Position numbers and translations under genes: made by a program. Positions 1-64,000 of a DNA stretch of 64,000 bases are shown piece by piece. How positions within the stretch are numbered: the stretch's first letter is position 1; each line of letters begins with the position of its first letter. This DNA is from Candidatus Poribacteria bacterium (GTDB lineage: Bacteria; Poribacteria; WGA-4E; WGA-3G). The stretch is taken from positions 704,001 through 768,000 of the forward strand of contig OZ242029.1 of the NCBI GenBank assembly GCA_965205015.1. Reading direction: 5' to 3'. Below the pieces are notes generated by a model that saw only the letters and a program-made list of their open reading frames with translations, had not been told where the DNA came from and ran no database searches.

Positions 1-796
1 CGAATCGCCATAGCAGTGATGGCATCCAGGTGACACCCGTTTCTATGAGCGCGACGCGTAGGTCAGGAAACACCTCAAAGACGCCCTCTGACACGAGGCT
101 CAGTACCTGCGCTTGAAATACCTGCGACATACCGACATATTCTTCCAGATAGGTCGAGGTCCACCCTACGGAGGTCGGAGGTAGTCCGGGTGCACCGCCG
201 TAATGGATGCCGATTACCAATCCATGACGCACAGCCGCGGCATAGATAGGATGATACCGTCTATTGCCGTAAGGTGCCTGGGATCGGGCAGGTAGCATTA
301 CCTGTACAAACCCGGGGTGTCCTCCCAGACGTTCAATTTCCCGCGCTCCGAGTTCAGGGTTTTGGCTCGGTACAATCAGTGAACCGCGTAACCGGGGTTC
401 AGGATCCAACCAGTGTTCAATCTGCCAATCGTTGATTGCCGAAGCGAGTGCCGCTGCGAAGTCTTCGTTGTGTACGCTCTGGACCCGATACCCACAGGTG
501 AGGATCCCGTATTCAACCTCCCAGAAATCGAGGGCATGCTTACGCAGGAGCGCTAAATCCGAGGCGGGACGATTTTCTGAAGGATGTATAATTTCCGGGC
601 GCGATGAAGTCGGGGCACCGTCAGGATAGTCGTCTGCATCGGGTCCGGGGAAGCCGGATTCCTCGCAATAGTCGCACCAGTAATCGGGTAGGTACGGATA
701 GAGCATCTGGTGTGAGGGGAGCCGATTGTGGAGGTCGCAGTCGATAATGGACATACCAGCCTGAACAAAATTGGGTTTACTGTTCTCGTTTTCCAT
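1..796 (-). CDS. Amidohydrolase_2 family metal-dependent hydrolase (runs off left edge)
   Basis: Manual translation from ATG at 796: MENENSKPNFVQAGMSIIDCDLHNRLP..., with the N-terminal D-x-D-x-H metal motif; AAGGA-like SD upstream; not in ORF track. Confidence 0.75.
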   Translation of the reverse strand, partial: MENENSKPNFVQAGMSIIDCDLHNRLPSHQMLYPYLPDYWCDYCEESGFPGPDADDYPDGAPTSSRPEIIHPSENRPASDLALLRKHALDFWEVEYGILTCGYRVQSVHNEDFAAALASAINDWQIEHWLDPEPRLRGSLIVPSQNPELGAREIERLGGHPGFVQVMLPARSQAPYGNRRYHPIYAAAVRHGLVIGIHYGGAPGLPPTSVGWTSTYLEEYVGMSQVFQAQVLSLVSEGVFEVFPDLRVALIETGVTWMPSLLWRF

Positions 797-926
797 ACAT
801 TTTTTCCTTTGTGTTTCGGATCGAATTATACGCCACTTTGCTGAGGTTATCAAGTTTTTTTTATAAAGTGTCATCATCAGATGCATCATAAGAGGCACAG
901 ATTAACAGTCTATGCTACAACAAGAC

Positions 927-1898
927 TTACGTTGTGCCATACGTGTTCCAGAACAGGACGTGCTCGCCTTCACATCCGTGCTCCCTTATGTAGTGAGCGA
1001 GTCCTGCTAACGTTTTACCGGTGTAGGTATTCTCAAGCGTAATGCCTTCATGCCCAGCCATCATCGCGACCGCACGCGCCCCTGCTTCCGTTGGAACGGC
1101 ATACCCTTCCCCAAAATCGCCGTGCCAGAGTTCAATCCGGCGTGGGTTGATGTCGTGAGCGTCCACTGCACCGATGAGACGCAGGATACGGCGTACCATA
1201 CGGGAGATTGCCCATGCATTTGCTACCACTGCGTCAGCGACACGTACACCGACGATTTGCGTGCGCAATCCGGCGAGTCGCACGCCAACGATCAAGCCTG
1301 CTATCGTGCCGCAGGTCCCCACCGGCACGAAGATAAATCGCGGCTCTGGTAAGAGGTCCGCCTCAATCTGGGATTTCAATTCTGAAACCGCTTTCACATA
1401 ACCGACGGAACCGAGCGGCGAAGAACCACCCGCTGGGATGAAGTAGCGTTCCTCTCCAATCCCAAGAACCGTCTTCGCCTGTTCATAGGCGTAACGGGCG
1501 AACATCGTCTGCATACGTTTCACTTCGTAGACTCGGTAGGCATTTTCACAAATTTTGCGATAGTTTGCTTCAGAATACTCAGTCGGCGGTTGTTTAAAGA
1601 GCAAGCATTCTACGCGAAATCCCGATGCTTTCCCATAAACGGCTGTCGCTCGGACGTGGTTAGAACCTGTTGGACCGATTGTAAAGAGCGTTTTTCTCTC
1701 GTCTCTATTCGGAGAGGCTTGCGCTGCTGCGAACATATACTCCAATTTACGGACTTTATTGCCGCCGCCTAACGGACCACTGAGATCGTCTCGTTTGATC
1801 CAGAGCGACTTGAAGCCGAGGGCGCGTTCAAGGTTCGAGAGACGCGCCACCGGTGTCGGGAAGTTTCCGAGTGAAAAGTGTGGGATTGATTTAATCAT
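927..1898 (-). CDS. PLP-dependent D-cysteine desulfhydrase / ACC deaminase family
   Basis: KRDDLSG..GGNKVRKLEY, SNH, PAGGS, GTCGT and YTGK motifs. Confidence 0.85.
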   Translation of the reverse strand: MIKSIPHFSLGNFPTPVARLSNLERALGFKSLWIKRDDLSGPLGGGNKVRKLEYMFAAAQASPNRDERKTLFTIGPTGSNHVRATAVYGKASGFRVECLLFKQPPTEYSEANYRKICENAYRVYEVKRMQTMFARYAYEQAKTVLGIGEERYFIPAGGSSPLGSVGYVKAVSELKSQIEADLLPEPRFIFVPVGTCGTIAGLIVGVRLAGLRTQIVGVRVADAVVANAWAISRMVRRILRLIGAVDAHDINPRRIELWHGDFGEGYAVPTEAGARAVAMMAGHEGITLENTYTGKTLAGLAHYIREHGCEGEHVLFWNTYGTT

Positions 1899-1922
1899 CT
1901 TGTTGGCGCATCCTTCGCCAGT

Positions 1923-2077
1923 GGGCAGGCACGAGACCTGCCCCTACAGTAAAATTATGGGCAGGCACGAGACGGAGGGAAATCCGCAGAAATACGCAGA
2001 AATACCCTATCAAAAACACCCAAGCAATACGCAGAAATATCCTACCAAAAACACCCCAAGCAAAAACCCCCTACAGT
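1923..2077. repeat. GTAG-type REP palindrome, a partial second copy and a ~36-bp tandem duplication
   Basis: gggcaggcacgagacctgcccctac (reverse complement GTAGGGGCAGGTCTCGTGCCTGCCC); aatacgcagaaata..caaaaacaccc(c)aagca occurs twice. Confidence 0.7.
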
Positions 2078-2081
2078 AGGA

Positions 2082-3635
2082 TTACACGCTACCGTTCCCC
2101 GTAATCCGATGGGCAACGTGCGTAGCGAGTGCGGCGACCGTCAACGTCGGGGGCACACCGATGGAGGTCGGAAACAGACTCGCATCCGCAACAAATAAAC
2201 CTTTCACGGCGTGGGATTCCCCTGACAGATTAACGACGCTTCTGTTGGGATTCTCGCCCATCTGAAGCGTGCCCTGTGGATGACTGGAAGCCAACATGAT
2301 GTCATTTGGCACGATACCACGTTGACGGATAATCTCGAGGTCCGCCTCTGTTTTGATAGGAAAGTGCTGTGTATAAGGCATCAGAATTTCTGTTGCGCCT
2401 GCGGCGAAAAGGAGGCGAGCGGCGTTGATTATCCCTTCCACCAATACTTTCTTATCCGAACGACGCAGTCGGTATCCAATGTTCGGGGACCCCTTATAAT
2501 CCACCGATACGCGTCCGGTTGTTCTGTCATGCAAAAGGACGAGGAGCGCGGCGATGTGACGATAGCGTTCCATTAATTCCCGATGATCTTCACCGAATCC
2601 CGGCAGACTTGCCGCCATTATCACCTGTGAGCCGAAAGCCGGCATGAGCAGATAACCGCTGTCCGGTAGGCGTTTCATATCCAGAAAGTGATCAATATAG
2701 TAACTTTGCGGGATACCGAGATGTCCATCAATGGTTTCGTTAAAGACCCCACCGACGAAGGCAGCGGGATGCAGATGGAGATTTTTTCCGACCCGCCGGT
2801 TCGCATTGGGAAGCCGACTTTTTAACCAGAGTTGTGGCGAGTTGATAGCCCCAGCAGCGAGTACCACTCTATCGCTCTGCACATGCAATTTGCCCGACGG
2901 CATCCGCGCGGAAACACCAACGACTCGCTCCTTTTCCACGTGAATTTTCTCAGCCGTGCAGTCGCTGTAAAGCTTCGCACCTGCGGCAAGTGCCAAAGGG
3001 ATATACGTAACCCCCATGCTCTGCTTGCCCGTTCCTCTCGAATTGCTTTGCGCTGCTTTGGAAACAGGACATCCAAAAAGACACTGAACTCCACATGTAG
3101 GGCATTCACCGCGGTTGTGCCTTTGCACTCCACCGCGCCACCGCATCGCCTCGCACCCCCGGCGGATAACAGTGTTTAATTGATTTACGTCTGTTTCTTG
3201 CATCTGCGTAACGCCGAGGATCCGCTCCACCTGATTGAAGTGGGGCCAAATCTCCGGGACCTGCCACCTGTATAAGAGTGCTTGGGCTGGGCGGACCGCA
3301 TAGCAGAGATTATGTACCGTTGAACCGCCAACCCCTTTGCCTTGTGAAACGATAATCGCGTTGTCCCGGGTACGCCGTAAACCGCTCTCCCAGAAAAGGC
3401 GACGCAGCATTTCCGGTTCGTAGTTACCGAAGGTACTCGGATCGTGATTTTCCCCTGCCTCTAAAATAATCACCGATAATCCGGCTTCAGCGAGCTCCTT
3501 CGCGACGACCGCGCCTCCCGCGCCGGAACCGATGACGCACACATCGGCGCGCTCTTGCCGCTGTATACTTTTTTTCTTCAACCATGTGGATCGAATATTG
3601 GTAGCCTTTGAAAGCCAAGATTGTGATTTATTCAT
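2082..3635 (-). CDS. GMC family oxidoreductase
   Basis: VIGSGAGG FAD motif, GKGVGGST, AAGAINSP, GKNLHLHP, HPQGT, DASLFPT..PTLT. Confidence 0.9.
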   Translation of the reverse strand: MNKSQSWLSKATNIRSTWLKKKSIQRQERADVCVIGSGAGGAVVAKELAEAGLSVIILEAGENHDPSTFGNYEPEMLRRLFWESGLRRTRDNAIIVSQGKGVGGSTVHNLCYAVRPAQALLYRWQVPEIWPHFNQVERILGVTQMQETDVNQLNTVIRRGCEAMRWRGGVQRHNRGECPTCGVQCLFGCPVSKAAQSNSRGTGKQSMGVTYIPLALAAGAKLYSDCTAEKIHVEKERVVGVSARMPSGKLHVQSDRVVLAAGAINSPQLWLKSRLPNANRRVGKNLHLHPAAFVGGVFNETIDGHLGIPQSYYIDHFLDMKRLPDSGYLLMPAFGSQVIMAASLPGFGEDHRELMERYRHIAALLVLLHDRTTGRVSVDYKGSPNIGYRLRRSDKKVLVEGIINAARLLFAAGATEILMPYTQHFPIKTEADLEIIRQRGIVPNDIMLASSHPQGTLQMGENPNRSVVNLSGESHAVKGLFVADASLFPTSIGVPPTLTVAALATHVAHRITGNGSV

Positions 3636-3639
3636 AGCA

Positions 3640-3733
3640 CTCGTCAGTTACAAGATTGGACGATTGGACGATTGGACGATTGGACGGTTGGGGTGCCTAT
3701 CCTTCCCTCCTTCCTACCTTCCATTCCTGCTGA
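3640..3733. repeat. Short tandem repeat / purine-pyrimidine palindromic intergenic element
   Basis: Tandem (gattggac) units x4 followed by ccttcc-rich arm; similar elements at 13330-13425, 24800-24880 and 26490-26575. Confidence 0.6.
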
Positions 3734-3736
3734 AGT

Positions 3737-4882
3737 TCATTGTGTTAAGGACCGGTAACGTCGGTACGCCTGTTCTGCTTTCGTCCGATCACCGATTTGA
3801 CGATAAGCGTTCGCCAAGTTTCGGTAAAGTTGCGGATTTGTTGTACCAAGGTGTGTCGCCGCCTCAAACTGCACGATTGCCTGCCGAGGTTTTTTTAGCA
3901 TCATATAGACAATGCCGAGACTGTTCCGGTATATCGCGCTCTCTGGGTGTGCCTCAACGAGACCGCCATAGACGTCAAGTGCCTCTGGATACGCCTCTGT
4001 TTGTAGGTAAATGTAACCCAGCAGTTCAGATGCCTTCTCATCGTGCGGTGCAATGGCGAGACATGCTTTAAGCTCCGTCGCAGCAAGTTCCCATTCCGTC
4101 CTTTTTATAAGGAGTTCTGCCAACCCATAACGCGGTTGAAGGCGTTGTGGATCGTTGCGGACCAAACGTTGCAGTGATGTCAGTTGTTCCTCTTCGCGAG
4201 TCAGTTTTTCAAATGTGCGGAGGGCAGTGCGTCCCTCAGCGATTTTCCCCGTGCGGAGGTAACAATTCCCAAGATTGAAATGCGCTTTGGCGTGTCGGCT
4301 TTCGCGTTTAATGACGGCTTCAAAATGCGGTATCGCCTGTGTGAAATCTTCCTTTTGGAAATACGCAAGACCGAGGAGATAACGGGCTTCGCTATTCCGT
4401 ACCAACTGTTTAAGGTGATGAATCGCATCGTCGATTCGGTTCTGACGGAGGTAGGCCTTACCTAATAGCCTTCGTGCGCGCGAGAGGTCAGGTTGTAACT
4501 GTAGCGCACGTTCCAAGGGTTCAGTCGCAGCCTTAGCACTCGCCATGCCGATAAGATATGCCTCACCGAGGCGAACGTGTGCATCAGCGAAATCGGGTGT
4601 AAGGTTAATCGCAATCTGGAGCGTATCAACAGCAGGTTTCCATTGCGATTGTTTGCCATAAAGCACCCCGAGTTGATAGTGCGCTTCAGCGAGGGTTGGA
4701 TCCAGTTCTATTGCCCGTTGAAAGGCTGCAAATGCATTATGATTCTCTCCGCGAGTGAGTGCCTGTAAACCTGCTTCGTAAGCGCGGGCAGCCTTGTCCG
4801 GTTGGTTTCCCTCTTCTGCTGGTGCAAAACAGGCTATTGATAGGAAAATTAGGAAAGAAAGGCGAAGAAGATTCACTTCCAT
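3737..4882 (-). CDS. Secreted TPR repeat protein
   Basis: N-terminal signal peptide; multiple TPRs (AEAHYQLG, AHFNLGNCY). Confidence 0.85.
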   Translation of the reverse strand: MEVNLLRLSFLIFLSIACFAPAEEGNQPDKAARAYEAGLQALTRGENHNAFAAFQRAIELDPTLAEAHYQLGVLYGKQSQWKPAVDTLQIAINLTPDFADAHVRLGEAYLIGMASAKAATEPLERALQLQPDLSRARRLLGKAYLRQNRIDDAIHHLKQLVRNSEARYLLGLAYFQKEDFTQAIPHFEAVIKRESRHAKAHFNLGNCYLRTGKIAEGRTALRTFEKLTREEEQLTSLQRLVRNDPQRLQPRYGLAELLIKRTEWELAATELKACLAIAPHDEKASELLGYIYLQTEAYPEALDVYGGLVEAHPESAIYRNSLGIVYMMLKKPRQAIVQFEAATHLGTTNPQLYRNLANAYRQIGDRTKAEQAYRRYRSLTQ

Positions 4883-5042
4883 TTTTTAATTATTCCAATA
4901 GACATCGTTTTGCCTTTATGATAGCATACTTCTAAATGTCTATCAACTTTCTATCAGGATGGAGTCAACTATTCAGTTTTAGGGCTTTGTCCGACTTATC
5001 CGAAAAGTCGGGAATCGGAGTTCCCTCCTACTAAAGAAAACG

Positions 5043-5120
5043 TGCAGCTCGTAATGAAATGGAGAGCGGATATACGGAAAGGAACGTTAAGTCCGAAACC
5101 CAGCGGACCAAACCGCAAGG
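5043..5120 (+). repeat. Dispersed ~80-100 bp leader repeat (GYAGCYCG...AACCGCAAGG)
   Basis: Homologous copies at 18441-18520(-), 23264-23340(-) and 56375-56471(+). Confidence 0.7.
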
Positions 5121-5132
5121 AATAATTAAAAG

Positions 5133-5981
5133 ATGGAATTTGTTCAGTTGACGGAGACACAACGCCAAGAATTTGAAGAGAACGGTTACCTCATCGTGCG
5201 CTCAGCAATTGATGACGAGATGATTCAACGTCTGACCGAGACAGGTGACCGGCTCATGGAATCGTTTGAGTACCACAACTATTACGCACATCGGCGGGAC
5301 GGGTTGGTGCAAGAACCCGCATTCGCCGATCTTGCGACACAGTCGAAGGCAGTGCCGTTGATTCTGCAACTGCTCGGTACAAATATCCACATCACGAACA
5401 CAGCACTCATCCACAAACACCCACAGGCACCTGAGAAGCCCGACAACCGCAATTGGCATCGAGATGTCGGTGTGCATCTGGATGTTGGGCACGCAGGGTG
5501 CCCGCGCGTCGGCTTGAAGGTAGGCTACTGCTTAACGGACTTCAGTGTCCCGAACTCAGGCGCGACATGGTTCATCCGAAAGAGTCACAAACTGAGTCAA
5601 CCGTTGGGTATCCCGGAAGGGACAGTTGATCCGCCTGTATATGACGAACCGCTCCTCCGCGCAGGAGATGCGTTTCTGTTTGAAAGTCGTATCTATCATG
5701 CAGCAGGGCTAAATTTCAGAGAGAACATCTCTAAAGTCGTCATCTACGGGTACCATTATCGCTGGATTAAGCCGGATTACTATCTGCGCTATTACAACGA
5801 TAGCCTGCAACCGGATGAAACACTAACGGAAAACTTAGACGATCTCGGCAGGCAGTTTCTCGGTGCTTCCACGGATACACAAGGTAGACGCGATCCGAAC
5901 GGCGTCCATTGGGCTGGTACCGAATGGGCAGCGGCGCATGATCTGGCTCTCGAACAGGCACCACAAGTTGTGGCAATTTAA
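5133..5981 (+). CDS. Phytanoyl-CoA dioxygenase (PhyH) family Fe/2OG oxygenase
   Basis: FEENGYLIV, WHRD (HxD), NSGAT...SHK, AGDAFLF..RIYHA. Confidence 0.9.
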   Translation: MEFVQLTETQRQEFEENGYLIVRSAIDDEMIQRLTETGDRLMESFEYHNYYAHRRDGLVQEPAFADLATQSKAVPLILQLLGTNIHITNTALIHKHPQAPEKPDNRNWHRDVGVHLDVGHAGCPRVGLKVGYCLTDFSVPNSGATWFIRKSHKLSQPLGIPEGTVDPPVYDEPLLRAGDAFLFESRIYHAAGLNFRENISKVVIYGYHYRWIKPDYYLRYYNDSLQPDETLTENLDDLGRQFLGASTDTQGRRDPNGVHWAGTEWAAAHDLALEQAPQVVAI

Positions 5982-6229
5982 AATATAACGAAGTTGCTAC
6001 TTACAAGATTGTAGGCACGCAGATACTGTGATTGAAATTGGTTCATTATCCGTAGAGGTTTGTAACGCAAATTGAATGAGGTTTCAATAAATATTTCGGT
6101 AATTCTATATTTCCCCCAGGCCCGGTAGGTGCGGTTTCAAACCGAATCGGACATCGTTGGGAAATTACCAAATTAAATTCTGAATCTTCATAAAGATTGT
6201 GCTACAAAGGCAGCACCTTAAGTTAACGT

Positions 6230-7570
6230 ATGAAAAACGTGATAAGGTTCTCAGTTTTAATAGGGATTCTCGCCAACGTGATCCTTGGCTGTGATATGGA
6301 TAGCGAGGAAGAAGTCAGAGACCTGGATCCAGTCCAGTTCGTTTCAGCGGACCCACCCAGTGGCAGTACACTCCTATCAAACGCACCTATCACAGTTTCG
6401 TTCGACGGCATCCCAGAGGACCTGATCGTGCCGCAAGGCGTAGTTTCTCGATCTGCCCGGACCCGCAAGACTGTCATCATATCGGGACCCTTTACTGTCG
6501 GTGAACTCACACTTACAATGAAATGGAAAGACGGCGCACACACGCTCGTCTATACAGTTGAGCCTGTCCCTGTCAAGTTTGTTTCTGTGAATCCCCCGGA
6601 CGGGAGCCTGTTATTGCCAGATGCACTCATTACCGTTTCATTTGATGGAGAGCCGAAGAATTTGAGCGTGACACCCGGAAAAGTCAGTGTCTCTGGCAGG
6701 ATAGCCACTATACCGGGTCCTTTCCCACGAGGAGAACTCACCCTTGAAATGAAATGGGACAGTGGGACACACACGCTCGCTTATACAGTCGAATTCGCCG
6801 TGCCAGAAGGAATGTCCCTGATTCCCGAAGGTGAGTTTGAGATGGGTAGCGATACAGCTGAGGCGAACGACGATGAACGTCCTGTCCACACCGTTTATGT
6901 AGATGCGTTTTACATGGACAAACATGAAGTGACAGTTGGCGAATATCGGGAGTTTGTTCAAAAAACGGGACATCGCGCCCCGGACTGGGACAAGGTTTCT
7001 CGCTATTCGCCGACCGATCAGTCTCCGATCGTTTTTGTGAGTTGGCACGATGCGATGGCGTATGCGAAGTGGAAAGGTAAACGGCTCCCGACGGAAGCAG
7101 AATGGGAGAAAGCGACACGCGGGGGTGTCTCCGGGCGGTCATATCCGTGGGGCAACGCTGCACCGGACGGAACGCAGTGCAACTTCGCCGATAAGAATAT
7201 TGCCCACTTCTGGTGGGCAGATGAAGAGACAGACGATGGTTACGCACACACTGCCCCAGTCGGGAGTTATCCTGACAATGCATACGGTTTACACGATATG
7301 GCTGGAAATGTGTGGGAGTGGTGTCTCGATGAATACGACCCCGGTTTCTATGCGATTTCGCCGGACACAAATCCCTTTTCAGAGGTAGACACTATAGAAG
7401 CGATAATTGATACCTTTTCGAGTGTTCAGACCCCACGCGTGTTGCGCGGCGGTTCCTGGCTCGTGACGGTGCTCGGTGTGCGGAGTGCCGTTCGCTTCAG
7501 GCTCGATCCGTCCAGCACGAACAACAGTGTTGGTTTCCGGTGTGCGAAGGATCTGGAGGCTTTACAATAA
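6230..7570 (+). CDS. Lipoprotein with duplicated Ig-like domains and C-terminal FGE-sulfatase (SUMF1) domain
   Basis: Lipobox ILGC; two similar FVSxxPPxGS repeats; FEMGS, RLPTEAEWE, GLHDMAGNVWEW, RGGSW, GFRC. Confidence 0.9.
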   Translation: MKNVIRFSVLIGILANVILGCDMDSEEEVRDLDPVQFVSADPPSGSTLLSNAPITVSFDGIPEDLIVPQGVVSRSARTRKTVIISGPFTVGELTLTMKWKDGAHTLVYTVEPVPVKFVSVNPPDGSLLLPDALITVSFDGEPKNLSVTPGKVSVSGRIATIPGPFPRGELTLEMKWDSGTHTLAYTVEFAVPEGMSLIPEGEFEMGSDTAEANDDERPVHTVYVDAFYMDKHEVTVGEYREFVQKTGHRAPDWDKVSRYSPTDQSPIVFVSWHDAMAYAKWKGKRLPTEAEWEKATRGGVSGRSYPWGNAAPDGTQCNFADKNIAHFWWADEETDDGYAHTAPVGSYPDNAYGLHDMAGNVWEWCLDEYDPGFYAISPDTNPFSEVDTIEAIIDTFSSVQTPRVLRGGSWLVTVLGVRSAVRFRLDPSSTNNSVGFRCAKDLEALQ

Positions 7571-7696
7571 TGTGAGTTCGACTTAAGGATTTCAAGGAAT
7601 TCACCACGATATACCATGTTTCTCAAGGACTTGGAACAGACATATTTAATTGGTGCTTTCCAAACACATCCCGTTGAAGGAGATTTTGCCGTGAAC

Positions 7697-10600
7697 ATGC
7701 GAGTCAAACGTTTCTTTTTCATACTCACCCTCTTATTGAGTTTTTTGCCGCTGGGTTTTGCCCAAGATCTACTACCGAGGCCGATAGTACGGATCATCTA
7801 CTTTTCTCCAAATGACCGCGCTCCGCAGCCAGACATAGATGAAAAGATAGATAGGTTAATAAAGGATGTGCAGGCATTTTACGCACAACACATGGAAAAC
7901 CACGGGTTTGACAGAAAAACTTTTCTGCTTGAAACCGACGCACAGGGAAAAGCTATCGTCCATCACGTGAAGGGCCGGTTCAACCACACATATTATCAGA
8001 ATAACTGGAGGAAAGCTGAGAGAGAATCTCTTGAACAGTCTGACAGACGAAACGCCTCTATCAATTTTATTGTGTTAGATGTAAACCTCGAAGGAATAAC
8101 GCCATGCGGTGGGGGCAGTGGAAATGGGCATGTTGGAAGAGCATTTGTTACCACCCAACCAGATTGTTTTAACGTTCCAATTATTGCGCATGAACTCGGG
8201 CACGCCTTTGGACTCTGGCACGATTACCGCCCCGTTGGCGGCAACTGGAAACGTGCCTTAGGTATCAGGGACCCTATGATAACATCTTTGTGCGCTGCGG
8301 AGTGGTTGGATGTGATTTCCGCCTTTAATGCCCCCCAAACCCCGTTCAATCAGAGAACAACAATTGAGATGCTTGGGCCGCCAACCCTCGTGGCAGCCCC
8401 GAACACCTTCCGTTTCCGCTTTAAAGTGCAAGATTCGGATGGCCTCCATCAGGTGCAACTGCACATGCGGGATCCCTTGATTGGACACGCTGGTGACTCT
8501 TTGTTGGATTATAAGGGATTAAAAGGAGTCCGCAGCAGTACCCTTGAATTTGTTAGCAGTATCCTACTGGGGCCGACGACGCATGGTGTAGTGATTGAAA
8601 GCATTGATGTGCATGGATACACACAATCCCAGAATTATCCAGTTGACCTGACTCCGCTATTTCCTCCGCCTGAAGTTGTGTCTATACCAGATGCGAATTT
8701 GGCATCGGCAATCCGGCGAGAGATTGGCAGTTCAATCACGACGCGCACGCTGCTGAATTTAACCTCTCTTGCTCTCCCTACTCGCAGAATAACAGATCTT
8801 ACCGGTCTTGAACATGCACACAATCTACTCAGCTTAAATCTTAGGCGTCAGCACATTGGTGGAGAGGGGTTTTCGGTATTAGATTTGTCACCGATTGGAA
8901 ATTTACCCCGACTGTCACGGCTGGACCTTTCTCACAATTCCCTCACGGATGTCGCACCCCTCTCGGGATTAACATCACTGAGAGAACTGTGGCTTTCTGA
9001 CAACAATATCACGGATGTCGCACCCCTCTCCGAATTAACATACCTGACACGACTGTGGCTTTCTGACAACAATATCACGGATGTCGCACCCCTCTCCGAA
9101 TTAATACAACTGAGAGAACTGTGGCTTGATGGCAACAATATCGCTGATGTCGCACCCCTCTCGGGATTGACACAACTCACAGAACTGCGGCTTTCTGGCA
9201 GAAATATCACGGATGTCGCACCCCTCTCAGGATTAACACAACTCACAGAGCTGGAGCTTCCTTACAGCAATATCACGGATGTCGCACCCCTCTCAGGATT
9301 AACACAACTGAAATACCTAAGGCTTTCTTACAGCAATATCACGGATGTCGCACCCCTCTCAGGATTAACACAACTGAAATACCTGGGGCTTCATCGCAAC
9401 AATATCACGGATGTCGCACCCCTCTCCGAATTAACACAACTGAAATACCTAAAGCTTTCTGACAACAATATCACGGATGTCGCACCCCTCTCCGAATTAA
9501 CACAACTCACAGAACTGCGGCTTTTTGGCAACAATATCGCTGATGTCGCACCCCTCTCCGAATTAACACAACTGACAAGGCTGTACCTTGATGGCAACAA
9601 TATCGCTGATGTGACACCCCTCTCCGAATTAACACAACTGAAATACCTATGGCTTCATCGCAACAAAATCACGGATGTGACACCTCTCTCGGGATTGACA
9701 CAACTCACAGAACTGTACCTTGCTGACAACAATATTACTGATGTGGCACCCCTCTTGGGATTAACACAACTGATAGAACTGAGGCTTCAGACTAACCCAC
9801 TGGGCTATGCCTCTATCCACACACACATTCCTGCCATGCAGGCAAAAGGGATCCCAATCCGTTTTCACAATGTTGTGCATCCCGCACTCCTGAAGGTCTC
9901 AGGCGATGCACAGACAGGATCGGTGGGGAATCCTCTGGCAGCTTTTATTGTCGAAGCACAGGATGAACGCGGCCAGCCAATGCCTGACGTACGCGTCAAG
10001 TTTGCAGTTGAGGCAGGTGGAGGCACGCTCAACCCAACAATCACTGCGACCGATGCCGATGGCAAGGCACAAACAATCTTGACACCCGGATGGACTCCTG
10101 ACACGACTACTATTCGCGCAACTGCCACAGGTATTACAGCATACGTCCGTTTTACAGCGACCGCCACCGTGCTGACAGATCGCCGTGCTGAAGATGTCAA
10201 TGCGGACGGTGTTGTTGATGTGGAGGACCTCGTCCTTGTGGCATCCAGTTTCGGGGCGGTGCCGACTCCCAGCACGCTTCCCGATACGGACATCAACGAT
10301 GACGGCGACATCAATCAAGAAGATGTCGAATTGGTTTTAGCGGCACTTGAGGCAGCACCCGCTGCGCCTTCCCTGGATACGCAGTGGACTGTATCAAGCC
10401 TTCAGCGGTGGATCGCAGAAGCGAAGCAACGGAATATAGGTGATGCTACTTTTCAGCGAGGCATAAAAATACTTGAGAAACTGCTCGCAGATTTGCTCCC
10501 GAAACAGACACTACTTCTCGCCAACTATCCGAACCCGTTCAACCCGGAGACGTGGATACCCTATCAACTGTCAGAACCAGGAGATGTGATAGTGCATATC

Positions 10601-10795
10601 TATGGGGTGAACGGCGTATTAGTGAGGACGTTGGGATTGGGGCATCAACTTGCGGGAACGTATCAAAGCCGGACGCGCGCGGCGTATTGGGACGGACACA
10701 ATCAACTGGGGGAACCTGTGGCAAGTGGTGTCTATTTCTATACATTGTCTGCCGGCGATTTCACGGCGACGCGGAAGATGTTGATACGGAAGTAG
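7697..10795 (+). CDS. Secreted internalin-like LRR protein: zinc metallopeptidase (HELGHAFGLWH), 13 LRRs, Ig (Big_1), dockerin-like and C-terminal FlgD/T9SS-like domains
   Basis: HExxHxxGxxH; 22-aa LRRs; DVNADGVVDVEDL; LLANYPNPFNPETWIPY...VASGVYFY; start moved to MRVKR after a GAAGGAG SD. Confidence 0.85.
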   Translation: MRVKRFFFILTLLLSFLPLGFAQDLLPRPIVRIIYFSPNDRAPQPDIDEKIDRLIKDVQAFYAQHMENHGFDRKTFLLETDAQGKAIVHHVKGRFNHTYYQNNWRKAERESLEQSDRRNASINFIVLDVNLEGITPCGGGSGNGHVGRAFVTTQPDCFNVPIIAHELGHAFGLWHDYRPVGGNWKRALGIRDPMITSLCAAEWLDVISAFNAPQTPFNQRTTIEMLGPPTLVAAPNTFRFRFKVQDSDGLHQVQLHMRDPLIGHAGDSLLDYKGLKGVRSSTLEFVSSILLGPTTHGVVIESIDVHGYTQSQNYPVDLTPLFPPPEVVSIPDANLASAIRREIGSSITTRTLLNLTSLALPTRRITDLTGLEHAHNLLSLNLRRQHIGGEGFSVLDLSPIGNLPRLSRLDLSHNSLTDVAPLSGLTSLRELWLSDNNITDVAPLSELTYLTRLWLSDNNITDVAPLSELIQLRELWLDGNNIADVAPLSGLTQLTELRLSGRNITDVAPLSGLTQLTELELPYSNITDVAPLSGLTQLKYLRLSYSNITDVAPLSGLTQLKYLGLHRNNITDVAPLSELTQLKYLKLSDNNITDVAPLSELTQLTELRLFGNNIADVAPLSELTQLTRLYLDGNNIADVTPLSELTQLKYLWLHRNKITDVTPLSGLTQLTELYLADNNITDVAPLLGLTQLIELRLQTNPLGYASIHTHIPAMQAKGIPIRFHNVVHPALLKVSGDAQTGSVGNPLAAFIVEAQDERGQPMPDVRVKFAVEAGGGTLNPTITATDADGKAQTILTPGWTPDTTTIRATATGITAYVRFTATATVLTDRRAEDVNADGVVDVEDLVLVASSFGAVPTPSTLPDTDINDDGDINQEDVELVLAALEAAPAAPSLDTQWTVSSLQRWIAEAKQRNIGDATFQRGIKILEKLLADLLPKQTLLLANYPNPFNPETWIPYQLSEPGDVIVHIYGVNGVLVRTLGLGHQLAGTYQSRTRAAYWDGHNQLGEPVASGVYFYTLSAGDFTATRKMLIRK
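8930..9790 (+). repeat. 66-bp coding tandem repeats (13 LRR units)
   Basis: gatgtcgcacccctctc(c/g/a)ga(a)ttaac recurs every 66 bp. Confidence 0.9.
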
Positions 10796-10997
10796 GATGC
10801 AGCAGCGTTTCATTGATGTATCCGAGTTTGACAAATATAACGCGACGGTGTACAATTTAACAAAGCCATTTGGAGGAATCTCCTGCTCAATATTAACCTC
10901 AGCTAACGTTTCGGTTCTAAACTGAGCTCATATTAATCACGCGCAGTATTTAGGAAGAAGGGGATAAAAATGAATGCAACTATTGAATCAACGATAG

Positions 10998-11276
10998 GTC
11001 AGTGACCCAAACCTAAAGGATTGGGACCTGTCCACTACGCCAACCAAGGCTATAGGGTGGACGAGGGCAACTCATTGACTACCGTAAAATATCGCAGATA
11101 CAGGAGTTGTGGTAGACTCCAACTATGTCAAGAAAACGCTATACCGAACTGGTAGTAGGTATAGTTAAGGATACTCCCCTCGTCTTTGTCCACTTGGTAT
11201 CTGTGATCGGGAAGGGGCAACATATACCCGCTATTAGCGGAGGGTCTCCGAAAGGTCATTACCTGTTTTCTTGACA
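10998..11276 (+). ncRNA. HEARO / omegaRNA-like structured RNA
   Basis: GTCAGTGA/TCATTGAC closing stem, GGATACTCCCC..GGGAAGGGGCAACA..TACCC motifs typical of HEARO, long-range pairings TGTCAAGAAAAC/GTTTTCTTGACA and GCAGATAC/GTATCTGT. Confidence 0.7.
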
Positions 11277-11484
11277 GCACCGGGTCAGGTCAAAGTAAGT
11301 TCTGGTGACAGCAGAAACGAAACGAAGCAGCCTACTGGGAAGAATCGCCAAAGCAGCACCGTGGCGAAAAAACGGACTGCACTTTTCTAGAAGTTTCTTT
11401 TTTTAACCTGGACCTTTGGTCCTTTCCAAGAGGGCGGATTTTCCTCCCAAACTTAAAAGTTTGGGTTTCCAATCCGTAAATCTG
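10998..11484 (+). mobile_element. Non-autonomous IS200/IS605 (IscB/IsrB-type) element, no nuclease or transposase ORF
   Basis: Near-identical subterminal hairpins CCCAAACCTAAAGGATTGGG (11006-11025) and CCCAAACTTAAAAGTTTGGG (11446-11465); starts GTCAG; no target duplication; excision restores the host ORF. Confidence 0.75.
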
Positions 11485-11712
11485 ATGAATTAACAACCGA
11501 TCCGAAAACACCCTCGGAAGGGAAGCAGATGATCCCTCATATCGCAACAGAACAAGCAGATTCAAAACAAATAGCACTTATGGACTATGCCGAGGAACAA
11601 CTTCGGAAATTAGCAACTTCTCGCGGATTAGATTGGGAGGCTATGACCGATGAGGACCGCATAGATTTTGTTGATAACCTCGTCCACGAGGACCGTAAAT
11701 AAGGAGTTAATA

Positions 11713-12741
11713 ATGAAAGAAGTCAAGGTAGGTATTGTTGGGTGTGGTGGTATTGCCGGAGGTAAACACCTTCCGGGTCATAAAGGCGTCAAAGGCGTTT
11801 CGATTATCGCCGCGTGTGACATCGACGCAGCCCGTGCGAAAGCGTTCGCCAAAAAGCACGACATCCCACACGTTTTCAGCGATTACGAGGAATTAGCGGC
11901 AATGGATGAGTTGGATGCGGTGAGCGTTTGTACACCGAACAACTTCCACGCCGGTCCAACGATCGCGGCGTTGAAGGCGGGAAAACACGTTATCTGTGAA
12001 AAGCCGATCGCTGCTAATGCGGTTGATGGACAAGCGATGGTGGATGCGCAGAAAGCGAGTGGTAAAGTTCTACAGATCGGGTTACAATCTCGATTCCGTG
12101 CTGAGGCGCGCACCCTCCGCAAACTCTACGATGAAGGCTTTTTCGGAGACATCTATTATGCCCGTGCCATGTCAATGCGGCGGCGTGGGGTGCCTGCTTC
12201 ACCCTCTTTTCTGAGTAAAGCCATCGCAGGCGGCGGACCGTTGATTGACATCGGTGTGCATATCCTTGATGTGTTGCTCTGGATGATCGGTTGCCCGAAA
12301 CCGATTGAGGCGTTCGGGATGACAGCAACGAAGTTTGGACATAAAGAGAATGTCATCAACCCGTGGGGCAAATGGGATCCTGAAGATTTTGAAGTAGAAG
12401 ATTTCGCGATGGGCACTGTCCGCTTTGAGGGGGACCTGACGGTGACCTTGGAGACGGCATGGGCATCGCATATTGAGAACATCGGTGGGACGTTCTTTAT
12501 GGGGGATTTAGCCGGTGCGACCTATGAACCGCTTCAGATTTATCTTGATAAGAAAGATGAGATGGTGAATTATACACCGAAACTTCTTACCGGATTACCG
12601 AGTGAATTTGAATCGTTCCACACGGCTATTCGAGAAGGGTTGCCGTCTCCTGTTCCTGCTGAAGAGGTATTGAACGTCGCGAAAATCTTCGATGCGCTCT
12701 ACGAATCGGCGCGGATCGGTCGTTCCGTCCCGATTTTTTAA
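11713..12741 (+). CDS. Gfo/Idh/MocA family oxidoreductase
   Basis: GIVGCGGIA, AGKHVICEKP, GGGPLIDIGVH; AAGGAG SD before ATG 11713. Confidence 0.9.
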   Translation: MKEVKVGIVGCGGIAGGKHLPGHKGVKGVSIIAACDIDAARAKAFAKKHDIPHVFSDYEELAAMDELDAVSVCTPNNFHAGPTIAALKAGKHVICEKPIAANAVDGQAMVDAQKASGKVLQIGLQSRFRAEARTLRKLYDEGFFGDIYYARAMSMRRRGVPASPSFLSKAIAGGGPLIDIGVHILDVLLWMIGCPKPIEAFGMTATKFGHKENVINPWGKWDPEDFEVEDFAMGTVRFEGDLTVTLETAWASHIENIGGTFFMGDLAGATYEPLQIYLDKKDEMVNYTPKLLTGLPSEFESFHTAIREGLPSPVPAEEVLNVAKIFDALYESARIGRSVPIF

Positions 12742-12750
12742 TTTACCCTG

Positions 12751-12901
12751 CGGGCAGGCACAAGACCTGAGGATACGGGTAGGCACAAGACCTGAGGATA
12801 CGGGTAGGCATAAGACCTGAGGATACGGGTAGGCACAAGACCTAAGGATACGGGTAGGCACAAGACCTGAGGATACGGGCAGGCACAAGACCTGCCCCTA
12901 C
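12751..12901. repeat. Six tandem 25-bp units derived from a GTAG REP
   Basis: cggg(t/c)aggcacaagacctgaggata x5, then a final unit ending in the full REP gcccctac; no spacers. Confidence 0.9.
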
Positions 12902-12902
12902 T

Positions 12903-13307
12903 TTATGGGTGTGAAGGCTTCTGGTAACTTGCACGTACAACGGTTTTGATGCCGCCACGGATATTAAAATCACCGATAACTTCCGCCTTCTGCGGTTGGC
13001 ACGCTTCAACAAAGTCCTCCAACACCTTATTCACGACGTGTTCATGAAAGATACCAATATCTCGATAAAAAAGGAAGTATTCCTTCAACGACTTCAGTTC
13101 GACACAATGCTGGTCTGGCACGTAGGTAATACAGAGGGTTGCGAAATCCGGGAGTCCCGTTTTAGGACATACCGCAGTGAATTCTAAGTTGGTAATCTCG
13201 ATCGTGTAATCCCGGTGGCTATACTGATTTTCCCATGTCTCGATTGGAGGTGTTTCCAGTTGACGGATATGGGTTTGTAGATCGTCATAGCCGGTACTTT
13301 GGTTCAT
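12903..13307 (-). CDS. queF: NADPH-dependent 7-cyano-7-deazaguanine reductase (type I QueF)
   Basis: EFTAVCPKTGLPDFA, VELKSLKEY, FHEH, FNIRGGI. Confidence 0.95.
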   Translation of the reverse strand: MNQSTGYDDLQTHIRQLETPPIETWENQYSHRDYTIEITNLEFTAVCPKTGLPDFATLCITYVPDQHCVELKSLKEYFLFYRDIGIFHEHVVNKVLEDFVEACQPQKAEVIGDFNIRGGIKTVVRASYQKPSHP

Positions 13308-13422
13308 ATAGTACTTGTCTCCAGAAGATAGCGGTCAGCGTTTAGATGGGAGAAAGGAAGACTCTTGGTTGGAAAACTGGAAGGGTGGGTGCCATCCTTC
13401 CTCCCTTCCTTTCATCCGCCTG

Positions 13423-16254
13423 TTACTTCAGAATTACCATTCGACGGGTGCGTTCAAAACTGCCAGCGGAAAACGTGTAGAAATAGACACCGCTGGCGAC
13501 CTTCGTTCCATACCGGTCTCTCCCATCCCAGTACGCCGCTTTCTCTTGGCTCCGATAACTGCCCGGCTCCTGTAACCCAATATCCAACTGGCGTACAAGT
13601 CCTCCTCGGACATCATAGATTTTCAGAACAACCTCTGCCGCCTCCGCCAGATCGTAGGGAAACCACGTCTCCGGGTTAAAAGGATTCGGATAATTCTGGA
13701 GAATCGTTGTCTGTTTAACATATCCGAGCATCGAGAGCAAATGCGAGGACGGATCCACAGAAAATGGGACATCCGCAGATCGGAACCCGAGATCAATTGG
13801 GTTATAGATAAACGCCGACCCCGAGTTATCACCAGCATTGTCGCTACCGAAGGCACCGACGATAGCGAATGCCCCTCTAATCGCAACAGATGCCCCGAAC
13901 AGGTCCGACTGTCTCGCGCCAGCGGCTTCAATCCGGCGTTTTTCTACCCAAGATAACCCATCTCGCAAAAAGGAGTAAGCCGCCCCTTTATCAAGTTGTA
14001 ACGCTGGATCGTCATGGAGATCTGCCAACGGGTGATTATCCTTCCACGCGCCGACGATTGCAGTATCTTCATGAATTGCGACGGCTGAACCGAATTCATC
14101 CCCGGTGTCGGCATCGCTTGCGCCTAACTTTGCCTGTTGTACCCAAGCGTTTCGCGTCTCCACAAAAATATAAGCCGCTCCCACATCATCAAGGTGTCGA
14201 TCTTCTTTAGGTGCGCCAATGATAGCCGCCCCTTTGGTGAGATTGACGGAGTAACCGAATTCGTCTCCGATGCTAATATCATTTGGAATCAGTAGGAGAC
14301 CTGGAGTCCATGTGCGACCATTGCGCGTAAAGAGATAGGCGGCACCCGAATCAGGTCCCGCTGCGTCACTTCGATAGGCACCGATGAGCGCATTATCTTC
14401 ATAAACACCCACAGCAAAACCGAACAGATCCCCGGGAACGGCACCTCGGTGCGTCAATTTCGCTTGTTGTGTCCAAGAGGCACCACTCCGGACAAAGACA
14501 TAAGCGGCACCCGAATCCGTGCCGATTTCGTCTTTCCCGTAGGCACCGATGATAGCGGTATCCCCGTGTACCGCGACGGCTGACCCAAACCGATCAAAGA
14601 TTTCGAGGTCGTCCCCGATCAATCTCGCCTGCTGAATCCACTCCTCGCCGACCTTTACAAAAACATAAGCTGCGCCGGCTTCGGGTCCTGCATCATCAAC
14701 ACCGGGCGCGCCAACAAGGACAGTTTCGCCGTCCATTGCCACAGCATTCCCAAAGAGATCCCCAACCTGTGCATCGTCAGCGGTGAGTTTTGTGCGCTGT
14801 AGCCAGAGGAGACCGCTGCGCTCAAAGATGTATGCGGCACCCGCGTTAGGTGCGATGTCATCATCTTGTTGTGCCCCAGAGATAGCAAAGTTACCGCTTA
14901 TGGCAACAGATACGCCGAACTGATCCTCTGAAGCGGTTTCGCCATCACTCAACTTGGCACTTTCCACCCACGAGGCATCCTCCCTTTGTTCAAAAATATA
15001 GGCGGCACCCGAGGATAATCCACCGGCATCTTGCTTCGGTGCCCCAGCGATCACTTCGTTTTTGTTTGCATCGATCGCGACAGCGAATCCGAGCTGGTCG
15101 CCAGCCCCTCTATCCGCTGCGACTAACTTTGTGTGCTGGTTCCAGAAGGGCGGCTCATTTTGTGTAAAGATATACGCCGCACCCACGACATCTTCTCCAA
15201 CGTTCGCCCCCGTCGCCCCAATGACAGCTGTATCGCCTCTGATGTCAACAGAAACACCGAAAGAGGACGCGCCATCAGGGTCAATCGGAATCATACGGAT
15301 ACGGATACGGTTTCTTTTTTGCTCCCATTCGGTACCTTCGCGCTTATAGATGTAAGCGGCACCACTTCCTCTATTTTTCGGTGAGGTCGCAATGGCAAAA
15401 TCCCCATCAACATCAACGGCGTATCCAAAATTATCTTCCGCTTCGGTATTGTTTCCGATAAGCTTCGCCTGAAATGCCCACCCGAATTGGTTCCGGACGA
15501 AAATATAAGCAGCACCGGCATCATTTCCGGCTTCATCCTCCCGAGTCGCCCCAACAATAGCGGTGTCCCCATCAATCCCAACGGAAAAGCCGAAATACGC
15601 GAAACTGTCAGGATCCGGGGCAATGAGTTTGGCGGTTTGATTCCAATTTTCTCCCGTCCTCTCAAAAACGTAGACGGCACCGCAATCTGCCAAAGGTTGG
15701 TTTGTACGATGTGCCCCAACGAGGACGGTATCCCCATCAATCGCTACCGAGATACCGAAATAATCAGCACGCGTTCCGTCAGACGCAATCAGTTTGGCTT
15801 GTTCTATCCATTCAGTTCCTTGTCTCCTAAAGATATATGCGGACCCTGAGTTCCTTCCGACCCCATCCTTCCTCGGTGCACCAACGACGGCGTAATCGCC
15901 ACTCATTGCGAGTCGCGTGCCGAATTCGTCTCCGCCTGCTGCATCGCTGGTGGTCAGTTTTTGATGCTGAACCCACCCAGTTTCAGTGCGCAGAAAGACC
16001 TGGACGGATCCAACATTTACGCCGAAGTCGTTGTCATCTTTCGGGACACCTACCATTGCAGAATCACCGCTGATACCGACACTCGCCCCGAGATTGTCCT
16101 GGAGGACCGCAGCACTCGTGTTGAGTTGCACTCGGTCGGCACTGCTTTGCAGGACCAAGCCGACGCCGAAGAACAAGATTAATATGGTTATTTGTAATTT
16201 TCTCAATTCTCTCTCCCTCACTATTGAACAGTACCTGATGCGCTGAACCGACAA
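13423..16254 (-). CDS. Secreted FG-GAP repeat (integrin-like beta-propeller) protein with C-terminal FlgD/T9SS-like domain
   Basis: About 14 FGxSVAIxGDxAxVGA..GAAYIF repeats; LQNYPNPFNPETW...VASGVYFY; start uncertain. Confidence 0.88.
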   Translation of the reverse strand: MSVQRIRYCSIVRERELRKLQITILILFFGVGLVLQSSADRVQLNTSAAVLQDNLGASVGISGDSAMVGVPKDDNDFGVNVGSVQVFLRTETGWVQHQKLTTSDAAGGDEFGTRLAMSGDYAVVGAPRKDGVGRNSGSAYIFRRQGTEWIEQAKLIASDGTRADYFGISVAIDGDTVLVGAHRTNQPLADCGAVYVFERTGENWNQTAKLIAPDPDSFAYFGFSVGIDGDTAIVGATREDEAGNDAGAAYIFVRNQFGWAFQAKLIGNNTEAEDNFGYAVDVDGDFAIATSPKNRGSGAAYIYKREGTEWEQKRNRIRIRMIPIDPDGASSFGVSVDIRGDTAVIGATGANVGEDVVGAAYIFTQNEPPFWNQHTKLVAADRGAGDQLGFAVAIDANKNEVIAGAPKQDAGGLSSGAAYIFEQREDASWVESAKLSDGETASEDQFGVSVAISGNFAISGAQQDDDIAPNAGAAYIFERSGLLWLQRTKLTADDAQVGDLFGNAVAMDGETVLVGAPGVDDAGPEAGAAYVFVKVGEEWIQQARLIGDDLEIFDRFGSAVAVHGDTAIIGAYGKDEIGTDSGAAYVFVRSGASWTQQAKLTHRGAVPGDLFGFAVGVYEDNALIGAYRSDAAGPDSGAAYLFTRNGRTWTPGLLLIPNDISIGDEFGYSVNLTKGAAIIGAPKEDRHLDDVGAAYIFVETRNAWVQQAKLGASDADTGDEFGSAVAIHEDTAIVGAWKDNHPLADLHDDPALQLDKGAAYSFLRDGLSWVEKRRIEAAGARQSDLFGASVAIRGAFAIVGAFGSDNAGDNSGSAFIYNPIDLGFRSADVPFSVDPSSHLLSMLGYVKQTTILQNYPNPFNPETWFPYDLAEAAEVVLKIYDVRGGLVRQLDIGLQEPGSYRSQEKAAYWDGRDRYGTKVASGVYFYTFSAGSFERTRRMVILK

Positions 16255-16656
16255 AAACAGGCATGAGTTAAGGTGAACTGTTTGGATTGGTAACGTCTTC
16301 CCTTGAATTTCGTTGTAAATAGGTCTTTCTTCATTTAATTTTTAATTAGTGACACAATTTGTAGACAAAAAGGGTGCATAATTTCGGAAAAATCGTAAAA
16401 ACCTGAGTCTTAATCTAAAAATTGGCACCCATCTCATACACATCAGTTATTACAAGCTTACTCGCAAAGGTCCCCTATCGGTATTCGGTTCGACGCGTTG
16501 GCAGAGCCATTCCACTCAAGACGCTTTGTCTACAGTTAGCAAACTTAGCAAATTGTATGCCACCCGTAAATCCGCATGAAATTGACAGATTTCAACCTGT
16601 GGTCAACATAATTTGTGATGTTCTGTTCATTTATTGAACAGAACTGTCTGTTGACG

Positions 16657-17274
16657 TTAGTCTGATACACTGAGTCTATAAATCGTTTTCGCTTTATCTT
16701 CGCCGTACCACAACGCAGTACCGTCCCAAGTCAGCCCATGTGGTTCGCTTGGACATGCGACCCTCTTGAGCACCTCACCCGATTCGGGGTGGATTCGGTA
16801 AACGATATGGTCGTTCGTATCGGCGTTCCAAAGTGCCTCGCCATCCCATGCTAATCCGTGTGCGCGTCCACCGGGTGTCTGAAGTTCAGCAAGGATTTCG
16901 CCAGTCTCAGGGCACTGTTTGATAAAACGCCCTGTGTTCATATCAACACTCCAGAGGTGCTCGCCATCGCACGCCAACCCGTGGGGTCCCTCCCCAGGCG
17001 ACGAAAATGTTGTAACAACTTCCAGTTCAGGAATCGTGAGTTTATAGAAAGTTTGTTGCCATATACTGTTATACCAGAGATGCTCGCCGTCCCATTCTAT
17101 ACCAGCACTGCCGGGATAGGGAGGCGTCAGCGTTAGTTCAACTTCGCCGGTTTCAGGGTTGATTTTGTGGATAGGTCCAACCCCTTCAACACTCCAGAGC
17201 GATGTTCCGTGCCATGCGAGTCCATTTGTGCCAGCACCAGGGGCTGGGATGTGATGTCCAGTTGTTTCACGCAT
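16657..17274 (-). CDS. Small beta-propeller protein (glutamine cyclotransferase / YncE-like repeats)
   Basis: Five PGxxxxGLAWDGxxLW repeats; overlaps the queG stop. Confidence 0.65.
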   Translation of the reverse strand: MRETTGHHIPAPGAGTNGLAWHGTSLWSVEGVGPIHKINPETGEVELTLTPPYPGSAGIEWDGEHLWYNSIWQQTFYKLTIPELEVVTTFSSPGEGPHGLACDGEHLWSVDMNTGRFIKQCPETGEILAELQTPGGRAHGLAWDGEALWNADTNDHIVYRIHPESGEVLKRVACPSEPHGLTWDGTALWYGEDKAKTIYRLSVSD

Positions 17275-18475
17275 TTTTTTCTCTCCCCGATAATTGCTCT
17301 GTTTCTAAGAGCGCGTCCTGAATTTCAGTGATAACATCTTGATCCGTTTCAACAGTTAATCGCGTTTGTAACGCCCGTTTGGCGGTTTCGTCCCCGATTT
17401 TTCCCAATGCCCAAGCGGCATGCCCCCGAACTAAAGGTTCGTGATCCGCCAATGCGCCTTCAAGTGCCGGAACAGCACGCCGCGTTCCCCAGTTCCCAAT
17501 GGCAACAAGGACATTCCGCAAGAATCCTCGACGTTTCGCACGTTTGATCGGACTCCCCTTGAAACGTCGGCTAAATTCCTGTTGCGTCATACCAACAAGT
17601 GAGAGTAACTTGGGCGCGAGGTTTCCATGGCGCGGCTGAAACGCCGGTTCGGTTGTCGGCACCGCTTTACTGTTCCACGGACAGACCTCTTGGCAGATGT
17701 CACAGCCAAAAATCAAGTTCCCGACCTTAGGACGAAGTGCCTTCGGTATGCTCCCCTTGAGTTCGATTGTCAGATAAGAGATACAGAGCCGGGAATCAAG
17801 TAGGTTCGGTTCAACAATTGCGTCCGTTGGGCACGCTTCAATACAGCGCGTGCAAGTGCCACAACTCCCACGTAGATCCGGCGTATCGTCTTCCAAAGCA
17901 ACATCGATAAGGACTTCCGCGAGAAAATACCAAGAACCCGACCGCCAATGAATCAAGTTCGTATTTTTACCGATCCATCCGATGCCTGCTCTCTGTGCGT
18001 ACTCCCTTTCAATAATAGGCGCCGTATCCACACATACGCGGGTTCGTAATTCGTTTTCAGCCGTCTGTTTAATAAAAGTGACAAGTTCTAAAAGGCGTTC
18101 ACGAATAAGTTCGTGATAATCATCTCCCCACGCATAGCGGGAGACCTGTCCCCGTCCCGGATCCTGTGTGAGTGCCTCCGGTGGATCGAGTGTATAATAG
18201 TTCATCGCGAGGCTAATCACAGATTTCGCCTCCGCCAGCAGTCGACGGACATCTGTCTTAAGCGGGAGATGCTTTTCAAGATAACGCATTTCTCCGGCGT
18301 ACCCGCTTTCTATCCACTGCCGATACCGTGCAACCGTTTCGCTACGCGCTGCGGGTGTGATCCCAACGAGTTCAAATCCAAGTTCGTTTGCGCGCGCATG
18401 AATTTGCTTTTTAATTATACCTTGCGGATTTTTAATTTTTCCTTGCGGATCGGTGAGGTGCGTTTGAATTTTCAA
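17267..18475 (-). CDS. queG: tRNA epoxyqueuosine(34) reductase
   Basis: SRYAWGDDYH, VDTAP, GWIGKN, CGTCTRCIEACPT, FGCDICQEVCPWN, HEAT repeat; 5' end uncertain. Confidence 0.95.
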   Translation of the reverse strand: MKIQTHLTDPQGKIKNPQGIIKKQIHARANELGFELVGITPAARSETVARYRQWIESGYAGEMRYLEKHLPLKTDVRRLLAEAKSVISLAMNYYTLDPPEALTQDPGRGQVSRYAWGDDYHELIRERLLELVTFIKQTAENELRTRVCVDTAPIIEREYAQRAGIGWIGKNTNLIHWRSGSWYFLAEVLIDVALEDDTPDLRGSCGTCTRCIEACPTDAIVEPNLLDSRLCISYLTIELKGSIPKALRPKVGNLIFGCDICQEVCPWNSKAVPTTEPAFQPRHGNLAPKLLSLVGMTQQEFSRRFKGSPIKRAKRRGFLRNVLVAIGNWGTRRAVPALEGALADHEPLVRGHAAWALGKIGDETAKRALQTRLTVETDQDVITEIQDALLETEQLSGREKNA

Positions 18476-18520
18476 GTGCCTCCCCGTATATCCGCCCTCC
18501 GCTACGCTTCCGGGCTACAC
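18441..18520 (-). repeat. Dispersed leader repeat copy overlapping the queG 5' end
   Basis: Reverse complement gtagcccggaagcgtagcggagggcggat...ctcaccgatccgcaagg, with a duplicated CCGCAAGG..AATTAAAAA tail. Confidence 0.7.
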
Positions 18521-18545
18521 GTTTGGGTTAGTCAAGCACAATAAA

Positions 18546-19613
18546 TTAAAGATTCCCGCGTGGGTAGGATCCGAGAACACTGACGTTCCGGCACAATGCT
18601 TCAAGCTGCTCAAGTGCCACGATGACGGGTTCGTCGGTAATATGCCCCTCCATCTCCGTAAAAAAGATATATTCCCACGGTTTGGCTCGCGACGGCAAAG
18701 ATTCTAAATAACTCAGATTCAATTGCGCCTTCTCTAAAATACCCAAGGCTTGGTGTAACGCCCCAACTTTGTCCGGAATTGAGAAAAACAGTGAAGTCCG
18801 ATCGTGTCCGCTTGGATCTGGAACATGCTTTCCGATCACAAAGAAGCGAGTTGTGTTCTCAGGGTCATCCATAATGGAATTTGCGATGATTGGCACCTGA
18901 TAAATTTCGCTGGCAAGTTCACTTGCAATCGCAGCTGCTGACGGCTCTTGTGCGGCGCGTTGCGCTGCCTCAGACGTACTAATCACCTCAATCTGCTCAG
19001 CCCCACTGAGATGTTGCTTTAGCCATGCCTTACACTGCGCGAAAGGTTGCGGATGCGAGTAGACACACCGAATTTCTGCCAGCGGTGACCTTGATAAAAG
19101 GTGCTGCTTTATGGGCTGGAATGTCTCTGCACAAATCCACAACGGCGTCCGTTGGAAGCGTTCCAAAACATCACGAACGGTGCCCTGTGCCGAATTTTCA
19201 ATAGCGACTACCCCGTAGTCCGCTCTACCGGATTCAACTTCAGTAAAAATGTCAATCTGTGGGCGGATGGGAATAAATTCAGTTGATGTACCGAAATGAG
19301 AGAGAGCCGCCAAGTGCCCGAAACTCCCAATCGGACCGAGGAACGCCACCCGCTCCAGATCCTGCAAGGAACGGGATGCGGATAAAATCTCGGTCCAGAT
19401 CGTTTCAAGTGCAGCTTCAGGAAACTTGCCGCGATTTTGTGCCTTCAAACGTTCAATAATCTGCTTCTGCCGATGCGGAACATAGACCTCTGCAATGCCT
19501 GTTTCTGCTTTCATGGCACCGACCTGCGTGGAAATCTCAGCCCGCCTCTGTAGCAGTTCTAAAATTTGGTCATCAATCTCGTTAATCTGGTTCCGGTACT
19601 TTGTTAAATTCAT
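18546..19613 (-). CDS. pheA: Chorismate mutase / prephenate dehydratase
   Basis: N-terminal AroQ (RNQINEIDDQIL), FLGPIGS, IENS, SHPQ, NTTRF, ACT domain ESLPS. Confidence 0.95.
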   Translation of the reverse strand: MNLTKYRNQINEIDDQILELLQRRAEISTQVGAMKAETGIAEVYVPHRQKQIIERLKAQNRGKFPEAALETIWTEILSASRSLQDLERVAFLGPIGSFGHLAALSHFGTSTEFIPIRPQIDIFTEVESGRADYGVVAIENSAQGTVRDVLERFQRTPLWICAETFQPIKQHLLSRSPLAEIRCVYSHPQPFAQCKAWLKQHLSGAEQIEVISTSEAAQRAAQEPSAAAIASELASEIYQVPIIANSIMDDPENTTRFFVIGKHVPDPSGHDRTSLFFSIPDKVGALHQALGILEKAQLNLSYLESLPSRAKPWEYIFFTEMEGHITDEPVIVALEQLEALCRNVSVLGSYPRGNL

Positions 19614-19708
19614 TTTTAATTTCCTATAGACATGTCACCTCTACGGGGTTCAAGAGGGAATTCCTTTTAAAAACCCGGTAGGGACGACACGCCTATAGAT
19701 TTCTATCG

Positions 19709-19954
19709 TTAGGAATCCAATTTCTTCATAGCGTCAATCATTTCCTCGTCCGAGGGATTATTTTTCACCATCTCAGTGAACGCCTCAGCACTTATCTCGT
19801 GTTCCTCCAGGAACAGCTTATCCTGCGGTCACGGGTAAATATACTCACCGAGGATACCTTGCAGTTTTGCACTGGCTTTATCACTGATTCTGGCTAACCA
19901 TGGGATATCCCCAATAATCATGTCTCGGTGCCGTGGTTTCCAATCGAGAGCCAT
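19709..19954 (-). CDS. Small DUF5069-like protein, 81 aa, with in-frame TGA (putative selenocysteine, codon 42)
   Basis: Strong AGGAGGTG SD; MALDWKPRHRDMIIGDIPWLARISDKASAKLQGILGEYIYP-TGA-PQDKLFLEEHEI...; frame stays open to TAA; GTTCC-TGGA-GGAAC hairpin loop 19 nt after TGA. Confidence 0.75.
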
Positions 19955-19977
19955 CTGTTTCACCTCCTTTTTAGTTA

Positions 19978-20072
19978 TTAGCCGTCGGTTCTCGGCAGTC
20001 GGCTTTCAGCAAAGCGGTTTTCCGATGAGGTTACACCCTCTTACGAATGGCTGACCGCCGACGGCTGATGGC
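19978..20072. repeat. Heptamer-based palindromic intergenic element
   Basis: tagccgtcggttctcggcagtcggctttcagc...gctgaccgccgacggctgatggcta; similar element at 44640-44720. Confidence 0.55.
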
Positions 20073-23000
20073 TATTGAGCAAGCTGACGTAAAGTTTCCT
20101 CCAAAAGCCGCTGATACCGTCCATATTCTGTCCAATCCCCAATGCGTAGCGCATCTTGTCCCTCATTGAAATAACGGTTCGCTTGTTCAATGAGTCCTTG
20201 TTGGGAATCGGGGTTGGAAACCCCTCCTACAAGCCCGATATCAGCCGCGCCACTGTCATCAGTTGTCGTTGTGGCAGTGGTAGTCTGGAACCGTGTTCCC
20301 TGTCCAAACATCTTGACGAGTGCTTCCTCAAGACTTTCACCCCACACGACTTCGTTCCCATATCCGATGACGACCCGTCGTAATTCGGGAATAGCGGTTT
20401 TTTCATCTTCGGATTGTATATAGATAGGCTCCACATAAAGCAGAGAGTTGTTCATCGGGAGAATCAACAGATTCCCGCGTAAGACGCGAGACCCTTGCGT
20501 ATTCCAGAGGCTAATCTGCTGTGAAATCTCCGGTTCTTGGCTAATAAAGTTCTCCACCTGCATGGGTCCAGCGACCTGCTTCCCTTTCGGGAACCGGTAA
20601 ACAAGGAGCTGCCCATATTGAGGCAAGTCGCATCGGGCGGCGAGCCATGCAGTCAGATTCGGTTTGTTGAGCGGTGTGAACGGCAACATTAACATGAATT
20701 CCGATTGCTCCTGCCCCGGTAATCTGATAACGACATAATAGGGTTCAACGGGTTGCCCATTTACCCTGGAACTTTGAGGAACCTGCTGCGGTGCGAAGGG
20801 ACTCCTCGGTTGCGGAGGCGCGGCAGCCTGTCGCGTTTGGGCATCTGTATTGTCATAAAGCTCTCTGCCGATCTCCCATTTATCCTCGCCTGCGTAGAAG
20901 GTTACAGGGTCTTTCATGTGGTAATCCTGATAAACGCGGGCTTGGATAAGGAACATGGAGGTGGGATATCGGATATGCGTCTTGAGATCCGCCGGCATTT
21001 CCTCAAACGATTTGAAAAGGTCTGGGAAAATCCGTCGATAACATTCCGAGATTGGGTCCTGTTCCCGTTCCATAATGTAAAAATCGGCAGTGCCATCGTA
21101 AGCATCAACGACGACTTTAACAGCATTTCGGATGTAGTTCCCCCACGGTTCACTGTCTTGCTGGGCGTCAGCAATCTGTCGACTTCTCTCACTGACGAAT
21201 TCTCGCATTGAAACGGAATAAGGATATCGGTGTGTGATCGTATAGGCATCAACCATCCACACCAATCTACCGTTATGGAGAATGATGTAAGGATCTCCAT
21301 CGTACCGTAAGAAGGGTGCGATTTTTTGGATCCGCTTTTTGATGTTTCTCTCGTAGAGGATTCGGCTTGTGGGTGAAATTTCACCGGGTAGCACGAAGTT
21401 AATTTCGTTATCGAACTTAAGCATATATACCATTTTACGCCAGAAAGAGTTCAGTTGTACGCCGCCCTTTCCTTGATAGGCATATTCGGCGTATTGTTGC
21501 CCTTCCTGGGGATAGTCAAATTCAAGTCCTTGGCTGCGTTCCGGATGAACGATAACATAACGATCTGTGCGTTCACCATAATAGATACGGGGTCCCGGTG
21601 TCTCGCTGAACCGATGTTGCCACTGCTCGTCATAGTCAATGGGTGGCAATCCCTGAATGTACATGTTAGGTTTGCCATTATCAATTTCATTAACCGGACT
21701 CACAACCGCGCCGTAGCCGTGCGTGTAGGTATAGGTCTGCTTGTACCAGTCATTCCTAATTTCAATAGGGAGCTCGTTGATATTGAGTTCCCGCCCAGAG
21801 AGCATGACCTGCCGAATCTCACCATCAACGACATAGCGATCAATATCAACATCGTTGAAATCATATTGTGTCCGCAATTCCTGAAGTTGTCGGAAAGTTC
21901 TGCGCAAGGGTCGCCAATCCCAGAGACGGATGCTATTGAAAACAGAAGCGTTTTCGGGACTTCTTATGTCATCGTAACTGAGTTGTTCCGTCAACGGGTA
22001 TTCTTCCTCTGTCACAGTGTTCTCAGCCAAACCATAAGCTTGGAGCGTGGCTTTGATGTTGTAGTTGATATAGTCCGCCTCTAACACCTGTTTTCTGGGT
22101 TCAACCTGCCATCTCTGTATCGCGACCGGATAGACTTGTCCAAGGAATCCGGCAATCAGAAAAACAGCAAACCCTCCAAAAGCAAGGGTGTTGCGTTTTA
22201 AGAAGATACTAATGATGAAGATGATGGCACACAGAATCGTCAGTCCAACTAAGAAATACAAAATGGGGAGTCGTGCCTTCATTGCGGCGTATCCACCACC
22301 ACCGCGGACAACATCGTTTGTCGTGTAGAGCAGATCAAACATAGCAAAGCGGTAGTTCCACGCTCGGAAGAGGAGTGTCAAACCGACAAGTGTGAACAAA
22401 TGCGCTTTCACATTGAAAGGTGGACGGAACCGAAACTGGCTGGTATCTCCGGTGATGAGGCCGTGAAAAAAGTAAATGACGATCGCAAATATCGTCACTA
22501 ACATAAAGAGACCGAAAAGCGTTCCACAAACATAACGTTCCGCAGGCATCCTGAAAACGTAATAGGCGACATCCTTATCAAAGATAGGATCGCGCGCAGG
22601 AGACGTGAAGACGGCTTTCTGCCCGGGTTCAATTTGAACAGGCGTATTCAAACGGATGGCATCATTTAAAATAGCTTCAACCCGTGCATCTTGATTCGTT
22701 CCGTTTATTTGTAAACTGATCTGATCCCCGACTCTGATGTTTTTCGCCTGGAGTTCGAGTTGCGAGACAGGAATCTCGGCAGAATTGAGGCTCTCTTCCA
22801 CAACAATAGGCGTAGCCGCACGGAAAGTAAGGTTTTCAGCATTGGCATAGCGCAGATAGATCTCCCACCGGTCGCTGGCTGCATAACCCATCATGACACT
22901 AAAAAGAACCGCAAGCAGTGTGAGTGCGCCGTAAATCAGTTTTCGCGTATCACCGGGGTTTTCTGCGGCATTGCCCATGAAATCCGCGCCCCCCATAAAA

Positions 23001-23251
23001 GCGGGACTCAGATGTGCGGGTGTGAATCGATAGATTAAGGCAATGTTCGTGAGAAGGATCGCCAAATAGCAAACGCCAACAATTGCACCGACCCAGATTT
23101 TTGTTGTGAGAATTTTAGTGTAAACGCTGAGATAGTCCACTACCTGAAACCATAGGATGTCGGGATAAAGGTTAACCCAGATGGCACCTAATCCTCCAAC
23201 AACGGCGAGAACGGCGACAGTGATAATAAAGCGTTTGGTTCGTGAATCCAT
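20072..23251 (-). CDS. UPF0182 family membrane protein
   Basis: DPIFDKDVAYYVF, IRLWDWRP, YTHGYG, NYIRNAVKVVVDAYDG, GNLLILP...YVEPIY. Confidence 0.93.
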   Translation of the reverse strand: MDSRTKRFIITVAVLAVVGGLGAIWVNLYPDILWFQVVDYLSVYTKILTTKIWVGAIVGVCYLAILLTNIALIYRFTPAHLSPAFMGGADFMGNAAENPGDTRKLIYGALTLLAVLFSVMMGYAASDRWEIYLRYANAENLTFRAATPIVVEESLNSAEIPVSQLELQAKNIRVGDQISLQINGTNQDARVEAILNDAIRLNTPVQIEPGQKAVFTSPARDPIFDKDVAYYVFRMPAERYVCGTLFGLFMLVTIFAIVIYFFHGLITGDTSQFRFRPPFNVKAHLFTLVGLTLLFRAWNYRFAMFDLLYTTNDVVRGGGGYAAMKARLPILYFLVGLTILCAIIFIISIFLKRNTLAFGGFAVFLIAGFLGQVYPVAIQRWQVEPRKQVLEADYINYNIKATLQAYGLAENTVTEEEYPLTEQLSYDDIRSPENASVFNSIRLWDWRPLRRTFRQLQELRTQYDFNDVDIDRYVVDGEIRQVMLSGRELNINELPIEIRNDWYKQTYTYTHGYGAVVSPVNEIDNGKPNMYIQGLPPIDYDEQWQHRFSETPGPRIYYGERTDRYVIVHPERSQGLEFDYPQEGQQYAEYAYQGKGGVQLNSFWRKMVYMLKFDNEINFVLPGEISPTSRILYERNIKKRIQKIAPFLRYDGDPYIILHNGRLVWMVDAYTITHRYPYSVSMREFVSERSRQIADAQQDSEPWGNYIRNAVKVVVDAYDGTADFYIMEREQDPISECYRRIFPDLFKSFEEMPADLKTHIRYPTSMFLIQARVYQDYHMKDPVTFYAGEDKWEIGRELYDNTDAQTRQAAAPPQPRSPFAPQQVPQSSRVNGQPVEPYYVVIRLPGQEQSEFMLMLPFTPLNKPNLTAWLAARCDLPQYGQLLVYRFPKGKQVAGPMQVENFISQEPEISQQISLWNTQGSRVLRGNLLILPMNNSLLYVEPIYIQSEDEKTAIPELRRVVIGYGNEVVWGESLEEALVKMFGQGTRFQTTTATTTTDDSGAADIGLVGGVSNPDSQQGLIEQANRYFNEGQDALRIGDWTEYGRYQRLLEETLRQLAQ

Positions 23252-23263
23252 TTTTTAGTTATA

Positions 23264-23340
23264 CCTTGCGGTTCGATGAGGTGGGTTGAATGACCAACGC
23301 GCCTCTCCGTAGATCCGCCCTCCATTACATTACGGGCTGC
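23264..23340 (-). repeat. Dispersed leader repeat copy upstream of the UPF0182 gene
   Basis: Reverse complement gcagcccgtaatgtaatggagggcggat...ctcatcgaaccgcaagg, 12 nt before ATG. Confidence 0.7.
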
Positions 23341-23458
23341 TGATATCGATCAAGAATCTGCCCGGAAGCGGCGTGCAGCCCAAGTGCCCATAGTTTAAAA
23401 TAGTCGAAATTAACCGAGAACCTGTACGTAAGCGTGGCGGAGCCCAGGTACTCATCGT

Positions 23459-26400
23459 TTAAAAAGCTTGTCCCAGTCCGAGATGGTATTTCATACCGGG
23501 TTCCACACTCGTCAGATCCGTATGCCACGCTGCGGCGAAATCCACTGAAAACACACCGAGTTGCAAACGCAGCCCCGCCCCGATTGAGGCTTTGACATCC
23601 TCAAGGCGAATACGGTTCTTATCGCGAACAAATATCCTGAAAGGATTCTCCGGTCCATATTGCCAATCCGACCACGCCCCTCCCAAATCTGCGAAGGCGA
23701 TTCCACGTATCCCACCGATCGTCCACTGGACGGGCCACCCGAAATGCAGCACATCTATGAAGGGAATACGGACCTCGAAGTTGAGAAGTCCGATGCGTGT
23801 TCCGACCAATTCCTCATAATTATAGCCGCGTAGCGTATCAATCCCACCGAGATAAAAATAGGATCTATCCCCCCCGAAACTACCACCGATCAATAACCGC
23901 GCTGCAAAAGTAGAGCGTCTGCCGAAACCGAAATAGCGTCGGGCATCAAAAATAACATTTGTTAGCGACAATTCACTACCGAGTGCGGGGAAGGATTGCT
24001 CAAGTTCAATGCGGTACCGTGAACCTGTATAAGGTGCCCACTCCCGCCACATCGTTGTATCTCCAACAAACGCAACAGATCCCATCGTGAGCAAGCCTCT
24101 ATCGTCGTATGGATCCAAAGGCTGGCGGGTTTGGAAGTTGAAGGAGAATGGCTTCGAGTACATTGAGAACGCGAAATCAAGTCGATGGTATCTGTCAAAC
24201 GGATAATTCACATACGCGCCAAGCCCGGTAATCCGTTGTAGAATGCCGCGTCTTCTCTGGATACCCCCCAAGATATGGTACTCATGATAGTTGTAAATCA
24301 TTGCACCAACATCCGTTCGGTGGGTCAAAAAACCGTATTGTGCGATAAAATCCGGGGTCAGGTAACTGGATTGGTTCATCACGCTCACCCCGATACGATG
24401 GTTCCCTAACATATCGCTGCCGACAATTTGCACCGAACTTCTCAGGAGACCATCTGCCCCGAAACTGAAATCCGGAAAGATCGCATCTAATACAAAAGAG
24501 GATCTTGTGCTATATTTTCGCCTGGCAATTCTATAATTTTCTGGTTCTTCCTCCGTTAAAATTACAGAGGGTTCTGCCACGTTTGGCGCCTCAATTTTTT
24601 CCGCAATCGCTTTGGCAACCTCCATGATACAGACATCGTATTTCCCATTCTGGTAGGCACTAAACAGCAGATGTTTACCATCGGGAGCCAAGCTTGGATT
24701 GAAACAACCCGTCATCATATTGGTAAGGCGCGTCAATTCAATTTCTAAGGGGTTATCAGTTATCAGTTGTCGGTTGTCAGAGGGATTGTCATCAGTTCTT
24801 GGTTGGAAAGTTGGAAGGGTGGAAGAGTCGGTACCCATCCTTCCCTTCTCCCCTTCTTCCATCCGTCCATCCTCTCCTAACTGACGACTGTTAACTGACG
24901 ACTGACGACTCATTTCAAGCTTGTGTATATCGTAAATGCCCTGCCGATCTGAACAGAAAAGGATTGATTTTCCATCGGGTGTCCAACTTGGACTGATAGC
25001 GTTATAGGTGCCATCGGTCAGCACGCGTTCGGTCTCTTGGGTGCGATTTATCAGGACCAATCTATTCTTCGCGCCTCGCTCAGAGGTGTAGATGATCTCA
25101 CCCGTCACCGGATGCCACGACGGATGCGTATCGTTAAATGGGTCGAAGGTAAGCCTGTCCACTTCACCCGTCAGCAACTCGATGACATAGAGATCCGTCT
25201 GCCCTTCTTTGAGTGCAGTGAAGACGATCCGTTCACCGCTGCCATCGTAGTCGGGTGAAGTGACGTTATCAAAATCCAACTCTAAGTATTGCGTCAGTTC
25301 TTCCGTCAAAATATTGACTTCAAGGAGATAATTTGCATCGTGATGCTTAGCGATGAATGCGATCCTATCGCCGTCAGGTGCCCACGCCAGGCTTCTACCA
25401 AACCCACCGAAATCGGTTCGAATCTCCTCGTATTTCTCACGGAAGAACCGCTTGGTGACGCGTTCGATGCGTTCACCGGTTTTTGCGGACATGAGCACAA
25501 TTTCCAGAAACCCTTCATTTCCTGTGACGTAAGCGATAATATCGCCGCTTGGGGACCAGACGGGTTTAATGTTATGGGAGTACCGAGATTTCTCGGTAAG
25601 GTTCTTTGCGACCAGATCCGGCAATTCCCTGTCCTCAATAAGGGGCCAATAGCGTTTTCGGACAGTCTGTCGCCACGCCTTATCAAATTCTTCGAGTTCT
25701 ACGCCGAGTACCTCTTGGAAAACACGGTCGATGTCCTTTGTGCGGCTCTGTCGTAACCCCTGCAAAATCTCAGCAATCTTCTCTCGTCCATAAGTTTCCG
25801 TGAGATACGCCACCGCCAATTGTCCTAACTTATATCCAATGAAAGGCGAACTGAGTCGGTTGAAATTGTGAAGTTGCGGTAACGGCACGATATTGTTATT
25901 CATGCTGGCATCTCGGACGACCATCTCCCCAATCGCATCATTGTCTTCTGCAAAATAGTCCGCCATTCCCTCTATAAACCAAATTGGCGGGGAATACAGG
26001 AACTCGCCGCTATAGATGCGGGCATGCGGTTTCTGATAGATGATATCGTATTGGAAAATATGAATGAGCTCGTGAAAAATTACCTCTCGAAACGCTTCCA
26101 AGGATCCGGTGAAGGGTATAACGATCCGGTGCTTAAATAGCTCAGCGAAACCTCCAATCCCTTCGTGAAGTTCCTGGAGAATTATGTTGGTTTCCTGAAA
26201 GTCTCTATGGGATTTGTAAAGGATGAGGGGTGTCCTATCTCGCAGCTCATGTTCAAAATCTTCGCTGTGCTGTTCGTAAGCTTCTTCGGCGATAGCCGCC
26301 ATAATCGGCACGAGTTTCGCTTCACTTGGATAGTAATGGATGTCAAAATGCTCCGTCCGGTGAATGTGCCAATCGAAGCGTTGTCCAGTAATCTTGTTTT

Positions 26401-26614
26401 TCCCAAAACTCTGCGCCCATGCCACACAAGGTGATAACAAACTTAGGACAACAAGCATCAACAGGACAAACCTACTTACCCATTGTCCTATTCTACCATG
26501 GATGAAGATGGGAAGATGGGAAGATGGGAAGATGGGAGTCCGCATCCATCCATCCATCCTGCCTTCCAATTCCATCAATAAGGTTCTGTTTTTACCTTGC
26601 TTCACACCATTCAC
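23459..26614 (-). CDS. Outer-membrane protein: peptidase MA-like (HELIH) + TolB/PD40 propeller + Omp85/BamA-type beta-barrel
   Basis: HExxH..WFIEGMA; PVWSPSGD/PSWTPDG repeats; LGGIDTLRGY; C-terminal aromatic F; start 26614 or 26458. Confidence 0.8.
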   Translation of the reverse strand: MNGVKQGKNRTLLMELEGRMDGWMRTPIFPSSHLPIFIHGRIGQWVSRFVLLMLVVLSLLSPCVAWAQSFGKNKITGQRFDWHIHRTEHFDIHYYPSEAKLVPIMAAIAEEAYEQHSEDFEHELRDRTPLILYKSHRDFQETNIILQELHEGIGGFAELFKHRIVIPFTGSLEAFREVIFHELIHIFQYDIIYQKPHARIYSGEFLYSPPIWFIEGMADYFAEDNDAIGEMVVRDASMNNNIVPLPQLHNFNRLSSPFIGYKLGQLAVAYLTETYGREKIAEILQGLRQSRTKDIDRVFQEVLGVELEEFDKAWRQTVRKRYWPLIEDRELPDLVAKNLTEKSRYSHNIKPVWSPSGDIIAYVTGNEGFLEIVLMSAKTGERIERVTKRFFREKYEEIRTDFGGFGRSLAWAPDGDRIAFIAKHHDANYLLEVNILTEELTQYLELDFDNVTSPDYDGSGERIVFTALKEGQTDLYVIELLTGEVDRLTFDPFNDTHPSWHPVTGEIIYTSERGAKNRLVLINRTQETERVLTDGTYNAISPSWTPDGKSILFCSDRQGIYDIHKLEMSRQSSVNSRQLGEDGRMEEGEKGRMGTDSSTLPTFQPRTDDNPSDNRQLITDNPLEIELTRLTNMMTGCFNPSLAPDGKHLLFSAYQNGKYDVCIMEVAKAIAEKIEAPNVAEPSVILTEEEPENYRIARRKYSTRSSFVLDAIFPDFSFGADGLLRSSVQIVGSDMLGNHRIGVSVMNQSSYLTPDFIAQYGFLTHRTDVGAMIYNYHEYHILGGIQRRRGILQRITGLGAYVNYPFDRYHRLDFAFSMYSKPFSFNFQTRQPLDPYDDRGLLTMGSVAFVGDTTMWREWAPYTGSRYRIELEQSFPALGSELSLTNVIFDARRYFGFGRRSTFAARLLIGGSFGGDRSYFYLGGIDTLRGYNYEELVGTRIGLLNFEVRIPFIDVLHFGWPVQWTIGGIRGIAFADLGGAWSDWQYGPENPFRIFVRDKNRIRLEDVKASIGAGLRLQLGVFSVDFAAAWHTDLTSVEPGMKYHLGLGQAF

Positions 26615-26638
26615 CTTTTACGGGTTATCAACTGACGA

Positions 26639-27355
26639 CTAATTGACTAAATATCTATCTTCGCTCTCATAATGTGGAGAGATTTGGCGTGTAAATTCTG
26701 ATACGGCGCGTCTACCGAGTTCTCGAATCGTATTTGCTTGCGGTCCAACCTGTGAGAAAATGAACGATCCGATGGTATGCGCCTCAGCAGTGCTCCGCCG
26801 GTAAGACTCATCCCAAACCACCTGTTCGGTTTCAACATCGATAATCATGACACGGAGCGAGAGGAGATAGGTTTTCTGCATGTAATCCTGATAATCCAAG
26901 ACGTAGCGTTGTCGGCGCACGGAGTAGCGTTCTCCATAATAACGTCTTGGACGACTATCGGAATAAAATCGGAAACTCCCGATGATAACCGCCTTCACTT
27001 CAAAGTACTCACCGAGCTGACGCAAGTGCTTCGTATCCGTAAGCCACTCTTCTCCAACGGTTTCCCCCGTGAGCATTCTCGCTGTTTCTTGTGTGCTGAC
27101 GACCTCGAAATGTTTTTGGCGTGCTAAACCCCTCCGAAGTATTGAAGCGATCTCCTCGCCGACCTCTGGGGGTAACTTTTCGTTCCGCTCCGCCTGCTTT
27201 TCGCTGACAAAGGGTAACACGGCAAAGTTGGAGTAGCGGGTAATGTCGATTTCAGATTGAACCTTCACTGGAATAGAGACGCGCGTTACAGCACTGCTAC
27301 ATCCGCAAAGCGTCAATATGCCCAATAGGATCCCTATCCCTTTCGCTATCTGCAT
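26639..27355 (-). CDS. Lipoprotein, CsgG/LpoB/PelC-like fold
   Basis: Lipobox LCGC; FAVLPF; LRVMIIDVETEQVVW. Confidence 0.65.
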   Translation of the reverse strand: MQIAKGIGILLGILTLCGCSSAVTRVSIPVKVQSEIDITRYSNFAVLPFVSEKQAERNEKLPPEVGEEIASILRRGLARQKHFEVVSTQETARMLTGETVGEEWLTDTKHLRQLGEYFEVKAVIIGSFRFYSDSRPRRYYGERYSVRRQRYVLDYQDYMQKTYLLSLRVMIIDVETEQVVWDESYRRSTAEAHTIGSFIFSQVGPQANTIRELGRRAVSEFTRQISPHYESEDRYLVN

Positions 27356-27776
27356 CGTGTGTATCCTCGTCTCGTCGGTGGGGCGGTTCGTCTAACTGCG
27401 GTGCATCTTCATCGCTCCCTCCACTTCGCCGGAGGTGTATCCGGCACCGCCGATAGTTGAGTCTGTAGTATTTATTATTCGGTTCTAATTCCGCAGCGCG
27501 TTCGTAAGCGGCGATAGCCTCTTTCATGTTTCCGAGTGCCTCGTAAGCAACACCGAGGTTATTATGTGCTTTAGAATCCTCCGGATCAATACTGATCACC
27601 TGCTTCCACCGGAAAACGGCTTCATTCCAGAGTTGCGCTTGCGCCGCCTTGATTGCGAATCGATTGTAAGCTTCCGTCCGCGTAACATCCCGCGATATTA
27701 TAGCACATCCGGACAGAACCCAGCAGAAGAGAATAGCAATAGAGGCGAGTTGGCTGTATTTTAACACATTTATCAC
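27297..27776 (-). CDS. TPR lipoprotein
   Basis: Lipobox LSGC; AHNNLGVAYEALG. Confidence 0.75.
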   Translation of the reverse strand: MINVLKYSQLASIAILFCWVLSGCAIISRDVTRTEAYNRFAIKAAQAQLWNEAVFRWKQVISIDPEDSKAHNNLGVAYEALGNMKEAIAAYERAAELEPNNKYYRLNYRRCRIHLRRSGGSDEDAPQLDEPPHRRDEDTHDADSERDRDPIGHIDALRM

Positions 27777-27978
27777 CCCAAAATTTTGTGATATCGGTCT
27801 GCAAACTACCTGATATATTTTACATCGTATCTACCTTTTGCGTCAAGGGAAAAACTAAATGCCGCTGACTTTTCCTACTTTTCTCTTGAATAATATGTTA
27901 AAATATTTTACCCTATTAACCAAAATGCGATATATACGTTCCTTTCATGTAGCAAAATTGAAGTTACGGAGATTTACA

Positions 27979-28512
27979 ATGCTAAATGGGTGGGCTATCC
28001 CATTAGGGGTCCTGTGTGTTCTCTTTGTCGCTGCTGCCTTCGGGCAAGAACCTTCAGATTCACACATTATAACGGTTACGAAAGAGATAGATGTGGCGAA
28101 ACTGAACGAAAACGTGGAAGATTTGACGAAAACAGTGAAAGACTTGACGAAAACGGTCGAGAAACTGGACACAACTGTGGAGACCCTGAACACAGCTGTA
28201 GGAGAATTAAAAACAACGGTTGCGAGAATTGACGAAAGAACAAAAGGGATCTCCACCTGGCAATATGTGATTCTGGCGGGGATTTTTGGGCCGCTATTGC
28301 TGTCTGTTTACGATAGAATAAGACAAAACAGTGAGAGCAAGACTACCTCTACGCAAGTCGATCAAAGTGCAACAACTCCTGTCCAGACTTCACAGGATAA
28401 TGAGAGTGAACCTGCTTCTATCCCAACCTTGTCATCAAGGTTACCTGATGGGAAAGAAGAGTTAAAAGACTTGCTAAAATCCGATTCCTATGCCACAAAA
28501 GCGAAAGTCTAA
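27979..28512 (+). CDS. Membrane-anchored coiled-coil hypothetical protein
   Basis: Signal peptide, heptads VEDLTKT/VKDLTKT/VEKLDTT/VETLNTA/VGELKTT, ARIDERT, then a TM helix. Confidence 0.6.
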   Translation: MLNGWAIPLGVLCVLFVAAAFGQEPSDSHIITVTKEIDVAKLNENVEDLTKTVKDLTKTVEKLDTTVETLNTAVGELKTTVARIDERTKGISTWQYVILAGIFGPLLLSVYDRIRQNSESKTTSTQVDQSATTPVQTSQDNESEPASIPTLSSRLPDGKEELKDLLKSDSYATKAKV

Positions 28513-29213
28513 TGGAAAACATTAACAACGCAAATAACAATGTCGAATCTGCCGAAAGTCACTTTGATAAAGGTAATGCTTTGTATAATCAAGGAGATTA
28601 TGAATCCGCTATTTTGGCGTATGATAAAGCAATTAACCTAAATCCTAACCTTGCTATCGCCTATTTTAACCGAGGTAGTGCGAAGGGCGAGATTGGAAAA
28701 TACTTTGAAGCTATCTCTGATTATACTGAGGCTATCCGGCTAAATCCTGATGATGCGCGTGCCTACTACAATCGGGGTATTGCGAAAACTAAATTAGGAC
28801 ATCCAGAAGCCGCTATCCCTGATTTTGACGAGACCATCCGGCTCGACCCAAACGATGCACACGCCCACAACAATCGAGGTAATGCGAAGGACGAGATTGG
28901 ACAACATTTTGAGGCTCTTTCAGATTACGATACGGCTATTCGTCTGAATCCTAATGGTGCGGATGCCTATAACAATCGGGGCATTATGAAAACTAAATTA
29001 GGACATCCAGAAGCCGCTATTCCTGACTTTGAGGAGGCTATCCGGCTAAACCCAAATGATGCAAAGCCCTATGCCAACCGCGGCAATGTCAAAGGAGAAT
29101 TAGGTTTTGCTGATGATGCCAAGCAAGATTATCAGACAGCATTGGATTTGGCGGAGGAAGCAGGAGATGAAGAAGTTAAGTCCTACATTATGAAAAGATT
29201 AGAATCGCTATAA
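28512..29213 (+). CDS. TPR repeat protein
   Basis: Six AYxNRG..AIxDYxxAIRLNP repeats; TAATG coupling with upstream gene. Confidence 0.9.
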   Translation: MENINNANNNVESAESHFDKGNALYNQGDYESAILAYDKAINLNPNLAIAYFNRGSAKGEIGKYFEAISDYTEAIRLNPDDARAYYNRGIAKTKLGHPEAAIPDFDETIRLDPNDAHAHNNRGNAKDEIGQHFEALSDYDTAIRLNPNGADAYNNRGIMKTKLGHPEAAIPDFEEAIRLNPNDAKPYANRGNVKGELGFADDAKQDYQTALDLAEEAGDEEVKSYIMKRLESL

Positions 29214-29235
29214 TACATAAGAAGGAGTAGATTGA

Positions 29236-30336
29236 ATGTCTAATATGACTCCACTCCGCACGGTGATTGTTGGGTGCGGTATGATATCCGCAGGCGGTTA
29301 TCAACCCCGTTGCCAAGCCTACCCGCATCGTATTGAATTGGTCGGCTATTACGACCAAGACGAGAGCCGTGCCTCAGCATTGGCAGAGCGAAACGGGGGA
29401 CACGTTTATAAATCCCTCGATGAAGTGCTGAACGATTCGAATGTAGAGGCGATTGTAAATTTGACGCTTCATATTTCTCATTATCCGGTCTCATTGGCAG
29501 CACTGAAAGCGGGAAAACATGTCTACTCCGAGAAACCGATTTCCATTCGAACCGATGAGGCGAATGAACTCGTGGAAACCGCGGAAGCGATGGATTTAAA
29601 ACTCGCATGTGCGCCATCGGCGATTCTCGGCTACGTTCAGCAGAACGTCTGGCAACGGATTCGCGAGGGTGAAATCGGCGATGTAATCTCCGCGATCGGC
29701 AATTTCGGGGGTCCTTTGGAACACTGGCATCCGAGTGCTGACGCGTTTCTTATGCATGCCGGTCCGTTCCGGGATGTTGCTCCGTATCCATTAACTACGA
29801 TGACAACGATGATCGCGCCGGTCAAAACCGTGCACGGCTTCGCCCGGGTTGCTGTTCCAAAACGGACCTTACACCAAGGACCGCGCCAAGGCACTGAATT
29901 TGAGGTGAATGAGAAGGATCACGGATTTGCCGTACTTGAGTTCGAGAACGGTGCCCACGGGTTTATCTACCACAGTTTTACGGTTGCTTCTGGGATTCCG
30001 CCCTATGAAATCCACGGCACGGCAGGCGGATTCTCGCTTCAAGCACATGACGATGGACGCGGTATCCAAAAGTTTACGCCCGGAGATGGATGGCAAGATG
30101 AACCCTCGCCACCAAAAGCGTTTACTGGGTTAGATTGGGGCAAAGGGGTTGCGGATTTCGCGGACGCAATCAGAGCTGATCGGAACCCGCGTTGTAACGG
30201 CGCGCAAGCGCGGCACGCGTTAGAGGTGTGTGAACGCATCATCGAATCCTCGGACGCCGGTAGACCTGTCGATGTCGTGAGCCGTTTCCCTGCACCACTG
30301 CCTGTTGGTGATGTAGCACCGTGGGAAGACGCGTAG
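29236..30336 (+). CDS. Gfo/Idh/MocA family oxidoreductase
   Basis: IVGCGMIS, AGKHVYSEKP. Confidence 0.88.
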   Translation: MSNMTPLRTVIVGCGMISAGGYQPRCQAYPHRIELVGYYDQDESRASALAERNGGHVYKSLDEVLNDSNVEAIVNLTLHISHYPVSLAALKAGKHVYSEKPISIRTDEANELVETAEAMDLKLACAPSAILGYVQQNVWQRIREGEIGDVISAIGNFGGPLEHWHPSADAFLMHAGPFRDVAPYPLTTMTTMIAPVKTVHGFARVAVPKRTLHQGPRQGTEFEVNEKDHGFAVLEFENGAHGFIYHSFTVASGIPPYEIHGTAGGFSLQAHDDGRGIQKFTPGDGWQDEPSPPKAFTGLDWGKGVADFADAIRADRNPRCNGAQARHALEVCERIIESSDAGRPVDVVSRFPAPLPVGDVAPWEDA

Positions 30337-30354
30337 AGGCGAGGTCACCTCGCC

Positions 30355-33048
30355 CTACTTCCCAAGCGTTAGCATGTTGATGAAAAGGCGATACGCCCCC
30401 GCCACACCCGCTGGGAGTTGCCTATAAAAGGCGTAAGCGGCATAAGTGTAAGTCCCTTGTCCGTATTTTGCTGTGAGGAACCCGCCGTGTTGCGGCTCCT
30501 GTTCGCGGTCGTTGCATGTGAGGAGTGCCTGATAGTTCGCGTCCCATTCGGTGAGGAATTTAGAACCGCGCTCCTCGACCCATCCATCGAAATCAGCCGC
30601 TGTAATTGGATTGGGATGCTGGAAGATCGGATGGTCGGACATTAAAATGGTTACCTGTGCGTCCTCCTCAGAGACCTCCTCCGGTCGTCTGCCCATCGTA
30701 TAAGGATACGGACCAAAAGGCGCGGCATCAAATTCTGGGGTCTGATATTGAACGATGAGGTTGCCTCCTTTATGCACGTAATCGAGGAGTCTGCTGTTAT
30801 AGGCAATTAGATCCTGCCGAACGGCATACGCCCGGATACCAATCAAAATGGTATCAAACCGATCCAAATCGCCAGTGCGGAGTTCCTCTCTGTCCAGCAT
30901 CTCCACGTCGATACCGATCTGTTGTAGTGCTTCGGGCACCCTGTCGCCGACACCCATGATATACCCGACACTCACATGCGCTGGGACTTTGAGTGGGATG
31001 CTGCGAAGCGTCATGACGGCAGGATGATACAGGTGTCGCGGTTCAAGGTCGGGATGGTCAATCGCCTGATAGCCGGCGGTATACGTTTCGCCATTATAGG
31101 TCGCGATTGCTTGGATGGTATATTCCTGATCAACTCCAACATCGCTGGCAGATACCTGAAAAGCAAACGTTTTGCTTGCCCCTTCGTGTGTGAAAGCGAA
31201 AGGCGCGTTCTCGGGGGATGACCGCCACCCGTCTGGCAATTTGAGCGACAGTGTCCCCTCTGCCTCACCCTTCACGTTATTCAGCATTTCTACTGTTGTC
31301 GTAAATGTTGCTTCCCCATCTGCTATAGCAGATTCAGAGATCGGAATCACACCGATACGCGGTGAAACAGATACACTGATAGCCGGGGCGACCGTTAGCA
31401 ACCGGCGTCTTTCGCCCCACGGTCTGTTAATTGAAACCGTTTGTGCGGGCTGCGTCAGCGTAAAGTCGACTCCATCCACACGATAGGTTACAACACCATT
31501 GACCTCAGGCGATGCGAAAGGGAGGAAACGAAATTCTGGACGCTTCAGTGTATAGACAGCATCCTGGTACTCAGACGCCCGAGTCCAATACGGCTGCGTG
31601 TAATCTGCATCCTGTGCGACCTCCACCTCAAACAGGGTAGAAATGGGGTCGTTCGTCTGAATAGGGACGATCCCTTCCCGATCCGAGTCTTTTTGAATAC
31701 GGTGCACACGCCAGCCTTCGGGGGTGTGGAGGGAGGCATTGACGAGTTCGGCGGCAACTGGCGCCGGATTCACCATCCGCATCCCAATTGAAAACTTTTG
31801 CCCGGGAATTGCGACAGCAAAGGTTTCAGATGAACGCGCCGCTGTGGATTGAACCAGCACCTCTAAAGACAAACCAAGGGCAGCGTTCGCCGCAGTCATC
31901 AATTCCTGCTCTTTATTCCGAAGCAGGAACAGAAGGTGCGATCGGGTACCGTCATCAAGGTCTACACGCTGGATGTTTTCGATTAAGCCGCGTGTCGTTT
32001 TTAACCCGTTTGCGAGATGCGGCACGACTTTCCATGGGTGGCGGGCATCATACGCACGGACGGCGGCATCGACGCTTTCCTGAAGTTGTGCGAATTCCGC
32101 GTCCAATGCGGATATGTTTGCAATTCTCGCCATGCCCATAAGGGTCGCGTCAATCCCGTCAAAGAGACTCTCTTCGGGGTTTTGTTGTTCGGGAAGGGTC
32201 GTATCTACCAACCGCAACTCTGTAACGGCGGACCCTTTGGAGGCGCGGGTCTGCCCGACACCTTGGGAACGTTGGAAACTCAGCCCGTGGCGTGCGATTT
32301 GGGCATAAGAGAGTCCCAACAGCGCGTTGTATTCGCCGGTATCAATTTTCAGTACAGGTGCGTCGCTGGTCTCGGTGTTACTGCGCCGCCATCTCGAACG
32401 CGTGATGTAGAGTTTCTTCGGTTGCCACGGCTGGAGTCCTTCGGAGAGGTGCTCTGGGAATCGATTCACATCGCCTGCCGCACGGAATGCCTCTAATGTC
32501 ACAACCCCGGATACCTGATGATGTCCGTGTCCATCTTGACGATTGCCCTGAAACCGGGAAATAACGACATCAGGACGATAGAGACGGATCAGACGGACCA
32601 TATCCTCTAACAGCATCTGATAGTCCCATTTTTCCAAGGTTTCATCGAGTCGTTTGGAATAACCGAAATCGACGGCACTGCTGAAAAAGAGGTCGATACC
32701 GTAGTAGCGAACAGCGGCGAGATGCTCCTCGGTCCGGACGATACCCAGCGCGTCAAACAATTCAGGTCCGATGAGATTTGCGCCGCCCTCACCCCGCGTC
32801 GTGGAGTATAATCCCGTCCTGACACCGCGCGCCCGGCTAAGCCACGTTAGCAACGCGCCATTTTCGTCGTCAGGATGGGCGACGGTGTGTAGAACGGTGG
32901 CGGTTGTCTGTAGGCGTTGCAAGGCGCGCCAAGTCTCCGAAGCGTTCGTTGCCCCCGCCATTTCTCCTGTGTCTGCCATTGTCATATTCCCTCCTACTAT
33001 TCCGAGCAACGCGAAAACCAGAATTGATGTTACGATTTTTTTCCACAT
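30355..33048 (-). CDS. Secreted PIG-L/LmbE family deacetylase with NEW3-like domain
   Basis: AHPDDE, TRGEGG, DFGYSK, GHGHH; C-terminal RQLPAGVAGAYRLFIN. Confidence 0.88.
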   Translation of the reverse strand: MWKKIVTSILVFALLGIVGGNMTMADTGEMAGATNASETWRALQRLQTTATVLHTVAHPDDENGALLTWLSRARGVRTGLYSTTRGEGGANLIGPELFDALGIVRTEEHLAAVRYYGIDLFFSSAVDFGYSKRLDETLEKWDYQMLLEDMVRLIRLYRPDVVISRFQGNRQDGHGHHQVSGVVTLEAFRAAGDVNRFPEHLSEGLQPWQPKKLYITRSRWRRSNTETSDAPVLKIDTGEYNALLGLSYAQIARHGLSFQRSQGVGQTRASKGSAVTELRLVDTTLPEQQNPEESLFDGIDATLMGMARIANISALDAEFAQLQESVDAAVRAYDARHPWKVVPHLANGLKTTRGLIENIQRVDLDDGTRSHLLFLLRNKEQELMTAANAALGLSLEVLVQSTAARSSETFAVAIPGQKFSIGMRMVNPAPVAAELVNASLHTPEGWRVHRIQKDSDREGIVPIQTNDPISTLFEVEVAQDADYTQPYWTRASEYQDAVYTLKRPEFRFLPFASPEVNGVVTYRVDGVDFTLTQPAQTVSINRPWGERRRLLTVAPAISVSVSPRIGVIPISESAIADGEATFTTTVEMLNNVKGEAEGTLSLKLPDGWRSSPENAPFAFTHEGASKTFAFQVSASDVGVDQEYTIQAIATYNGETYTAGYQAIDHPDLEPRHLYHPAVMTLRSIPLKVPAHVSVGYIMGVGDRVPEALQQIGIDVEMLDREELRTGDLDRFDTILIGIRAYAVRQDLIAYNSRLLDYVHKGGNLIVQYQTPEFDAAPFGPYPYTMGRRPEEVSEEDAQVTILMSDHPIFQHPNPITAADFDGWVEERGSKFLTEWDANYQALLTCNDREQEPQHGGFLTAKYGQGTYTYAAYAFYRQLPAGVAGAYRLFINMLTLGK

Positions 33049-33121
33049 AAGACAATTCTCCAAGAAAAAATGTGCCTAAATTGTCTGAATCAGGATTCTC
33101 AGGATTAAAGGATGACCAAGA

Positions 33122-33940
33122 TCATAGAGCACTTCGAAGCATTTCCACGCTCTGCGGAACGCCGACATGTGCATCGGCTTTCCCCTCGAATTCAATGGAT
33201 ACATATCCCTGAAATCCGGCATCCTTTAGAATGTTGCCTATTTTAGCATAATCTAAATCCAATGTATACCATTCACCACCCCCGTAATAGGTTTTGGCAT
33301 GGACGAGCACCGCCTCATCTGCAATCTGTTCCAGTTTTTGGTATGGATCTGAAAGAAAGTTCCCACAATCCATTGTAACTTTCAACCAGTCTGAGTCGAT
33401 AGCGGAAACAATACGATTGACGCCTTCAGGGGTGCAGGTGAGTCCCCAATGGTTTTCAAGTCCAAGGACAACCCCGTACTTCTCAGCGTCCGGGAGACAG
33501 TTTTCAATAGCTTCGATGACCCACGCAAACGCCTCGTCTTCTGTGTGTCCGGGGAGTGTCGGTTCTTGCCCTTCGGTTTTCATTAATTCATCGAAAGAGG
33601 GAACGGTGCCCCAGCGTCCTGAGTTGAGGCGAATTGCGGGGATACCGAGTTCGTGTGCCAATCGGATACAGTGGACGGTATGATTGATATTTTTTTGTCG
33701 TGTCGCCTCGTCTGCGGAAACGAAGCCTTGATGGATAGAGAGTGCGTAGAGATCGAGTCCATGTATGAAAGCGAGTCTTTTCAGTTTTTGGAGATACGGA
33801 TTGGCTTCCGATGCCATCTGTTGATGTAAGATTTCAACGCCGTCGAGTCCGAGACGTGCGGCTTCTTCAATGACGTGCTCAATTGGTACCCGTTCAGGTT
33901 TGAAATGCCAATAGGAATAAGTGGATACACCGAGTTTCAT
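33122..33940 (-). CDS. Sugar phosphate isomerase/epimerase (AP endonuclease 2 TIM barrel)
   Basis: GLENHWG, MDCGN, HAK, SIEFEG. Confidence 0.85.
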   Translation of the reverse strand: MKLGVSTYSYWHFKPERVPIEHVIEEAARLGLDGVEILHQQMASEANPYLQKLKRLAFIHGLDLYALSIHQGFVSADEATRQKNINHTVHCIRLAHELGIPAIRLNSGRWGTVPSFDELMKTEGQEPTLPGHTEDEAFAWVIEAIENCLPDAEKYGVVLGLENHWGLTCTPEGVNRIVSAIDSDWLKVTMDCGNFLSDPYQKLEQIADEAVLVHAKTYYGGGEWYTLDLDYAKIGNILKDAGFQGYVSIEFEGKADAHVGVPQSVEMLRSAL

Positions 33941-34077
33941 TTATCACCTCAATCAGAGTTTTTGTGCTCTTTATGATAGCATAACTCAGCATGCAATATC
34001 CACTTTTTTGATGGGTTATCAGCTGTCAGTTGCCAGAAGGCGAGGTTTCCTAACCTCGCCTTTTCGGTAGAACACGG

Positions 34078-35748
34078 CTACTGGTTCCTGGATTCCCCCG
34101 CCACTGCTCCTGCCACGAGTTGTTCTAAATCTGCCTCCCTGCCTCTGCGGGAGATCAATTTGTGGTTGGCTTCATAGGCGATCAACTTACCCTCCCTATC
34201 AATAAGCCACCGTGTCGGAATAGAGCGAACGTTATACTGTTGCGCGAGCGGACTCTGTCGTTCCAGACCGCTGTAAATTTGCCGCCAAGAGATGTCATTC
34301 TCCCTAAGGTAATTTCGCAGTTTCGTTTCATCGGTGTCAAGGCTGACCCCGATGATGTCAAATCCTTTGTCTTTATAGGTATCGTAAATCTTCTTCACCC
34401 TCAGCATTTCCCCGACGCAGAAACCGTTCCAGACTGCCCAGAAATCGAGTAAGACGACTTTTCCGCGGTATTGCTGGAGCGAAATCGGATTGCCATCATG
34501 ATCTGTTGTAGAAAAATCAGATGCCGGTTTTCCAAACTCGTCATAGGCCTCGGCGAGCCTACGGGATAGACCGTGCTTTCCAAGTTGCCTCGGCTTTTGT
34601 GCCGCAACTTTCATACCCATAGATGACGTTAGCAATTCTAAATACCGAGGTATCCGCTCACTGCGAGGTAACCGATAATCCGGATGAAACAAATTCTTGC
34701 TGGGCAGATGTTCAATCACTTCCAATTCAGGGGTTAGTGTTAGGATGTCCACAGAATCGGAGTAATGCTGTCGGAGTTTTGTTGCCAAGTCACCCGCTGC
34801 TGCGCCTTTGGCACCCGTCTGCAACTCGGGCAACTCCCTGTGTAGAACCCAGACGTTCACAAAATGCGTGTTGAGCGATTCAATAATTTTCGGTGAGGAG
34901 AGCGGACCCGCTCTCAAAATTTTGCCCGTCCCTCAGCAAGACTCATCGTCGAGGACCCCGAATAGGAGGACCGCATGGATCGGACGATTCGATGCTTTCG
35001 CGAGTTGGACCGCATCTTCAATAGGAGTCCACGCAATTCCAGCGAACTTGTAAAGCGCGTTCTGAAACTTTCTATCGGCTTCTTCCTCCGTGATAGCGGT
35101 TCCCCAATCAATCGACTCCGGTTGCGTCTCCGATAAACTGTGGAGTTCCATACGCGGAACCAACCCTATATCGTGGGTTCCAAAAGCACCCATATCTACA
35201 TTACTGTTGCGACTGGGAAGCGATAGCGTCCACTGACAAATCGTTCCACTGTTGCGATTGATGCGCAAATGTCCAGCAAATTGTGCAGGCCTCAAGTAGG
35301 CACCGATGGAGGCGTTCAGTATGAAGCGCGCATGGATTCGGAAGACAATATCAGCATATTCAGGTGATAGTGCCCGTAAGCAGGCTTTCGCGCCGTTCCC
35401 ACCATATCCGACATCCATTGTTGCGTTGGGGTGAAACTGGCGCAGAAACGGGAGAATCCGATCCGGATCCAGGTCCCAGACATCCCCTACGTTGACCGTT
35501 GACGGTGGAAGAAAAACTTGGAAATCCGATGTATTATAGTCCTTCAACGGCTGCGCAGGTCCGGGCTTGAATAACTCCAACCACTCTTCCCACGTCATGT
35601 CCACCGGTTCTTGCCACTGTGACTTAGTTCGATTAAACTTTTCTTCTGTTGCCCAATGCAAGTTATTCGATGTATTTTCGATCGGATCCCAATGCGCCTG
35701 CACTGGGATATTCGCTGAAGTTCTTAGCACGTTACGAAGGTCTATCAC
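34078..35748 (-). CDS. SELENON (selenoprotein N)-like protein fused to a TlpA-like redoxin; in-frame TGA at 34933-34935 (putative Sec, codon 272)
   Basis: The two ORF-track ORFs are in the same frame: LLFGVLDDESC-TGA-GTGKILRAGPLSSPKIIESLNTHFVNVW matches the SelN motif LWGALDDQSCUGSGRTLR...LNESF; upstream FRIHA...PAQF and NVDM also SelN-like; hairpin downstream of TGA. Confidence 0.85.
34898..34915 (-). promoter_or_regulatory. Putative bacterial SECIS hairpin
   Basis: GAGAGCG-GGTC-CGCTCTC; G-initiated loop 24 nt 3' of the UGA. Confidence 0.7.
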
Positions 35749-35798
35749 TATCTTTACTCCTATTGTTAGAACGATTTATGGTAGATTTTAGAATTTGT

Positions 35799-35868
35799 GG
35801 GCAGGCACGAGACCTGCCCCTACAATGTGATTGGTGTATTTGTGGGCAGGCACAAGACCTGCCCCTAC
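35799..35868. repeat. Two direct GTAG REP copies
   Basis: gggcaggcac(g/a)agacctgcccctac twice; same family as 1923, 12876 and 48407. Confidence 0.85.
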
Positions 35869-35909
35869 AAGATATAGACCTATTTCCATAATTCGCCATA
35901 GTAAAGGTC

Positions 35910-37217
35910 CTATTGATTCTCGGGTCTGTTTTTGAGGGCTTCCACGACGAGATGTTCTAAATCTTCGCCCCTTGCTTTATGCGAAATTAATGTGCCATCC
36001 CTGTCAATAAGCCACGGTGCCGGAATACCACGGATATCGTATTGTCGGGTAAGGGAATCTTCACCCCTTGCGTTATCGAAAATTTGTCGCCATTGGATGT
36101 CATTCTCTTTAATATAGTCCCGCAGTTTCGGTTCCTCATTATCAAGACTGACCCCGATGACGTCAAATCCCTGATCCTTATAGGTGTCGTAGACTCTTTT
36201 GAGATTTGGCATTTCCGCGATGCACGGACCACACCACACCGCCCAAAAATCGAGTAAGACAACCTTTCCACGATAGTCTTGAAGCGAAATTGGATTCCCA
36301 TCAAGGTCTGTCGCAGAAAAATCAGGCACCAATTTTCCCCACAATTCATATTTAGGATCAGCCTTGCGTTCATAAACTTCGGCGAGTTCAATATTGCCTA
36401 ATTTCTCATAAATATAGGCAAGCCTCGCATGGATAGGTTGTGCATCCGGAAGCTGCTGCTCAGCCGCCTTAAAAATCTCAAGCATATCATCATATAATTC
36501 CGCTTCCGCAAGTACCTCAAATACTGTGCGATACCCATCAATGTTTAGGATCATGCCTGACTTGAGACGCTCAATCAGAGCATCGGCGGCTTGTTCATCC
36601 CCGACTCGGTGGATGTAGAGTCCAAGAAGTTCTGCGTAGAGCTCGAAGAAACGCCGATCGTCCGGGTATCGCGCAAGTGTGTCTTCAAAAGCAGTAATCG
36701 CGGCTTCGGGGCTACCGTATATCTCTTCGGGTGTGTACACACCGGAGGACCAAAATATTTTGAAAGCGAAACTCAAGTTCAGACACTCAAACGCTTGATT
36801 CCTATGATGCCGACAACGGACAAGGGGTATAACATCCCCATACACGAAACGTTCCTCACTTTTCATTGCTCGATACCGCGGATGAAATTGGTAGCCGTAA
36901 CTTACGGGCATCTTTGGATCTGCATTGCTGGAAAAGATTGGCTTGCCACCCAACTCATCTGCTGGACACAGCAAAAGGTTTGCATCGGGCAAATATTTCG
37001 GATGAAGTTCTGAGAGCCATTCCGGGAAATCGCCGTGTTCTTTTTTATAGGCTTGAATCGCCTCGCCAATCGCAACCAAATTTTGCGTGCAGATTTCAAT
37101 GTTTTTCTCATGCCGTTCCATAATTAGATCCTCGCTGGGCTTTTCTGTAGGTGTGTCTGCGTTTGCAGAAGTGATTAGTAAACCTATCACCATTGCCACA
37201 GTCAAGATTGCTTTCAT
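35910..37217 (-). CDS. Secreted protein: pilin/DUF1559-like Cys-rich domain + TPR + TlpA-family redoxin
   Basis: Signal peptide; ICTQNLVAIGEAIQAY..HGDFP; PDFSATDLDG..LLDFWAVWCGPC. Confidence 0.85.
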   Translation of the reverse strand: MKAILTVAMVIGLLITSANADTPTEKPSEDLIMERHEKNIEICTQNLVAIGEAIQAYKKEHGDFPEWLSELHPKYLPDANLLLCPADELGGKPIFSSNADPKMPVSYGYQFHPRYRAMKSEERFVYGDVIPLVRCRHHRNQAFECLNLSFAFKIFWSSGVYTPEEIYGSPEAAITAFEDTLARYPDDRRFFELYAELLGLYIHRVGDEQAADALIERLKSGMILNIDGYRTVFEVLAEAELYDDMLEIFKAAEQQLPDAQPIHARLAYIYEKLGNIELAEVYERKADPKYELWGKLVPDFSATDLDGNPISLQDYRGKVVLLDFWAVWCGPCIAEMPNLKRVYDTYKDQGFDVIGVSLDNEEPKLRDYIKENDIQWRQIFDNARGEDSLTRQYDIRGIPAPWLIDRDGTLISHKARGEDLEHLVVEALKNRPENQ

Positions 37218-37262
37218 TTCAATATTCTCCTTTTCAGATTTCTCACTGAATTGCCAGATTGG

Positions 37263-39596
37263 CTATTGATTCTCGGTTTTGTCCTTGAGGGCTTCCACCA
37301 CGAGTTGTTCTAACTTCACCCCTCTGGCTTTACGTGAGATTAATGTGCCGTCCCTGGCAATGAGCCACGGTGCTGGGATGGAACGAATATGATGCCGTTG
37401 CGCAAGTGGACTTCTCCATTTTTGTCCGCTGAAGATTTGCCGCCACCGGATGTTATTCTTTTTTAGGTAGTTGCGCAGCCTCACCTCATCAGTGTCAAGA
37501 CTGACACCGATGATATCGAAACCCTGATCCTTATAGGTATTGTAAACCCTTTTCACATTCGGCATTTCGGTTATACAGGGACCACACCAGACTGCCCAGA
37601 AATCGAGTAGCACCACTTTTCCGCGATATTGTTGAAGCGAGATCGGTCTGCCATCAAGGTCAGTTTCTGAAAAATCAGGCACAATTTTTCCGACAAGTTC
37701 CGACATCGGATCCGCCTTTTTCCGATATTTCGCGGCGAGCTCGGAATTACCGAGCACTTCATGAATTCGCGCAAGTTCTTCCAGAACGCGGGAGTCTTTC
37801 GGATACCGTTTCTCAAGATTCTCAAAGACTTTAAGCGCTTCTTCATATTGATTCGCCATTTCAAGCATCCTGCTGAGCATAAAATGTGCCTGAAGGTCGT
37901 CAGGTTTTATAACCGATCTGAAACGGTTAATAAGGTGCTCGGCAGCTTTTTCGCGTCCGACTTCAATGTAGAGACGGGCAAGTGTCATATAGAAATGAAA
38001 GAACTGTTCATTATCGGCTTGTCGCTGCAGTCCTTTTTCCAACGCTGCAATGGTTTCCTCAACGGTTTCATACATCTCTTCTGGTCTATATACACCGGAT
38101 GACCAATATATCTTAAAAGCGAAACTCAAGTTTAGACACTCAAACGCTTGATTCTTATGATGCCGGCAACGGACAAGCGGTAAAACGTCCCCATACATAA
38201 GGCGTTCCTCAGTTTTTGCTACTCGATACGCAGGGTGAAATTGGTAGCCGTAACTCACAGGCATCTTCGGGTCTCTATTAGAAGCAAAAACTGTCCTGCC
38301 GTTCAGTCCATCTGCAGGACAAAGCAAGAGATTCGCATTTGGTAAGTAGTGGGGATAAAGGTCTGAGAGCCATTGCGGAAAATCACCGTGTTCCTTCCGG
38401 TAGGCTTGGAGTGCCTTGCCAATGTCGCGCAGATGCTGTTTGCAGATTTCAACGTTCTCGTCCATCTGTTCCGCCTTCGTCGTTCGGTCAGAAGGCTCCT
38501 CGCTTGATGTTGATTGGGATTTGGAGGCTGCCTGAATTTGTTGGGACAGTGCGTCCTTTGGATCAACCGCCTGTGCCAAACGCATCGCGCCCATCGGAAC
38601 AGCAAAGCAGATGAGGACGAGCAGTCCTATTCCCATGGCAACTTTTGTCACCGGACGCCGATTCAGATTTTCGGCGAGAACGGTTCGGAGTCGTCTTTCA
38701 ATCCTTGAGGAACGCGCGATTGCCACAGCCGCAAGCGAAGTTGCCTTGGTAATTTTCACATTGCGTGTAATATCAAGCAGATGTTGCGCGTAGTCGGTGG
38801 ATCGACACCCAGCATTTAGGACATGGTCATCGCAGGCTTGCTCTGCTTCTATGCGCATCCAACGCGCCAGCAACCATACAAGTGGATTGAACCAATAGAT
38901 CGCACACGTTACCTGTGCAACCATCTGCATCGTCCAATCCCACCGTTTGATATGTGCCAATTCGTGTAGGAGCACAGTACGGAGCCGCTCGGTTTGCCAA
39001 TGATTTGCATCAACTGGTAGCAAAATCACAGGACGTAAGAAACCCCACACCATCGGGACTGTAATCCTATCGCTGAGCCGGATATTGACGCGTCGATTTG
39101 AATTGGATTGTAACTGTTCGACAGCACGGCTAAAATTGCGACTCCGAGCAGAGATATGCCAAATGGCACCGATGCCGACAATCAAACGGATAAACAGAAA
39201 CAGTCCAGCACCTGTCCAGACGATTGCTATCCAGTCTGTCCAATGTCGTGTCGTAAAGGGGGCACTCTGATCGGGCACAAGGTCGGGTTGCGGCGGTGTC
39301 GATGCGATTGGTATGGACGACACCGACTTTGTTGACAATTGGATCGGTGCACTTGAAACGGGTACTTCAGGTAGGATACCGAGTTCCCACTTCGGAAGCA
39401 CAAGAGAAAGCAGCGGGATAGTGAGGCATCCGACGATTGCCATACTCCAGGCGAAACCGCGCACCGCCGCCGACTTGCGACGGAGGCAGAACGCGAATAC
39501 ACCCGCAACGGCGAAAATCACGAAACTTTTCATCGTGGTGTCAACGAGAAATTTCAGCAATGGGTCTGCGTAGAGCGTCTCAATAAATCGCATCAT
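37263..39596 (-). CDS. BlaR1/M56 peptidase fused to Cys-rich domain, TPR and TlpA redoxin
   Basis: PMVWG..RPVILLP, HELAH, WFNPLVW, EQACDD; C-terminal FWAVWCGPC. Confidence 0.9.
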   Translation of the reverse strand: MMRFIETLYADPLLKFLVDTTMKSFVIFAVAGVFAFCLRRKSAAVRGFAWSMAIVGCLTIPLLSLVLPKWELGILPEVPVSSAPIQLSTKSVSSIPIASTPPQPDLVPDQSAPFTTRHWTDWIAIVWTGAGLFLFIRLIVGIGAIWHISARSRNFSRAVEQLQSNSNRRVNIRLSDRITVPMVWGFLRPVILLPVDANHWQTERLRTVLLHELAHIKRWDWTMQMVAQVTCAIYWFNPLVWLLARWMRIEAEQACDDHVLNAGCRSTDYAQHLLDITRNVKITKATSLAAVAIARSSRIERRLRTVLAENLNRRPVTKVAMGIGLLVLICFAVPMGAMRLAQAVDPKDALSQQIQAASKSQSTSSEEPSDRTTKAEQMDENVEICKQHLRDIGKALQAYRKEHGDFPQWLSDLYPHYLPNANLLLCPADGLNGRTVFASNRDPKMPVSYGYQFHPAYRVAKTEERLMYGDVLPLVRCRHHKNQAFECLNLSFAFKIYWSSGVYRPEEMYETVEETIAALEKGLQRQADNEQFFHFYMTLARLYIEVGREKAAEHLINRFRSVIKPDDLQAHFMLSRMLEMANQYEEALKVFENLEKRYPKDSRVLEELARIHEVLGNSELAAKYRKKADPMSELVGKIVPDFSETDLDGRPISLQQYRGKVVLLDFWAVWCGPCITEMPNVKRVYNTYKDQGFDIIGVSLDTDEVRLRNYLKKNNIRWRQIFSGQKWRSPLAQRHHIRSIPAPWLIARDGTLISRKARGVKLEQLVVEALKDKTENQ

Positions 39597-39982
39597 GATG
39601 AAGTGTCTCCCTTTTTCGCTTGCTCAATGAGTTGGCTTAAACGGTCAAGTTCCTCATCCGAGAGATCCACCTCGGAGACCAGTGCAATGACCGTTTTCTC
39701 AATAGACTTATCAAAAAACGTCTGAAAAATCTGTTTGAGTGCGGAACGTCCCGCCAGATGCCGTGGTTGCGTCGGGCGGTAGATGTAGCGTCTGCCATCT
39801 TTTTCATGGGTGAGATACCCCTTCTCCTCCAAGATTCCCAACAGTGCCCGAACTGTAGAGTAAGTTGGCGGATCCGGGAGGTCCTCAAGGACATCGACAA
39901 CAGAAGCGCAACCGCGCTGATAGACGATATCCATGATTTGTCGTTCCCTCCGACTCAGTTTGAGGGTACCGTAGTCTTCCAC
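39593..39982 (-). CDS. BlaI/MecI/CopY family transcriptional repressor
   Basis: LSRRERQIMDIVY, PTYSTVRALLGILEEKG, RRYIY; overlaps blaR-like start. Confidence 0.92.
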   Translation of the reverse strand: MEDYGTLKLSRRERQIMDIVYQRGCASVVDVLEDLPDPPTYSTVRALLGILEEKGYLTHEKDGRRYIYRPTQPRHLAGRSALKQIFQTFFDKSIEKTVIALVSEVDLSDEELDRLSQLIEQAKKGDTSS

Positions 39983-40012
39983 TTTTTCACCTCTTTTGGT
40001 AATATGAATTCA

Positions 40013-41401
40013 TCAGATTTCAATACGCACAAACGCGAGATACGCACCCGCCAACACAACGACAACAAACAATGTTAACAGCAGTAACTCTGTTGTAACG
40101 GTATTGAAATCCTTACCGATGTTGAGTGTGTCTTCAAATTTGGGAACCGCTTCTGGGCTGACAGGCTTTTTGGACATCCCCTCGCGAACGCCCATGATAT
40201 GGGGGCTCTCCGGATCGCCTCTCTCCATATCAACGACGAATTCTCGGTATTCACGGGCGTAACGCTGAACATTCTCAGTAAATTGCTGGTGCCGATCCAG
40301 ACCTGTTCCAGCGAACGCCTCAAGCAGATGCTGGAGGAGTGCCGCGGGTGAGACGCTGGTTATGGCACGCGCACGTTGAACTTGGGTAATCTTAAAGGTT
40401 AAGTACTCCCCAGCCAAGCGTTCGCCGCTTACTGCTATTTTGGTGTGCCACTCACCTCTTATCCTTAGCATTTTTTCGTCATCTGACTGATACCAAGCGT
40501 GTCGCCAAGTTTTCTTAAGTCTCCTGTAACTTTGGCCGTATCGGTCTGTATATTCATGAGATGCCATAGATGATGAAAAGCCGCTCGCAAGTGCGGCGAG
40601 TGTGCTCGGCATAAAAGCGACAAAAGTGACCCACGTCAACAGAAGTATCACAAGACTCACGGCACTCCGTTGCACACGCGCTGAGACTAACAGCCCTAAC
40701 GCCAGAAACAGACACGTGTACAAAAGTGCGATAAAGAGAATGATGCCTAAGCGTCCCCACGCTTCAGTATTCAGGTGAACCTCACTTGCGGAGGAAATCA
40801 TTAGGAGGTTCACTAACATAGCCAGCAGAAAAGGAATAGTCGTACTGATCAACGCCCCCAGAAACTTACCGATCAGCACAGTATGTCGTGGGATAGCATT
40901 TGCCAACATCAATCGGAGCGTGCCGTGCTCGCGTTCGCTGGAGATAGCATCAAACGTAAATAAGAGCGCAATGAGACTCAAGATATAACCGATGATAAAG
41001 GTCCAATCGATTTGGGAAACGTCGGGTCCAACATTTTTCATATTTATGTTGGCATCTGGATAGCTCAGTTTCCAGAAAATGTCGCTACCATAAGGGGTGT
41101 CAACCCTATCGGGTAAAAGGGTCTCTCCACCCGCTGCGCAGAAATGGAGCGGCGACGGTTTTTTGTAAAGCACTCCGGGTCCCTCGTGTGCCAATGTATA
41201 GAGACTGTCGTCGGCGCGAGACGTTAATTGGTTCATGGATTCAGTGACAGCGTCGTGATACTTCTGGACCCGTTTCGGATGCTCTCGGATATGTCTAACG
41301 GCGTTGGTTACCATCAGTGCCAGCAGCAACACGGTCGTCAACGCAAATCGGAGGCTATTCAAATTATTATAGAGTTCACGTTTCGTAATATGCCACATCA
41401 T
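40013..41401 (-). CDS. ABC-2 type permease (type B)
   Basis: FDAISSEREHGTLRLML, GKFLG, multiple TM segments. Confidence 0.85.
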   Translation of the reverse strand: MMWHITKRELYNNLNSLRFALTTVLLLALMVTNAVRHIREHPKRVQKYHDAVTESMNQLTSRADDSLYTLAHEGPGVLYKKPSPLHFCAAGGETLLPDRVDTPYGSDIFWKLSYPDANINMKNVGPDVSQIDWTFIIGYILSLIALLFTFDAISSEREHGTLRLMLANAIPRHTVLIGKFLGALISTTIPFLLAMLVNLLMISSASEVHLNTEAWGRLGIILFIALLYTCLFLALGLLVSARVQRSAVSLVILLLTWVTFVAFMPSTLAALASGFSSSMASHEYTDRYGQSYRRLKKTWRHAWYQSDDEKMLRIRGEWHTKIAVSGERLAGEYLTFKITQVQRARAITSVSPAALLQHLLEAFAGTGLDRHQQFTENVQRYAREYREFVVDMERGDPESPHIMGVREGMSKKPVSPEAVPKFEDTLNIGKDFNTVTTELLLLTLFVVVVLAGAYLAFVRIEI

Positions 41402-41403
41402 AT

Positions 41404-42915
41404 CTACACTTCACTTTTGATAAAAACCAGAAAGATCACTATAAAGAGAAGGACATTCATCATAAGCAGCAGGAACAAGTCTGGCACTGTTCGTTTTGCA
41501 TTGATGCTGATATCGCTTCTCTGAAATGAGAACTGCGGGAGCGTGTCCCAATCGACGGCACCTTGATCGGAAGAAAACCACTGTCGGGACGCAAATATCT
41601 TTTCATCATAAAAGTAATTGACGATCGCTTGTCGGTAGCGTTGCGCCGCTGTGAAAAAATCCTGGGTGCCATTGAGGTCGGTGCCTGCCCACGCTTCGGT
41701 TGCGGCATCATACAAACCCGCCGGTGAGAACTTCAACAACATTCGTCCTCTGTTTGCCGGTTGGACGTAGATCTTCTCGAATGCTGGCTTTCGGATAAAC
41801 GATGTTCGCTCTGCGGTGTTGACAGTCAACATTCCGAGGTAGTGGTGATAATTCTGGGCGTGTGGCACGTAAGGTTCCGATTTCTCGTCAATCGTTTCAA
41901 GGTCGCCCGCAGCATGGTGGATGTAGTAATATAATAATCTTGATGGCTGGTCTCTTATTATCCCATAAAAATCAAATCCCAAATCTTCTCCTGGGAGAGC
42001 ATCGTTGAGGAGAAACTGCTTCCGCTTTCTCTCAAGTTCCTCCCACATCTGTTTAACCTGATGGTAAGCGGCGGCTTCCGTATCCGTTTGTGGGGCAGTA
42101 TCAACTGCAGTGAGAATCATATTCGGGTAGACGAGTACTAAGAACCCCCAAACGAACATCGAGAGGATAAGCGCAGTACTGGTTCGGCGTGTGATTGCAG
42201 AAATGAGCATGCCAGTGAGGTAGAACAGCGATAGATAGACGACGGACGTAAGAACAATCCCACCGATACGCAGAAAATCATCGGTATTCAGGGAGATCAT
42301 AGCGGATGTCGTCAGCAAAATGAGCATCAGGAGCAGACTTATCAACAACGGCACGAGCAAACAGACCATCGCACCGATATATTTGGCGAACAGGATGGAC
42401 CCACGTCCCACGGGATGGGATAGCACTAAGCGGAGGGTGCCGTGTTCGTATTCTCCAGCGATAGCATCGTAGGCGAAAATAAGTGCCAGTAGGCTAAGAA
42501 CCCCTTGAAAAATAAGGACAATATCAATTGAAGTGAGGATGTTGAAAAATGGATTGTTCGCCTCGTACTTGTCGGCATCCCAAATTGTCGGCGTAAAAGT
42601 ATGGGAAATCGCAATTTTGTTCCCCAGTCGCTTATCTAAACCTGTGTTGAAAATGCTCAACGGGTTCGGCGGACGGTCAACGATCATCTTTCCCCACACG
42701 CCTAACATTCCATCTGAATAGGTTTTGTTGATCTCTCGAAGTTCCTGCCGGTGGGTTTTGACGGCGGTATTATAATCCGCCAACCGCAGTTCATAGTCTT
42801 TGATGAGCACAACGGTATTCGCGACCACGAGCAGCAGCATAATCGCAACAGCTGCCGCAAATCGGAACGTCATGAGATTGTCGAGGAGTTCCCGCCGAAT
42901 GAGTGTTAGAAACAT
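41404..42915 (-). CDS. ABC-2 type permease (type A)
   Basis: RPPNPLSIFN.GLD, YDAIAGEYEHGTLRL, multiple TM segments. Confidence 0.85.
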   Translation of the reverse strand: MFLTLIRRELLDNLMTFRFAAAVAIMLLLVVANTVVLIKDYELRLADYNTAVKTHRQELREINKTYSDGMLGVWGKMIVDRPPNPLSIFNTGLDKRLGNKIAISHTFTPTIWDADKYEANNPFFNILTSIDIVLIFQGVLSLLALIFAYDAIAGEYEHGTLRLVLSHPVGRGSILFAKYIGAMVCLLVPLLISLLLMLILLTTSAMISLNTDDFLRIGGIVLTSVVYLSLFYLTGMLISAITRRTSTALILSMFVWGFLVLVYPNMILTAVDTAPQTDTEAAAYHQVKQMWEELERKRKQFLLNDALPGEDLGFDFYGIIRDQPSRLLYYYIHHAAGDLETIDEKSEPYVPHAQNYHHYLGMLTVNTAERTSFIRKPAFEKIYVQPANRGRMLLKFSPAGLYDAATEAWAGTDLNGTQDFFTAAQRYRQAIVNYFYDEKIFASRQWFSSDQGAVDWDTLPQFSFQRSDISINAKRTVPDLFLLLMMNVLLFIVIFLVFIKSEV

Positions 42916-43015
42916 CGCAGTATCACCAAATCCCGTTGTTTATCGTCTGATATGTGTCTGTCTCCCTTTAAGTGTTCACAGGAAACGTGTTGAACGGGCG
43001 TTAAATATAGATAAT

Positions 43016-43076
43016 ATGCTAATATTTTAGCATTTAGAAAAAATGATGTCAAGAAAAAATGCTAAAAATTTAGCAT
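43016..43076 (-). promoter_or_regulatory. Sigma70 promoter with two 18-bp palindromic operators
   Basis: TTGACA (43052-43047), 17-bp spacer, TAAAAT (43029-43024); ATGCTAA-N4-TTAGCAT at 43016-43033 and 43059-43076. Confidence 0.8.
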
Positions 43077-43204
43077 AAATTGATGAAGCACACGATTGAC
43101 CCATCTATAAGTGCCACGGTGAAACTTTCTGCTGATGCATAGGGACCAATACATTCTCTGTCCGTCTCTTGAATTCTCACCTATTGAAACGGCAAAAAGA
43201 CTGT

Positions 43205-44635
43205 CTAAACATCAACACGAAGGAACGAAAGAAACGCACTTGCGAACAATACTGCAAAAAATAGGAGTAATAACAGGATGTCTGTAGTTGCGGCGTTATA
43301 GGCACCGCTGAAACTGATATGATCTTCAAATTTCGGGATTGATTCAAAGCGCACGGGCTTTTGTGAGGTACCCTCTTCGGGACCGATCGCGTGGGGACTC
43401 TCTGGATCCGCACGATCGGTTTCAACGAGAAACGACATGAATGCATCGGCGTATCGGCGCACTTGCTTCAAGAATTGAACGTGCCGTGTGAAACCGGTCC
43501 CGGCAACGGATTCTATCGCATACTGTACACTTGATGCTGGAGATATACGGGTGATGGATCTCGCGAGTCGAATCTGAGCAATTTGAGCGTCTAAGTGCTC
43601 CTCGTTCAATCTCCCGTTGTCTCTTGCATCCTCGGTGAGGTATTTCGACCACAACAGTGTTTCCTCCGTTGCTGGAATCTCTCGCGAGGGTACTTTGCTC
43701 CCAAGTTCGTCGTACTCCTGATAAAAATTATTGGCAAACTGTTGCCGACGGGCGGCGAGTTCGTTACGGGTCATTGTCGGCTGTAAGCCGCTGGTAAGCG
43801 CACCGGTTGTAGAGGGCAGCAGGACGACCCAAACAACCCAAATTAGTAAGAGAATCATGAGACTCGATGACGAATTACTTACGCGAGAGGATATGAGCAG
43901 CCCCAGTCCAAGGAAGATTGACACGTAAACAAAAGCGATGAAGACAATGACGCCCAATCGTCCGCACTCGCTTGGTCCGAGTGGAATACTTCCCGACGTG
44001 TAAAGTAGAAAAAGGTTAATGAATGCGGCAATTAAAAAAGGGATACTGATAGTTATCAATGCTGCAAGAAACTTGCTTACCAATACAGTGCCGCGTGAAA
44101 CGCTATTGGAGAGGGTCAAACGCAGGGTACCTCGTTCGCGGTCCGAAGATATCGCGTCGAAAGTGAATAGGATAGCAATCAAACTCAGCACGATAGAGAC
44201 GATAGCATTCCAATCAACATTTGTATAATCGGGCATAATATTCCATAGGTTTGGATTGGATTGCGGGTATTCCATTCGCCATATCGCACTGATTGAAAAA
44301 CGGCTTGAGCTCATGAGCAGACCTCTGCCAACGCCATCAGCGGATTCGGGTATAAATGTTTCACCACCGTTCGCACAAAAGGAGAGTGGAGACGGTTTTT
44401 TGTAGAGAGTACCGGGTCCTCCCATGAGCAGATAATACAGACTGTCTGCAGTGGATCTCATCTTATCTAAAGACGCTGAGACCTTTTTTTGATATTCTGT
44501 CGATTGCGCCGTGTATTCGCCAAGATACCCGATTGCATTGACGAGCATCAGAGCAATAAGCAATACCGTTGTAAAGGCAAATCGTAGGCTATTCAGATGG
44601 TCATAAAGTTCACGTTTTACAAGGTGCCAAATCAT
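43205..44635 (-). CDS. ABC-2 type permease (type B paralog)
   Basis: MIWHLVKRELYDHLNSLRF, FDAISSDRERGTLRL; paralog of 40013-41401. Confidence 0.85.
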   Translation of the reverse strand: MIWHLVKRELYDHLNSLRFAFTTVLLIALMLVNAIGYLGEYTAQSTEYQKKVSASLDKMRSTADSLYYLLMGGPGTLYKKPSPLSFCANGGETFIPESADGVGRGLLMSSSRFSISAIWRMEYPQSNPNLWNIMPDYTNVDWNAIVSIVLSLIAILFTFDAISSDRERGTLRLTLSNSVSRGTVLVSKFLAALITISIPFLIAAFINLFLLYTSGSIPLGPSECGRLGVIVFIAFVYVSIFLGLGLLISSRVSNSSSSLMILLLIWVVWVVLLPSTTGALTSGLQPTMTRNELAARRQQFANNFYQEYDELGSKVPSREIPATEETLLWSKYLTEDARDNGRLNEEHLDAQIAQIRLARSITRISPASSVQYAIESVAGTGFTRHVQFLKQVRRYADAFMSFLVETDRADPESPHAIGPEEGTSQKPVRFESIPKFEDHISFSGAYNAATTDILLLLLFFAVLFASAFLSFLRVDV

Positions 44636-44721
44636 TTTATTAGTTGTCGGTCGTCGACTATCGGTTGTCAGCAAGAATGGCTGTCGGTTTCTTTGCCGAC
44701 TGCTGATTGCTGACTGCTAAT

Positions 44722-46233
44722 TTACACTTCCTGCCGCACGAATATTAAAAATGCCATCATAAACAGTACAACGTTGATGAGCAGTAAGCAGGCAATATCG
44801 CCGCTGGCGTGCTGCATACCATTCCATATATCGCTCCGACGATAAGAAAACCGTGGTAAATCGCTCCAATCGACTTCTCCTTGATCAGCGGCAAACCATT
44901 TCCGAGAAGAAAAAGCCTTCTTATCATAGAAATAATCAATAATCGTTTGCCGATACCGCTGGACTGTCGTGATAAAATCCTCAATACCGTGGAAATCCGT
45001 TCCTGCCCACGCCTCGGTTGCGAAATCATACATCGCCGCCGGTGAGAAACGCATCAGGTTTTTTGCCACATTTGCTTTGCGAACGTAGATCTGATTTAAA
45101 GCTGCCTGTCGAACCTGCCATGTCCTTTCTGCTGCGCGAATGCGTCGCGGCTCTGCGAATTGAAAGTAAGCTTTGACATGAGGCATCAGGGGTTCTGCCT
45201 CTGGCTTGATACGAATACTGCGAATTTCTGCCTTAGAATACCTGAGCGTCATCGGATCTGAAATATGAGGCGCCCCCCAACTTCCTGAATAAAGTATATT
45301 GGTGTTCAAGTCTTCCCCTTCAATTTCATCGTTCCTTAAGAAATCCATCCGTTCTCTTTCAAAACTTTCCCAGATCTGCTCAATTTCACCATAAGAGGAC
45401 TCCAATTGAGAAGGGGTCTGCCAAAACCGATTGACTGTAAATACGGTGAGGCTTGGATAGATGAGGACCAGGGTGCTCCATATCACCATTGACACCATCA
45501 GGGCAGTCGCGGTTCGGCGTGTGATTGCCGAGATTAACAATCCTATGAGATAAAAAGCGGAGAGATAGATGATTGAGGTAAGTAAAATACCGCCAATCCG
45601 AAGCCAATCATCTCCCGTCAGCAAAATCGACCCAGATACAGAAAATAAGATGAGTGCGAGTAGCAAACTCATGACGACAGGAAGCGTCAGACACGCCAGC
45701 GCACTGATGTACTTTGCCAGGAGAACAACGGAGTGACTGACAGAGTTTGTCAGCGTTAAGCGGAGCGTGCCTGCTTCCCGTTCCCCAGCGATCGCATCGT
45801 GGGCGAAAAGCAGTGCCAGTAGACTGAGAATTACCTGAAAAACCAAAACCAAATCGACGCTCGAAAACAGGTTGAGGAAAGGATTATCCGCACTGTGTGA
45901 TCGGGTATCCCACAGGGTTGGGACAAAGGTATGCCCGATAGTGATAGAGTTGCCGAGCCGTCGATCTAAACCCGCATTGAAAATGCTCAGCGGGTTAGGG
46001 GGTCGGTCTACGCGGATTGCGCCTTCCACCTCCGAATAGGTACTTGTTCTTCTTAAAAACCTCTGATGGTGTTCCTTCACCGCGGTATCATAACTCGTCA
46101 GACGGCGTTCGTAATCGGCAATCAGGACAACGGTATTCGCAACAACCAACGACAGTGTGACGATCATCGCAACGAGGAACCGAAAGGTCATAAGGTTGGC
46201 GAGCAATTCTCGCCGAACGAGAATCAGAAACAT
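44722..46233 (-). CDS. ABC-2 type permease (type A paralog)
   Basis: RPPNPLSIFNAGLD, DAIAGEREAGTLRL; paralog of 41404-42915. Confidence 0.85.
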   Translation of the reverse strand: MFLILVRRELLANLMTFRFLVAMIVTLSLVVANTVVLIADYERRLTSYDTAVKEHHQRFLRRTSTYSEVEGAIRVDRPPNPLSIFNAGLDRRLGNSITIGHTFVPTLWDTRSHSADNPFLNLFSSVDLVLVFQVILSLLALLFAHDAIAGEREAGTLRLTLTNSVSHSVVLLAKYISALACLTLPVVMSLLLALILFSVSGSILLTGDDWLRIGGILLTSIIYLSAFYLIGLLISAITRRTATALMVSMVIWSTLVLIYPSLTVFTVNRFWQTPSQLESSYGEIEQIWESFERERMDFLRNDEIEGEDLNTNILYSGSWGAPHISDPMTLRYSKAEIRSIRIKPEAEPLMPHVKAYFQFAEPRRIRAAERTWQVRQAALNQIYVRKANVAKNLMRFSPAAMYDFATEAWAGTDFHGIEDFITTVQRYRQTIIDYFYDKKAFSSRKWFAADQGEVDWSDLPRFSYRRSDIWNGMQHASGDIACLLLINVVLFMMAFLIFVRQEV

Positions 46234-48323
46234 GGTATCATCACCGAATCCGACAAGAGTGCTTCAATCATCCAAATTAAGGGTTGACCGCCTATGATAT
46301 CCAAACCTATAAAACTGTATTGCCAATTCCCTGCTTTATCAATCAAGATAAAAGCGGGGATTCTTTTAATCTGATACGCCTTCTTTACTTGCCGATGCGG
46401 GTCAAGTAGAACGGGCCAGGGGGGTTGATACTGTTCTAAAAACTCCCGAACTTTTTGAGGGGCTTCACCGTCACTGATACCCCAGATAACGACATCATCA
46501 ACGTTGCGGAATCGCTCATAGACGAATTCAACTTCCGGAATCACCATGTTGCCCCCATACAACGAAACCCCAACATCAAGCAACACAATCTTACCAGACA
46601 TCGCCGAGAGTGTGTAGGTCTCGCCTTCCAACGTTTCCAAACGAAAATCCGTCGCTTTTTTCTTCAGTCTGTTGGTGATAAGTTTCTCGCGGATTTTTTC
46701 GAGATCCGTCCCTTCTCGAATCCGGTATTCTGCTTCGGTGTCTTTAAGGAATGCCTCAAGCGTATCGGTAGGTTCCCGGCGTTTTATTTCATGATAGAGG
46801 CGTTCCAGGCCCCTCCGACTTTCCGCCCGAGGCATAGGCACAAAGTGTGGGTCGGCGAAGTCATAGTAATGTCTTACCTTCTCAACGCGAGGCATAGGCG
46901 CAAAATATGCATCGGCGTAGTAACGCCTCGCTTCCTCAGAGTCTCCCACTCCTTCCGCTGACCGGCCCAACATATAGAAGTAATTCATGGTATCCTCATT
47001 AAACCTTGCCCAGAGGGACTCCAAATAATCCGGTGCGTTCGCGACAAGTCCATCATGCGCTTCTCTCCATCGTTCCTGCCGGATATAGATTTCACAGCGT
47101 AAACGCGAGATGTTCTTGCGCTCTTCTTCTACAGACCCTTTGTTGTTTTCGACGAGCCATTTCTGTTCCTCTATCTCCCCTAACCTGATGTCAGCACGCG
47201 CTAAAACTTCCCACGCTTTGTCCAATCGGTTGTTAAACTTCAGCCGATATTTAACCGATTCGGTATAAGCCCAACCGAACCACTGCTGTGTCTCCCGGCA
47301 ACAAGAGAGATGTGCCTCCAAGCAGCCGTCAATCAGTTCATCAAGGTCGTCATCATTCGCCAGAGAGCGATCCGCTTCTGCTAATCGTAGTAGTTGTTGA
47401 TACGCTGACCAATGCCAGGACAATATGGGGGTATCTGAGACAGTAAACGCATTAATGACACGTTGGTAATAGTACCACTGTTGAGATGCGTCTTCGCTCC
47501 GTTCAGCTAATCCTAACAATGCTGTCAAATAATTTTCAGTTTTGGGGTATTGCAACATCTTGTCAAACAGACTGTTTGGAACATTCTTTGAGCGACCCGG
47601 AAGCTCCATATATCCCCAATAGACAGTGTTTAATAATTCCGGAGTTTCTGGATGTTCCCTCAGCAGCATTTCGATTTCAGGGAGAATTTTCTTCTTTGCG
47701 TCCTCCGCTGAAAAGGTTTCGACGATTCGTCTCCATTGAGAATGATACGTTTCCAAATCCACAATCAATGCCTCCTGATCCGCCTGTAACCGCTTTCGCG
47801 CCCGATGGAGGCGACTCACGATCGTGTTCACCGGTATATCTAAGAATTCGCCCATCTCCATTGTTGTCATTTCACCGAGATAGTAGAGCCGCATCACCTC
47901 GCGTTCACCTTTCGGCAGTTTTGCCAGAAGATTTTCGACGATTTCATAACGACGCTCCCTCGCTTCTGATTCTTGCTGGTCGGATACATAACGCTCATAC
48001 GTTAAGTTATCTATCTCTTTCACAGACGCGTCACTCAGCGATTGCATCGTAGATTTTTGCTTTCGTATCCAAGAAATGCAAAGCCGATTTGCAATGACAT
48101 AGACCCACCCAGCAAATTGACTGGGGTCCTTAAGCGTTGAGAGTTTGTTGTATGCTTGGAGAAAAGTGTCTTGTGTAATCTCTTCAGCATAGTGAAAATC
48201 TCCGATCTTTCGCCACACAAGGGCATGAACGCTGCTTTGATACTTCTGAACCAAAGTGTTGAATGCCTCGTCGTCGCCCGACAAAACTTTGCGAATCAAC
48301 TGAACATCGTCTTCTCTTTCCAC
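46224..48323 (-). CDS. ECF sigma factor fused to helical/TPR-like region and degenerate redoxin domain
   Basis: GDDEAFNTLV, AEEITQDTF, FAGWVYVIA, NTIVSRLHRARKRL; C-terminal DFRLETLEG..GKIVLLD..IPAFILIDKAG without CxxC; GTG start after AGGAGA. Confidence 0.85.
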   Translation of the reverse strand: MEREDDVQLIRKVLSGDDEAFNTLVQKYQSSVHALVWRKIGDFHYAEEITQDTFLQAYNKLSTLKDPSQFAGWVYVIANRLCISWIRKQKSTMQSLSDASVKEIDNLTYERYVSDQQESEARERRYEIVENLLAKLPKGEREVMRLYYLGEMTTMEMGEFLDIPVNTIVSRLHRARKRLQADQEALIVDLETYHSQWRRIVETFSAEDAKKKILPEIEMLLREHPETPELLNTVYWGYMELPGRSKNVPNSLFDKMLQYPKTENYLTALLGLAERSEDASQQWYYYQRVINAFTVSDTPILSWHWSAYQQLLRLAEADRSLANDDDLDELIDGCLEAHLSCCRETQQWFGWAYTESVKYRLKFNNRLDKAWEVLARADIRLGEIEEQKWLVENNKGSVEEERKNISRLRCEIYIRQERWREAHDGLVANAPDYLESLWARFNEDTMNYFYMLGRSAEGVGDSEEARRYYADAYFAPMPRVEKVRHYYDFADPHFVPMPRAESRRGLERLYHEIKRREPTDTLEAFLKDTEAEYRIREGTDLEKIREKLITNRLKKKATDFRLETLEGETYTLSAMSGKIVLLDVGVSLYGGNMVIPEVEFVYERFRNVDDVVIWGISDGEAPQKVREFLEQYQPPWPVLLDPHRQVKKAYQIKRIPAFILIDKAGNWQYSFIGLDIIGGQPLIWMIEALLSDSVMIPCF

Positions 48324-48406
48324 GCGGCTTTCTCCTAATAAACAGATTGGGGTGTGTTGACATTCGCCAAAAAGTATACGCAAATGCTAAACTTTGTGAA
48401 ATTATA

Positions 48407-48431
48407 GTAGGGGTAGGTCTTGTGCCTACCC
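48407..48431. repeat. GTAG REP palindrome
   Basis: gtaggggtaggtcttgtgcctaccc. Confidence 0.8.
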
Positions 48432-48642
48432 ACACATTACCGAAACCGTCAATACGTTTTCGGGCTTTACTCTAAGCAATGCGACACGGTTCATATCATC
48501 TTCATAAGGTTAGTTGTTAAAGACGCGATTTTGGGCAGGAAACATTGCATAATTTAAAAAAAGTCTGGATTTTTTAGGAATTGTGGGAAGATGAGGGGTT
48601 GTGATCAGATCGTTGGAAAGAGAGTTTGGTTGCAATATGTAA

Positions 48643-48681
48643 GGGCTGTTCAGTTACCCTTGGCGGATAACTCAACAGCCC
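48643..48681 (-). terminator. Putative terminator hairpin downstream of the DUF4159 gene
   Basis: gggctgttcagtta...taactcaacagccc. Confidence 0.45.
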
Positions 48682-48724
48682 AAACAAAGTGCGGGGTTAA
48701 AAACCACGCTCAGATATAAAATCT

Positions 48725-50203
48725 CTACTCGAAACCGCTGACTTTCGCAGCTTCAGGTGCGCTCGTCGGGAGTTCCTGCTTGGCTAACGTATCTTCAGGC
48801 ACATAACCGGAGTAGTCAGAAATCTGACCGTGCGTCAACGCATACACCACAACGTTCGTCATGAAACGATAGACACCGGGTGAATAGTGGACACTCCGTG
48901 TCGGGAGACTGACAGACTCCATTGCGCACATGTAATCACGGCGGACCATGATAACCGATAACTTTTCACCGACGGAGATACCTTCAAGGAAGTTCCGTTT
49001 CGGCGGACGTGTGCCCCACCAGAAGATGTCGTATCCGACAGGGGGACCACCCATTTCATAGAAGTTATCGTAAATCTCGTGCTCGTTCGCGATACGTTCA
49101 ATCTGATACTCAGGCATGACATAGCGCATCTGTGCGAGGAAGAGACGAATCATCGCCTGTGCAGGCGCGTTCACACCACAGTCGTCAAAGACGAGGAATC
49201 CACCTTTTTCGACGAGGAAGCGACGCATACCCGCGGCTTCCGTCTCAGTGAGACGGCTATCCATTTTACCGCCACCATACTGCCGTCCGAGCAAGTTACG
49301 AGAACGGGTCAGTGATGGATCATGTCCTGTCATAAAGACGAACGGTGTTTTGAAGAGGTTGGCATCGGTGAGTTTCAATGCGCCACCTTCAACGTTCATG
49401 TCGGTTTTGATTTTCGTACGTTCGTTGAGCCACTTCGTCAATGCGTTGAGGGAAGAAGCATCAGCCCACCAGTCAGAGAGACTGTGACGGATCCGTGTAA
49501 AACGGAAGACGCCTCGGATGTCTTTACCTTTACCGATGACGCGTCCACCGGGTTCGCCTCTGGGCAGGGGTGGCACTTCAACGTTACCGAGGGTGATGTT
49601 TTCAACGACATCGCCGAGAGCATCGCGTGCGGCACCGACGTTTTCAACCATTGCGAGTCCGGGTGGACGTTCAAAAGCGACTTTCACCTGCACGACGCTG
49701 CCTGCGACGCCACGACCGATGTTCGCCGGTCCAGCGGAGGGGGCAGTTGCGACAGGTGCGGAGAACGCCAAGGCACCGGGAGCATCCGAAACGGGTAGGT
49801 CGGCGTGTGTTACAACCGTCGGCGCGGGTGCGTTCGGCGTAACGACTCTCGGTATATTCGGGTTAATCGGGGCGTCCACTTTGACGGTTTGGTTTGAAAA
49901 TTCGAGTACCGTCTGCGGTTGGAAATTCGACTTAGCAACAAACGCAGTCGTTACACGAGGTTGGACTTGAACCTGTTCGACGACAACGGTATTCTGTGTT
50001 GGGACCGTCGGCTTAATTACAGGTTTCACAACAGGTTTCCGGACCTTCGGCTTCGGCGGCTCCTTGGGTTGGAGCACTTCAGCACCCACGAGATCTTTGA
50101 ACTGTTCAGTTTGCGTGACGAGATAAATGCCAGCAATGAACGCTATGACCGCGTGAAGTACCAATGAAGTCATCAAGGCACCTGAGGTTCTTTTTGCACT
50201 CAT
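48725..50203 (-). CDS. Membrane-anchored Pro/Val-rich linker + DUF4159 domain protein
   Basis: SLVLH TonB-like anchor; PFVFMTGH, GGFLVFDDC, HEIYDNFY, NVVVYALT. Confidence 0.75.
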   Translation of the reverse strand: MSAKRTSGALMTSLVLHAVIAFIAGIYLVTQTEQFKDLVGAEVLQPKEPPKPKVRKPVVKPVIKPTVPTQNTVVVEQVQVQPRVTTAFVAKSNFQPQTVLEFSNQTVKVDAPINPNIPRVVTPNAPAPTVVTHADLPVSDAPGALAFSAPVATAPSAGPANIGRGVAGSVVQVKVAFERPPGLAMVENVGAARDALGDVVENITLGNVEVPPLPRGEPGGRVIGKGKDIRGVFRFTRIRHSLSDWWADASSLNALTKWLNERTKIKTDMNVEGGALKLTDANLFKTPFVFMTGHDPSLTRSRNLLGRQYGGGKMDSRLTETEAAGMRRFLVEKGGFLVFDDCGVNAPAQAMIRLFLAQMRYVMPEYQIERIANEHEIYDNFYEMGGPPVGYDIFWWGTRPPKRNFLEGISVGEKLSVIMVRRDYMCAMESVSLPTRSVHYSPGVYRFMTNVVVYALTHGQISDYSGYVPEDTLAKQELPTSAPEAAKVSGFE

Positions 50204-50271
50204 TCGTTATTACCTCCAAGGGATATTTGCGTATCCTAAGAAAAAACAAAAGTTGTTGATGCAGGGATATA

Positions 50272-50287
50272 TGCAATTTCCGTGCCA
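50272..50287 (-). promoter_or_regulatory. Sigma54 (-24/-12) promoter
   Basis: Reverse complement TGGCACGGAAATTGCA matches TGGCACG-N4-TTGC. Confidence 0.75.
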
Positions 50288-50336
50288 ATGCGAAAAACAG
50301 TGAATTAGCGATGAATCCCTGCATCAAACGGATGCA

Positions 50337-50417
50337 GCTGCACGAAAAGGGGCAATCCTTTTTAAGGCTGCACAAAAAGGGGCAGTCTTTAGCAACCGTG
50401 TGCCCCAAAATTGGACT
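50337..50417. promoter_or_regulatory. Putative bEBP (NtrC/Fis-type) enhancer sites
   Basis: gctgcacgaaaaggggca, gctgcacaaaaaggggca and tgccccaaaattgg, 50-130 bp upstream of the sigma54 site. Confidence 0.55.
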
Positions 50418-51094
50418 TATTGGGCTGGGACTTTGTCGGCATCTGTCGTAAAGAAGCGACCTGCCTCCCTAAGCCGGGGTTTACCTTTGTGAAAGCCAAA
50501 GATGCCGAGGTTGTTTTCCGTGCTGCTATCCAGCTCGTGGATCTTCCACCCATCCTTTGCCTCTTTCATCAGATAGAGGTGCGTTTCGCCAGGAAACGAG
50601 CCTTTGTAACAATTGTAACCTATGGCACTCGCTTCAATTTTGCTGCCTTTATAGCGAATCCAAAAATCCTTCAACTGATCGTTCTGTCCCCATTTGGCAC
50701 CCTTTGTGCCGATACCGATCCACAAACCTTCAATAGCGACTTTAACGTTCGTCCAACCGAAGGCGATTGGCACAGGTTCATTTCCGGCAAAGATTGTTCC
50801 GAAGGCAACCTTGCCATCATTCGTCCGGAAGGTCTCCCCAATGGCTTTGAGATCGTTGTCGTTAAAGGCTTTGTAGAAGGCACTATAAACCTCCTGGATT
50901 GCGGCTTTTTCTGCTGCGAAGTCGATTGGGGGTCTCGCAGCAACTGCTGGCTCATCACCAGAACTGCTTGAGGAGCTTTCTGTCGGCTTTTCAGCGGATT
51001 CTTCTTCGGTGTCGCCACCGCAGCCTACAATGCCGACGCTCATGATGCTCACTGCGAAGAGGACAAGCACGAGCCACGTTAATCTCAATTGCAT
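50417..51094 (-). CDS. Lipoprotein with NTF2/SnoaL-like domain
   Basis: Lipobox IVGC; EKAAIQEVYSAFYKAFNDNDL...DGWKI; AAGGAGG SD before MQLRL. Confidence 0.65.
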   Translation of the reverse strand: MQLRLTWLVLVLFAVSIMSVGIVGCGGDTEEESAEKPTESSSSSSGDEPAVAARPPIDFAAEKAAIQEVYSAFYKAFNDNDLKAIGETFRTNDGKVAFGTIFAGNEPVPIAFGWTNVKVAIEGLWIGIGTKGAKWGQNDQLKDFWIRYKGSKIEASAIGYNCYKGSFPGETHLYLMKEAKDGWKIHELDSSTENNLGIFGFHKGKPRLREAGRFFTTDADKVPAQ

Positions 51095-51285
51095 TTTTCC
51101 AAATTCCTCCTTTAGATTCATTACCATTACATTGCTTGCAAGCGAGGGTTGCAAGCCCGTCGCATCCAAAAACCGTGCTTTCCAGTTTCCCAAATGCGTA
51201 TAAGGCAAAAATCAGCCGCTTAATGGCTAAGACACATTTTCCATGGATGCTGTTTAAGACATTATAACCTTTTTACAAAAATATG

Positions 51286-52458
51286 TCAAGTTAATTTGTC
51301 ACCGCTGATGCGTGTCTGCCGTTCAGGGTCAAATTTTTCTATCTTCCTCAAATATGCAGCCGCTTCAAGGGTCTGTATTACATCGGTGACCTGAATTTCA
51401 GACATGCACCCCGCTTCTCCGAAGCGACAGGTCGTTCCCAAACAGGTGCAGTCTGACTTCCGTCGTATCGTTTGACACTTTTCACCCGCTGGACCGAAAC
51501 GGGTCGGATCCCCGGGTCCATACAGTCCGAGTGTTTGAGTGCCAACGGCTGCAGCGAGATGCATCGGACCGCTATCGTTACCGATAAACACAGTGCATGT
51601 ATGCAAAATTGATGCCAATTGTGTGAGTGTCGTTTTGCCAGCGATATTGATGGAGTCACCTCGCATGAGCGCTTGAATCTCGGTGACGATCGGTATTTCA
51701 TCTTTCACGCCGACAAACAGGATTTGTGCACGTTTTTGGGCAATCAGCCAATCCGCTAATTCCGCATACCGCTCAGGGACCCACCGTTTTAGTGGAATCG
51801 GAGACCCAGGATGGATAGCAATCAACGGGCATCGCCGCTCAATCCGATATGTGGCAAGAAGATCGGATGCCCATTTTTTATCTTCCGCTGTTACGGAGAA
51901 GATAGCGGTTTGGACGGGTGTCGGGATGCCTGTTTGCCTTAAGACATCAAGGTTACGGATTGTTTCGTGGGTTCCACTGAATTGTGCGAGACCCAACCGG
52001 TTCGCAATTTGCAGGGCTGCGCGACTGAGTCGCTTCGGTGTAAGCCGTAAGCACGCAAACCAGACAGTCCGCCAATCGCCGCGGAGATCCACCATCAGAT
52101 CGTATTTTTGGTGGCGTAACTGGCGGTAGAGCTTAAACGTTTCTCTGAGCGGGGTCGGCTGTCCTGTGCGGCAAAAAACGGGTGAATTGTATTCTATAAC
52201 CTTATTGACATCGGGATGCTTCTCTAAAACGACGCGACTCCATGTCCCGGTAAGGGCGTGCAGCTCAGCGTTCGGATATGCCCGACGGAGATTGGAAAAC
52301 ACCGGTGTCGCCAACAGGACATCTCCGAGATGATCGAGTTTGATAACGAGGATCCGTTCGGGCGCGAAGTCCTTCGGAAACCAACGTTTCCGATAAAAGA
52401 GCCACTGCACAGCAGTAGAAGCGATTAAAGTGAGAATCTCAGTCGCGTTTTGAAACAT
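51286..52458 (-). CDS. Glycosyltransferase family 9 (heptosyltransferase-like)
   Basis: DHLGDVLL, HPGS...KRW, GNDSGPMHLAAA, GLYGP. Confidence 0.92.
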   Translation of the reverse strand: MFQNATEILTLIASTAVQWLFYRKRWFPKDFAPERILVIKLDHLGDVLLATPVFSNLRRAYPNAELHALTGTWSRVVLEKHPDVNKVIEYNSPVFCRTGQPTPLRETFKLYRQLRHQKYDLMVDLRGDWRTVWFACLRLTPKRLSRAALQIANRLGLAQFSGTHETIRNLDVLRQTGIPTPVQTAIFSVTAEDKKWASDLLATYRIERRCPLIAIHPGSPIPLKRWVPERYAELADWLIAQKRAQILFVGVKDEIPIVTEIQALMRGDSINIAGKTTLTQLASILHTCTVFIGNDSGPMHLAAAVGTQTLGLYGPGDPTRFGPAGEKCQTIRRKSDCTCLGTTCRFGEAGCMSEIQVTDVIQTLEAAAYLRKIEKFDPERQTRISGDKLT

Positions 52459-52598
52459 CTTTATGCAGTCTACTGAATTCGCGGGGATTTGTCAAAGGGA
52501 ATTCCACCCAGCGAATCCTAAACCCATTTGCATTCGGCAGATAGATTCTGATATACTATTCTCACTTGCTTCTATCCCTCACAGACCGATTTAAGCGC

Positions 52599-55193
52599 AT
52601 GGAATTTATCAAACACTTCTCAGAAATTGATGATGCCGACTTGCCCCGTGTCGGCGGAAAAGGGTTGAATCTCGGAAAACTGACGAGCGCCGGGTTTCCA
52701 GTACCGAAAGGTTTTTGCGTCACCACAGATGCCTACCGATCGTCTGTTGAAGGTCTATCTGAACAGAATGAGAGAAGCGTTAAAGATATCAGGCTATCGC
52801 CAGAACTCGTCGCAGAAATCTATACGGCGCGAGAAAAACTGCAGACAACCACAGTTGCAGTGCGCTCCAGTGCCACGGCGGAGGATCTGGCAGAGGCGAG
52901 TTTTGCGGGACAACAGGATACGTTTTTAAATGTAACACCGGATGAACTTTTAGACGCTCTTAAAGCGTGCTGGGCATCGCTCTGGTCGAGACGGGCTATC
53001 ACCTACCGACAGACACAGGGCATTACCGATGACGGCTTAGCAATGGCAGTCGTCATTCAAGAAATGTGCGAGTCAGATGTCTCCGGCGTGCTTTTTACCG
53101 CTGCGCCTTTTAATGAAAATGCCGCTATCATTGAATCGAATTGGGGCTTGGGTGAGTCGGTTGTATCAGGTGCTATCACACCTGATAGTTTTCACGTGTC
53201 TCGGGATACAAGCGAGGTTTTGGAAAGAACCATCGCTACGAAGCGTGAAATGGTAACCGGTGCGGGTGTCAGTGTGGTTCCCGCTGCGCAGCAGGATGCC
53301 CCAAGTCTAACGGATGCACAACTGAAGGAACTCACACAACTCGGCATGCAGGTTGAAACCTATTACGGACAACCGATGGATATTGAATGGGCGCTCACAG
53401 ACGGACAGTTCGTGCTGTTGCAGTCCCGTTACATTACCACATCCGCCACATCCATCACACCTCGTAGGAGCGAGCTGGACTCGCGACCCTCTGAAGCCGA
53501 TGAAGCCGCCGTTGGGAAAGTCCGTCAGGAAGAGATTCAGATATTGGAGGCAGGTGCCGAAGAACAGGGTACCGTCTGGTGCCATCACAACCTTGCGGAG
53601 GTATTACCGGCACCACTCCCAATGACCTGGGAGGTTATGAAGGAATTTATGTCGGGTGCCGGCGGGTTAGGTAAAGCGTATCGAGGTTTGGGGTTTTATC
53701 CAAGTGAGCGGGTCAATAATGAAGGGATTCTTGACCTGATTTGTGGGCGGGTTTACGTCAATTTGAACCGTGAGGCGGAACTCCACTTCGACGGTTTTCC
53801 CTTCGCCCACGATTTTAACGCCTTGAAGCAAAATCCACAAGCAGCGATGTATGCCCAAGCACAAACTGATATTACGCGGAGTAACGCCTCATTTTGGTTG
53901 AAACTCCCGCTCCATATCATTCGTATGAGCAGAGCAGAGATGCGTCTACGCCAGTGTCGCTCCGACTTCGCTCGATTGCTAATAGAAGAGGTATTCCCAG
54001 CGTTTCAAGCGGAAGTGGCAGCAGAACGAGACGTTTCCTATTCGGACCTAACGGATGCAGAATTAGTGACGAAGTTCAAAGAATGGCGTGCCAAAACACT
54101 GGCAGACTTCGCACCGAAAGCCCTTACCGCCACACTCCTCGCAGGGTTTTCACTTCAACGATTGGAGGCGGCTCTTCAGAAGTGTTTGCATGAAACAGAA
54201 GTAAAAACCTTCGCGAACAGACTTATGGGTGGGATTTCCGGCAATCTCACCGTTGAAACTATTGCCCCGCAGGTTTCCCACCCGCGGCTTGCGTCGAAAT
54301 TGCGGGAAGTGGCAACAGGAGACATACCCCTTACCGATTTCCTAAAAGATTACGGGCATCGCGCCGTTGACGAGTTTGAATTAGCACAGCCGCGTTGGCG
54401 CGAAGATACGACTTATCTTGAACAGATGGTTGCCTCTTTTCAAGAAAAGAACGCTGGGACCTCTCCTCTCAAAGATGATAGTTTGAATCAACTGACGGAA
54501 CAACCGGCGTCTGTAGAAAAGGAACTCGCCACGCGTCTTGAAAATAAAACGGGTTTAAGAAAGCAGATTGAGCATGAACTGGCTTTTACGAGAACCTATA
54601 TGCCTTTCAGGGAGACAGCGAAATTTTACCTAATGCTCGGCTATGAACAGATTCGGCGGGCATTGCTTGAACTGGATCGCCGGTATCAACTTAATGGGGG
54701 CATCTTTTATCTCGTACCAGATGAATTACGACGACTCGTAAACGGTGAGGTTTTCAGTGACGTTATTACTGCACGCAAGACGAAGCGTGAATTGATGTTA
54801 CAAATTGAGGTTCCGGACGTTATCTTCAGTGACGCATTGGATCAGATCGGCACCTCAACACCGCTCGAAGCGGTTGACACACTCACCGGAGTAGGCGTCT
54901 CGGCGGGTGTTGCGACAGGACAGGCACGCGTGCTTCTGAACCCCTCAGATGTCCATCCATCCGACAGGAATTACATTCTGGTATGCCCGTCAACAGACCC
55001 AGCATGGACACCGCTTTTTCTGCATGCAGCGGGATTAGTGATGGAGCGTGGTGGGATCTTGTCCCACGGTGCCGTTGTTGCGAGAGAATATGGCGTGCCT
55101 GCGGTTGTGAACATTCCGAATGCAACGCGCCGTATCGCAGATGGACAGACGCTCCGGGTTGATGGGAATCAGGGAACGCTCTCAATTGTTTAG
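52599..55193 (+). CDS. PEP/pyruvate-binding + swivel phospho-His protein (rifampin phosphotransferase-like architecture)
   Basis: VGGKG, AVRSSATAED...SFAGQ, DIEWA, LQSR; C-terminal TDPAWTP, GGILSHGAVVAREYG. Confidence 0.85.
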   Translation: MEFIKHFSEIDDADLPRVGGKGLNLGKLTSAGFPVPKGFCVTTDAYRSSVEGLSEQNERSVKDIRLSPELVAEIYTAREKLQTTTVAVRSSATAEDLAEASFAGQQDTFLNVTPDELLDALKACWASLWSRRAITYRQTQGITDDGLAMAVVIQEMCESDVSGVLFTAAPFNENAAIIESNWGLGESVVSGAITPDSFHVSRDTSEVLERTIATKREMVTGAGVSVVPAAQQDAPSLTDAQLKELTQLGMQVETYYGQPMDIEWALTDGQFVLLQSRYITTSATSITPRRSELDSRPSEADEAAVGKVRQEEIQILEAGAEEQGTVWCHHNLAEVLPAPLPMTWEVMKEFMSGAGGLGKAYRGLGFYPSERVNNEGILDLICGRVYVNLNREAELHFDGFPFAHDFNALKQNPQAAMYAQAQTDITRSNASFWLKLPLHIIRMSRAEMRLRQCRSDFARLLIEEVFPAFQAEVAAERDVSYSDLTDAELVTKFKEWRAKTLADFAPKALTATLLAGFSLQRLEAALQKCLHETEVKTFANRLMGGISGNLTVETIAPQVSHPRLASKLREVATGDIPLTDFLKDYGHRAVDEFELAQPRWREDTTYLEQMVASFQEKNAGTSPLKDDSLNQLTEQPASVEKELATRLENKTGLRKQIEHELAFTRTYMPFRETAKFYLMLGYEQIRRALLELDRRYQLNGGIFYLVPDELRRLVNGEVFSDVITARKTKRELMLQIEVPDVIFSDALDQIGTSTPLEAVDTLTGVGVSAGVATGQARVLLNPSDVHPSDRNYILVCPSTDPAWTPLFLHAAGLVMERGGILSHGAVVAREYGVPAVVNIPNATRRIADGQTLRVDGNQGTLSIV

Positions 55194-55238
55194 ACAACCG
55201 TAGGGGCTGGGTTACCCAGCCCGTACAGGAAACGGAAT

Positions 55239-56321
55239 ATGCTGCGACTCGATACCTATTCAGACAAACTCCAGCAGAAGCGTAGAAAAACTCGGCGTGC
55301 TTTCTTTGTTTCATTGGTTATACATGCCATAGCGACAGGAATTATAGGTCTCGGTTATATCCAGTGGTATCGACCGATGCAACCTTCGGAACCCCTGACT
55401 TCGGAAGCCATCTCAGTGACATCGCTCCAACGTTTCCATGTGAGCAGTACTCGTAAACGTTCTATGCCAACTCGGAGATCAACGTCCGTGCGTACGAAAA
55501 CCTCGTCCGCTGTTAACCAAAACATTGCGAAACTGATGCATTCAGCCCCCCCGACTGCGTCCAGGGCATCAGTCCCTATGTTAAGGACAGACGCTCGGTT
55601 ACCGGTGGCTGAGACCTCTCTGCGGGAACAAACCACAAAAACGCCTGCATGGAAAACAATTGCGACCGCACAAGCACAGGCACCTACAATCGCGCCCAAG
55701 CCGAAAACCGTACACGGAGAGGGTTCAACAAACAAATCAACAGATAATAACAGCCCTGCACCACCCATCAACAGAGATGCGCGGATGGGAGAGGCATTAG
55801 AAGGTATCGCGGAGAGTGTCGCCGATAGCAGAACCGAAACCGCTGTTGATCTCGTTTTTCTGCTTGACATTAGTGGTAGCATGATAGATAATATCCGTGC
55901 AGTCGGCAGACAGCTTAACCGGATGGTAGCCGTGTTTGAAGAAAAAGGGGTTGACTTCACGCTCGGCATCGTTATTTTCAGGTATCTCGAAGGGGATACG
56001 ATTATCCATCCACAAACGCGAGACAGTGAGAAATACAAACGGCTCTTGACTTCACATGTTGTCGCTGCTGCAGGTGATGAGCGGGCACACAATGCCATCA
56101 TAAAAACGATCCGCCGTGTCAATTTTCGAGAAGGCGTGAACCGTCGGTTTGTTCTTGTCACCGACGAACCCAGCAAAGGATCCTATAAATTACCAGAAGT
56201 ATTAGCACAGTGTTTTCAGCACAACATCATCGTGGATGTCATCGGCATTAATCATACCACGCATAGAGCACTAACGACAAAAACCGGGGGACTCTGGTTC
56301 CCCATTCCAATACAGGAATAA
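55239..56321 (+). CDS. Membrane-anchored VWA domain protein
   Basis: SLVIH anchor; DLVFLLDISGSM MIDAS; LVTDE. Confidence 0.85.
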   Translation: MLRLDTYSDKLQQKRRKTRRAFFVSLVIHAIATGIIGLGYIQWYRPMQPSEPLTSEAISVTSLQRFHVSSTRKRSMPTRRSTSVRTKTSSAVNQNIAKLMHSAPPTASRASVPMLRTDARLPVAETSLREQTTKTPAWKTIATAQAQAPTIAPKPKTVHGEGSTNKSTDNNSPAPPINRDARMGEALEGIAESVADSRTETAVDLVFLLDISGSMIDNIRAVGRQLNRMVAVFEEKGVDFTLGIVIFRYLEGDTIIHPQTRDSEKYKRLLTSHVVAAAGDERAHNAIIKTIRRVNFREGVNRRFVLVTDEPSKGSYKLPEVLAQCFQHNIIVDVIGINHTTHRALTTKTGGLWFPIPIQE

Positions 56322-56374
56322 ACGAACCGCAGGGAACATTAGAAAAGCGTTAAGAGATATGTTCTAAAGTGAAC

Positions 56375-56471
56375 GTAGCCCGTAACGAAGTGGGGGGTTT
56401 TTGCTTGGGTGTTTTTTCAGATCTACGCAAAGGCACTTTAAAGATCCAACCCGCCTCAACGAACCGCAAGG
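56375..56471 (+). repeat. Dispersed leader repeat copy
   Basis: gtagcccgtaacgaagtggggg...cctcaacgaaccgcaagg, 12 nt before ATG 56484. Confidence 0.7.
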
Positions 56472-56483
56472 AAAATTAAAAAA

Positions 56484-57248
56484 ATGAGATGGTCATTGAA
56501 TACCTATCAAACCTGCCAAGAGTGGGAACTCGGACGCATCCTTGACACCGCTGCTGCCACCGGTTACCACGGTGTCGAATTGTTGATGGACTACAAGCAG
56601 AAACACGGATTCGAGTGGGACACGCCAAGAGAGGCTTGGGACGGACTCAAGGCACAAGTCGATGCAAGCGATGTCGTTATCTCTTCACTCACAAGTTGCC
56701 AAAATTTTCATTCCGAAAACGCCGCTGACCGTGAAGAAACCGTTCGACGCGTTACACGCGTGATTGACATGGCGGAATTTATGGGCTGTGACCATGTCCG
56801 AGTGCTCGGCGACCGGTATACCGAGGAGAACCGCGATGCCGTTGTCGGTTACGTCACGGATGGACTAAAAGCACTCGGTGCTTATGCCGCTGAAAAAGAT
56901 ATTACCGTCTCTATTGAGATGCACGGCTCATTCACAGACCCAGACTCGGCAATGGAAGTCATTGAAGGAGTGAATCTTCCGAACGTGGGTTTCGTCTTCA
57001 ATTCGCAATTTATCGGTTGTGATGCCGGGAGTATTGACCCCCTCTTTTCGCGTGTAGGTCCACACATTACTGCGGTACATACCCACCGAGTGGAAGAGCC
57101 AGAGACGTTTGATCTCTACCGACAGATGTTCCAATGGTTCGATCGCACCGGTTTCTCAGGTTACATCTCCAATGAATGTGCTTATACGGGACCTGACCCG
57201 GAAAAGGTCCTTGCACTCTACGTTGGAATTTTCAAGGCATTTACCTAA
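56484..57248 (+). CDS. Sugar phosphate isomerase/epimerase (TIM barrel)
   Basis: GYHGVEL, SIEMHG, GFSGYISNE. Confidence 0.8.
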   Translation: MRWSLNTYQTCQEWELGRILDTAAATGYHGVELLMDYKQKHGFEWDTPREAWDGLKAQVDASDVVISSLTSCQNFHSENAADREETVRRVTRVIDMAEFMGCDHVRVLGDRYTEENRDAVVGYVTDGLKALGAYAAEKDITVSIEMHGSFTDPDSAMEVIEGVNLPNVGFVFNSQFIGCDAGSIDPLFSRVGPHITAVHTHRVEEPETFDLYRQMFQWFDRTGFSGYISNECAYTGPDPEKVLALYVGIFKAFT

Positions 57249-57249
57249 A

Positions 57250-58632
57250 ATGGACACTCCACTTTGTAGGGGCGAGGTCACCTCGTCCGCACACCTCTAT
57301 AAACGGGTCGCAATCCCAGACGCATTCCTGAATGAAACATCGGGAAACGCGTGGGGTGGCGATATCCGAATCGGCGATCTGACGGGCGACGGGACAGTCG
57401 ACTTACTTGTGTACAAATCGCTCGGTGGCATTCATCCGTGTTTCCTCGGCGCGTTCACACTGGAGGGCGAACCGCTCTGGTCTTTCGGGGATAAGCATCT
57501 CGAAATCAGAGACTCGGACGCGAAGGATACTCCGCTAACGACCCTCTCACCCGACCGCCCGGGTCCTGTTGCTATTCACGACATAGATGCCGATGGACAA
57601 GCAGAGGTTATCTGTTTCTGCGTAGACGCGGATGCTTCAGAAGTGAGTAAATGGGATCTGTCGGCGATTCGCCTTATGATTTTAGACGGTACCACAGGTG
57701 CTGTCAAACATACCGCCGCACCGGATGCGTTGCGTCAGTGTAACGCGTTCGCTGAAGGGGACATTCACATCTCCAACTACGTCCATCAACGATTGATGAT
57801 CGCCAACCTCTGTGGCACTGCACAACCACAAGATTTTGTTGTGAAGATCGGTGTGAACCTACTCGCTTTCAACCACAAATTGGAACTGCTCTGGCAGTAT
57901 ACTGACGAGTGGTTTCGGTATCCGAAGCACTCCGCATATATCCCGGCAGTCGGTGACTTTAATGGAGACGGGCTCGACGAGATTAACGGTGGTAATTTCG
58001 GACTCGCTGCGGATGGCACGGTCCTCTGGAATCACTTTTTTGGCGACAATATGGACTCGGTTTTAGTTTCCGAATGGAACGGTAGGAACCGAGCCATCCT
58101 CTCCGGGGGTGGACAGGTGGTCGACGCCGAGGGCACTCCGATTCTCTCACTCGGTTTTGATGCTGTGCCCCACGGACAAGAGATCCGATGTGGTAAATTA
58201 CTACCAGACACGTCTGAAAACGCCTTGGTTATCCGATATAACGGACATCACACCGACCTGATGGTAGTCGACAACAATGGGCAGATTCAAAACAGGTTTA
58301 ACGTCGATGAAACGCCGAACAATACAGGCTTGGAAGTTATTCGCTGGCAGGGGTCCGAAACCTGTGAATTGATTTATAGCCCAGCTGCGCTTTACGATAG
58401 TGCAGGCGATAAGGTGGTAACGTTCCCTGAACTGCCGCCACCCAGTGGTGGAAAAATGGGATGGTACCACTGTTTCCCTGCCGATGTCTGTGGTGATGCA
58501 CGCGAAGAGGTTATCCTCTACGATCCGTATAGCGATGCCGTCTATATCTACACACCAACGCCTTTTCAACCCGATCTGTTCGGTGGATACCAGCATACCG
58601 AGCGACAATATAACACCCGTTTAATGGACTAA
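57250..58632 (+). CDS. FG-GAP/rhamnogalacturonan lyase (PL11)-like beta-propeller protein
   Basis: GDLTGDGTVD, DIDADGQAEV, GDFNGDGLDE, ADVCGDAREEV; a REP lies in the first codons (57266-57288). Confidence 0.65.
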   Translation: MDTPLCRGEVTSSAHLYKRVAIPDAFLNETSGNAWGGDIRIGDLTGDGTVDLLVYKSLGGIHPCFLGAFTLEGEPLWSFGDKHLEIRDSDAKDTPLTTLSPDRPGPVAIHDIDADGQAEVICFCVDADASEVSKWDLSAIRLMILDGTTGAVKHTAAPDALRQCNAFAEGDIHISNYVHQRLMIANLCGTAQPQDFVVKIGVNLLAFNHKLELLWQYTDEWFRYPKHSAYIPAVGDFNGDGLDEINGGNFGLAADGTVLWNHFFGDNMDSVLVSEWNGRNRAILSGGGQVVDAEGTPILSLGFDAVPHGQEIRCGKLLPDTSENALVIRYNGHHTDLMVVDNNGQIQNRFNVDETPNNTGLEVIRWQGSETCELIYSPAALYDSAGDKVVTFPELPPPSGGKMGWYHCFPADVCGDAREEVILYDPYSDAVYIYTPTPFQPDLFGGYQHTERQYNTRLMD

Positions 58633-58637
58633 AGGAC

Positions 58638-59903
58638 ATGAAAACTGACGCTGTCAATAAATTTCTACTCATCTCAATCGACTGCTGGCGGTTCGATGCG
58701 CTCAGTCGGACGAATCCCCTTTTCAATACGCCGAAGTTCGATCTGCTGACGCAGGATTTCTCGCTCGCCGAAAAATTTTTTGTGCCAGCACCGGCGACGC
58801 GTCCGTCGCATACCTCCTATTTTACGGGGCTTTATCCGTTTGAACACGGGGTCTACGGACAAACCTACCTTAAAATGTTTGAGGGCATCCCGAATCTGTT
58901 CCAAATATTTGATGACGCAGGCTATCATATCACGGGACGCTCCGAACGTCCGGAGGTGTTCCGTTTTCTTGATTTTGAGCCGTTCATTACGTCGGTCGAT
59001 CCGAATGCGAAAGCACAACATCTCGGTTCGCTTGAAGACCTTGTCGAGCAGATCCAGCAGCCTTCGGACGTACCACAGTTCTGTTTCCTGCACTTCTGGT
59101 ATACACACGGCGGTTACGGTATGAGCGGGATTCCAGGTGCACCGAGCCTCAAGTCACTTGTGGATCGCGGCAGAACAGATGAGGCATTGCGGTTTTACTA
59201 CGCCGCTGCGACGCATATCCTCGAATTCAAGTTAGTCGAAATTCTGAAGCAACTTCAACTCTCGGATTGGGCGGTTTTCATCTTCGGGGATCACGGCGAA
59301 GGCATCTGTGAAGAGATTACCGATCACGGTGGCACACTCAATCAGAATGTGCTACACGTGCCGCTGTTGGCGCATATCCCGGGTGTGTCAAACATCGAAT
59401 TCCCGAACCCACCGATTTCAGCCATCGATCTGTTCCCAACGATCACAAACCTTGCGGGCATCGATGTGGATTATCACGGATACGGACACGACCTACTATC
59501 GCCATCGGAAATTGATGCAAACCGATTGGTATTATCGGAGTTGGATAGTCTCTTCGGGATCGGGTTCCTCAGTCGGGACAACTTAGAAATGCCGCACCAT
59601 CGCGTGACATCTCGGACGTCGGTCGATAATGAGGAAATTAGTAGGTACTCGGAAGGCGTGCGACTCTGGTCGTTGACGGATGGTGAACACCTCTATCGGG
59701 AAGATGAGCAGACGGGTGAGTTCGTGTATCGGCACGTGCTGAGCGGTGAAGATCTCGCCTGTGAGGATCCAGACCGTTTCCGGGACGCTTACGACGAAAT
59801 TCTGATGAATTCCAACTATCAGCACCTATTGGCACAAGAATCCACGACTGAAGAGACGGAGATTCTGGAAGGCAGGTTGCGCGATTTGGGATACGTCGAG
59901 TAA
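58638..59903 (+). CDS. Sulfatase-like / alkaline phosphatase superfamily hydrolase
   Basis: LISIDCWRFD, ATRPSH, GDHGE, LHVPL, IDLFPT, RLRDLGY. Confidence 0.82.
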   Translation: MKTDAVNKFLLISIDCWRFDALSRTNPLFNTPKFDLLTQDFSLAEKFFVPAPATRPSHTSYFTGLYPFEHGVYGQTYLKMFEGIPNLFQIFDDAGYHITGRSERPEVFRFLDFEPFITSVDPNAKAQHLGSLEDLVEQIQQPSDVPQFCFLHFWYTHGGYGMSGIPGAPSLKSLVDRGRTDEALRFYYAAATHILEFKLVEILKQLQLSDWAVFIFGDHGEGICEEITDHGGTLNQNVLHVPLLAHIPGVSNIEFPNPPISAIDLFPTITNLAGIDVDYHGYGHDLLSPSEIDANRLVLSELDSLFGIGFLSRDNLEMPHHRVTSRTSVDNEEISRYSEGVRLWSLTDGEHLYREDEQTGEFVYRHVLSGEDLACEDPDRFRDAYDEILMNSNYQHLLAQESTTEETEILEGRLRDLGYVE

Positions 59904-59977
59904 AGGTGCCGCATGACAGTGGAAGGCTAACTGCTATGAAGCACAAGACTTGCCCTTTAGGGCGTGGGTGCCTTGAC
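59904..59977. mobile_element. IS200/IS605 end remnant
   Basis: caagacttgccctttagggcgtgggtgccttgac (reverse complement GTCAAGGCACCCACGCCCTAAAGGGC...) is a typical IS605-family terminal hairpin. Confidence 0.55.
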
Positions 59978-59986
59978 CACTCGTCT

Positions 59987-60469
59987 CTACAGTTCGTGGA
60001 TTGTTGCCTCAAGCGTTTCGAGATCGACGACGGCAACCGTTGCCTTCCCCGTCGTCCAGCCGCCGGTCTCACCCGGATTGAGTAGGAGCGATTCTCCCTT
60101 TTGAATGTCTATCTCGTGGGTGTGTCCGTAGACGACGACATCGTAATCGCCACTTTTGGCAATCGGGATAGCGAGTTCAGGGTAGTGCATCACGGCGATG
60201 TTCCTGCCGCCAAGCGATACACTCGCCAGGTTAGGATGCACCTCACCAATGGCTTCAAATCGTTGTGCGAGGACAACGCGTTCACCGTCGTTGTTTCCAA
60301 AAACGCCGACAACGCGACAGTTTAAATCCGCTAACGGCGCAATAGCAAACGGTGCGATGAAATCGCCTGCATGGACGACGAGGTCTACGCCGATTTCATT
60401 GAAAAGCGCGACAGCGCGTTCGACATTCGGGATATTGTCGTGGCTGTCGGACATGACACCAAGTTTCAT
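59987..60469 (-). CDS. YfcE/MJ0936 family metallophosphoesterase
   Basis: SDSHD, HAGD, GNND, GHTH, NPGE. Confidence 0.92.
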   Translation of the reverse strand: MKLGVMSDSHDNIPNVERAVALFNEIGVDLVVHAGDFIAPFAIAPLADLNCRVVGVFGNNDGERVVLAQRFEAIGEVHPNLASVSLGGRNIAVMHYPELAIPIAKSGDYDVVVYGHTHEIDIQKGESLLLNPGETGGWTTGKATVAVVDLETLEATIHEL

Positions 60470-60488
60470 ATTTTTAATTTTCCTTTTT

Positions 60489-61769
60489 TTAGGCGACTAT
60501 CGAGACAGGCACCCTGTGAATTACATTTCCAAGATAACCTTTGGGATTCCACGGTTGTGTGAAAGGCTGCGAGGCACCGGTATCGTCATACGCGCGTGCC
60601 CATATTTCATAGTAACCTCTGTTTGCAAAGGTGAGTTCGGTTTTCCAATGATACCACGCGTATCTGTTTGATGGCGGAATCAACCGGGTTTCTTGCCACT
60701 GAAGTCCGAAATCTGTAGAGACCATAACTTTATCAATCCGGTTTTCGCCTGCCCACGCGTGACCTCTCGCCTTTACAGGAACACCTATCCCAAATTCCAG
60801 ATGCGGCTCGGGACGGGTGATGAGCGACTTCACCCGCCATGCCGTCGCAATACGCATATCCTCGACCGGGGGTTTATCTCCAGGTGCTATCGGGTAAGCG
60901 GGGATGCGATAGGAATATCCGCTCATCTTCTCGGAGTCGTGAACCCTATCCCGTACCCAGATACGGTTGAGCCACTTTTGCATGGCACTGCCGATCCACC
61001 CTGGCACAATCAATCTCGCGGGGAACCCGTGGGCTGCCGGCAATACTTCTCCATTCATCTTAAGCGCGATGAGTGTGTGTTCATCCATCGCCTTCTCAAT
61101 CGGGATTCCTCGTGAGAAGGGTTCGCTGCCGTCATTGGGAACATCTTCGCCGTAGTTCCCAGTATAGACAGCACTCGTTTTCAGACCTGCGGCTTGCAGA
61201 ACATCGCGCAAGCGGACACCCGTCCATTCGCTACAAGCGACCGCGCCGCGTTGCCATGGGGTTCCACTCACCTCTGGGACAAAGAGGTTTCTCCCGTTTC
61301 CTGCACATTCCAATACGATTTCCAGGGTGACCTGCGGAAAACGCGAAAGGTCATCCATTGACAGTGCCAACGCTTTATGGACTTCGCCATCTATGACCAA
61401 TTTCCATCTCTGGAGATCTTTATTTACCGCTCGCTCTGGAACGCCACTGTTGTTACGGACGAAATGCCGCGCGGTTGGGGTAACGTCGTCGTTGAGGAGG
61501 TGCGGTGCGAACTCACCATTAAAAGGATTCTGCGAATGGACGAGCATATCCGACTTCGGGAGTCCTGCTTCTTGTGCTTCCATCAAGACAATCGGTGCGA
61601 GTCCCCTACCGAACAAACCTCGGTCAACGGCTTCACATCCTGCCCCAAACATTCCGAGACTCGCGAGGAGTGCCCCTCTGCCCAATTTGGCAAGAAAGTC
61701 CCGCCTCGTTGCATTAGGAACAGTTTCAAGCCGATCTGTAAAATTGGATTTATGCTCTGTTTTCTCCAT
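60489..61769 (-). CDS. Tat-exported sulfite oxidase family molybdoenzyme (SorA/SoxC-like)
   Basis: TRRDFL Tat motif; FVRN, ECAGN, WTGVRL, HGFPARL..PGWIG, KWL. Confidence 0.9.
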   Translation of the reverse strand: MEKTEHKSNFTDRLETVPNATRRDFLAKLGRGALLASLGMFGAGCEAVDRGLFGRGLAPIVLMEAQEAGLPKSDMLVHSQNPFNGEFAPHLLNDDVTPTARHFVRNNSGVPERAVNKDLQRWKLVIDGEVHKALALSMDDLSRFPQVTLEIVLECAGNGRNLFVPEVSGTPWQRGAVACSEWTGVRLRDVLQAAGLKTSAVYTGNYGEDVPNDGSEPFSRGIPIEKAMDEHTLIALKMNGEVLPAAHGFPARLIVPGWIGSAMQKWLNRIWVRDRVHDSEKMSGYSYRIPAYPIAPGDKPPVEDMRIATAWRVKSLITRPEPHLEFGIGVPVKARGHAWAGENRIDKVMVSTDFGLQWQETRLIPPSNRYAWYHWKTELTFANRGYYEIWARAYDDTGASQPFTQPWNPKGYLGNVIHRVPVSIVA

Positions 61770-62057
61770 AATTGGAATTCTATTTTACCAATACCTTCGC
61801 CAAAAAAGTTGACGAAATAGGACAATATCCTAAAGTTGTAGATGGACAAACTCAACTTAGAAAAGATATTTGCCCATGTTAGAGATTCTATCATTGTTCA
61901 GTGTTTTCAGTCCACATTTATCAACAGCGACCCCAGGGTCATTCAATTGTTAAATTGTCTGAATCGCGGATGACACGGATTATGCGGATTACGCGGACTT
62001 TTAAGTCGCTACTCTCCAGACCCCTTATGAAATTTGGGGAATTTCACGGAGAATTGA

Positions 62058-62330
62058 ATGGCTCTGACAGCGCCCTTCGTCAGTAATGCCGCAAATCTCT
62101 CAATGTTTATGGTCAATGTCGCGGCGAAACTCAAAACCGTCTTTGGAGCAGAACAGACCGGGTTTAGGATTTTAGACCTCAAAGCACGCTACCGAGGGAG
62201 GAAGTATTTACACGAGACCTTAAAAATACTTCCGCAAAAACCTGAAACTATTGTTATTAACGAAATCGCTGAACATCTCGGTGCCACCGGTGCTATTCAT
62301 TACACGCCACCTCAACTTAACCCTGGATAA
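62058..62330 (+). pseudogene. C-terminal remnant of a DDE transposase (IS4/IS701-like)
   Basis: NAANLSMFMVN...ILDLKARYRGRKYLHETLKILPQKP resembles transposase C-termini; N-terminal part absent. Confidence 0.5.
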
Positions 62331-63963
62331 TTGGCAAAGCATTGAGCGACAATATGTTTTTTATTTTTTCTATTAATTCACCAAAACAACTTTCTAAATC
62401 CTCATCCGATATATTGCTAAGTATTTCTGTCTCAAACTTAGGTTTACTTCTTACCTTCTTGTTTGAATGCATTATTGCACATGAATCATTACTTTGCATA
62501 ATTTTATCTACCAATACACACGGGAAAATAGATTCAATACCCGTTTCAATGCTATTATTTTTATTCAACTTGAATAAAAATACATTTCTTTTCAGATCTG
62601 GTATGTCGTCATTCTCATTTATTTCTATTTCTGGATCTAATACGCCTAATATACTTGGAACCACTTTTGGATTATCCTGATCTATAGATTTAATCCTTTC
62701 TAATCTAAGACATTGCTTTACATTTGGACTCCCGCCAACAGAGATAATACTAATATATTTTAGTAATTCTTTATCTAATTTTGTTATAGCATATTCTATA
62801 TATCTCTTGTCTGTTTTACCCTCTACATAAACTATAAGCGATTTTTGATCATTTATAGCTTGTCTAATCAACTTAATCATAGGCATATTAGAAGGAGGTA
62901 TTTGAGAAAACTCTTTTACGAACATTCTTTGTTCTTCTTCGTTTAATTGACTTTCGGTTTTCACCATCAGAGACTCAACAGATTGATTTACACAATATAA
63001 CATATTTTCTTGATATAAGTACGGCGAATGCGTGGTATAAATAATTTGTGAATTGCGGCTTATATCCTTTAGTACCTTCACAATATCAGTATGTAAAGTA
63101 GGATTAATATTAGCAAACGGCTCATCCAAAATAAAGAAAAATCGTTCGTCATTTAGAATATAACTAATAAGAGTTAAAAGTGTTCTTAGACCGTCAGATT
63201 CATTATATAACATCGTATCCGTAGAGAATTTACTATCATTTAATAATCGGTATCTAACATTGAAATGCACATAAACTGAAGTTTCAAAATCACGAAACAT
63301 GACGGGAAGATTAGTATGAGTTACAGAAAACTTTATTAAAAATTCATAATGCCTCCCTAAAGATTCGGAAAAATAACTATTAAATATTTCTGTTAAATTT
63401 TCTGATATTTTTTTAGTATAATTATTATGTAGTTCTGAAGAATCAATACTTAGTATATCTTTCATACTTAAATCTACAGAAGACAAAATATTTAACCAAG
63501 CATTATAAGTTTGAATTTCACCTTTCTCCTCTATAGTATCCGAACCTTTCTTCTCTATAATATCCGATATACATTGTGAAGGCGTTAAATCACGTTTTTT
63601 ATAATGTATTACGGTATTTCCTATTTGATGACAGAAACCCAAAGCACGAGAATAAATGGGTAAAATATTGTCTACGAGATTTGGACTTATTTCATTTTCA
63701 CACCTTATATTACCCATTCTTTTTATAGTTCTACCATCTTCAAGATTTAATATACAGTTTATTCTTCCGCCTTGCGAAGAACCAATTTTAGTATTGTCTC
63801 CTGCATCAAATGGATCCTGAAGTAGAGTCGATTTGATTGCTTCAACTATTGTACTTTTACCACTAGAGTTTAATCCAATAATGCCAGTCATGTTTTCTAA
63901 ATTAATATCACCAGTATTTCTAAATCCTTTATAGCTCTCAAGTCTAAAACTTTTTATTTTCAT
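62317..63963 (-). CDS. Low-GC ABC-type ATPase + TOPRIM protein (OLD/GajA-like nuclease architecture)
   Basis: MKIKSFRLESYKGF, GLNSSGKST, ESDG, ILDEP..NINP, YTTHSP, IVYVEGKTD; markedly AT-rich. Confidence 0.78.
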   Translation of the reverse strand: MKIKSFRLESYKGFRNTGDINLENMTGIIGLNSSGKSTIVEAIKSTLLQDPFDAGDNTKIGSSQGGRINCILNLEDGRTIKRMGNIRCENEISPNLVDNILPIYSRALGFCHQIGNTVIHYKKRDLTPSQCISDIIEKKGSDTIEEKGEIQTYNAWLNILSSVDLSMKDILSIDSSELHNNYTKKISENLTEIFNSYFSESLGRHYEFLIKFSVTHTNLPVMFRDFETSVYVHFNVRYRLLNDSKFSTDTMLYNESDGLRTLLTLISYILNDERFFFILDEPFANINPTLHTDIVKVLKDISRNSQIIYTTHSPYLYQENMLYCVNQSVESLMVKTESQLNEEEQRMFVKEFSQIPPSNMPMIKLIRQAINDQKSLIVYVEGKTDKRYIEYAITKLDKELLKYISIISVGGSPNVKQCLRLERIKSIDQDNPKVVPSILGVLDPEIEINENDDIPDLKRNVFLFKLNKNNSIETGIESIFPCVLVDKIMQSNDSCAIMHSNKKVRSKPKFETEILSNISDEDLESCFGELIEKIKNILSLNALPIIQG

Positions 63964-64000
63964 TTTATTTATCTCTGTACTGTAGTGCATTTGCCCCGCT

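Follow-up and report, generated by a model that had tools for sequence, protein, structure and literature searches.

A probable gene-less derivative of an IsrB transposon in a Poribacteria genome, with a putative omega-RNA scaffold and an empty allele in a related strain

Results

Overall organization of the locus

The window, i.e., the whole 64-kb stretch of DNA that was analyzed, contains a discrete 487-bp insertion on the plus strand that interrupts a small host open reading frame (ORF). The features of the locus are listed in Table 1. The element was found to be single-copy in the window, since a blastn search returned only the self-match and all other matches were 22 nt or shorter. The hairpins near its two ends are each palindromic and show 85% identity to each other; the coordinates and the matching subterminal hairpins given in a preliminary description of this DNA, which was based on the sequence alone, were exact. 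The longest stop-to-stop frame within the element was 56 aa. A tblastn search with IsrB proteins revealed no IsrB in the whole 64-kb window, and isrB, tnpB and tnpA were all absent from it. Both strands of the element folded better than shuffled sequences (z-scores of -3.44 for the plus strand and -3.11 for the minus strand), although this signal is weak when taken alone.

Two large secreted-type proteins, with leucine-rich repeats and FG-GAP-like repeats, are encoded in the neighborhood at 7616-10795 and 13423-16254 (minus strand), and both end in a C-terminal sorting domain of one type. The read depth over 10500-10600 was very high, which indicated that this sorting domain is common in the samples. 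In addition, a tandem repeat (12751-12894; 25 bp, 5.8 copies, 94% matches) was observed in the spacer after a Gfo/Idh/MocA oxidoreductase gene.

Table 1. Coordinates of the element, its predicted parts, the interrupted host gene and two related TnpB-only elements. Positions are those of the window unless a locus is named.
Feature	Position	Strand	Remarks
Sigma-70-like promoter of the small host gene (TTGACA, 17 nt, TACAAT)	10828..10856	+	11/12 consensus matches; consensus match only
Start of the interrupted host ORF (9 codons + 1 nt)	10970..10997	+	last ~16-20 nt are the presumed omega-RNA guide
Non-autonomous IS200/IS605-family (ISC1/IsrB-type) transposon, 487 bp	10998..11484	+	skipped exactly by the empty allele
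Putative IsrB-type omega-RNA scaffold (HEARO-like), full length	10998..11255	+	R1 match, covariation, HEARO-like GUCA start
5'-end hairpin	11006..11025	+	also stem-loop 2 in the RNA; corresponds to the transposon right-end hairpin when the window minus strand is taken as top strand
Extra hairpin	11138..11165	+	alignment A2 columns 141-183; helix 9, 8/8 compensatory pairs
Remnant of the first ~60 nt of an L090/L092-type isrB frame	11270..11330	+	start codon lost; nhmmer mapping, alignment A2
3' end common to IsrB-carrying elements (last isrB codons and transposon left end)	11378..11484	+	nhmmer mapping
3'-end hairpin	11446..11465	+	inside a longer imperfect palindrome, 11435-11476; stems covary among copies
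ATGA, part of the flank and also present in the empty allele	11485..11488	+	transposase target (TCAT on the other strand), presumed IsrB TAM
Remainder of the host ORF	11485..11702	+	only a 57-aa piece, starting at 11529, can still be called
TnpB-only IS605-type elements	L124:1501-2957; L125:122-1577		L124 on the minus strand

Identification of a natural empty allele

Deletion of 10998-11484 created an ATG-started frame of 81 codons, and the join remained identical when both boundaries were moved by 1 base. The left boundary at 10998 (GTCAGTGACC...) was sharp in all aligned copies, whose upstream flanks were unrelated, and GTCA formed the 5' boundary in every copy aligned.

The same join was found in nature, in publicly available reads: contig record 25 of run X4 (1122 bp, depth 248) spans window positions 10544-10996 (40 differences in 453) and 11484-11700 (8 differences in 217), and these two segments are contiguous in the record. 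At the joint, position 10996 is followed by 11484 with zero letters between them, so that 487 bp are missing with a 1-nt ambiguity. A related strain carries the exact natural empty allele, without target duplication or scar. This result was consistent with the preliminary description, which had claimed that removal of the element restores an 81-codon ORF with no target duplication; the uninterrupted allele that it proposed to look for in relatives was found in the form of this contig. As filled and empty alleles are both present in related strains, the predicted target, in which ATGA follows the 5' flank, can be read directly instead of being guessed.

The host gene product belongs to a conserved family of ~80-aa proteins with RGLDW and HEDR motifs. 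Many paralogues were found in Poribacteria, and the family extends to Latescibacterota, Nostoc and other groups (of 201 candidate stretches, 195 were confirmed); a Pfam search with the small protein gave only sub-threshold chance matches. In the window lineage, the ATGA target arises from five additional codons in the host allele, whereas the 11 homologues compared have CTGA at this place. An insert of 502 bp with TGAAT repeat borders had been considered as an alternative, because 11 uninterrupted homologues (L001-L010 and L080) are five codons shorter here, and it was ruled out by the 487-bp empty allele of the X4 contig. L001-L010 were themselves rejected as true empty alleles, as only ~210 nt of them match the window, at 76-79% identity and with no shared neighbors.

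Related elements in Poribacteria and their link to IsrB

A DNA search of 175 Poribacteria genomes (E<=1e-8), in which at most three candidates were scored per genome, revealed related copies in 57 of them. Both ends could be defined in 31 related elements, which were divided into 25 gene-less elements (385-580 bp) and six long elements (1263-1280 bp); the gene-less form has spread to many sites across the phylum. The long elements share both ends with the window element, and their 5' part is followed by a gene for a protein of ~340 aa. Three of these ORFs were tested, and all three matched the Pfam family RRXRR (PF14239) with E values of 1e-28 to 7e-30, while the HNH domain was absent. One of the proteins matched the IsrB structure PDB 8DMB over residues 3-275 (E 1.8e-27), with a weaker match to TbaIscB. 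Eight such IsrB genes showed 65-99% mutual identity. The absence of an HNH domain from the linked genes points to IsrB, and not IscB, as the partner type; of the two nucleases named together in the preliminary description, IsrB is retained and IscB dropped.

To delimit the shared parts, a profile of the gene-less elements was compared with the long elements using nhmmer. The first 197-272 nt of the long elements matched, corresponding to the window from 10998 to 11230-11330, as did the last 65-95 nt, corresponding to the window from 11378-11403 to 11488. As the gene-less profile matches both ends of the long elements, the gene-less form represents an internal deletion of an IsrB element. By this comparison, the window element appears to keep both transposon ends and a complete omega-RNA scaffold and to have lost ~800 bp of isrB. 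We consider it probable that the window element arose from an ISC1-type IsrB transposon of the IS200/IS605 superfamily by a deletion that removed the gene, and that it would be usable as a guide-RNA element in trans.

Structure and conservation of the RNA scaffold

The first ~260 nt of the element are homologous over their full length, and in the same orientation, to the leaders directly upstream of the IsrB genes. A covariance model, R1, was built from seven IsrB-linked leaders only (alignment A3), with the window excluded. R1 gave one match in 64 kb, at 10998-11255 on the plus strand, which covered model positions 1-212 of 212 with a score of 106.7 bits and a rough E value of 2.2e-27. All 25 of the gene-less relatives were also matched (76-177 bits), and all 212 positions were kept. 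Blocks that are invariant in alignment A2 are common to the gene-less copies and the IsrB leaders.

We found that the fold is backed by compensatory changes. When 32 leaders were aligned, the consensus structure comprised 62 pairs, and 91.4% of its cells were paired, compared with 79.3% in shuffles. This percentage is somewhat inflated because one alignment served both to derive the structure and to count the pairs, and the compensatory counts are the stronger evidence. Changes on both sides were present in 34 of the 62 pairs, including four of the seven pairs of helix 2, the hairpin near the 5' end. None of 500 shuffles reached the observed values, and the covariation score of 0.363 was in sharp contrast to scores of 0.055-0.080 in slid controls. 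The frequent G-U pairs fit only the plus strand, as they would be mismatches on the other strand. Together with the R1 match, these changes support the earlier proposal that the element encodes an omega-RNA.

The window and 24 of 25 gene-less relatives contain a 43-nt hairpin insertion (A2 columns 141-183; the extra hairpin in Table 1), which was missing in the six IsrB-linked leaders of A2 and in the gene-less element L121; some gene-less copies carry a second extra hairpin. The 8/8 covarying pairs in this gene-less-specific hairpin point to structural selection after gene loss and suggest that the gene-less form spread in its own right.

The same assignment was examined with the Rfam model HEARO (RF02033), a check that the preliminary description had put forward, and there it was not borne out. 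No match was found in the window at the gathering threshold of 83 bits, nor at E<=10. Among ten relatives, six were matched, each from the first base of the element and all below the threshold: the IsrB-linked leaders L091, L096, L097, L089 and L092 scored 22-36 bits (E 5e-4 to 0.9), and the gene-less copy L081 scored 23.8 bits (E 0.4). HEARO and the window RNA agree in their GUCA start, in the first closing stem and in the second hairpin. By the Rfam cut-off, the window RNA lies outside HEARO; by descent, it belongs to the same type of RNA.

The element could also be an inert hitch-hiker, a PATE-like remnant that is moved by TnpA via its ends and whose omega-RNA is unused and kept only by descent. 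The missing HEARO match would agree with this, as would the extra hairpins that distinguish the scaffold from the IsrB-linked ones, which might not be tolerated by IsrB, and the fact that no IsrB partner is encoded in the window. However, conservation of every scaffold position in all gene-less copies goes far beyond the needs of transposase ends, the compensatory changes extend to helix 9, which is specific to the gene-less elements, and the invariant blocks are common to IsrB leaders. We regard an inert remnant as unlikely and favor a scaffold that would still serve as a guide RNA.

Transposon ends and TnpB-type relatives

We also found two TnpB-only elements, L124 and L125, that share the 3' end of the window element at 83-87% identity, together with the hairpin at the other end. 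Their TnpB (393 aa; OrfB_IS605 and a Cas12f-like TNB domain) is encoded on the opposite strand. As these TnpB relatives lie on the opposite strand, the top strand of the transposon corresponds to the minus strand of the window; by this comparison, the transposon left end and the TCAT target are predicted at the right side of the element as drawn here, and the right end at 10998. It is probable that one transposase serves both the IsrB-type and the TnpB-type elements. A Y1 transposase, TnpA (PF01797), was found in 154 of 175 Poribacteria genomes, and IsrB genes are likewise common in the phylum. In one tnpA element, L128, the ends are organized in a similar way.

The common end hairpins and 3' end of L124 and L125 could be taken as evidence for a right-end guide RNA (reRNA) element of the TnpB type, with the window minus strand as the sense strand. 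In contrast to this reading, the TnpB elements do not match the interior of the window element beyond the hairpins, and the BLAST matches are confined to the hairpin; R1 scored only 18 bits on L124 and L125, within model positions 3-76, and gave no match on L128. The many G-U pairs that fit the plus strand only also speak against it, and a reRNA element deserves hardly any credence beside an IsrB-type scaffold on the plus strand.

Flanking sequences and the position of start codons

The ATGA motif was found at the aligned place after 29 of 32 elements; it lay 2 nt further downstream in two others, and the remaining element had ATGG instead. Similarity among the copies stops just past ATGA on the 3' side. 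The left flanks share nothing among the copies, as expected for a guide derived from the flank, and no motif was found on the left side. ATGA is assigned to the flank, as target site and presumed TAM, because the empty allele keeps it. The arrangement claimed earlier, with the guide drawn from the 5' flank and the TAM directly after the element, agrees well with the unrelated 5' flanks and the recurrent ATGA. Target duplication as a family trait was ruled out: in 31 elements, the left and right flanks of the same element had a mean similarity of 9.48, compared with 9.25 for mismatched pairs, and were no closer to each other than the latter.

The family members lie mostly between a ribosome-binding site and a start codon, in the sense direction. 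The flank ATG opens at least 60 codons in 23 of 31 related elements (loci L081-L122), compared with 23.1% of 627 control ATGA sites taken from the same loci (binomial p 2.5e-9). A start-like ATG, defined as one preceded by no more than 15 open codons in the rebuilt empty site, was found in 16 of 31, compared with 7.3% of the same 627 controls (p 7e-11). A Shine-Dalgarno-like word was observed in the left flank of 14 of 30 elements (L110 was left out). The window copy is an exception, as it lies nine codons inside the host gene. In the parts of the published ISC1/IsrB/IS605 literature searched, no relevant passage on start-codon placement was found; the part of the preprint by Meers et al. (10.1101/2023.03.14.532601) that bears on placement describes an orientation bias relative to upstream genes, which was linked to guide-RNA production.

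The enrichment at start-like ATGs would suit a leader element that has been co-opted by the host, inserted between ribosome-binding site and start codon, and regulates the downstream gene. The window copy, however, is inside a reading frame and truncates its gene, the presence of the element varies between related strains in a manner typical of selfish insertion, and the ATGA target and the need for host transcription also explain the start-codon pattern. We therefore give almost no credit to a regulatory leader and retain the mobile guide-RNA element as the preferred reading.

The position of most copies also bears on whether the insertion is a self-splicing group I or group II intron in the small gene, such that the 81-aa protein is still made. 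Exact restoration of the frame upon removal of the element and its highly structured nature are what an intron would show. In contrast, the Rfam group I and group II intron models gave no match in the window, even at E<=10, and the homology to IsrB leaders and the IS605-type ends are those of a transposon; most copies are outside reading frames, just before start codons, where splicing would be pointless. An intron is extremely improbable, and the IsrB-type transposon remains the interpretation used below.

Discussion

The element described here does not represent a new kind of system; the kinds to which it belongs, namely ISC1/IsrB elements, the N|ATGA target and PATE-like omega-RNA elements, are known. 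It is, on the other hand, unusually well documented by its empty allele. The closest comparison is with ISC1-1_MA of Microcystis aeruginosa. As described in the available part of Kapitonov et al. 2016 (PMC4810608), this element has a 5' GTCA, N|ATGA insertion without duplication, and empty loci; ISC1 elements have hairpins near both ends, and TnpB-only counterparts share their termini and carry TnpB on the antisense strand. Mobilization of ISC1 by a Y1 transposase in trans is given there as a prediction. As far as that part of the paper goes, the window element is similar in its GTCA start, N|ATGA insertion, lack of duplication, empty locus, end hairpins and antisense TnpB relatives. The differences from the same description are that it has no isrB (487 bp compared with ~1.3 kb), that its host belongs to Poribacteria, and that its scaffold contains an extra hairpin.

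A second comparison is with DtIsrB (PDB 8DMB). According to the portion of Hirano et al. 2022 (PMC9581776) available to us, DtIsrB has an NTGA TAM and nicks targets with an ATGA TAM, and its RNA, which is large and structured, carries the guide at the 5' end. Relative to this account, the genes linked to the scaffold in the relatives match 8DMB, and ATGA, the sequence that begins the 3' flank in the window, is among the TAMs active with DtIsrB. Unlike DtIsrB as presented there, the window element encodes no protein, and the likeness rests on the linked proteins, the ATGA and the RNA layout.

With respect to gene-less elements, the accessible part of the 2023 preprint of Meers et al. states that PATE-like IS200/IS605 elements encode omega-RNAs and places a HEARO-like RNA at the transposon right end; standalone omega-RNAs that work with IscB are attributed to Altae-Tran et al. 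2021 in the part of PMC9581776 that cites them. As in these partial accounts, the window element is gene-less, with no coding capacity for a transposase or a nuclease, as in a PATE, and has IS605-type ends and a guide scaffold that would need a nuclease from elsewhere. It is unlike the PATEs (TnpB) and the standalone omega-RNAs (IscB) of the same passages in that its scaffold is of the IsrB type, in that it belongs to a large family in one phylum, and in that a natural empty allele was found. Among the papers retrieved on IS605, TnpB, IsrB and IscB, none mentions Poribacteria.

Based on these results, we can propose how the element might function. TnpA (Y1) made elsewhere would excise it as single-stranded DNA and paste it next to TCAT/ATGA without duplication. 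A transcript from the host-gene promoter would read through the 5' flank into the scaffold, with part of the flank serving as the guide; the promoter-like site listed in Table 1 faces the element and could supply such a transcript, in which flank and scaffold are joined. IsrB from a full-length element would then bind the RNA of the gene-less element, and the complex would recognize the empty allele, in which the flank is followed by ATGA, and nick it, favoring recopying of the element into that site. We infer transcription, processing, trans loading by IsrB, nicking of the empty allele and trans mobilization by TnpA. IsrB is a nickase, and we know of no experimental demonstration that a transposon is retained by nicking.

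The locus offers a clean natural IsrB-type guide-RNA element without a nuclease gene, whose known target would ease a test of trans-loading and nick-driven retention, and the gene-less form is widespread in one phylum of uncultured sponge symbionts. The start-codon placement gives a sharper form to the published proposal that these guide RNAs rely on transcription by the host. In an extended and speculative form, which we consider improbable, the gene-less elements of Poribacteria form a set of dispersed trans-acting guides that are fed by host promoters, given their sense orientation and their position at host start codons or directly ahead of them; many loci would then program a small number of IsrB proteins, and guides over ribosome-binding regions could affect host expression or approach domestication.

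Further copies of the family were visible in other read sets. In runs X1-X3, contigs at ~2.5x the local depth matched the element with ~10% differences and skipped 106 nt (11291 is joined to 11398; window 11292-11397), and these contigs probably represent further family copies of shorter length within these samples. At 10998, loose read ends in the same runs revealed copies with different left flanks.

Follow-up and report, generated by a model that had tools for sequence, protein, structure and literature searches.

An ORF-less IsrB-type OMEGA element from Poribacteria carries a covarying RNA module resembling helix 8 of SRP RNA

Layout of the element

The window, i.e. the whole stretch of DNA analysed here, comprises 64,000 nt of contig OZ242029.1 from the genome of a sponge-symbiont member of the Poribacteria (GCA_965205015.1, positions 704,001-768,000, forward strand). 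As judged from its sequence, the segment from 10998 to 11489 is an ORF-less, non-autonomous IsrB-type OMEGA element of ~490 nt. It retains an intact omegaRNA scaffold and the element end repeat, but the isrB ORF (~1 kb) has been swapped for ~165 nt of structured RNA, which is made up of two small hairpins, an SRP-like helix and an H-type pseudoknot. The locus contains the following features:

10828..10856, + strand: promoter-like site TTGACA-17-TACAAT, 142 nt 5' of the scaffold, 11 of 12 consensus matches
10978..10997, + strand: putative 20-nt guide, i.e. the flank immediately 5' of the scaffold, different in each copy
10998..11222, + strand: IsrB-type omegaRNA scaffold (homology to RNA 5' of IsrB ORFs; compensatory pairs)
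11223..11257, + strand: two linker hairpins, CCCGC..GCGG and CUCCGAAAGG (copy alignments; one only in some copies)
11258..11267, + strand: nearly invariant single-stranded UUACCUGUU (conservation 0.95)
11268..11344, + strand: SRP helix-8 look-alike (RNAalifold register, pair counts, loop conservation, comparison with SRP RNA)
11292..11323, + strand: variable arm with apex CUG-GUGA-CAG at 11302-11311 (compensatory changes in 4 of 4 arm pairs)
11346..11380, + strand: H-type pseudoknot (covarying S1 and S2)
11381..11413, + strand: T-rich spacer with a small GGACC-UUU-GGUCC hairpin (sequence and copy alignment)
11414..11489, + strand: element end repeat (multi-copy; follows the 3' domain)
11490..11493, + strand: ATGA, an NTGA target-adjacent motif (TAM), directly 3' of the element

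The scaffold can be aligned over its full length with the RNA directly 5' of ~340-aa PLMP/RuvC ORFs (loci L099 and L094), its core (11169-11229) matches the region 5' of the ORF in 28 of 30 IsrB loci, and 32 of the 47 pairs that RNAalifold places in 35 copies exhibit compensatory changes. The Rfam model HEARO (RF02033) gave no match at E<=10 in 10600-11700. The only Pfam match of the ORFs in the relatives is RRXRR, and since an HNH domain is lacking they correspond to IsrB rather than IscB. The extra 3' domain starts where the ORF starts in the ORF-bearing relatives, in which a single hairpin, an SD sequence and the start codon take the place of the linker hairpins at 11223-11257. The earlier note had described the module as cargo in an omegaRNA element, situated where an IscB ORF would lie. 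Its location is borne out by the omegaRNA scaffold (10998-11240) and the start of the module at the ORF position, whereas the wording has to be changed: the ORF of the relatives, which has no HNH domain, is isrB, and the module is better termed a replacement of this ORF.

Within 10998-11489 the + strand contains no ORF of more than 50 aa, and a tblastn search with IsrB against the whole window returned nothing below E=0.9; thus, the window copy is standalone. The possibility that the 3' domain is simply the transposon end downstream of isrB was rejected, as the SRP-like module, and with it the domain, is found in 0 of 30 ORF-bearing IsrB loci. Copies of the element share their ends and are flanked by unrelated DNA. 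The element is absent from 80 syntenic loci, the entire intergenic region of which differs from that of the window, there is no second copy among the repeats detected inside the window, and a scan of the 64-kb window revealed no tRNA or tmRNA.

At the 5' boundary of the element the column conservation in the copy alignment is 0.34-0.46 across 10978-10997 and rises to 0.89 at 10998. IsrB omegaRNAs are laid out with the guide first, followed by the scaffold (PMC9581776), and we infer that 10978-10997 is the guide. The promoter-like site at 10828-10856 lies outside the conserved element and is therefore local to the window copy; with two such sites found in the region as compared to 1.8 expected from shuffles it constitutes weak evidence.

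In the pseudoknot, S1 is formed by CGCC (11346-11349) and GGCG (11363-11366); pairing amounts to 98.9%, and 3 of its 4 pairs covary. S2 is formed by 11353-11361 and 11373-11380, with 85.7% pairing and covariation in 6 of 7 pairs. S1 is crossed by an invariant A-rich loop (11367-11372); GAAAAAAC is invariant. In the subfamily of the window copy S2 together with the U-run could act as terminator; a terminator scan did not call S2, the loop of which exceeds the length allowed by the scan. Other subfamilies have a CCCC..GGGG hairpin at the place of the spacer hairpin (11381-11413).

The end repeat consists of (G)GAG, an outer stem GGCGGAU/AUCCGU around the hairpin CCCAAAC..GUUUGGG, and AAAUCUG. 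It is present in many copies per genome, lies directly behind the 3' domain of 41 out of 45 copies and overlaps the final isrB codons in ORF-bearing elements. Where the end repeat is recognisable, ATGA comes directly after the element in 38 of 41 copies; the TAM of IsrB is NTGA (PMC9581776). In most other copies this ATGA provides the start codon of a host gene, whereas the window copy reads only ATG AAT TAA. In 29 of 45 copies the junction ATG starts an ORF of 60 codons or more, including S1-like and S10-like genes. By a crude count 8 of these 29 ORFs begin with a strongly hydrophobic N-terminus, i.e. secreted or membrane proteins are not enriched, and a role in the targeting of secreted-protein mRNAs was rejected on this basis.

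The SRP-like helix and its conservation

Rereading of the sequence confirmed the motif at 11275-11337 exactly as it had been described before: CAGC (11275-11278), ACCG (11279-11282) and GGTCAGGTC (11283-11291) are followed by the 32-nt arm (11292-11323), which contains CTG-GTGA-CAG at 11302-11311, and by GAAGCAGCC (11324-11332), TA (11333-11334) and CTG (11335-11337). In the derived fold a lower helix (11268-11272 with 11340-11344) and a two-bp helix (11276-11277 with 11335-11336) precede an asymmetric loop with CACC (11278-11281) as 5' strand and A11334 as 3' strand (4 nt/1 nt). A four-bp helix (11282-11285 with 11330-11333), which includes the wobble pair U11285.G11330, leads to the symmetric loop CAGG (11286-11289)/AGCA (11326-11329), and above this loop a U-A and a C-G pair (11290-11291 with 11324-11325) carry the arm, which folds as a hairpin between the loop strands.

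RNAalifold recovered the helix-8 register unprompted from 44 distinct sister copies from Poribacteria genomes, and this register, together with the match to Poribacteria SRP RNA, corroborates the earlier proposal that both internal loops of SRP helix 8 are reproduced. The same holds for the replacement of the short GGAA hairpin by a longer arm, as the ~32-nt arm is located where the canonical closing pair and GGAA tetraloop would be. That the arm is capped by a GNRA loop is true only in part: GUGA is found in the window and in 31 of the 44 copies, but GUGCGA or GUACGA in the other 13 (apex types GTGACAG 31, GTGCGAG 11, GTACGAG 2).

The window contains a single instance of the split pattern GGTCAGGTC-N20-45-GAAGCAGC, which is found in 0 of 100 dinucleotide shuffles; the SRP-like motif is not a chance match. 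In very large databases the bare 17-base pattern is not rare, with at least 120 and at least 118 stretches in metagenome and viral contigs (numbers that are no guide to its distribution), and thus the weight rests on conservation and covariation in the 44 copies. Among the bare-pattern matches listed, the extended signature was present in 0 of 238 loci, and a few of them represent genuine SRP RNAs with a second occurrence of the 5' word upstream. A stricter pattern retrieved the full element on one IMG/VR contig.

Across the 44 copies, AGCA of the symmetric loop, the U.G wobble and the A of the asymmetric loop are invariant (44/44 each), CAGG is kept in 41 and the complete CACC word in 32, and the 3' strand of the asymmetric loop has a length of 1 nt in 30 copies and 2 nt in 14. 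On the RNAalifold structure 94.4% of the paired cells are compatible with pairing, as compared to 35-54% in slid controls, helices 1-4 being 97-100% paired. Changes on both sides occur in 21 of 28 pairs, and 0 of 500 shuffles scored as high; pairs 35-98 and 36-97, for instance, covary 22:21, and pair 42-93 is GC in 24 cases and UA in 17. Conservation among repeat copies partly reflects shared descent, an effect that is removed by the slid controls, but not by the shuffle control. With conservation scores of ~0.89-0.93 for its strands (calculated for ranges one base off the motif), as compared to 0.69 for the arm and 0.41 for the flank, the motif is among the best-conserved parts of the element family. 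In copies with an overall similarity of ~67-75% the loops are almost unchanged and the stems are altered by compensation, i.e. the loops are kept while stems and arm vary. The motif thus covaries among the element copies, and the lack of conservation in sister elements that would have spoken against it was not found.

The case for the SRP-like helix is built on comparative data, not on folding energy, the stability of single-sequence folds being not unusual for either the region 11255-11360 (z = +1.0) or the 491-nt element (z = -1.2). The invariant ACCUG (11261-11265) could alternatively pair with CAGGU of the 5' strand of the motif. Such a fold lies beyond the reach of covariation and counts against a reading of the motif as docking site for Ffh.

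With genuine Poribacteria SRP RNA as reference, all unpaired positions (ACC, CAGG, AGCA) are identical except the first base of the asymmetric loop, which is C or U in the element and A in the host SRP RNA. The paired positions show compensatory differences (CCGU/GCGG vs. GGGU/GCCC or GUGU/GCAC), and in both RNAs four pairs separate the asymmetric from the symmetric loop. The element lacks the canonical GNRA tetraloop, which closes helix 8 three pairs above the symmetric loop; it has two pairs and then the ~32-nt arm. The SRP covariance models (RF00169 and RF01854), a search with which had been suggested, gave no score for the motif: a search of the whole window at Rfam gathering scores yielded no match, a search of 10600-11700 at E<=10 yielded no SRP match and one chance-level snoRNA match elsewhere, and even the 89-nt helix alone (11262-11350) was not matched by the SRP models at E<=10. 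When the Poribacteria SRP RNA was searched for in E. coli genomes by blastn, nothing was found; the Poribacteria RNA serves as the reference here.

At E<=1, RF00169 finds only the genuine SRP RNA gene in the five related genomes, so that, as anticipated, a true ffs gene is located elsewhere (one per genome in 5 of 5 genomes); likewise, each of the five genomes has one Ffh gene. The element was therefore rejected as an SRP RNA gene, even an unusual one, given the single normal ffs per relative, its own multiple copies, the lack of a score from Rfam and the missing canonical tetraloop. The GTPase-associated centre of 23S rRNA has a 3'-strand word in common with 4.5S RNA, but mimicry of this centre was also rejected, as the 5' strand and the loop geometry fit SRP only.

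DNA related to the element is present in 56 of 175 Poribacteria genomes. At E<=1e-5 the covariance model R1 detects the 3' domain in 37 of 150 genomes, the highest copy number per genome being 21 or more (21 of 21 candidates scored). Divergent element subfamilies retain the same helix core. Moreover, this core also occurs in a second, unrelated ORF-less repeat of ~580 nt, which has its own promoter-like site and no omegaRNA scaffold, and the module is therefore portable. Six loci of the second repeat gave no Rfam match at E<=1. Taken together, anatomy, conservation, covariation, copy number and module portability are demonstrated by sequence comparison.

Possible roles of the module

We tentatively propose, with a confidence slightly short of calling it probable, that the orphan omegaRNA element with its SRP-helix-8-like module provides a docking site for the M domain of Ffh, the bacterial SRP54. 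The module would dock the M domain, and the orphan omegaRNA, which has no nuclease translated alongside, would be coated and stabilised by Ffh, an abundant RNA-binding protein. The complex of Ffh and element RNA would not be a targeting-competent SRP, as it lacks the canonical tetraloop that FtsY docking requires; in SRP RNA the tetraloop and the adjacent pairs serve this docking (PMC11404819). The likeliest benefit would be stabilisation or retention of a trans-acting guide RNA. Trans action of standalone omegaRNAs has been reported (PMC9581776), and an IsrB match is present in 34 of the 37 genomes that bear the module (read from the result tables). Titration of Ffh may be a side effect. The same point can be held against Ffh docking, as at least 21 copies face one ffs and one ffh, and a strongly expressed element would presumably titrate an essential protein.

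Alternatively, the helix may extend the omegaRNA as a structural or protein-binding part that is unrelated to Ffh, e.g. an extra hold for IsrB acting in trans or a folding/stability domain together with the pseudoknot, its likeness to SRP RNA being convergent. The location of the domain at the 3' end of the scaffold, a region in which variable stem-loops are tolerated by omegaRNAs, is consistent with this (truncation of SL8 of the omegaRNA did not abolish activity; PMC9581776), as are the covarying pseudoknot that always accompanies the module, the lack of a score from SRP models and the presence of an IsrB match in 34 of 37 module-bearing genomes (read from the result tables). Nevertheless, we consider such an extension unlikely: IsrB does not need the module, because none of the 30 ORF-bearing IsrB loci carries it, the module is also present in an unrelated repeat without omegaRNA scaffold, and a match to SRP in all unpaired nucleotides but one, in the U.G wobble and in the loop sizes is much to ask of convergence. 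Quite improbable, in our view, is a cis-acting leader, in which the whole RNA would be a long 5' UTR and the SRP-like helix would modulate translation or localisation of the downstream mRNA. The end of the element at ATGA (38/41 copies), the ORFs of at least 60 codons from this ATG (29/45), the end repeat, which brings GGAG beside the AUG across a hairpin, and the consistently identical orientation of element and downstream gene all point in this direction, but the window copy is followed by only ATG AAT TAA, the downstream proteins are mixed with no excess of secreted ones (8/29), and ORF-bearing IsrB elements are placed identically although they lack the module. The placement is thus explained by the NTGA target motif together with selection, and the module plays no part in it.

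The conserved structure might also be required at the level of DNA, as a single-stranded hairpin read by the Y1 transposase or the transposition machinery of an IS200/IS605-like family. Elements of this kind use subterminal hairpins, each of the five related genomes (5 of 5) has Y1 transposase genes, and single-stranded DNA tolerates G.T pairs as well. However, the helix lies ~150 nt inside the element end, ORF-bearing copies are evidently mobile without it, and internal loops that stay invariant while the stems covary freely are typical of a protein-bound RNA, all of which renders a DNA hairpin very improbable. Finally, mobile elements capture host fragments, and the similarity to the core of the host SRP RNA would fit a passive relic, i.e. 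a piece of ffs that was captured once by recombination and is carried along without function. We give this hardly any credence, as the loops have remained nearly unchanged and the stems have compensated in copies that diverged to ~67-75%, the match to the host ffs has been lost at the paired positions, and the module has been retained in two unrelated elements.

Relation to known systems and implications

The module resembles domain IV/helix 8 of SRP RNA (RF00169) in its asymmetric loop (4 nt in the 5' strand, 1-2 nt in the 3' strand), the helix ending in U.G, the symmetric loop CAGG/AGCA and the U-A and C-G pairs above it. Unlike SRP RNA it is multi-copy, embedded in a ~490-nt mobile element and equipped with a ~32-nt arm instead of the tetraloop. 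In SRP RNAs of basidiomycetes helix 8 tolerates extra stem-loops while the SRP54-binding loops are kept (PMC4605306); these insertions, as far as described there, differ from the arm of the element in that they are found in genuine SRP RNAs and within the asymmetric loop, not at the apex.

With standalone omegaRNAs of the IscB/IsrB type the element shares a covarying IsrB-type scaffold without adjacent nuclease, in genomes with many isrB copies, but it differs from them by the ~165-nt 3' domain (SRP-like helix plus pseudoknot) at the place of the ORF. In the literature outside the supplementary omegaRNA catalogues of the OMEGA papers, which may contain related RNAs, we found neither such a 3' domain nor a combination of IsrB or IscB with SRP, and a term search of a 2026 OMEGA review revealed no mention of SRP (PMC13565253). 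The closest parallel outside bacteria is offered by Alu and other 7SL-derived eukaryotic elements, which are also mobile elements bearing a protein-binding part of SRP RNA, Alu RNA having its SRP9/14-binding motif in common with 7SL (PMC11581171). Yet Alu carries the Alu domain and descends from 7SL, whereas the element described here copies the S-domain site for SRP54/Ffh and is a relative of bacterial DNA transposons.

Orphan omegaRNAs are known, and the element bears on the question of how they might stay stable or functional without a co-translated nuclease. In this element the nuclease gene has been replaced by a defined, selected RNA domain, the core of which resembles the Ffh-binding site of SRP RNA. 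Should Ffh indeed bind, the element would provide the first demonstrated case of S-domain copying from SRP RNA by a mobile element of bacteria. Transposon-derived guide RNAs would then have a new route to the use of host proteins, the module would be a natural accessory domain for trials with engineered omegaRNAs, and copy-number bursts (at least 21 copies vs. one ffs) might affect host secretion. Extending the proposal of Ffh docking to both repeats, we speculate that a portable predicted Ffh-docking module has been adopted by at least two unrelated mobile non-coding RNA families in Poribacteria and hijacks an essential ribosome-associated protein, a wider reading that we regard as doubtful for the time being. 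If true, it would constitute a bacterial counterpart of Alu/SRP9-14, directed at an SRP54-type protein. Hijacked Ffh could then protect and retain RNA guides made without a nuclease, the guides could be brought to translating ribosomes or to the membrane, and the elements could tune the SRP capacity of the host during copy-number bursts.

The SRP-like motif and its surroundings

The earlier note had described a mimic of SRP helix 8 (domain IV, the Ffh-binding part of SRP RNA; Ffh is bacterial SRP54) at 11275-11337 inside an omegaRNA element, and the letters it gave for this motif match the window sequence exactly.

Parts of the SRP-like motif and the end repeat of the element (window coordinates)
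11275-11278: CAGC
11279-11282: ACCG
11283-11291: GGTCAGGTC
11292-11323: 32-nt arm, with CTG-GTGA-CAG at 11302-11311
11324-11332: GAAGCAGCC
11333-11334: TA
11335-11337: CTG
11414-11489: end repeat, with ATGA at 11490-11493

Searched as a split pattern, the motif has a single match in the window and none in 100 shuffles. It sits within a 733-nt stretch without long ORF. On the 5' side a 1059-aa LRR/peptidase-like gene ends at 10795; on the 3' side there is a 57-aa ORF at 11529 and, beyond it, a Gfo/Idh/MocA oxidoreductase gene at 11713. Relatives of the oxidoreductase are 81-96% identical in 80 loci (80 taken of 121 found), all titled Poribacteria or uncultured bacterium MAGs; synteny downstream of the element is retained in these loci, and the intergenic region with the element is present in none of the 80. 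The 57-aa ORF (11529-11702), located between element and oxidoreductase, is acidic and has no Pfam family (best E 0.03), and the stretch holding it is not kept in the relatives' syntenic loci.

Further features surround the element. A tandem array at 12726-12919 (25-nt unit, 6-7 copies, ~94% alike) separates the oxidoreductase from a queF-like gene; related GGGCAGGCAC.AGACCTGCCCC hairpins are found at 1908, 35784, 35829 and 48407. The genes at 7616-10795 (LRR/metallopeptidase-like) and 13423-16254 (FG-GAP-like repeats) encode large secreted-type proteins with a common C-terminal NYPNPFNPETW..FlgD-Ig/Por-tail-like sorting domain, and the inverted repeat I4 corresponds to the 3' ends of both.

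Scaffold, ends and insertion site of the element

When five related genomes were searched at the DNA level, 10998-11388 had three long matches, each in an unrelated context and none adjoining a large ORF, and 11169-11222 had short matches directly upstream of ~340-aa ORFs. These ORFs encode PLMP and a RuvC-like DPGS motif, match only RRXRR in Pfam and lack an HNH domain; PLMP and RuvC without HNH is the make-up described for IsrB (PMC9581776). In the alignment, 10998-11240 is homologous over its full length to the RNA upstream of IsrB ORFs, save one extra hairpin, and the ORF starts ~20 nt past the conserved GGGAAGGGGCAA. As the scaffold is homologous to RNA upstream of RRXRR-only ORFs without HNH, the term omegaRNA was right, its type being IsrB rather than IscB as the earlier note had assumed. 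The scaffold is an RNA under selection: 32 of its 47 RNAalifold pairs show compensatory changes in 35 orphan copies. The window element (10998-11489) is related to IsrB elements but has no ORF, ~165 nt (11223-11384) occupying the place of the ~1-kb isrB ORF. Standalone omegaRNAs are already known (PMC9581776).

In ORF-bearing elements the final isrB codons run into a ~70-nt end repeat, which consists of GGAG, a CCCC..GGGG hairpin enclosed by an outer stem, and AAGAUUUUG; ATGA follows immediately. The same repeat is found 3' of the structured 3' domain in 41 of 45 orphan copies, 38 of these 41 having ATGA directly after it, in keeping with NTGA, the target-adjacent motif of IsrB (PMC9581776). 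In 29/45 copies an ORF of 60 codons or more begins at this ATG; it starts an S10-like gene in one ORF-bearing element and an S1-like gene in three orphan copies. In most copies, with or without ORF, a host gene in the same orientation uses it as start codon. Across its hairpin the end repeat sets GGAG beside AUG (window 11414-11493; L157 2490-2560; L099 2560-2630; further copies). IsrB-type elements appear to insert exactly before start codons and to substitute for the displaced ribosome-binding site. Y1 transposase genes are present in 5/5 related genomes.

IsrB matches were found in 81 of 175 genomes. In one of them (G109) the five listed matches each contain a single in-frame TAG in an otherwise open ~400-codon frame, and a few others (G004, G148, G144, G152) have matches interrupted by one in-frame stop (TAG, TAA or TGA). 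Decay of the copies or recoding could explain these stops. In three loci (L083, L091, L093; about 1690-3020) ~430-aa TnpB genes (Pfam OrfB_IS605 and Cas12f1-like TNB) adjoin inverted copies of the IsrB-element end repeat, and thus two OMEGA nuclease families share the Poribacteria repeat landscape.

Covariation and spread of the 3' domain

A phylum-wide DNA search, in which three candidates were scored per genome, found related DNA in 56/175 genomes. Forty-two long copies were aligned with the window; 44 distinct 3'-domain versions were then extracted and folded by RNAalifold with no structural hint supplied. The prediction comprises a lower helix, a two-pair helix (covarying 22:21), an asymmetric loop (5' strand 4 nt, 3' strand 1-2 nt), four pairs between the loops, one switching between G-C (24) and U-A (17) and the last being an invariant U.G (44/44 versions), the internal loop CAGG/AGCA, a U-A and a C-G pair, and above these a variable arm, all four pairs of which covary. 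AGCA is kept in 44/44 and CAGG in 41/44 versions; in the asymmetric loop the A is found in 44/44 and the full CACC word in 32/44. Conservation of the two motif strands is about 0.89 and 0.93 (ranges one base off the motif), among the highest in the element, as compared to 0.69 for the arm and 0.41 for the 5' flank. Once an H-type pseudoknot had been added by hand from the alignment, 94.4% of cells were paired vs 35-54% with partners slid by 1-3 columns, both partners vary in 21 of 28 pairs, and none of 500 shuffles scored as high. Loss of the motif in sister elements had been named as refuting; instead, the 44 versions keep the loops nearly intact while the helices covary. The pseudoknot (11346-11380; CGCC/GGCG crossed by a 7-9-bp stem, invariant A6 loop) lies 3' of the SRP-like helix in all subfamilies and looks like a 3'-end cap or triple-helix former.

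With a covariance model (R1) built on the 3' domain, 37 of 150 Poribacteria genomes gave matches at E<=1e-5, at least 21 in one genome and 20 in another; 34 of the 37 also have an IsrB match (cross-reading of two tables). All 15 loci fetched for lower-scoring matches were recovered again, and ten alignments of such matches keep the core, also in cases of altered lower helix and pseudoknot. Three of the 15 (L426, L427, L431), whose flanks were inspected, are part of another ORF-less repeat of ~580 nt (L437 2875-3457; also L438, L439, L441, L440, L444 and L445) that has its own TTGACA-17-TTTAAT promoter-like site, lacks the IsrB scaffold and gave no match in an Rfam search. One genome has this repeat in three near-identical copies, and at least three further genomes contain it. 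The SRP-like module lies in its middle and is the sole part shared with the orphan family (57 nt at 95% identity with one copy), from which we conclude that the module is a unit passed from one element to another. Of 30 ORF-bearing IsrB loci none contains the module. One IMG/VR contig (L459, 45.8 kb, filed as viral; a phage or a misfiled Poribacteria fragment) carries at 1-480 the complete orphan element, including the module.

Resemblance to SRP RNA and its possible meaning

Genuine SRP RNA genes (ffs) lie apart from the element, RF00169 locating one per genome in 5/5 relatives (62-75 bits). Ffh is encoded once per genome in five genomes. Genuine Poribacteria helix 8 reads AACC / CCGU / CAGG / UCC-GGAA-GGA / AGCA / GCGG / UA, the element CACC / GGGU (or GUGU) / CAGG / UC-arm-GA / AGCA / GCCC (or GCAC) / A. 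All unpaired positions except one are identical. The two RNAs share the U.G wobble and have equally many pairs between the loops; at paired positions their differences compensate each other. The canonical tetraloop is absent from the element. The two loops constitute the SRP54 binding surface (PMC4605306), and the tetraloop serves FtsY docking (PMC11404819). Rfam SRP covariance models give the helix no score, even when it is presented alone. As the loops match, the tetraloop is missing and the models are silent, an SRP RNA gene was rejected and we regard the helix as a look-alike of the Ffh-binding core. Comparative analysis establishes an orphan IsrB-type omegaRNA element whose selected 3' RNA domain reproduces this core. 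A literature search and a term search of a 2026 review turned up no description of SRP-like domains in OMEGA RNA or any bacterial mobile element.

We favour the reading that the Ffh M domain binds the helix, because selection fixed exactly the nucleotides read by SRP54 while the surroundings drifted, because the helix is dispensable for IsrB-linked RNAs and because an unrelated element adopted it. Against this stand the non-canonical apex, a possible alternative pairing of ACCUG with CAGGU, the cost expected from titrating an essential protein and the downstream genes, among which secreted proteins are not enriched (8/29). The rivals are a helix that acts as structural or protein-binding extension without link to Ffh, as DNA-level signal or as neutral relic, or an element that is a cis-acting leader.

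If Ffh does bind, the complex should not productively engage FtsY, as the tetraloop is absent. The likeliest benefit to the element would then be that a guide RNA made without its own nuclease gains protection or retention, to which the 3'-end pseudoknot may contribute.

What the first reader, a model, noticed from the sequence alone, without database searches (positions are those of the whole stretch)
34078..35748. Bacterial selenoprotein N homolog fused to a redoxin, split in the ORF track by UGA
Seen: in-frame DDESC-TGA-GTGKILR with a strong G-loop hairpin 24 nt downstream. Known: animal SELENON has DDQSCUGSGRTLR and is mainly an animal ER protein. The fused TlpA domain has lost its first Cys (WNGFC versus WCGPC in both neighbours), suggesting the CU motif supplies the redox centre. 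Inference: a eukaryote-like selenoenzyme using a bacterial SECIS, possibly exchanged between host and symbiont. I recall SelN-like sequences being noted in Poribacteria, so novelty needs checking; the operon context may be new.
Basis: partly seen in the sequence, partly recalled or inferred. Interest (0 to 1): 0.85.

Follow-up and report, generated by a model that had tools for sequence, protein, structure and literature searches.

The report
Bacterial selenoprotein N homolog fused to redoxin
A sponge-symbiont-type bacterium (Poribacteria) encodes a selenocysteine-containing relative of animal selenoprotein N, the muscle-disease protein, joined to a one-cysteine redoxin domain, and it belongs to a large, mostly bacterial family that could serve as a simple model for the animal protein.

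Summary
One minus-strand gene (35748..34078) is interrupted by a single in-frame TGA (34935..34933) inside ...DDESC-U-GTGK..., followed by a 7-bp hairpin with a GGUC loop (34915..34898). The TGA and the continuing frame are kept in 18 of 18 related Poribacteria loci. The hairpin is the longest invariant stretch around the TGA and is constrained at synonymous sites. Cys-for-Sec homologs exist. selA, selB, selD and tRNA-Sec are present in 5 of 5 related genomes; the window's own genome is not held. Residues 63-348, spanning the Sec, align with proteins that sources name selenoprotein N (178 bits, 33% identity). Residues 406-527 are a TlpA-like redoxin whose CxxC is [N/H/S]xxC in all 111 related database fragments. 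The family is large: 565 clusters at 50% identity, 1-15 copies in 45 of 61 genomes of the phylum, almost all with the TGA. The protein lacks the animal transmembrane and EF-hand parts. A recent host-symbiont exchange is not supported (about 36% identity), but the position of the animal clade is unresolved (AU p 0.49). The redox mechanism is inferred. I found no paper on bacterial SELENON; one metagenome source already names a member "selenoprotein N".

The parts
34078..35748 (-). Whole gene: a 556-codon SELENON-like/redoxin fusion selenoprotein. GTG start at 35748, TAG stop at 34080..34078.
   Evidence: collinear orthologs in 18 loci
35757..35761 (-). AGGAG ribosome-binding site, 8 nt upstream of the GTG start.
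   Evidence: read
34933..34935 (-). In-frame TGA, codon 272, read as selenocysteine (motif S-C-U-G).
   Evidence: Same column in 18 of 18 loci and in 19 of 20 paralog regions fetched. Cys at this column in P0003, P0244, P0255, P0257, P0276, P0294, P0295.
34898..34915 (-). Candidate bacterial SECIS hairpin: 7-bp stem GAGAGCG/CGCUCUC with loop GGUC (34908..34905).
35125..35721 (-). N-terminal beta-rich, barrel-like domain (about residues 10-208). From about residue 63 it is shared with animal SELENON.
   Evidence: AF2 model of ortholog P0122, pLDDT 94.9. No convincing solved relative, best Z 5.3. BLASTP span.
34624..35088 (-). Thioredoxin-fold domain (about residues 221-375). Cys271-Sec272 sits just before the first helix, which is the usual CxxC position.
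   Evidence: AF2 model of homolog P0002. Fold matches to DsbH-like, AGR3 and UAS domains, Z 11-13.6. Profile span.
34168..34533 (-). TlpA/ResA-like redoxin domain (residues 406-527).
   Evidence: Pfam AhpC-TSA 2.5e-19 and Redoxin 3.2e-19; PDB ResA 2.4e-17
34417..34428 (-). N441-G-F-C444, in place of the CxxC active site. Only the second Cys is kept.
35910..37217 (-). Upstream gene: signal peptide + TPR + TlpA-like redoxin with WCGPC.
37263..39596 (-). BlaR1-type M56 peptidase with hydrophobic segments. A TPR + WCGPC redoxin domain stands where the sensor domain would be.
39593..39982 (-). BlaI-type (Penicillinase_R) repressor. Its end overlaps the start of the BlaR1-like gene by 4 nt.
35799..35864 (.). 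Two copies of a 21-nt palindromic repeat in the 161-nt gap upstream of the gene.
   Evidence: 5 copies in the window, 0 expected

Best explanation
This is one gene for a 556-residue selenoprotein of the selenoprotein N (SELENON) family in a Poribacteria-type bacterium. SHOWN: a TGA at codon 272 and the continuing frame are conserved. A hairpin 17-34 nt downstream is conserved at the RNA level. Cys-for-Sec homologs exist. Related genomes carry selA, selB, selD and tRNA-Sec. Residues 63-348 align with named animal SELENON across the Sec. INFERRED for decoding: SelB carrying Sec-tRNA(Sec) binds the GGUC-loop hairpin and inserts Sec at the UGA, giving the full-length protein. Architecture (from models of homologs, not of this protein): a beta-barrel-like N-domain; a thioredoxin-fold domain with the adjacent Cys271-Sec272 pair at the position where thioredoxins carry CxxC; a linker; and a TlpA-like redoxin that keeps only its second Cys (C444). 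INFERRED chemistry: the Sec272 selenolate attacks an oxidised thiol or a peroxide. Cys271 then resolves the product to a vicinal selenenylsulfide, as in the GCUG end of thioredoxin reductase. The one-Cys redoxin domain serves either as a relay thiol or as a client-binding module. The protein has no signal peptide and so is probably cytoplasmic. It is the last gene of a conserved cluster that also encodes a BlaI-type repressor, a BlaR1-type protease whose outer domain is a CxxC redoxin, and a secreted TPR-redoxin. This suggests a regulon that responds to envelope or thiol redox stress (inferred from context only).
For: Gene and TGA. Conservation: TGA at the same column and an open frame beyond it in 18 of 18 Poribacteria loci of 75-86% identity. 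Gene calls: 124 of 126 database calls that contain the motif stop right after the Cys, as do 116 of the 130 representatives (among the best 150) that reach it. TGA is an ordinary stop for 7 other long ORFs in the window. Hairpin: nearly invariant in 19 orthologs. It holds the longest invariant run, 17 nt. It shows synonymous constraint, 6 of 7 against 9 of 40, p = 0.0026. In 33 distinct ortholog and paralog sequences, 218 of 231 stem cells pair in register, against 86-186 when shifted. Stem pair 7 changes G-C to A-U and stem pair 4 changes A-U to G-U. Sec/Cys pairs: CC in P0003, P0244, P0255, P0257, P0276, P0294, P0295. Machinery: selB, selA, selD (itself with one TGA) and tRNA-Sec beside selB are over cut-off in 5 of 5 related genomes. 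SELENON homology: the bacterial profile hits wombat, jellyfish and sea-anemone proteins at 8e-50 to 5e-43. Relatives of the wombat protein are named Selenoprotein N. BLASTP of the read-through protein against those gives 178 bits and 33% identity over 347 columns, query 63-348. The aligned motif is shown. A 2026 review passage gives SCUG as the SELENON redox motif and likens it to GCUG of thioredoxin reductase. Fold: pLDDT 90.9, with the Cys just before helix 274-281 of a Trx fold; Z 11-13.6 to DsbH-like, AGR3 and UAS domains. The TGA lies inside that domain, so two separate halves would each be incomplete. Redoxin; [N/H/S]xxC in 111 of 111 fragments. C123, C271, U272 and C444 are conserved. 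Cluster.
Against: No whole genome is held for the window. The window itself has no tRNA, no Rfam match and no sel gene that I saw, so the Sec machinery is shown only in relatives. The hairpin's folding energy is not unusual (z = -1.02). No Rfam SECIS model matches it. Its stem is nearly invariant among orthologs, and the changes among paralogs go together with amino-acid changes, so covariation support is modest. One shifted register also pairs well (186 of 231). The structures are of homologs (P0002 and P0122), not of the window protein. No model shows C444 near U272. Database SELENON gene models lack the U itself, so the column match on the animal side rests on the flanking alignment plus the review. 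No experiment, RNA data or peptide data bear on it. The redox mechanism, the cytoplasmic location and the regulon are all inference.
Confidence: 0.85

Rival explanations
1. The TGA is a true stop and two separate proteins are made: a 271-residue N-terminal protein, and a 279-residue redoxin protein started at the TTG of ...KILRAG...
For: Gene callers annotate it this way: 111 database fragments start at M/L-RAGPLSS and 124 calls end at ...SC. TGA is used as a stop elsewhere in the window.
Against: The break falls inside a thioredoxin-fold domain, right at its active-site loop. Full-length Cys homologs read straight through. Frame, TGA and hairpin are kept in 18 of 18 loci and in 19 of 20 paralog regions. 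Homology to SELENON continues across the codon. I saw no ribosome-binding site before the TTG (read).
Confidence: 0.04
2. It is a pseudogene or an assembly error, and the TGA is an accident.
For: A single window cannot exclude an error.
Against: The same TGA occurs in 18 independent assemblies. It also occurs in all but one of the 150 listed matches across the phylum. The sequence is conserved on both sides of it.
Confidence: 0.01
3. The gene reached Poribacteria from the sponge host, or reached animals from a Poribacteria-like symbiont. In other words, Poribacterial and animal SELENON are specific sister groups.
For: Poribacteria are dominant sponge symbionts (abstract of PMC3909097, seen in the listing). 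The window protein is the bacterial row most identical to the 10 animal rows: 36.5%, rank 1 of 139. Poribacteria average 33.8% against 29.5% for other bacteria. The AU test does not reject a tree that holds the 10 animals and 12 Poribacteria rows together (lnL difference 1.0, p 0.49).
Against: Both free trees place the animals on the other side of a starred branch from all Poribacteria rows (SH-aLRT 95; 98), next to a different 24-row bacterial group, and that placement is weak (85-86). Poribacteria rows are also the most similar to the other bacterial groups, so they may simply be slowly evolving or favoured by a profile built largely from them. Identity of about 36% excludes a recent event. 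The animal clade includes cnidarians and vertebrates, so any transfer would predate them. No sponge, choanoflagellate or algal sequence was in the set.
Confidence: 0.2
4. The SELENON-like part is a redox sensor or client-binding module rather than an enzyme, and the attached one-Cys redoxin is only a docking domain.
For: Relatives are fused behind an ECF sigma factor and a membrane segment (P0003, P0255; 576-residue forms cut at the TGA). These look like one-piece sigma/sensor proteins. The gene sits in a BlaI/BlaR1-type signalling cluster. According to a review abstract, animal SELENON acts as a calcium sensor.
Against: The Cys-Sec pair is conserved at the catalytic position of a thioredoxin fold. 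The use of costly Sec in nearly all members points to catalysis. Sensor and enzyme roles do not exclude each other.
Confidence: 0.15

Closest known systems
Animal selenoprotein N (SELENON / SEPN1)
   Same: The core is homologous from about residue 63 to at least residue 348: 33% identity and 178 bits against a sturgeon protein named 'selenoprotein N-like'. The redox motif falls in the same alignment columns...G-x-L-D-D-[EQ]-S-C-[Sec]-G-[ST]-G-[KR]-x-L-R... (SCUG per the review passage). The redox centre lies in a thioredoxin/UAS-like fold.
   Different: There is no N-terminal transmembrane segment and no EF-hand. It has an extra C-terminal one-Cys TlpA-like domain. Sec is specified by a hairpin inside the coding region, in the bacterial way, rather than by a 3'-UTR SECIS. 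It has no signal peptide, so it is probably cytoplasmic rather than in an ER-like compartment. Poribacteria carry it as a multi-copy family.
C-terminal GCUG redox centre of mammalian thioredoxin reductase
   Same: Adjacent Cys-Sec followed by Gly. The review likens SCUG to GCUG. The proposed vicinal selenenylsulfide chemistry is taken from this enzyme (established knowledge, not tested here).
   Different: Here the pair sits at the CxxC position of a thioredoxin fold, in the middle of the protein, not on a flexible C-terminal tail of a flavoenzyme. No FAD/NADPH domain was detected.
TlpA/ResA thiol-disulfide oxidoreductases
   Same: Residues 406-527 match Redoxin and AhpC-TSA above Pfam's cut-offs, and ResA structures at 2e-17.
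   Different: The active site is NGFC instead of WCxxC, and [N/H/S]xxC in 111 of 111 relatives. There is no membrane anchor or signal peptide. NCBIfam ResA and TlpA models score far below their cut-offs.
DsbH-like / DsbD-gamma-like / AGR / UAS thioredoxin-fold domains
   Same: These are the best structural matches of the Sec-bearing domain in the homolog model (Z 11-13.6, 117-142 residues aligned).
   Different: Sequence identity is 9-20%. None carries a Cys-Sec pair. This is a fold match only.
BlaI/BlaR1 (MecI/MecR1) signal systems
   Same: A Penicillinase_R repressor and an M56 peptidase membrane protein are encoded together, directly upstream. The arrangement recurs in 12 of 18 related loci.
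   Different: Pfam reported no penicillin-binding sensor domain. TPR repeats and a CxxC redoxin domain take its place. What signal is sensed is unknown.

Membership tests
Selenoprotein N (SELENON) family | Significant sequence similarity to proteins named selenoprotein N over the conserved core, on both sides of the Sec | tested here: met
   BLASTP gives 178 bits and 33% identity over 347 columns, query 63-348. The profile finds animal proteins at 8e-50 to 5e-43. Their relatives are named Selenoprotein N.
Selenoprotein N (SELENON) family | Sec in an S-C-U-G motif at the homologous position | tested here: met
   The window reads S-C-U-G. The flanks align column by column with animal rows. The animal U itself is missing from the database gene models, so SCUG on that side is taken from the review passage.
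Selenoprotein N (SELENON) family | Thioredoxin/UAS-like fold around the redox motif | tested here: met
   Tested on a model of homolog P0002, not on the window protein: Z 11.0 to the UAS domains of UBXD7 and FAF1, and 12-13.6 to DsbH-like and AGR3 domains.
Selenoprotein N (SELENON) family | N-terminal transmembrane anchor and EF-hand calcium sensor (animal form) | tested here: not met
   There is no EF-hand in Pfam. The most hydrophobic 19-residue stretch scores 1.4 and lies in the redoxin domain.
Selenoprotein N (SELENON) family | ER location and action on SERCA | not testable with these tools
   This is a property of the animal cell.
Bacterial SelB-dependent selenoprotein | In-frame UGA conserved among orthologs, with coding sequence conserved downstream | tested here: met
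   18 of 18 loci and 19 of 20 paralog regions.
Bacterial SelB-dependent selenoprotein | Stem-loop shortly after the UGA with G in the apical loop (criteria as I recall them from bSECISearch, not from a call) | tested here: met
   7-bp stem, loop GGUC, loop 24 nt after the codon. Synonymous constraint p = 0.0026. bSECISearch itself was not available.
Bacterial SelB-dependent selenoprotein | Homologs with Cys at the Sec column | tested here: met
   P0003, P0244, P0255, P0257, P0276, P0294, P0295.
Bacterial SelB-dependent selenoprotein | selA, selB, selC and selD in the same genome | tested here: inconclusive
   The window's genome is not held, and the window holds none of these. All four are present in 5 of 5 related genomes that carry the ortholog.
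Bacterial SelB-dependent selenoprotein | Selenium found in the protein | not testable with these tools
   Needs 75Se labelling or mass spectrometry.
TlpA/ResA thiol-disulfide oxidoreductase | Redoxin/AhpC-TSA domain | tested here: met
   Pfam scores 69.6-69.9 bits against cut-offs of 26-26.6.
TlpA/ResA thiol-disulfide oxidoreductase | WCxxC active site | tested here: not met
   WNGFC here. None of 111 related fragments has CxxC.
BlaI/BlaR1 system (gene context) | Penicillinase_R repressor plus M56 peptidase membrane protein | tested here: met
   3.2e-30 and 6.5e-35.
BlaI/BlaR1 system (gene context) | Penicillin-binding (transpeptidase-type) sensor domain | tested here: not met
   The Pfam hits after the M56 domain are TPR and redoxin families only.

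The most novel reading that the evidence does not exclude
SELENON is not an animal invention. It is one branch of an old, mainly bacterial family of Cys-Sec oxidoreductases or sensors. In Poribacteria this family has expanded to as many as 15 selenoprotein genes per genome. It has been wired into signalling devices: fusions with ECF sigma factors, clusters with BlaI/BlaR1-type regulators, and fusions with one-Cys redoxins. On this reading the animal protein was acquired from a bacterium close to the Poribacteria lineage, and the bacterial proteins would offer a soluble, tractable model for finding the still unknown substrate chemistry of the human disease protein.
Probability: 0.3. Interest if true: 0.85.

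Novelty: new variant of a known kind. Interest (0 to 1): 0.7.

Why it matters
SELENON is mutated in human SEPN1-related myopathies. A 2026 review describes its catalytic site only as an SCUG motif with oxidoreductase activity, and that review never uses the words "bacteria" or "prokaryot". No solved structure matched the SELENON-like part by sequence.

A soluble bacterial homolog has the same Cys-Sec motif and models with high confidence. It also has natural Cys variants. Together these give a practical route to structure and enzymology.

For microbiology, the family would be among the largest selenoprotein families of one phylum. Gene callers systematically split it at the TGA. As a result, the selenium dependence of these sponge symbionts and their redox regulons is probably underestimated.

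For evolution, it raises again the question of where an "animal" selenoprotein came from.

Tried and rejected
- **Window's own genome:** not held, so selA, selB, selD and tRNA-Sec could not be sought in it.
- **RNA searches:** ARAGORN and Rfam found nothing in the window. A permissive Rfam scan of the hairpin region gave only a chance snoRNA hit at E 4.6.
- **Family libraries:** Pfam, NCBIfam and PDB sequence searches found nothing for residues 1-400.
- **N-terminal domain:** VIA-align gave a best Z of 5.3, to small beta-barrels, nitrobindin-like and LolA-like proteins. That is below the tool's noise level, so no fold is assigned.
- **Promoter and terminator scan of 33900-40300:** counts were near the shuffled background, so it says nothing about operon boundaries.
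- **Sequencing runs:** no RNA holder was listed.
- **Phylogeny:** the AU test was inconclusive (p 0.49). Only 10 animal rows were used, with no sponge, protist or algal sequence, and most bacterial rows are cut at the TGA, so only 215 pre-Sec columns were used.
- **Taxon names:** almost none were available for non-Poribacteria members, apart from one Gemmataceae record.
- **selD hairpins:** the hairpin after the selD TGA in related genomes is not of the same sequence. RNAfold did not pick the short G-loop stem that I could read by eye, so I do not count it as support.
- **Papers with no relevant hit:** 'SELENON' + 'bacterial homolog' gave 0. 'selenoprotein' + 'Poribacteria' gave 1 paper, on hydrogenases. 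Six phrases such as 'bacterial SelenoN' or 'SelenoN-like' gave 2 irrelevant papers. 'SELENON' + 'Candidatus' gave 2 irrelevant papers.
- **Reviews and method papers checked by term search, none mentioning a bacterial SELENON:** PMC13326102, PMC13188914, PMC9312934, PMC2398784, PMC11227280, PMC12013277.
- **Not available:** PMC12013261 is not held. Supplementary tables of these papers, which list selenoprotein families, are closed and could hold the family.
- **Recollection only:** I have an unverified memory that a bacterial (Poribacteria) SelenoN was used for structural work. Nothing in the calls confirms it.
Full report
**1. The observation**

On the minus strand, 35748..34078 is one frame of 556 codons broken by a single TGA at 34935..34933. 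Read as Sec, the text is ...AVLLFGVLDDESC-U-GTGKILRAGPLSS.... The ORF listing shows the two halves as separate ORFs.

The start is a GTG with AGGAG 8 nt upstream. An in-frame TAA lies 10 codons further up, so no longer N-terminus is possible (read).

Seventeen nt after the TGA comes GAGAGCG-GGUC-CGCUCUC. Its folding energy is not exceptional: z = -1.02, and 27 of 200 shuffles fold as well. The hairpin has to be judged by conservation.

**2. Is the TGA decoded?**

- **Orthologs.** A scan of one genome per species found 18 loci, all titled Candidatus or uncultured Poribacteria, with 75-86% protein identity. All 18 have TGA at the same column, and the frame continues for 280-480 codons where the locus allows.
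- **Nucleotide constraint.** In the 300 nt around the TGA, the longest invariant run across the 19 sequences is 17 nt and lies on the hairpin. Six of 7 amino-acid-invariant degenerate codons there use a single codon in all 19, against 9 of 40 elsewhere (Fisher p = 0.0026).
- **Paralogs.** In 19 of 20 paralog regions fetched from related genomes, a C-U pair is followed by a hairpin at the same offset. Over 33 distinct sequences, 218 of 231 stem cells pair in register, against 86-186 when the 3' arm is slid. Stem pair 7 switches G-C to A-U and stem pair 4 switches A-U to G-U. These changes accompany amino-acid changes, and one slid register also pairs well (186), so I count this as moderate support.
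- **Cys homologs.** Homologs with Cys in place of Sec exist: P0003, P0244, P0255, P0257, P0276, P0294 and P0295.
- **Truncated gene calls.** Gene callers stop at the codon in 124 of 126 motif-bearing database proteins. They also stop there in 116 of the 130 representatives (among the best 150) that reach it.
- **No code change.** TGA ends 7 other long ORFs in the window, so there is no general reassignment.
- **Sec machinery.** The window's genome is not held, and the window has no tRNA or Rfam match. In 5 of 5 related genomes that carry the ortholog, selB, selA, selD (itself with one in-frame TGA) and tRNA-Sec next to selB are all above cut-off.

**3. Is it selenoprotein N?**

Pfam, NCBIfam and PDB sequence searches see only the C-terminal redoxin.

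A profile of database homologs (A3) searched against 1.84 billion representatives gave 565 clusters at E <= 1e-3 and 221 at E <= 1e-30. Among them were a wombat protein (8e-50), a jellyfish protein (1.5e-48) and a Nematostella protein (4.7e-43). Relatives of the wombat protein are named Selenoprotein N by UniRef and NCBI, for example the donkey protein at 62% identity.

BLASTP of the read-through window protein against this named set gave 123 hit lines. The best was 178 bits and 33% identity over 347 columns, query 63-348. That span covers both sides of residue 272.

In the profile alignment the motif columns match: the window has ...GVLDDESC[U]GTGKILRAGPLSSPKII..., and the animals have ...GALDDQSC..GSGRTLRE.VLESSP.L.... 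The animal gene models omit the U. A 2026 review passage states that the Sec lies in an SCUG motif reminiscent of GCUG in thioredoxin reductase.

One metagenome member (P0241) is already named "selenoprotein N" by JGI/IMG.

**4. Anatomy**

An AlphaFold model of the full-length natural homolog P0002 (42-44% identical to the window protein; pLDDT 90.9) has two parts. The first is a beta-rich domain at about residues 10-206. The second is a thioredoxin fold at 222-404, with the Cys just before helix 274-281, which is the CxxC position.

The best solved matches for the second domain are DsbH-like, AGR3 and UAS domains: Z 11-13.6 with 117-142 residues aligned. The TGA lies inside this domain, which argues against two independent proteins.

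A model of the pre-TGA ortholog P0122 (pLDDT 94.9) shows a barrel-like beta domain. Its best Z is only 5.3, so it has no assignable relative.

Residues 406-527 are a TlpA/ResA-like redoxin. Its active site is WNGFC. The window and the 17 loci that reach this domain have W-[N/H]-[G/S]-F-C. The 111 related post-TGA database fragments have NxxC (86), HxxC (21) or SxxC (4), and none has CxxC.

C123, C271 and U272 are kept in 19 of 19 orthologs, and C444 in all 18 that reach the redoxin domain. No hydrophobic segment or signal peptide is present, and Pfam finds no EF-hand.

**5. Context**

Upstream on the same strand, in order, are:
- a BlaI-type repressor at 39982..39593;
- a BlaR1-type M56 peptidase with hydrophobic segments, whose C-terminal part is TPR plus a WCGPC redoxin, at 39596..37263;
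- a TPR-WCGPC redoxin with a signal peptide at 37217..35910.

Among the 18 loci, a BlaI homolog is present in 12, the BlaR1-like gene in 12, a TPR-redoxin homolog in 17, and the downstream sugar-isomerase-like gene in 15.

The 161-nt gap before the gene holds two copies of a palindromic repeat that occurs 5 times in the window. The promoter and terminator scan was uninformative.

**6. Size of the family**

Five related genomes hold 7-13 matches each. Of the 50 matches, 48 have an in-frame TGA, and several stand in tandem arrays.

In a sample of 61 genomes of the phylum, 45 have 1-15 matches. All but one of the 150 listed matches carry a TGA, and 105 more matches were not listed. The window has one copy.

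Other architectures include ECF sigma factor + membrane segment + SELENON-like domain, and a caspase-domain fusion. One cluster includes a Gemmataceae record.

**7. Origin**

In a quick IQ-TREE tree (131 rows, 215 pre-Sec columns) the 10 animals form one clade (100). The window sits in a 12-row Poribacteria clade (96), inside a 68-row bacterial group (95). The animals sit weakly (86) beside a different 24-row bacterial group.

A FastTree tree with 19 more Poribacteria paralogs puts all 31 Poribacteria rows and the animals on opposite sides of a 98 branch.

Against this, the AU test does not reject holding the animals and the 12 Poribacteria rows together (lnL difference 1.0, p 0.49). The window protein is also the bacterial row most identical to the animals: 36.5%, rank 1 of 139. 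Poribacteria rows are likewise the most similar to the other bacterial groups, so this may reflect slow evolution or profile bias.

My reading is that the placement of the animal clade is unresolved, and that a recent sponge-symbiont exchange is not supported. No sponge sequence was available to me.

**8. Mechanism**

All chemical steps here are inferred. SelB-dependent insertion of Sec at codon 272 would give the full-length protein. The Sec272 selenolate reacts with an oxidised client or a peroxide. Cys271 forms a vicinal selenenylsulfide, by analogy with GCUG of thioredoxin reductase. C444 of the one-Cys redoxin acts as a relay, or the domain docks clients. The BlaI/BlaR1-redoxin genes suggest control by a thiol or redox signal sensed outside the cytoplasm.

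**9. Novelty**

I found no paper in the held library that describes a bacterial SELENON (term searches). Supplements are closed, and PMC12013261 is not held.

One automatic annotation already uses the name. I also have an unverified memory of a bacterial SelenoN being used for structural work.

I therefore rate this as a new variant of a known kind. It belongs to the SELENON family, but it is bacterial, it has an in-ORF SECIS, it lacks the transmembrane and EF-hand parts, it is fused to a one-Cys redoxin, and the family is strongly expanded in one phylum.

Noticed in passing
window 1923-1943, 12877-12897, 35799-35819, 35844-35864, 48411-48431: A 21-nt palindromic repeat (GGGCAGG...CCTGCCC type) occurs 5 times in the window, against 0 expected. 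The two copies I placed lie in the gap between genes just upstream of the selenoprotein gene. It looks like a REP-like element.
   Followed up: partly
P0003, P0004, P0005, P0217, P0218, P0236, P0237, P0239, P0255 (database proteins): Proteins in which an ECF sigma-70 factor and a hydrophobic segment are followed by the SELENON-like domain. Most are cut at the TGA at 576 residues. P0003 and P0255 are Cys forms that read on. They look like one-piece sigma/sensor proteins with a Sec-bearing outer domain.
   Followed up: partly
G003:C2:5656165-5667815; G001:C1:1239968-1246772 and 5401891-5409355; G002:C1:132042-138379: Tandem arrays of three to five SELENON-like selenoprotein genes in related Poribacteria genomes. 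One sampled genome of the phylum has up to 15 matches.
   Followed up: partly
G001:C1:1330118-1331041 and the equivalents in G002-G005; L019, L020: In the related genomes selD itself has one in-frame TGA (motif ...KCAG-U-ASK...), and tRNA-Sec lies within about 200 nt of selB.
   Followed up: partly
P0359 and cluster members P0388-P0392: A protein of about 775 residues with a caspase (Peptidase_C14) domain, a coiled-coil-like insert and the SELENON-like domain. It is found on a 6-Mb contig.
   Followed up: no
P0275 (526 aa) and P0002 (405 aa): These are members in which the Sec column holds Trp (C-W-G) or Gly (C-G-V). They may be forms that have lost the Cys-Sec pair.
   Followed up: no
window 37263-39596: A BlaR1-type M56 peptidase whose usual sensor domain is replaced by TPR repeats and a WCGPC redoxin. 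This suggests a thiol or redox-sensing variant of the BlaR1/BlaI switch.
   Followed up: partly
window 40013-48383: A run of five large minus-strand ORFs lies just upstream of the BlaI-like gene. The three I scanned (40013-41401, 41404-42915, 43205-44674) are ABC-2-type transporter permease-like proteins with a DUF3526 domain.
   Followed up: no
window 34040-34060: A GC-rich inverted repeat (GCGAGGTT...AACCTCGC) lies 18 nt beyond the stop codon. It may end the transcript. The terminator scan did not report it for the minus strand.
   Followed up: no
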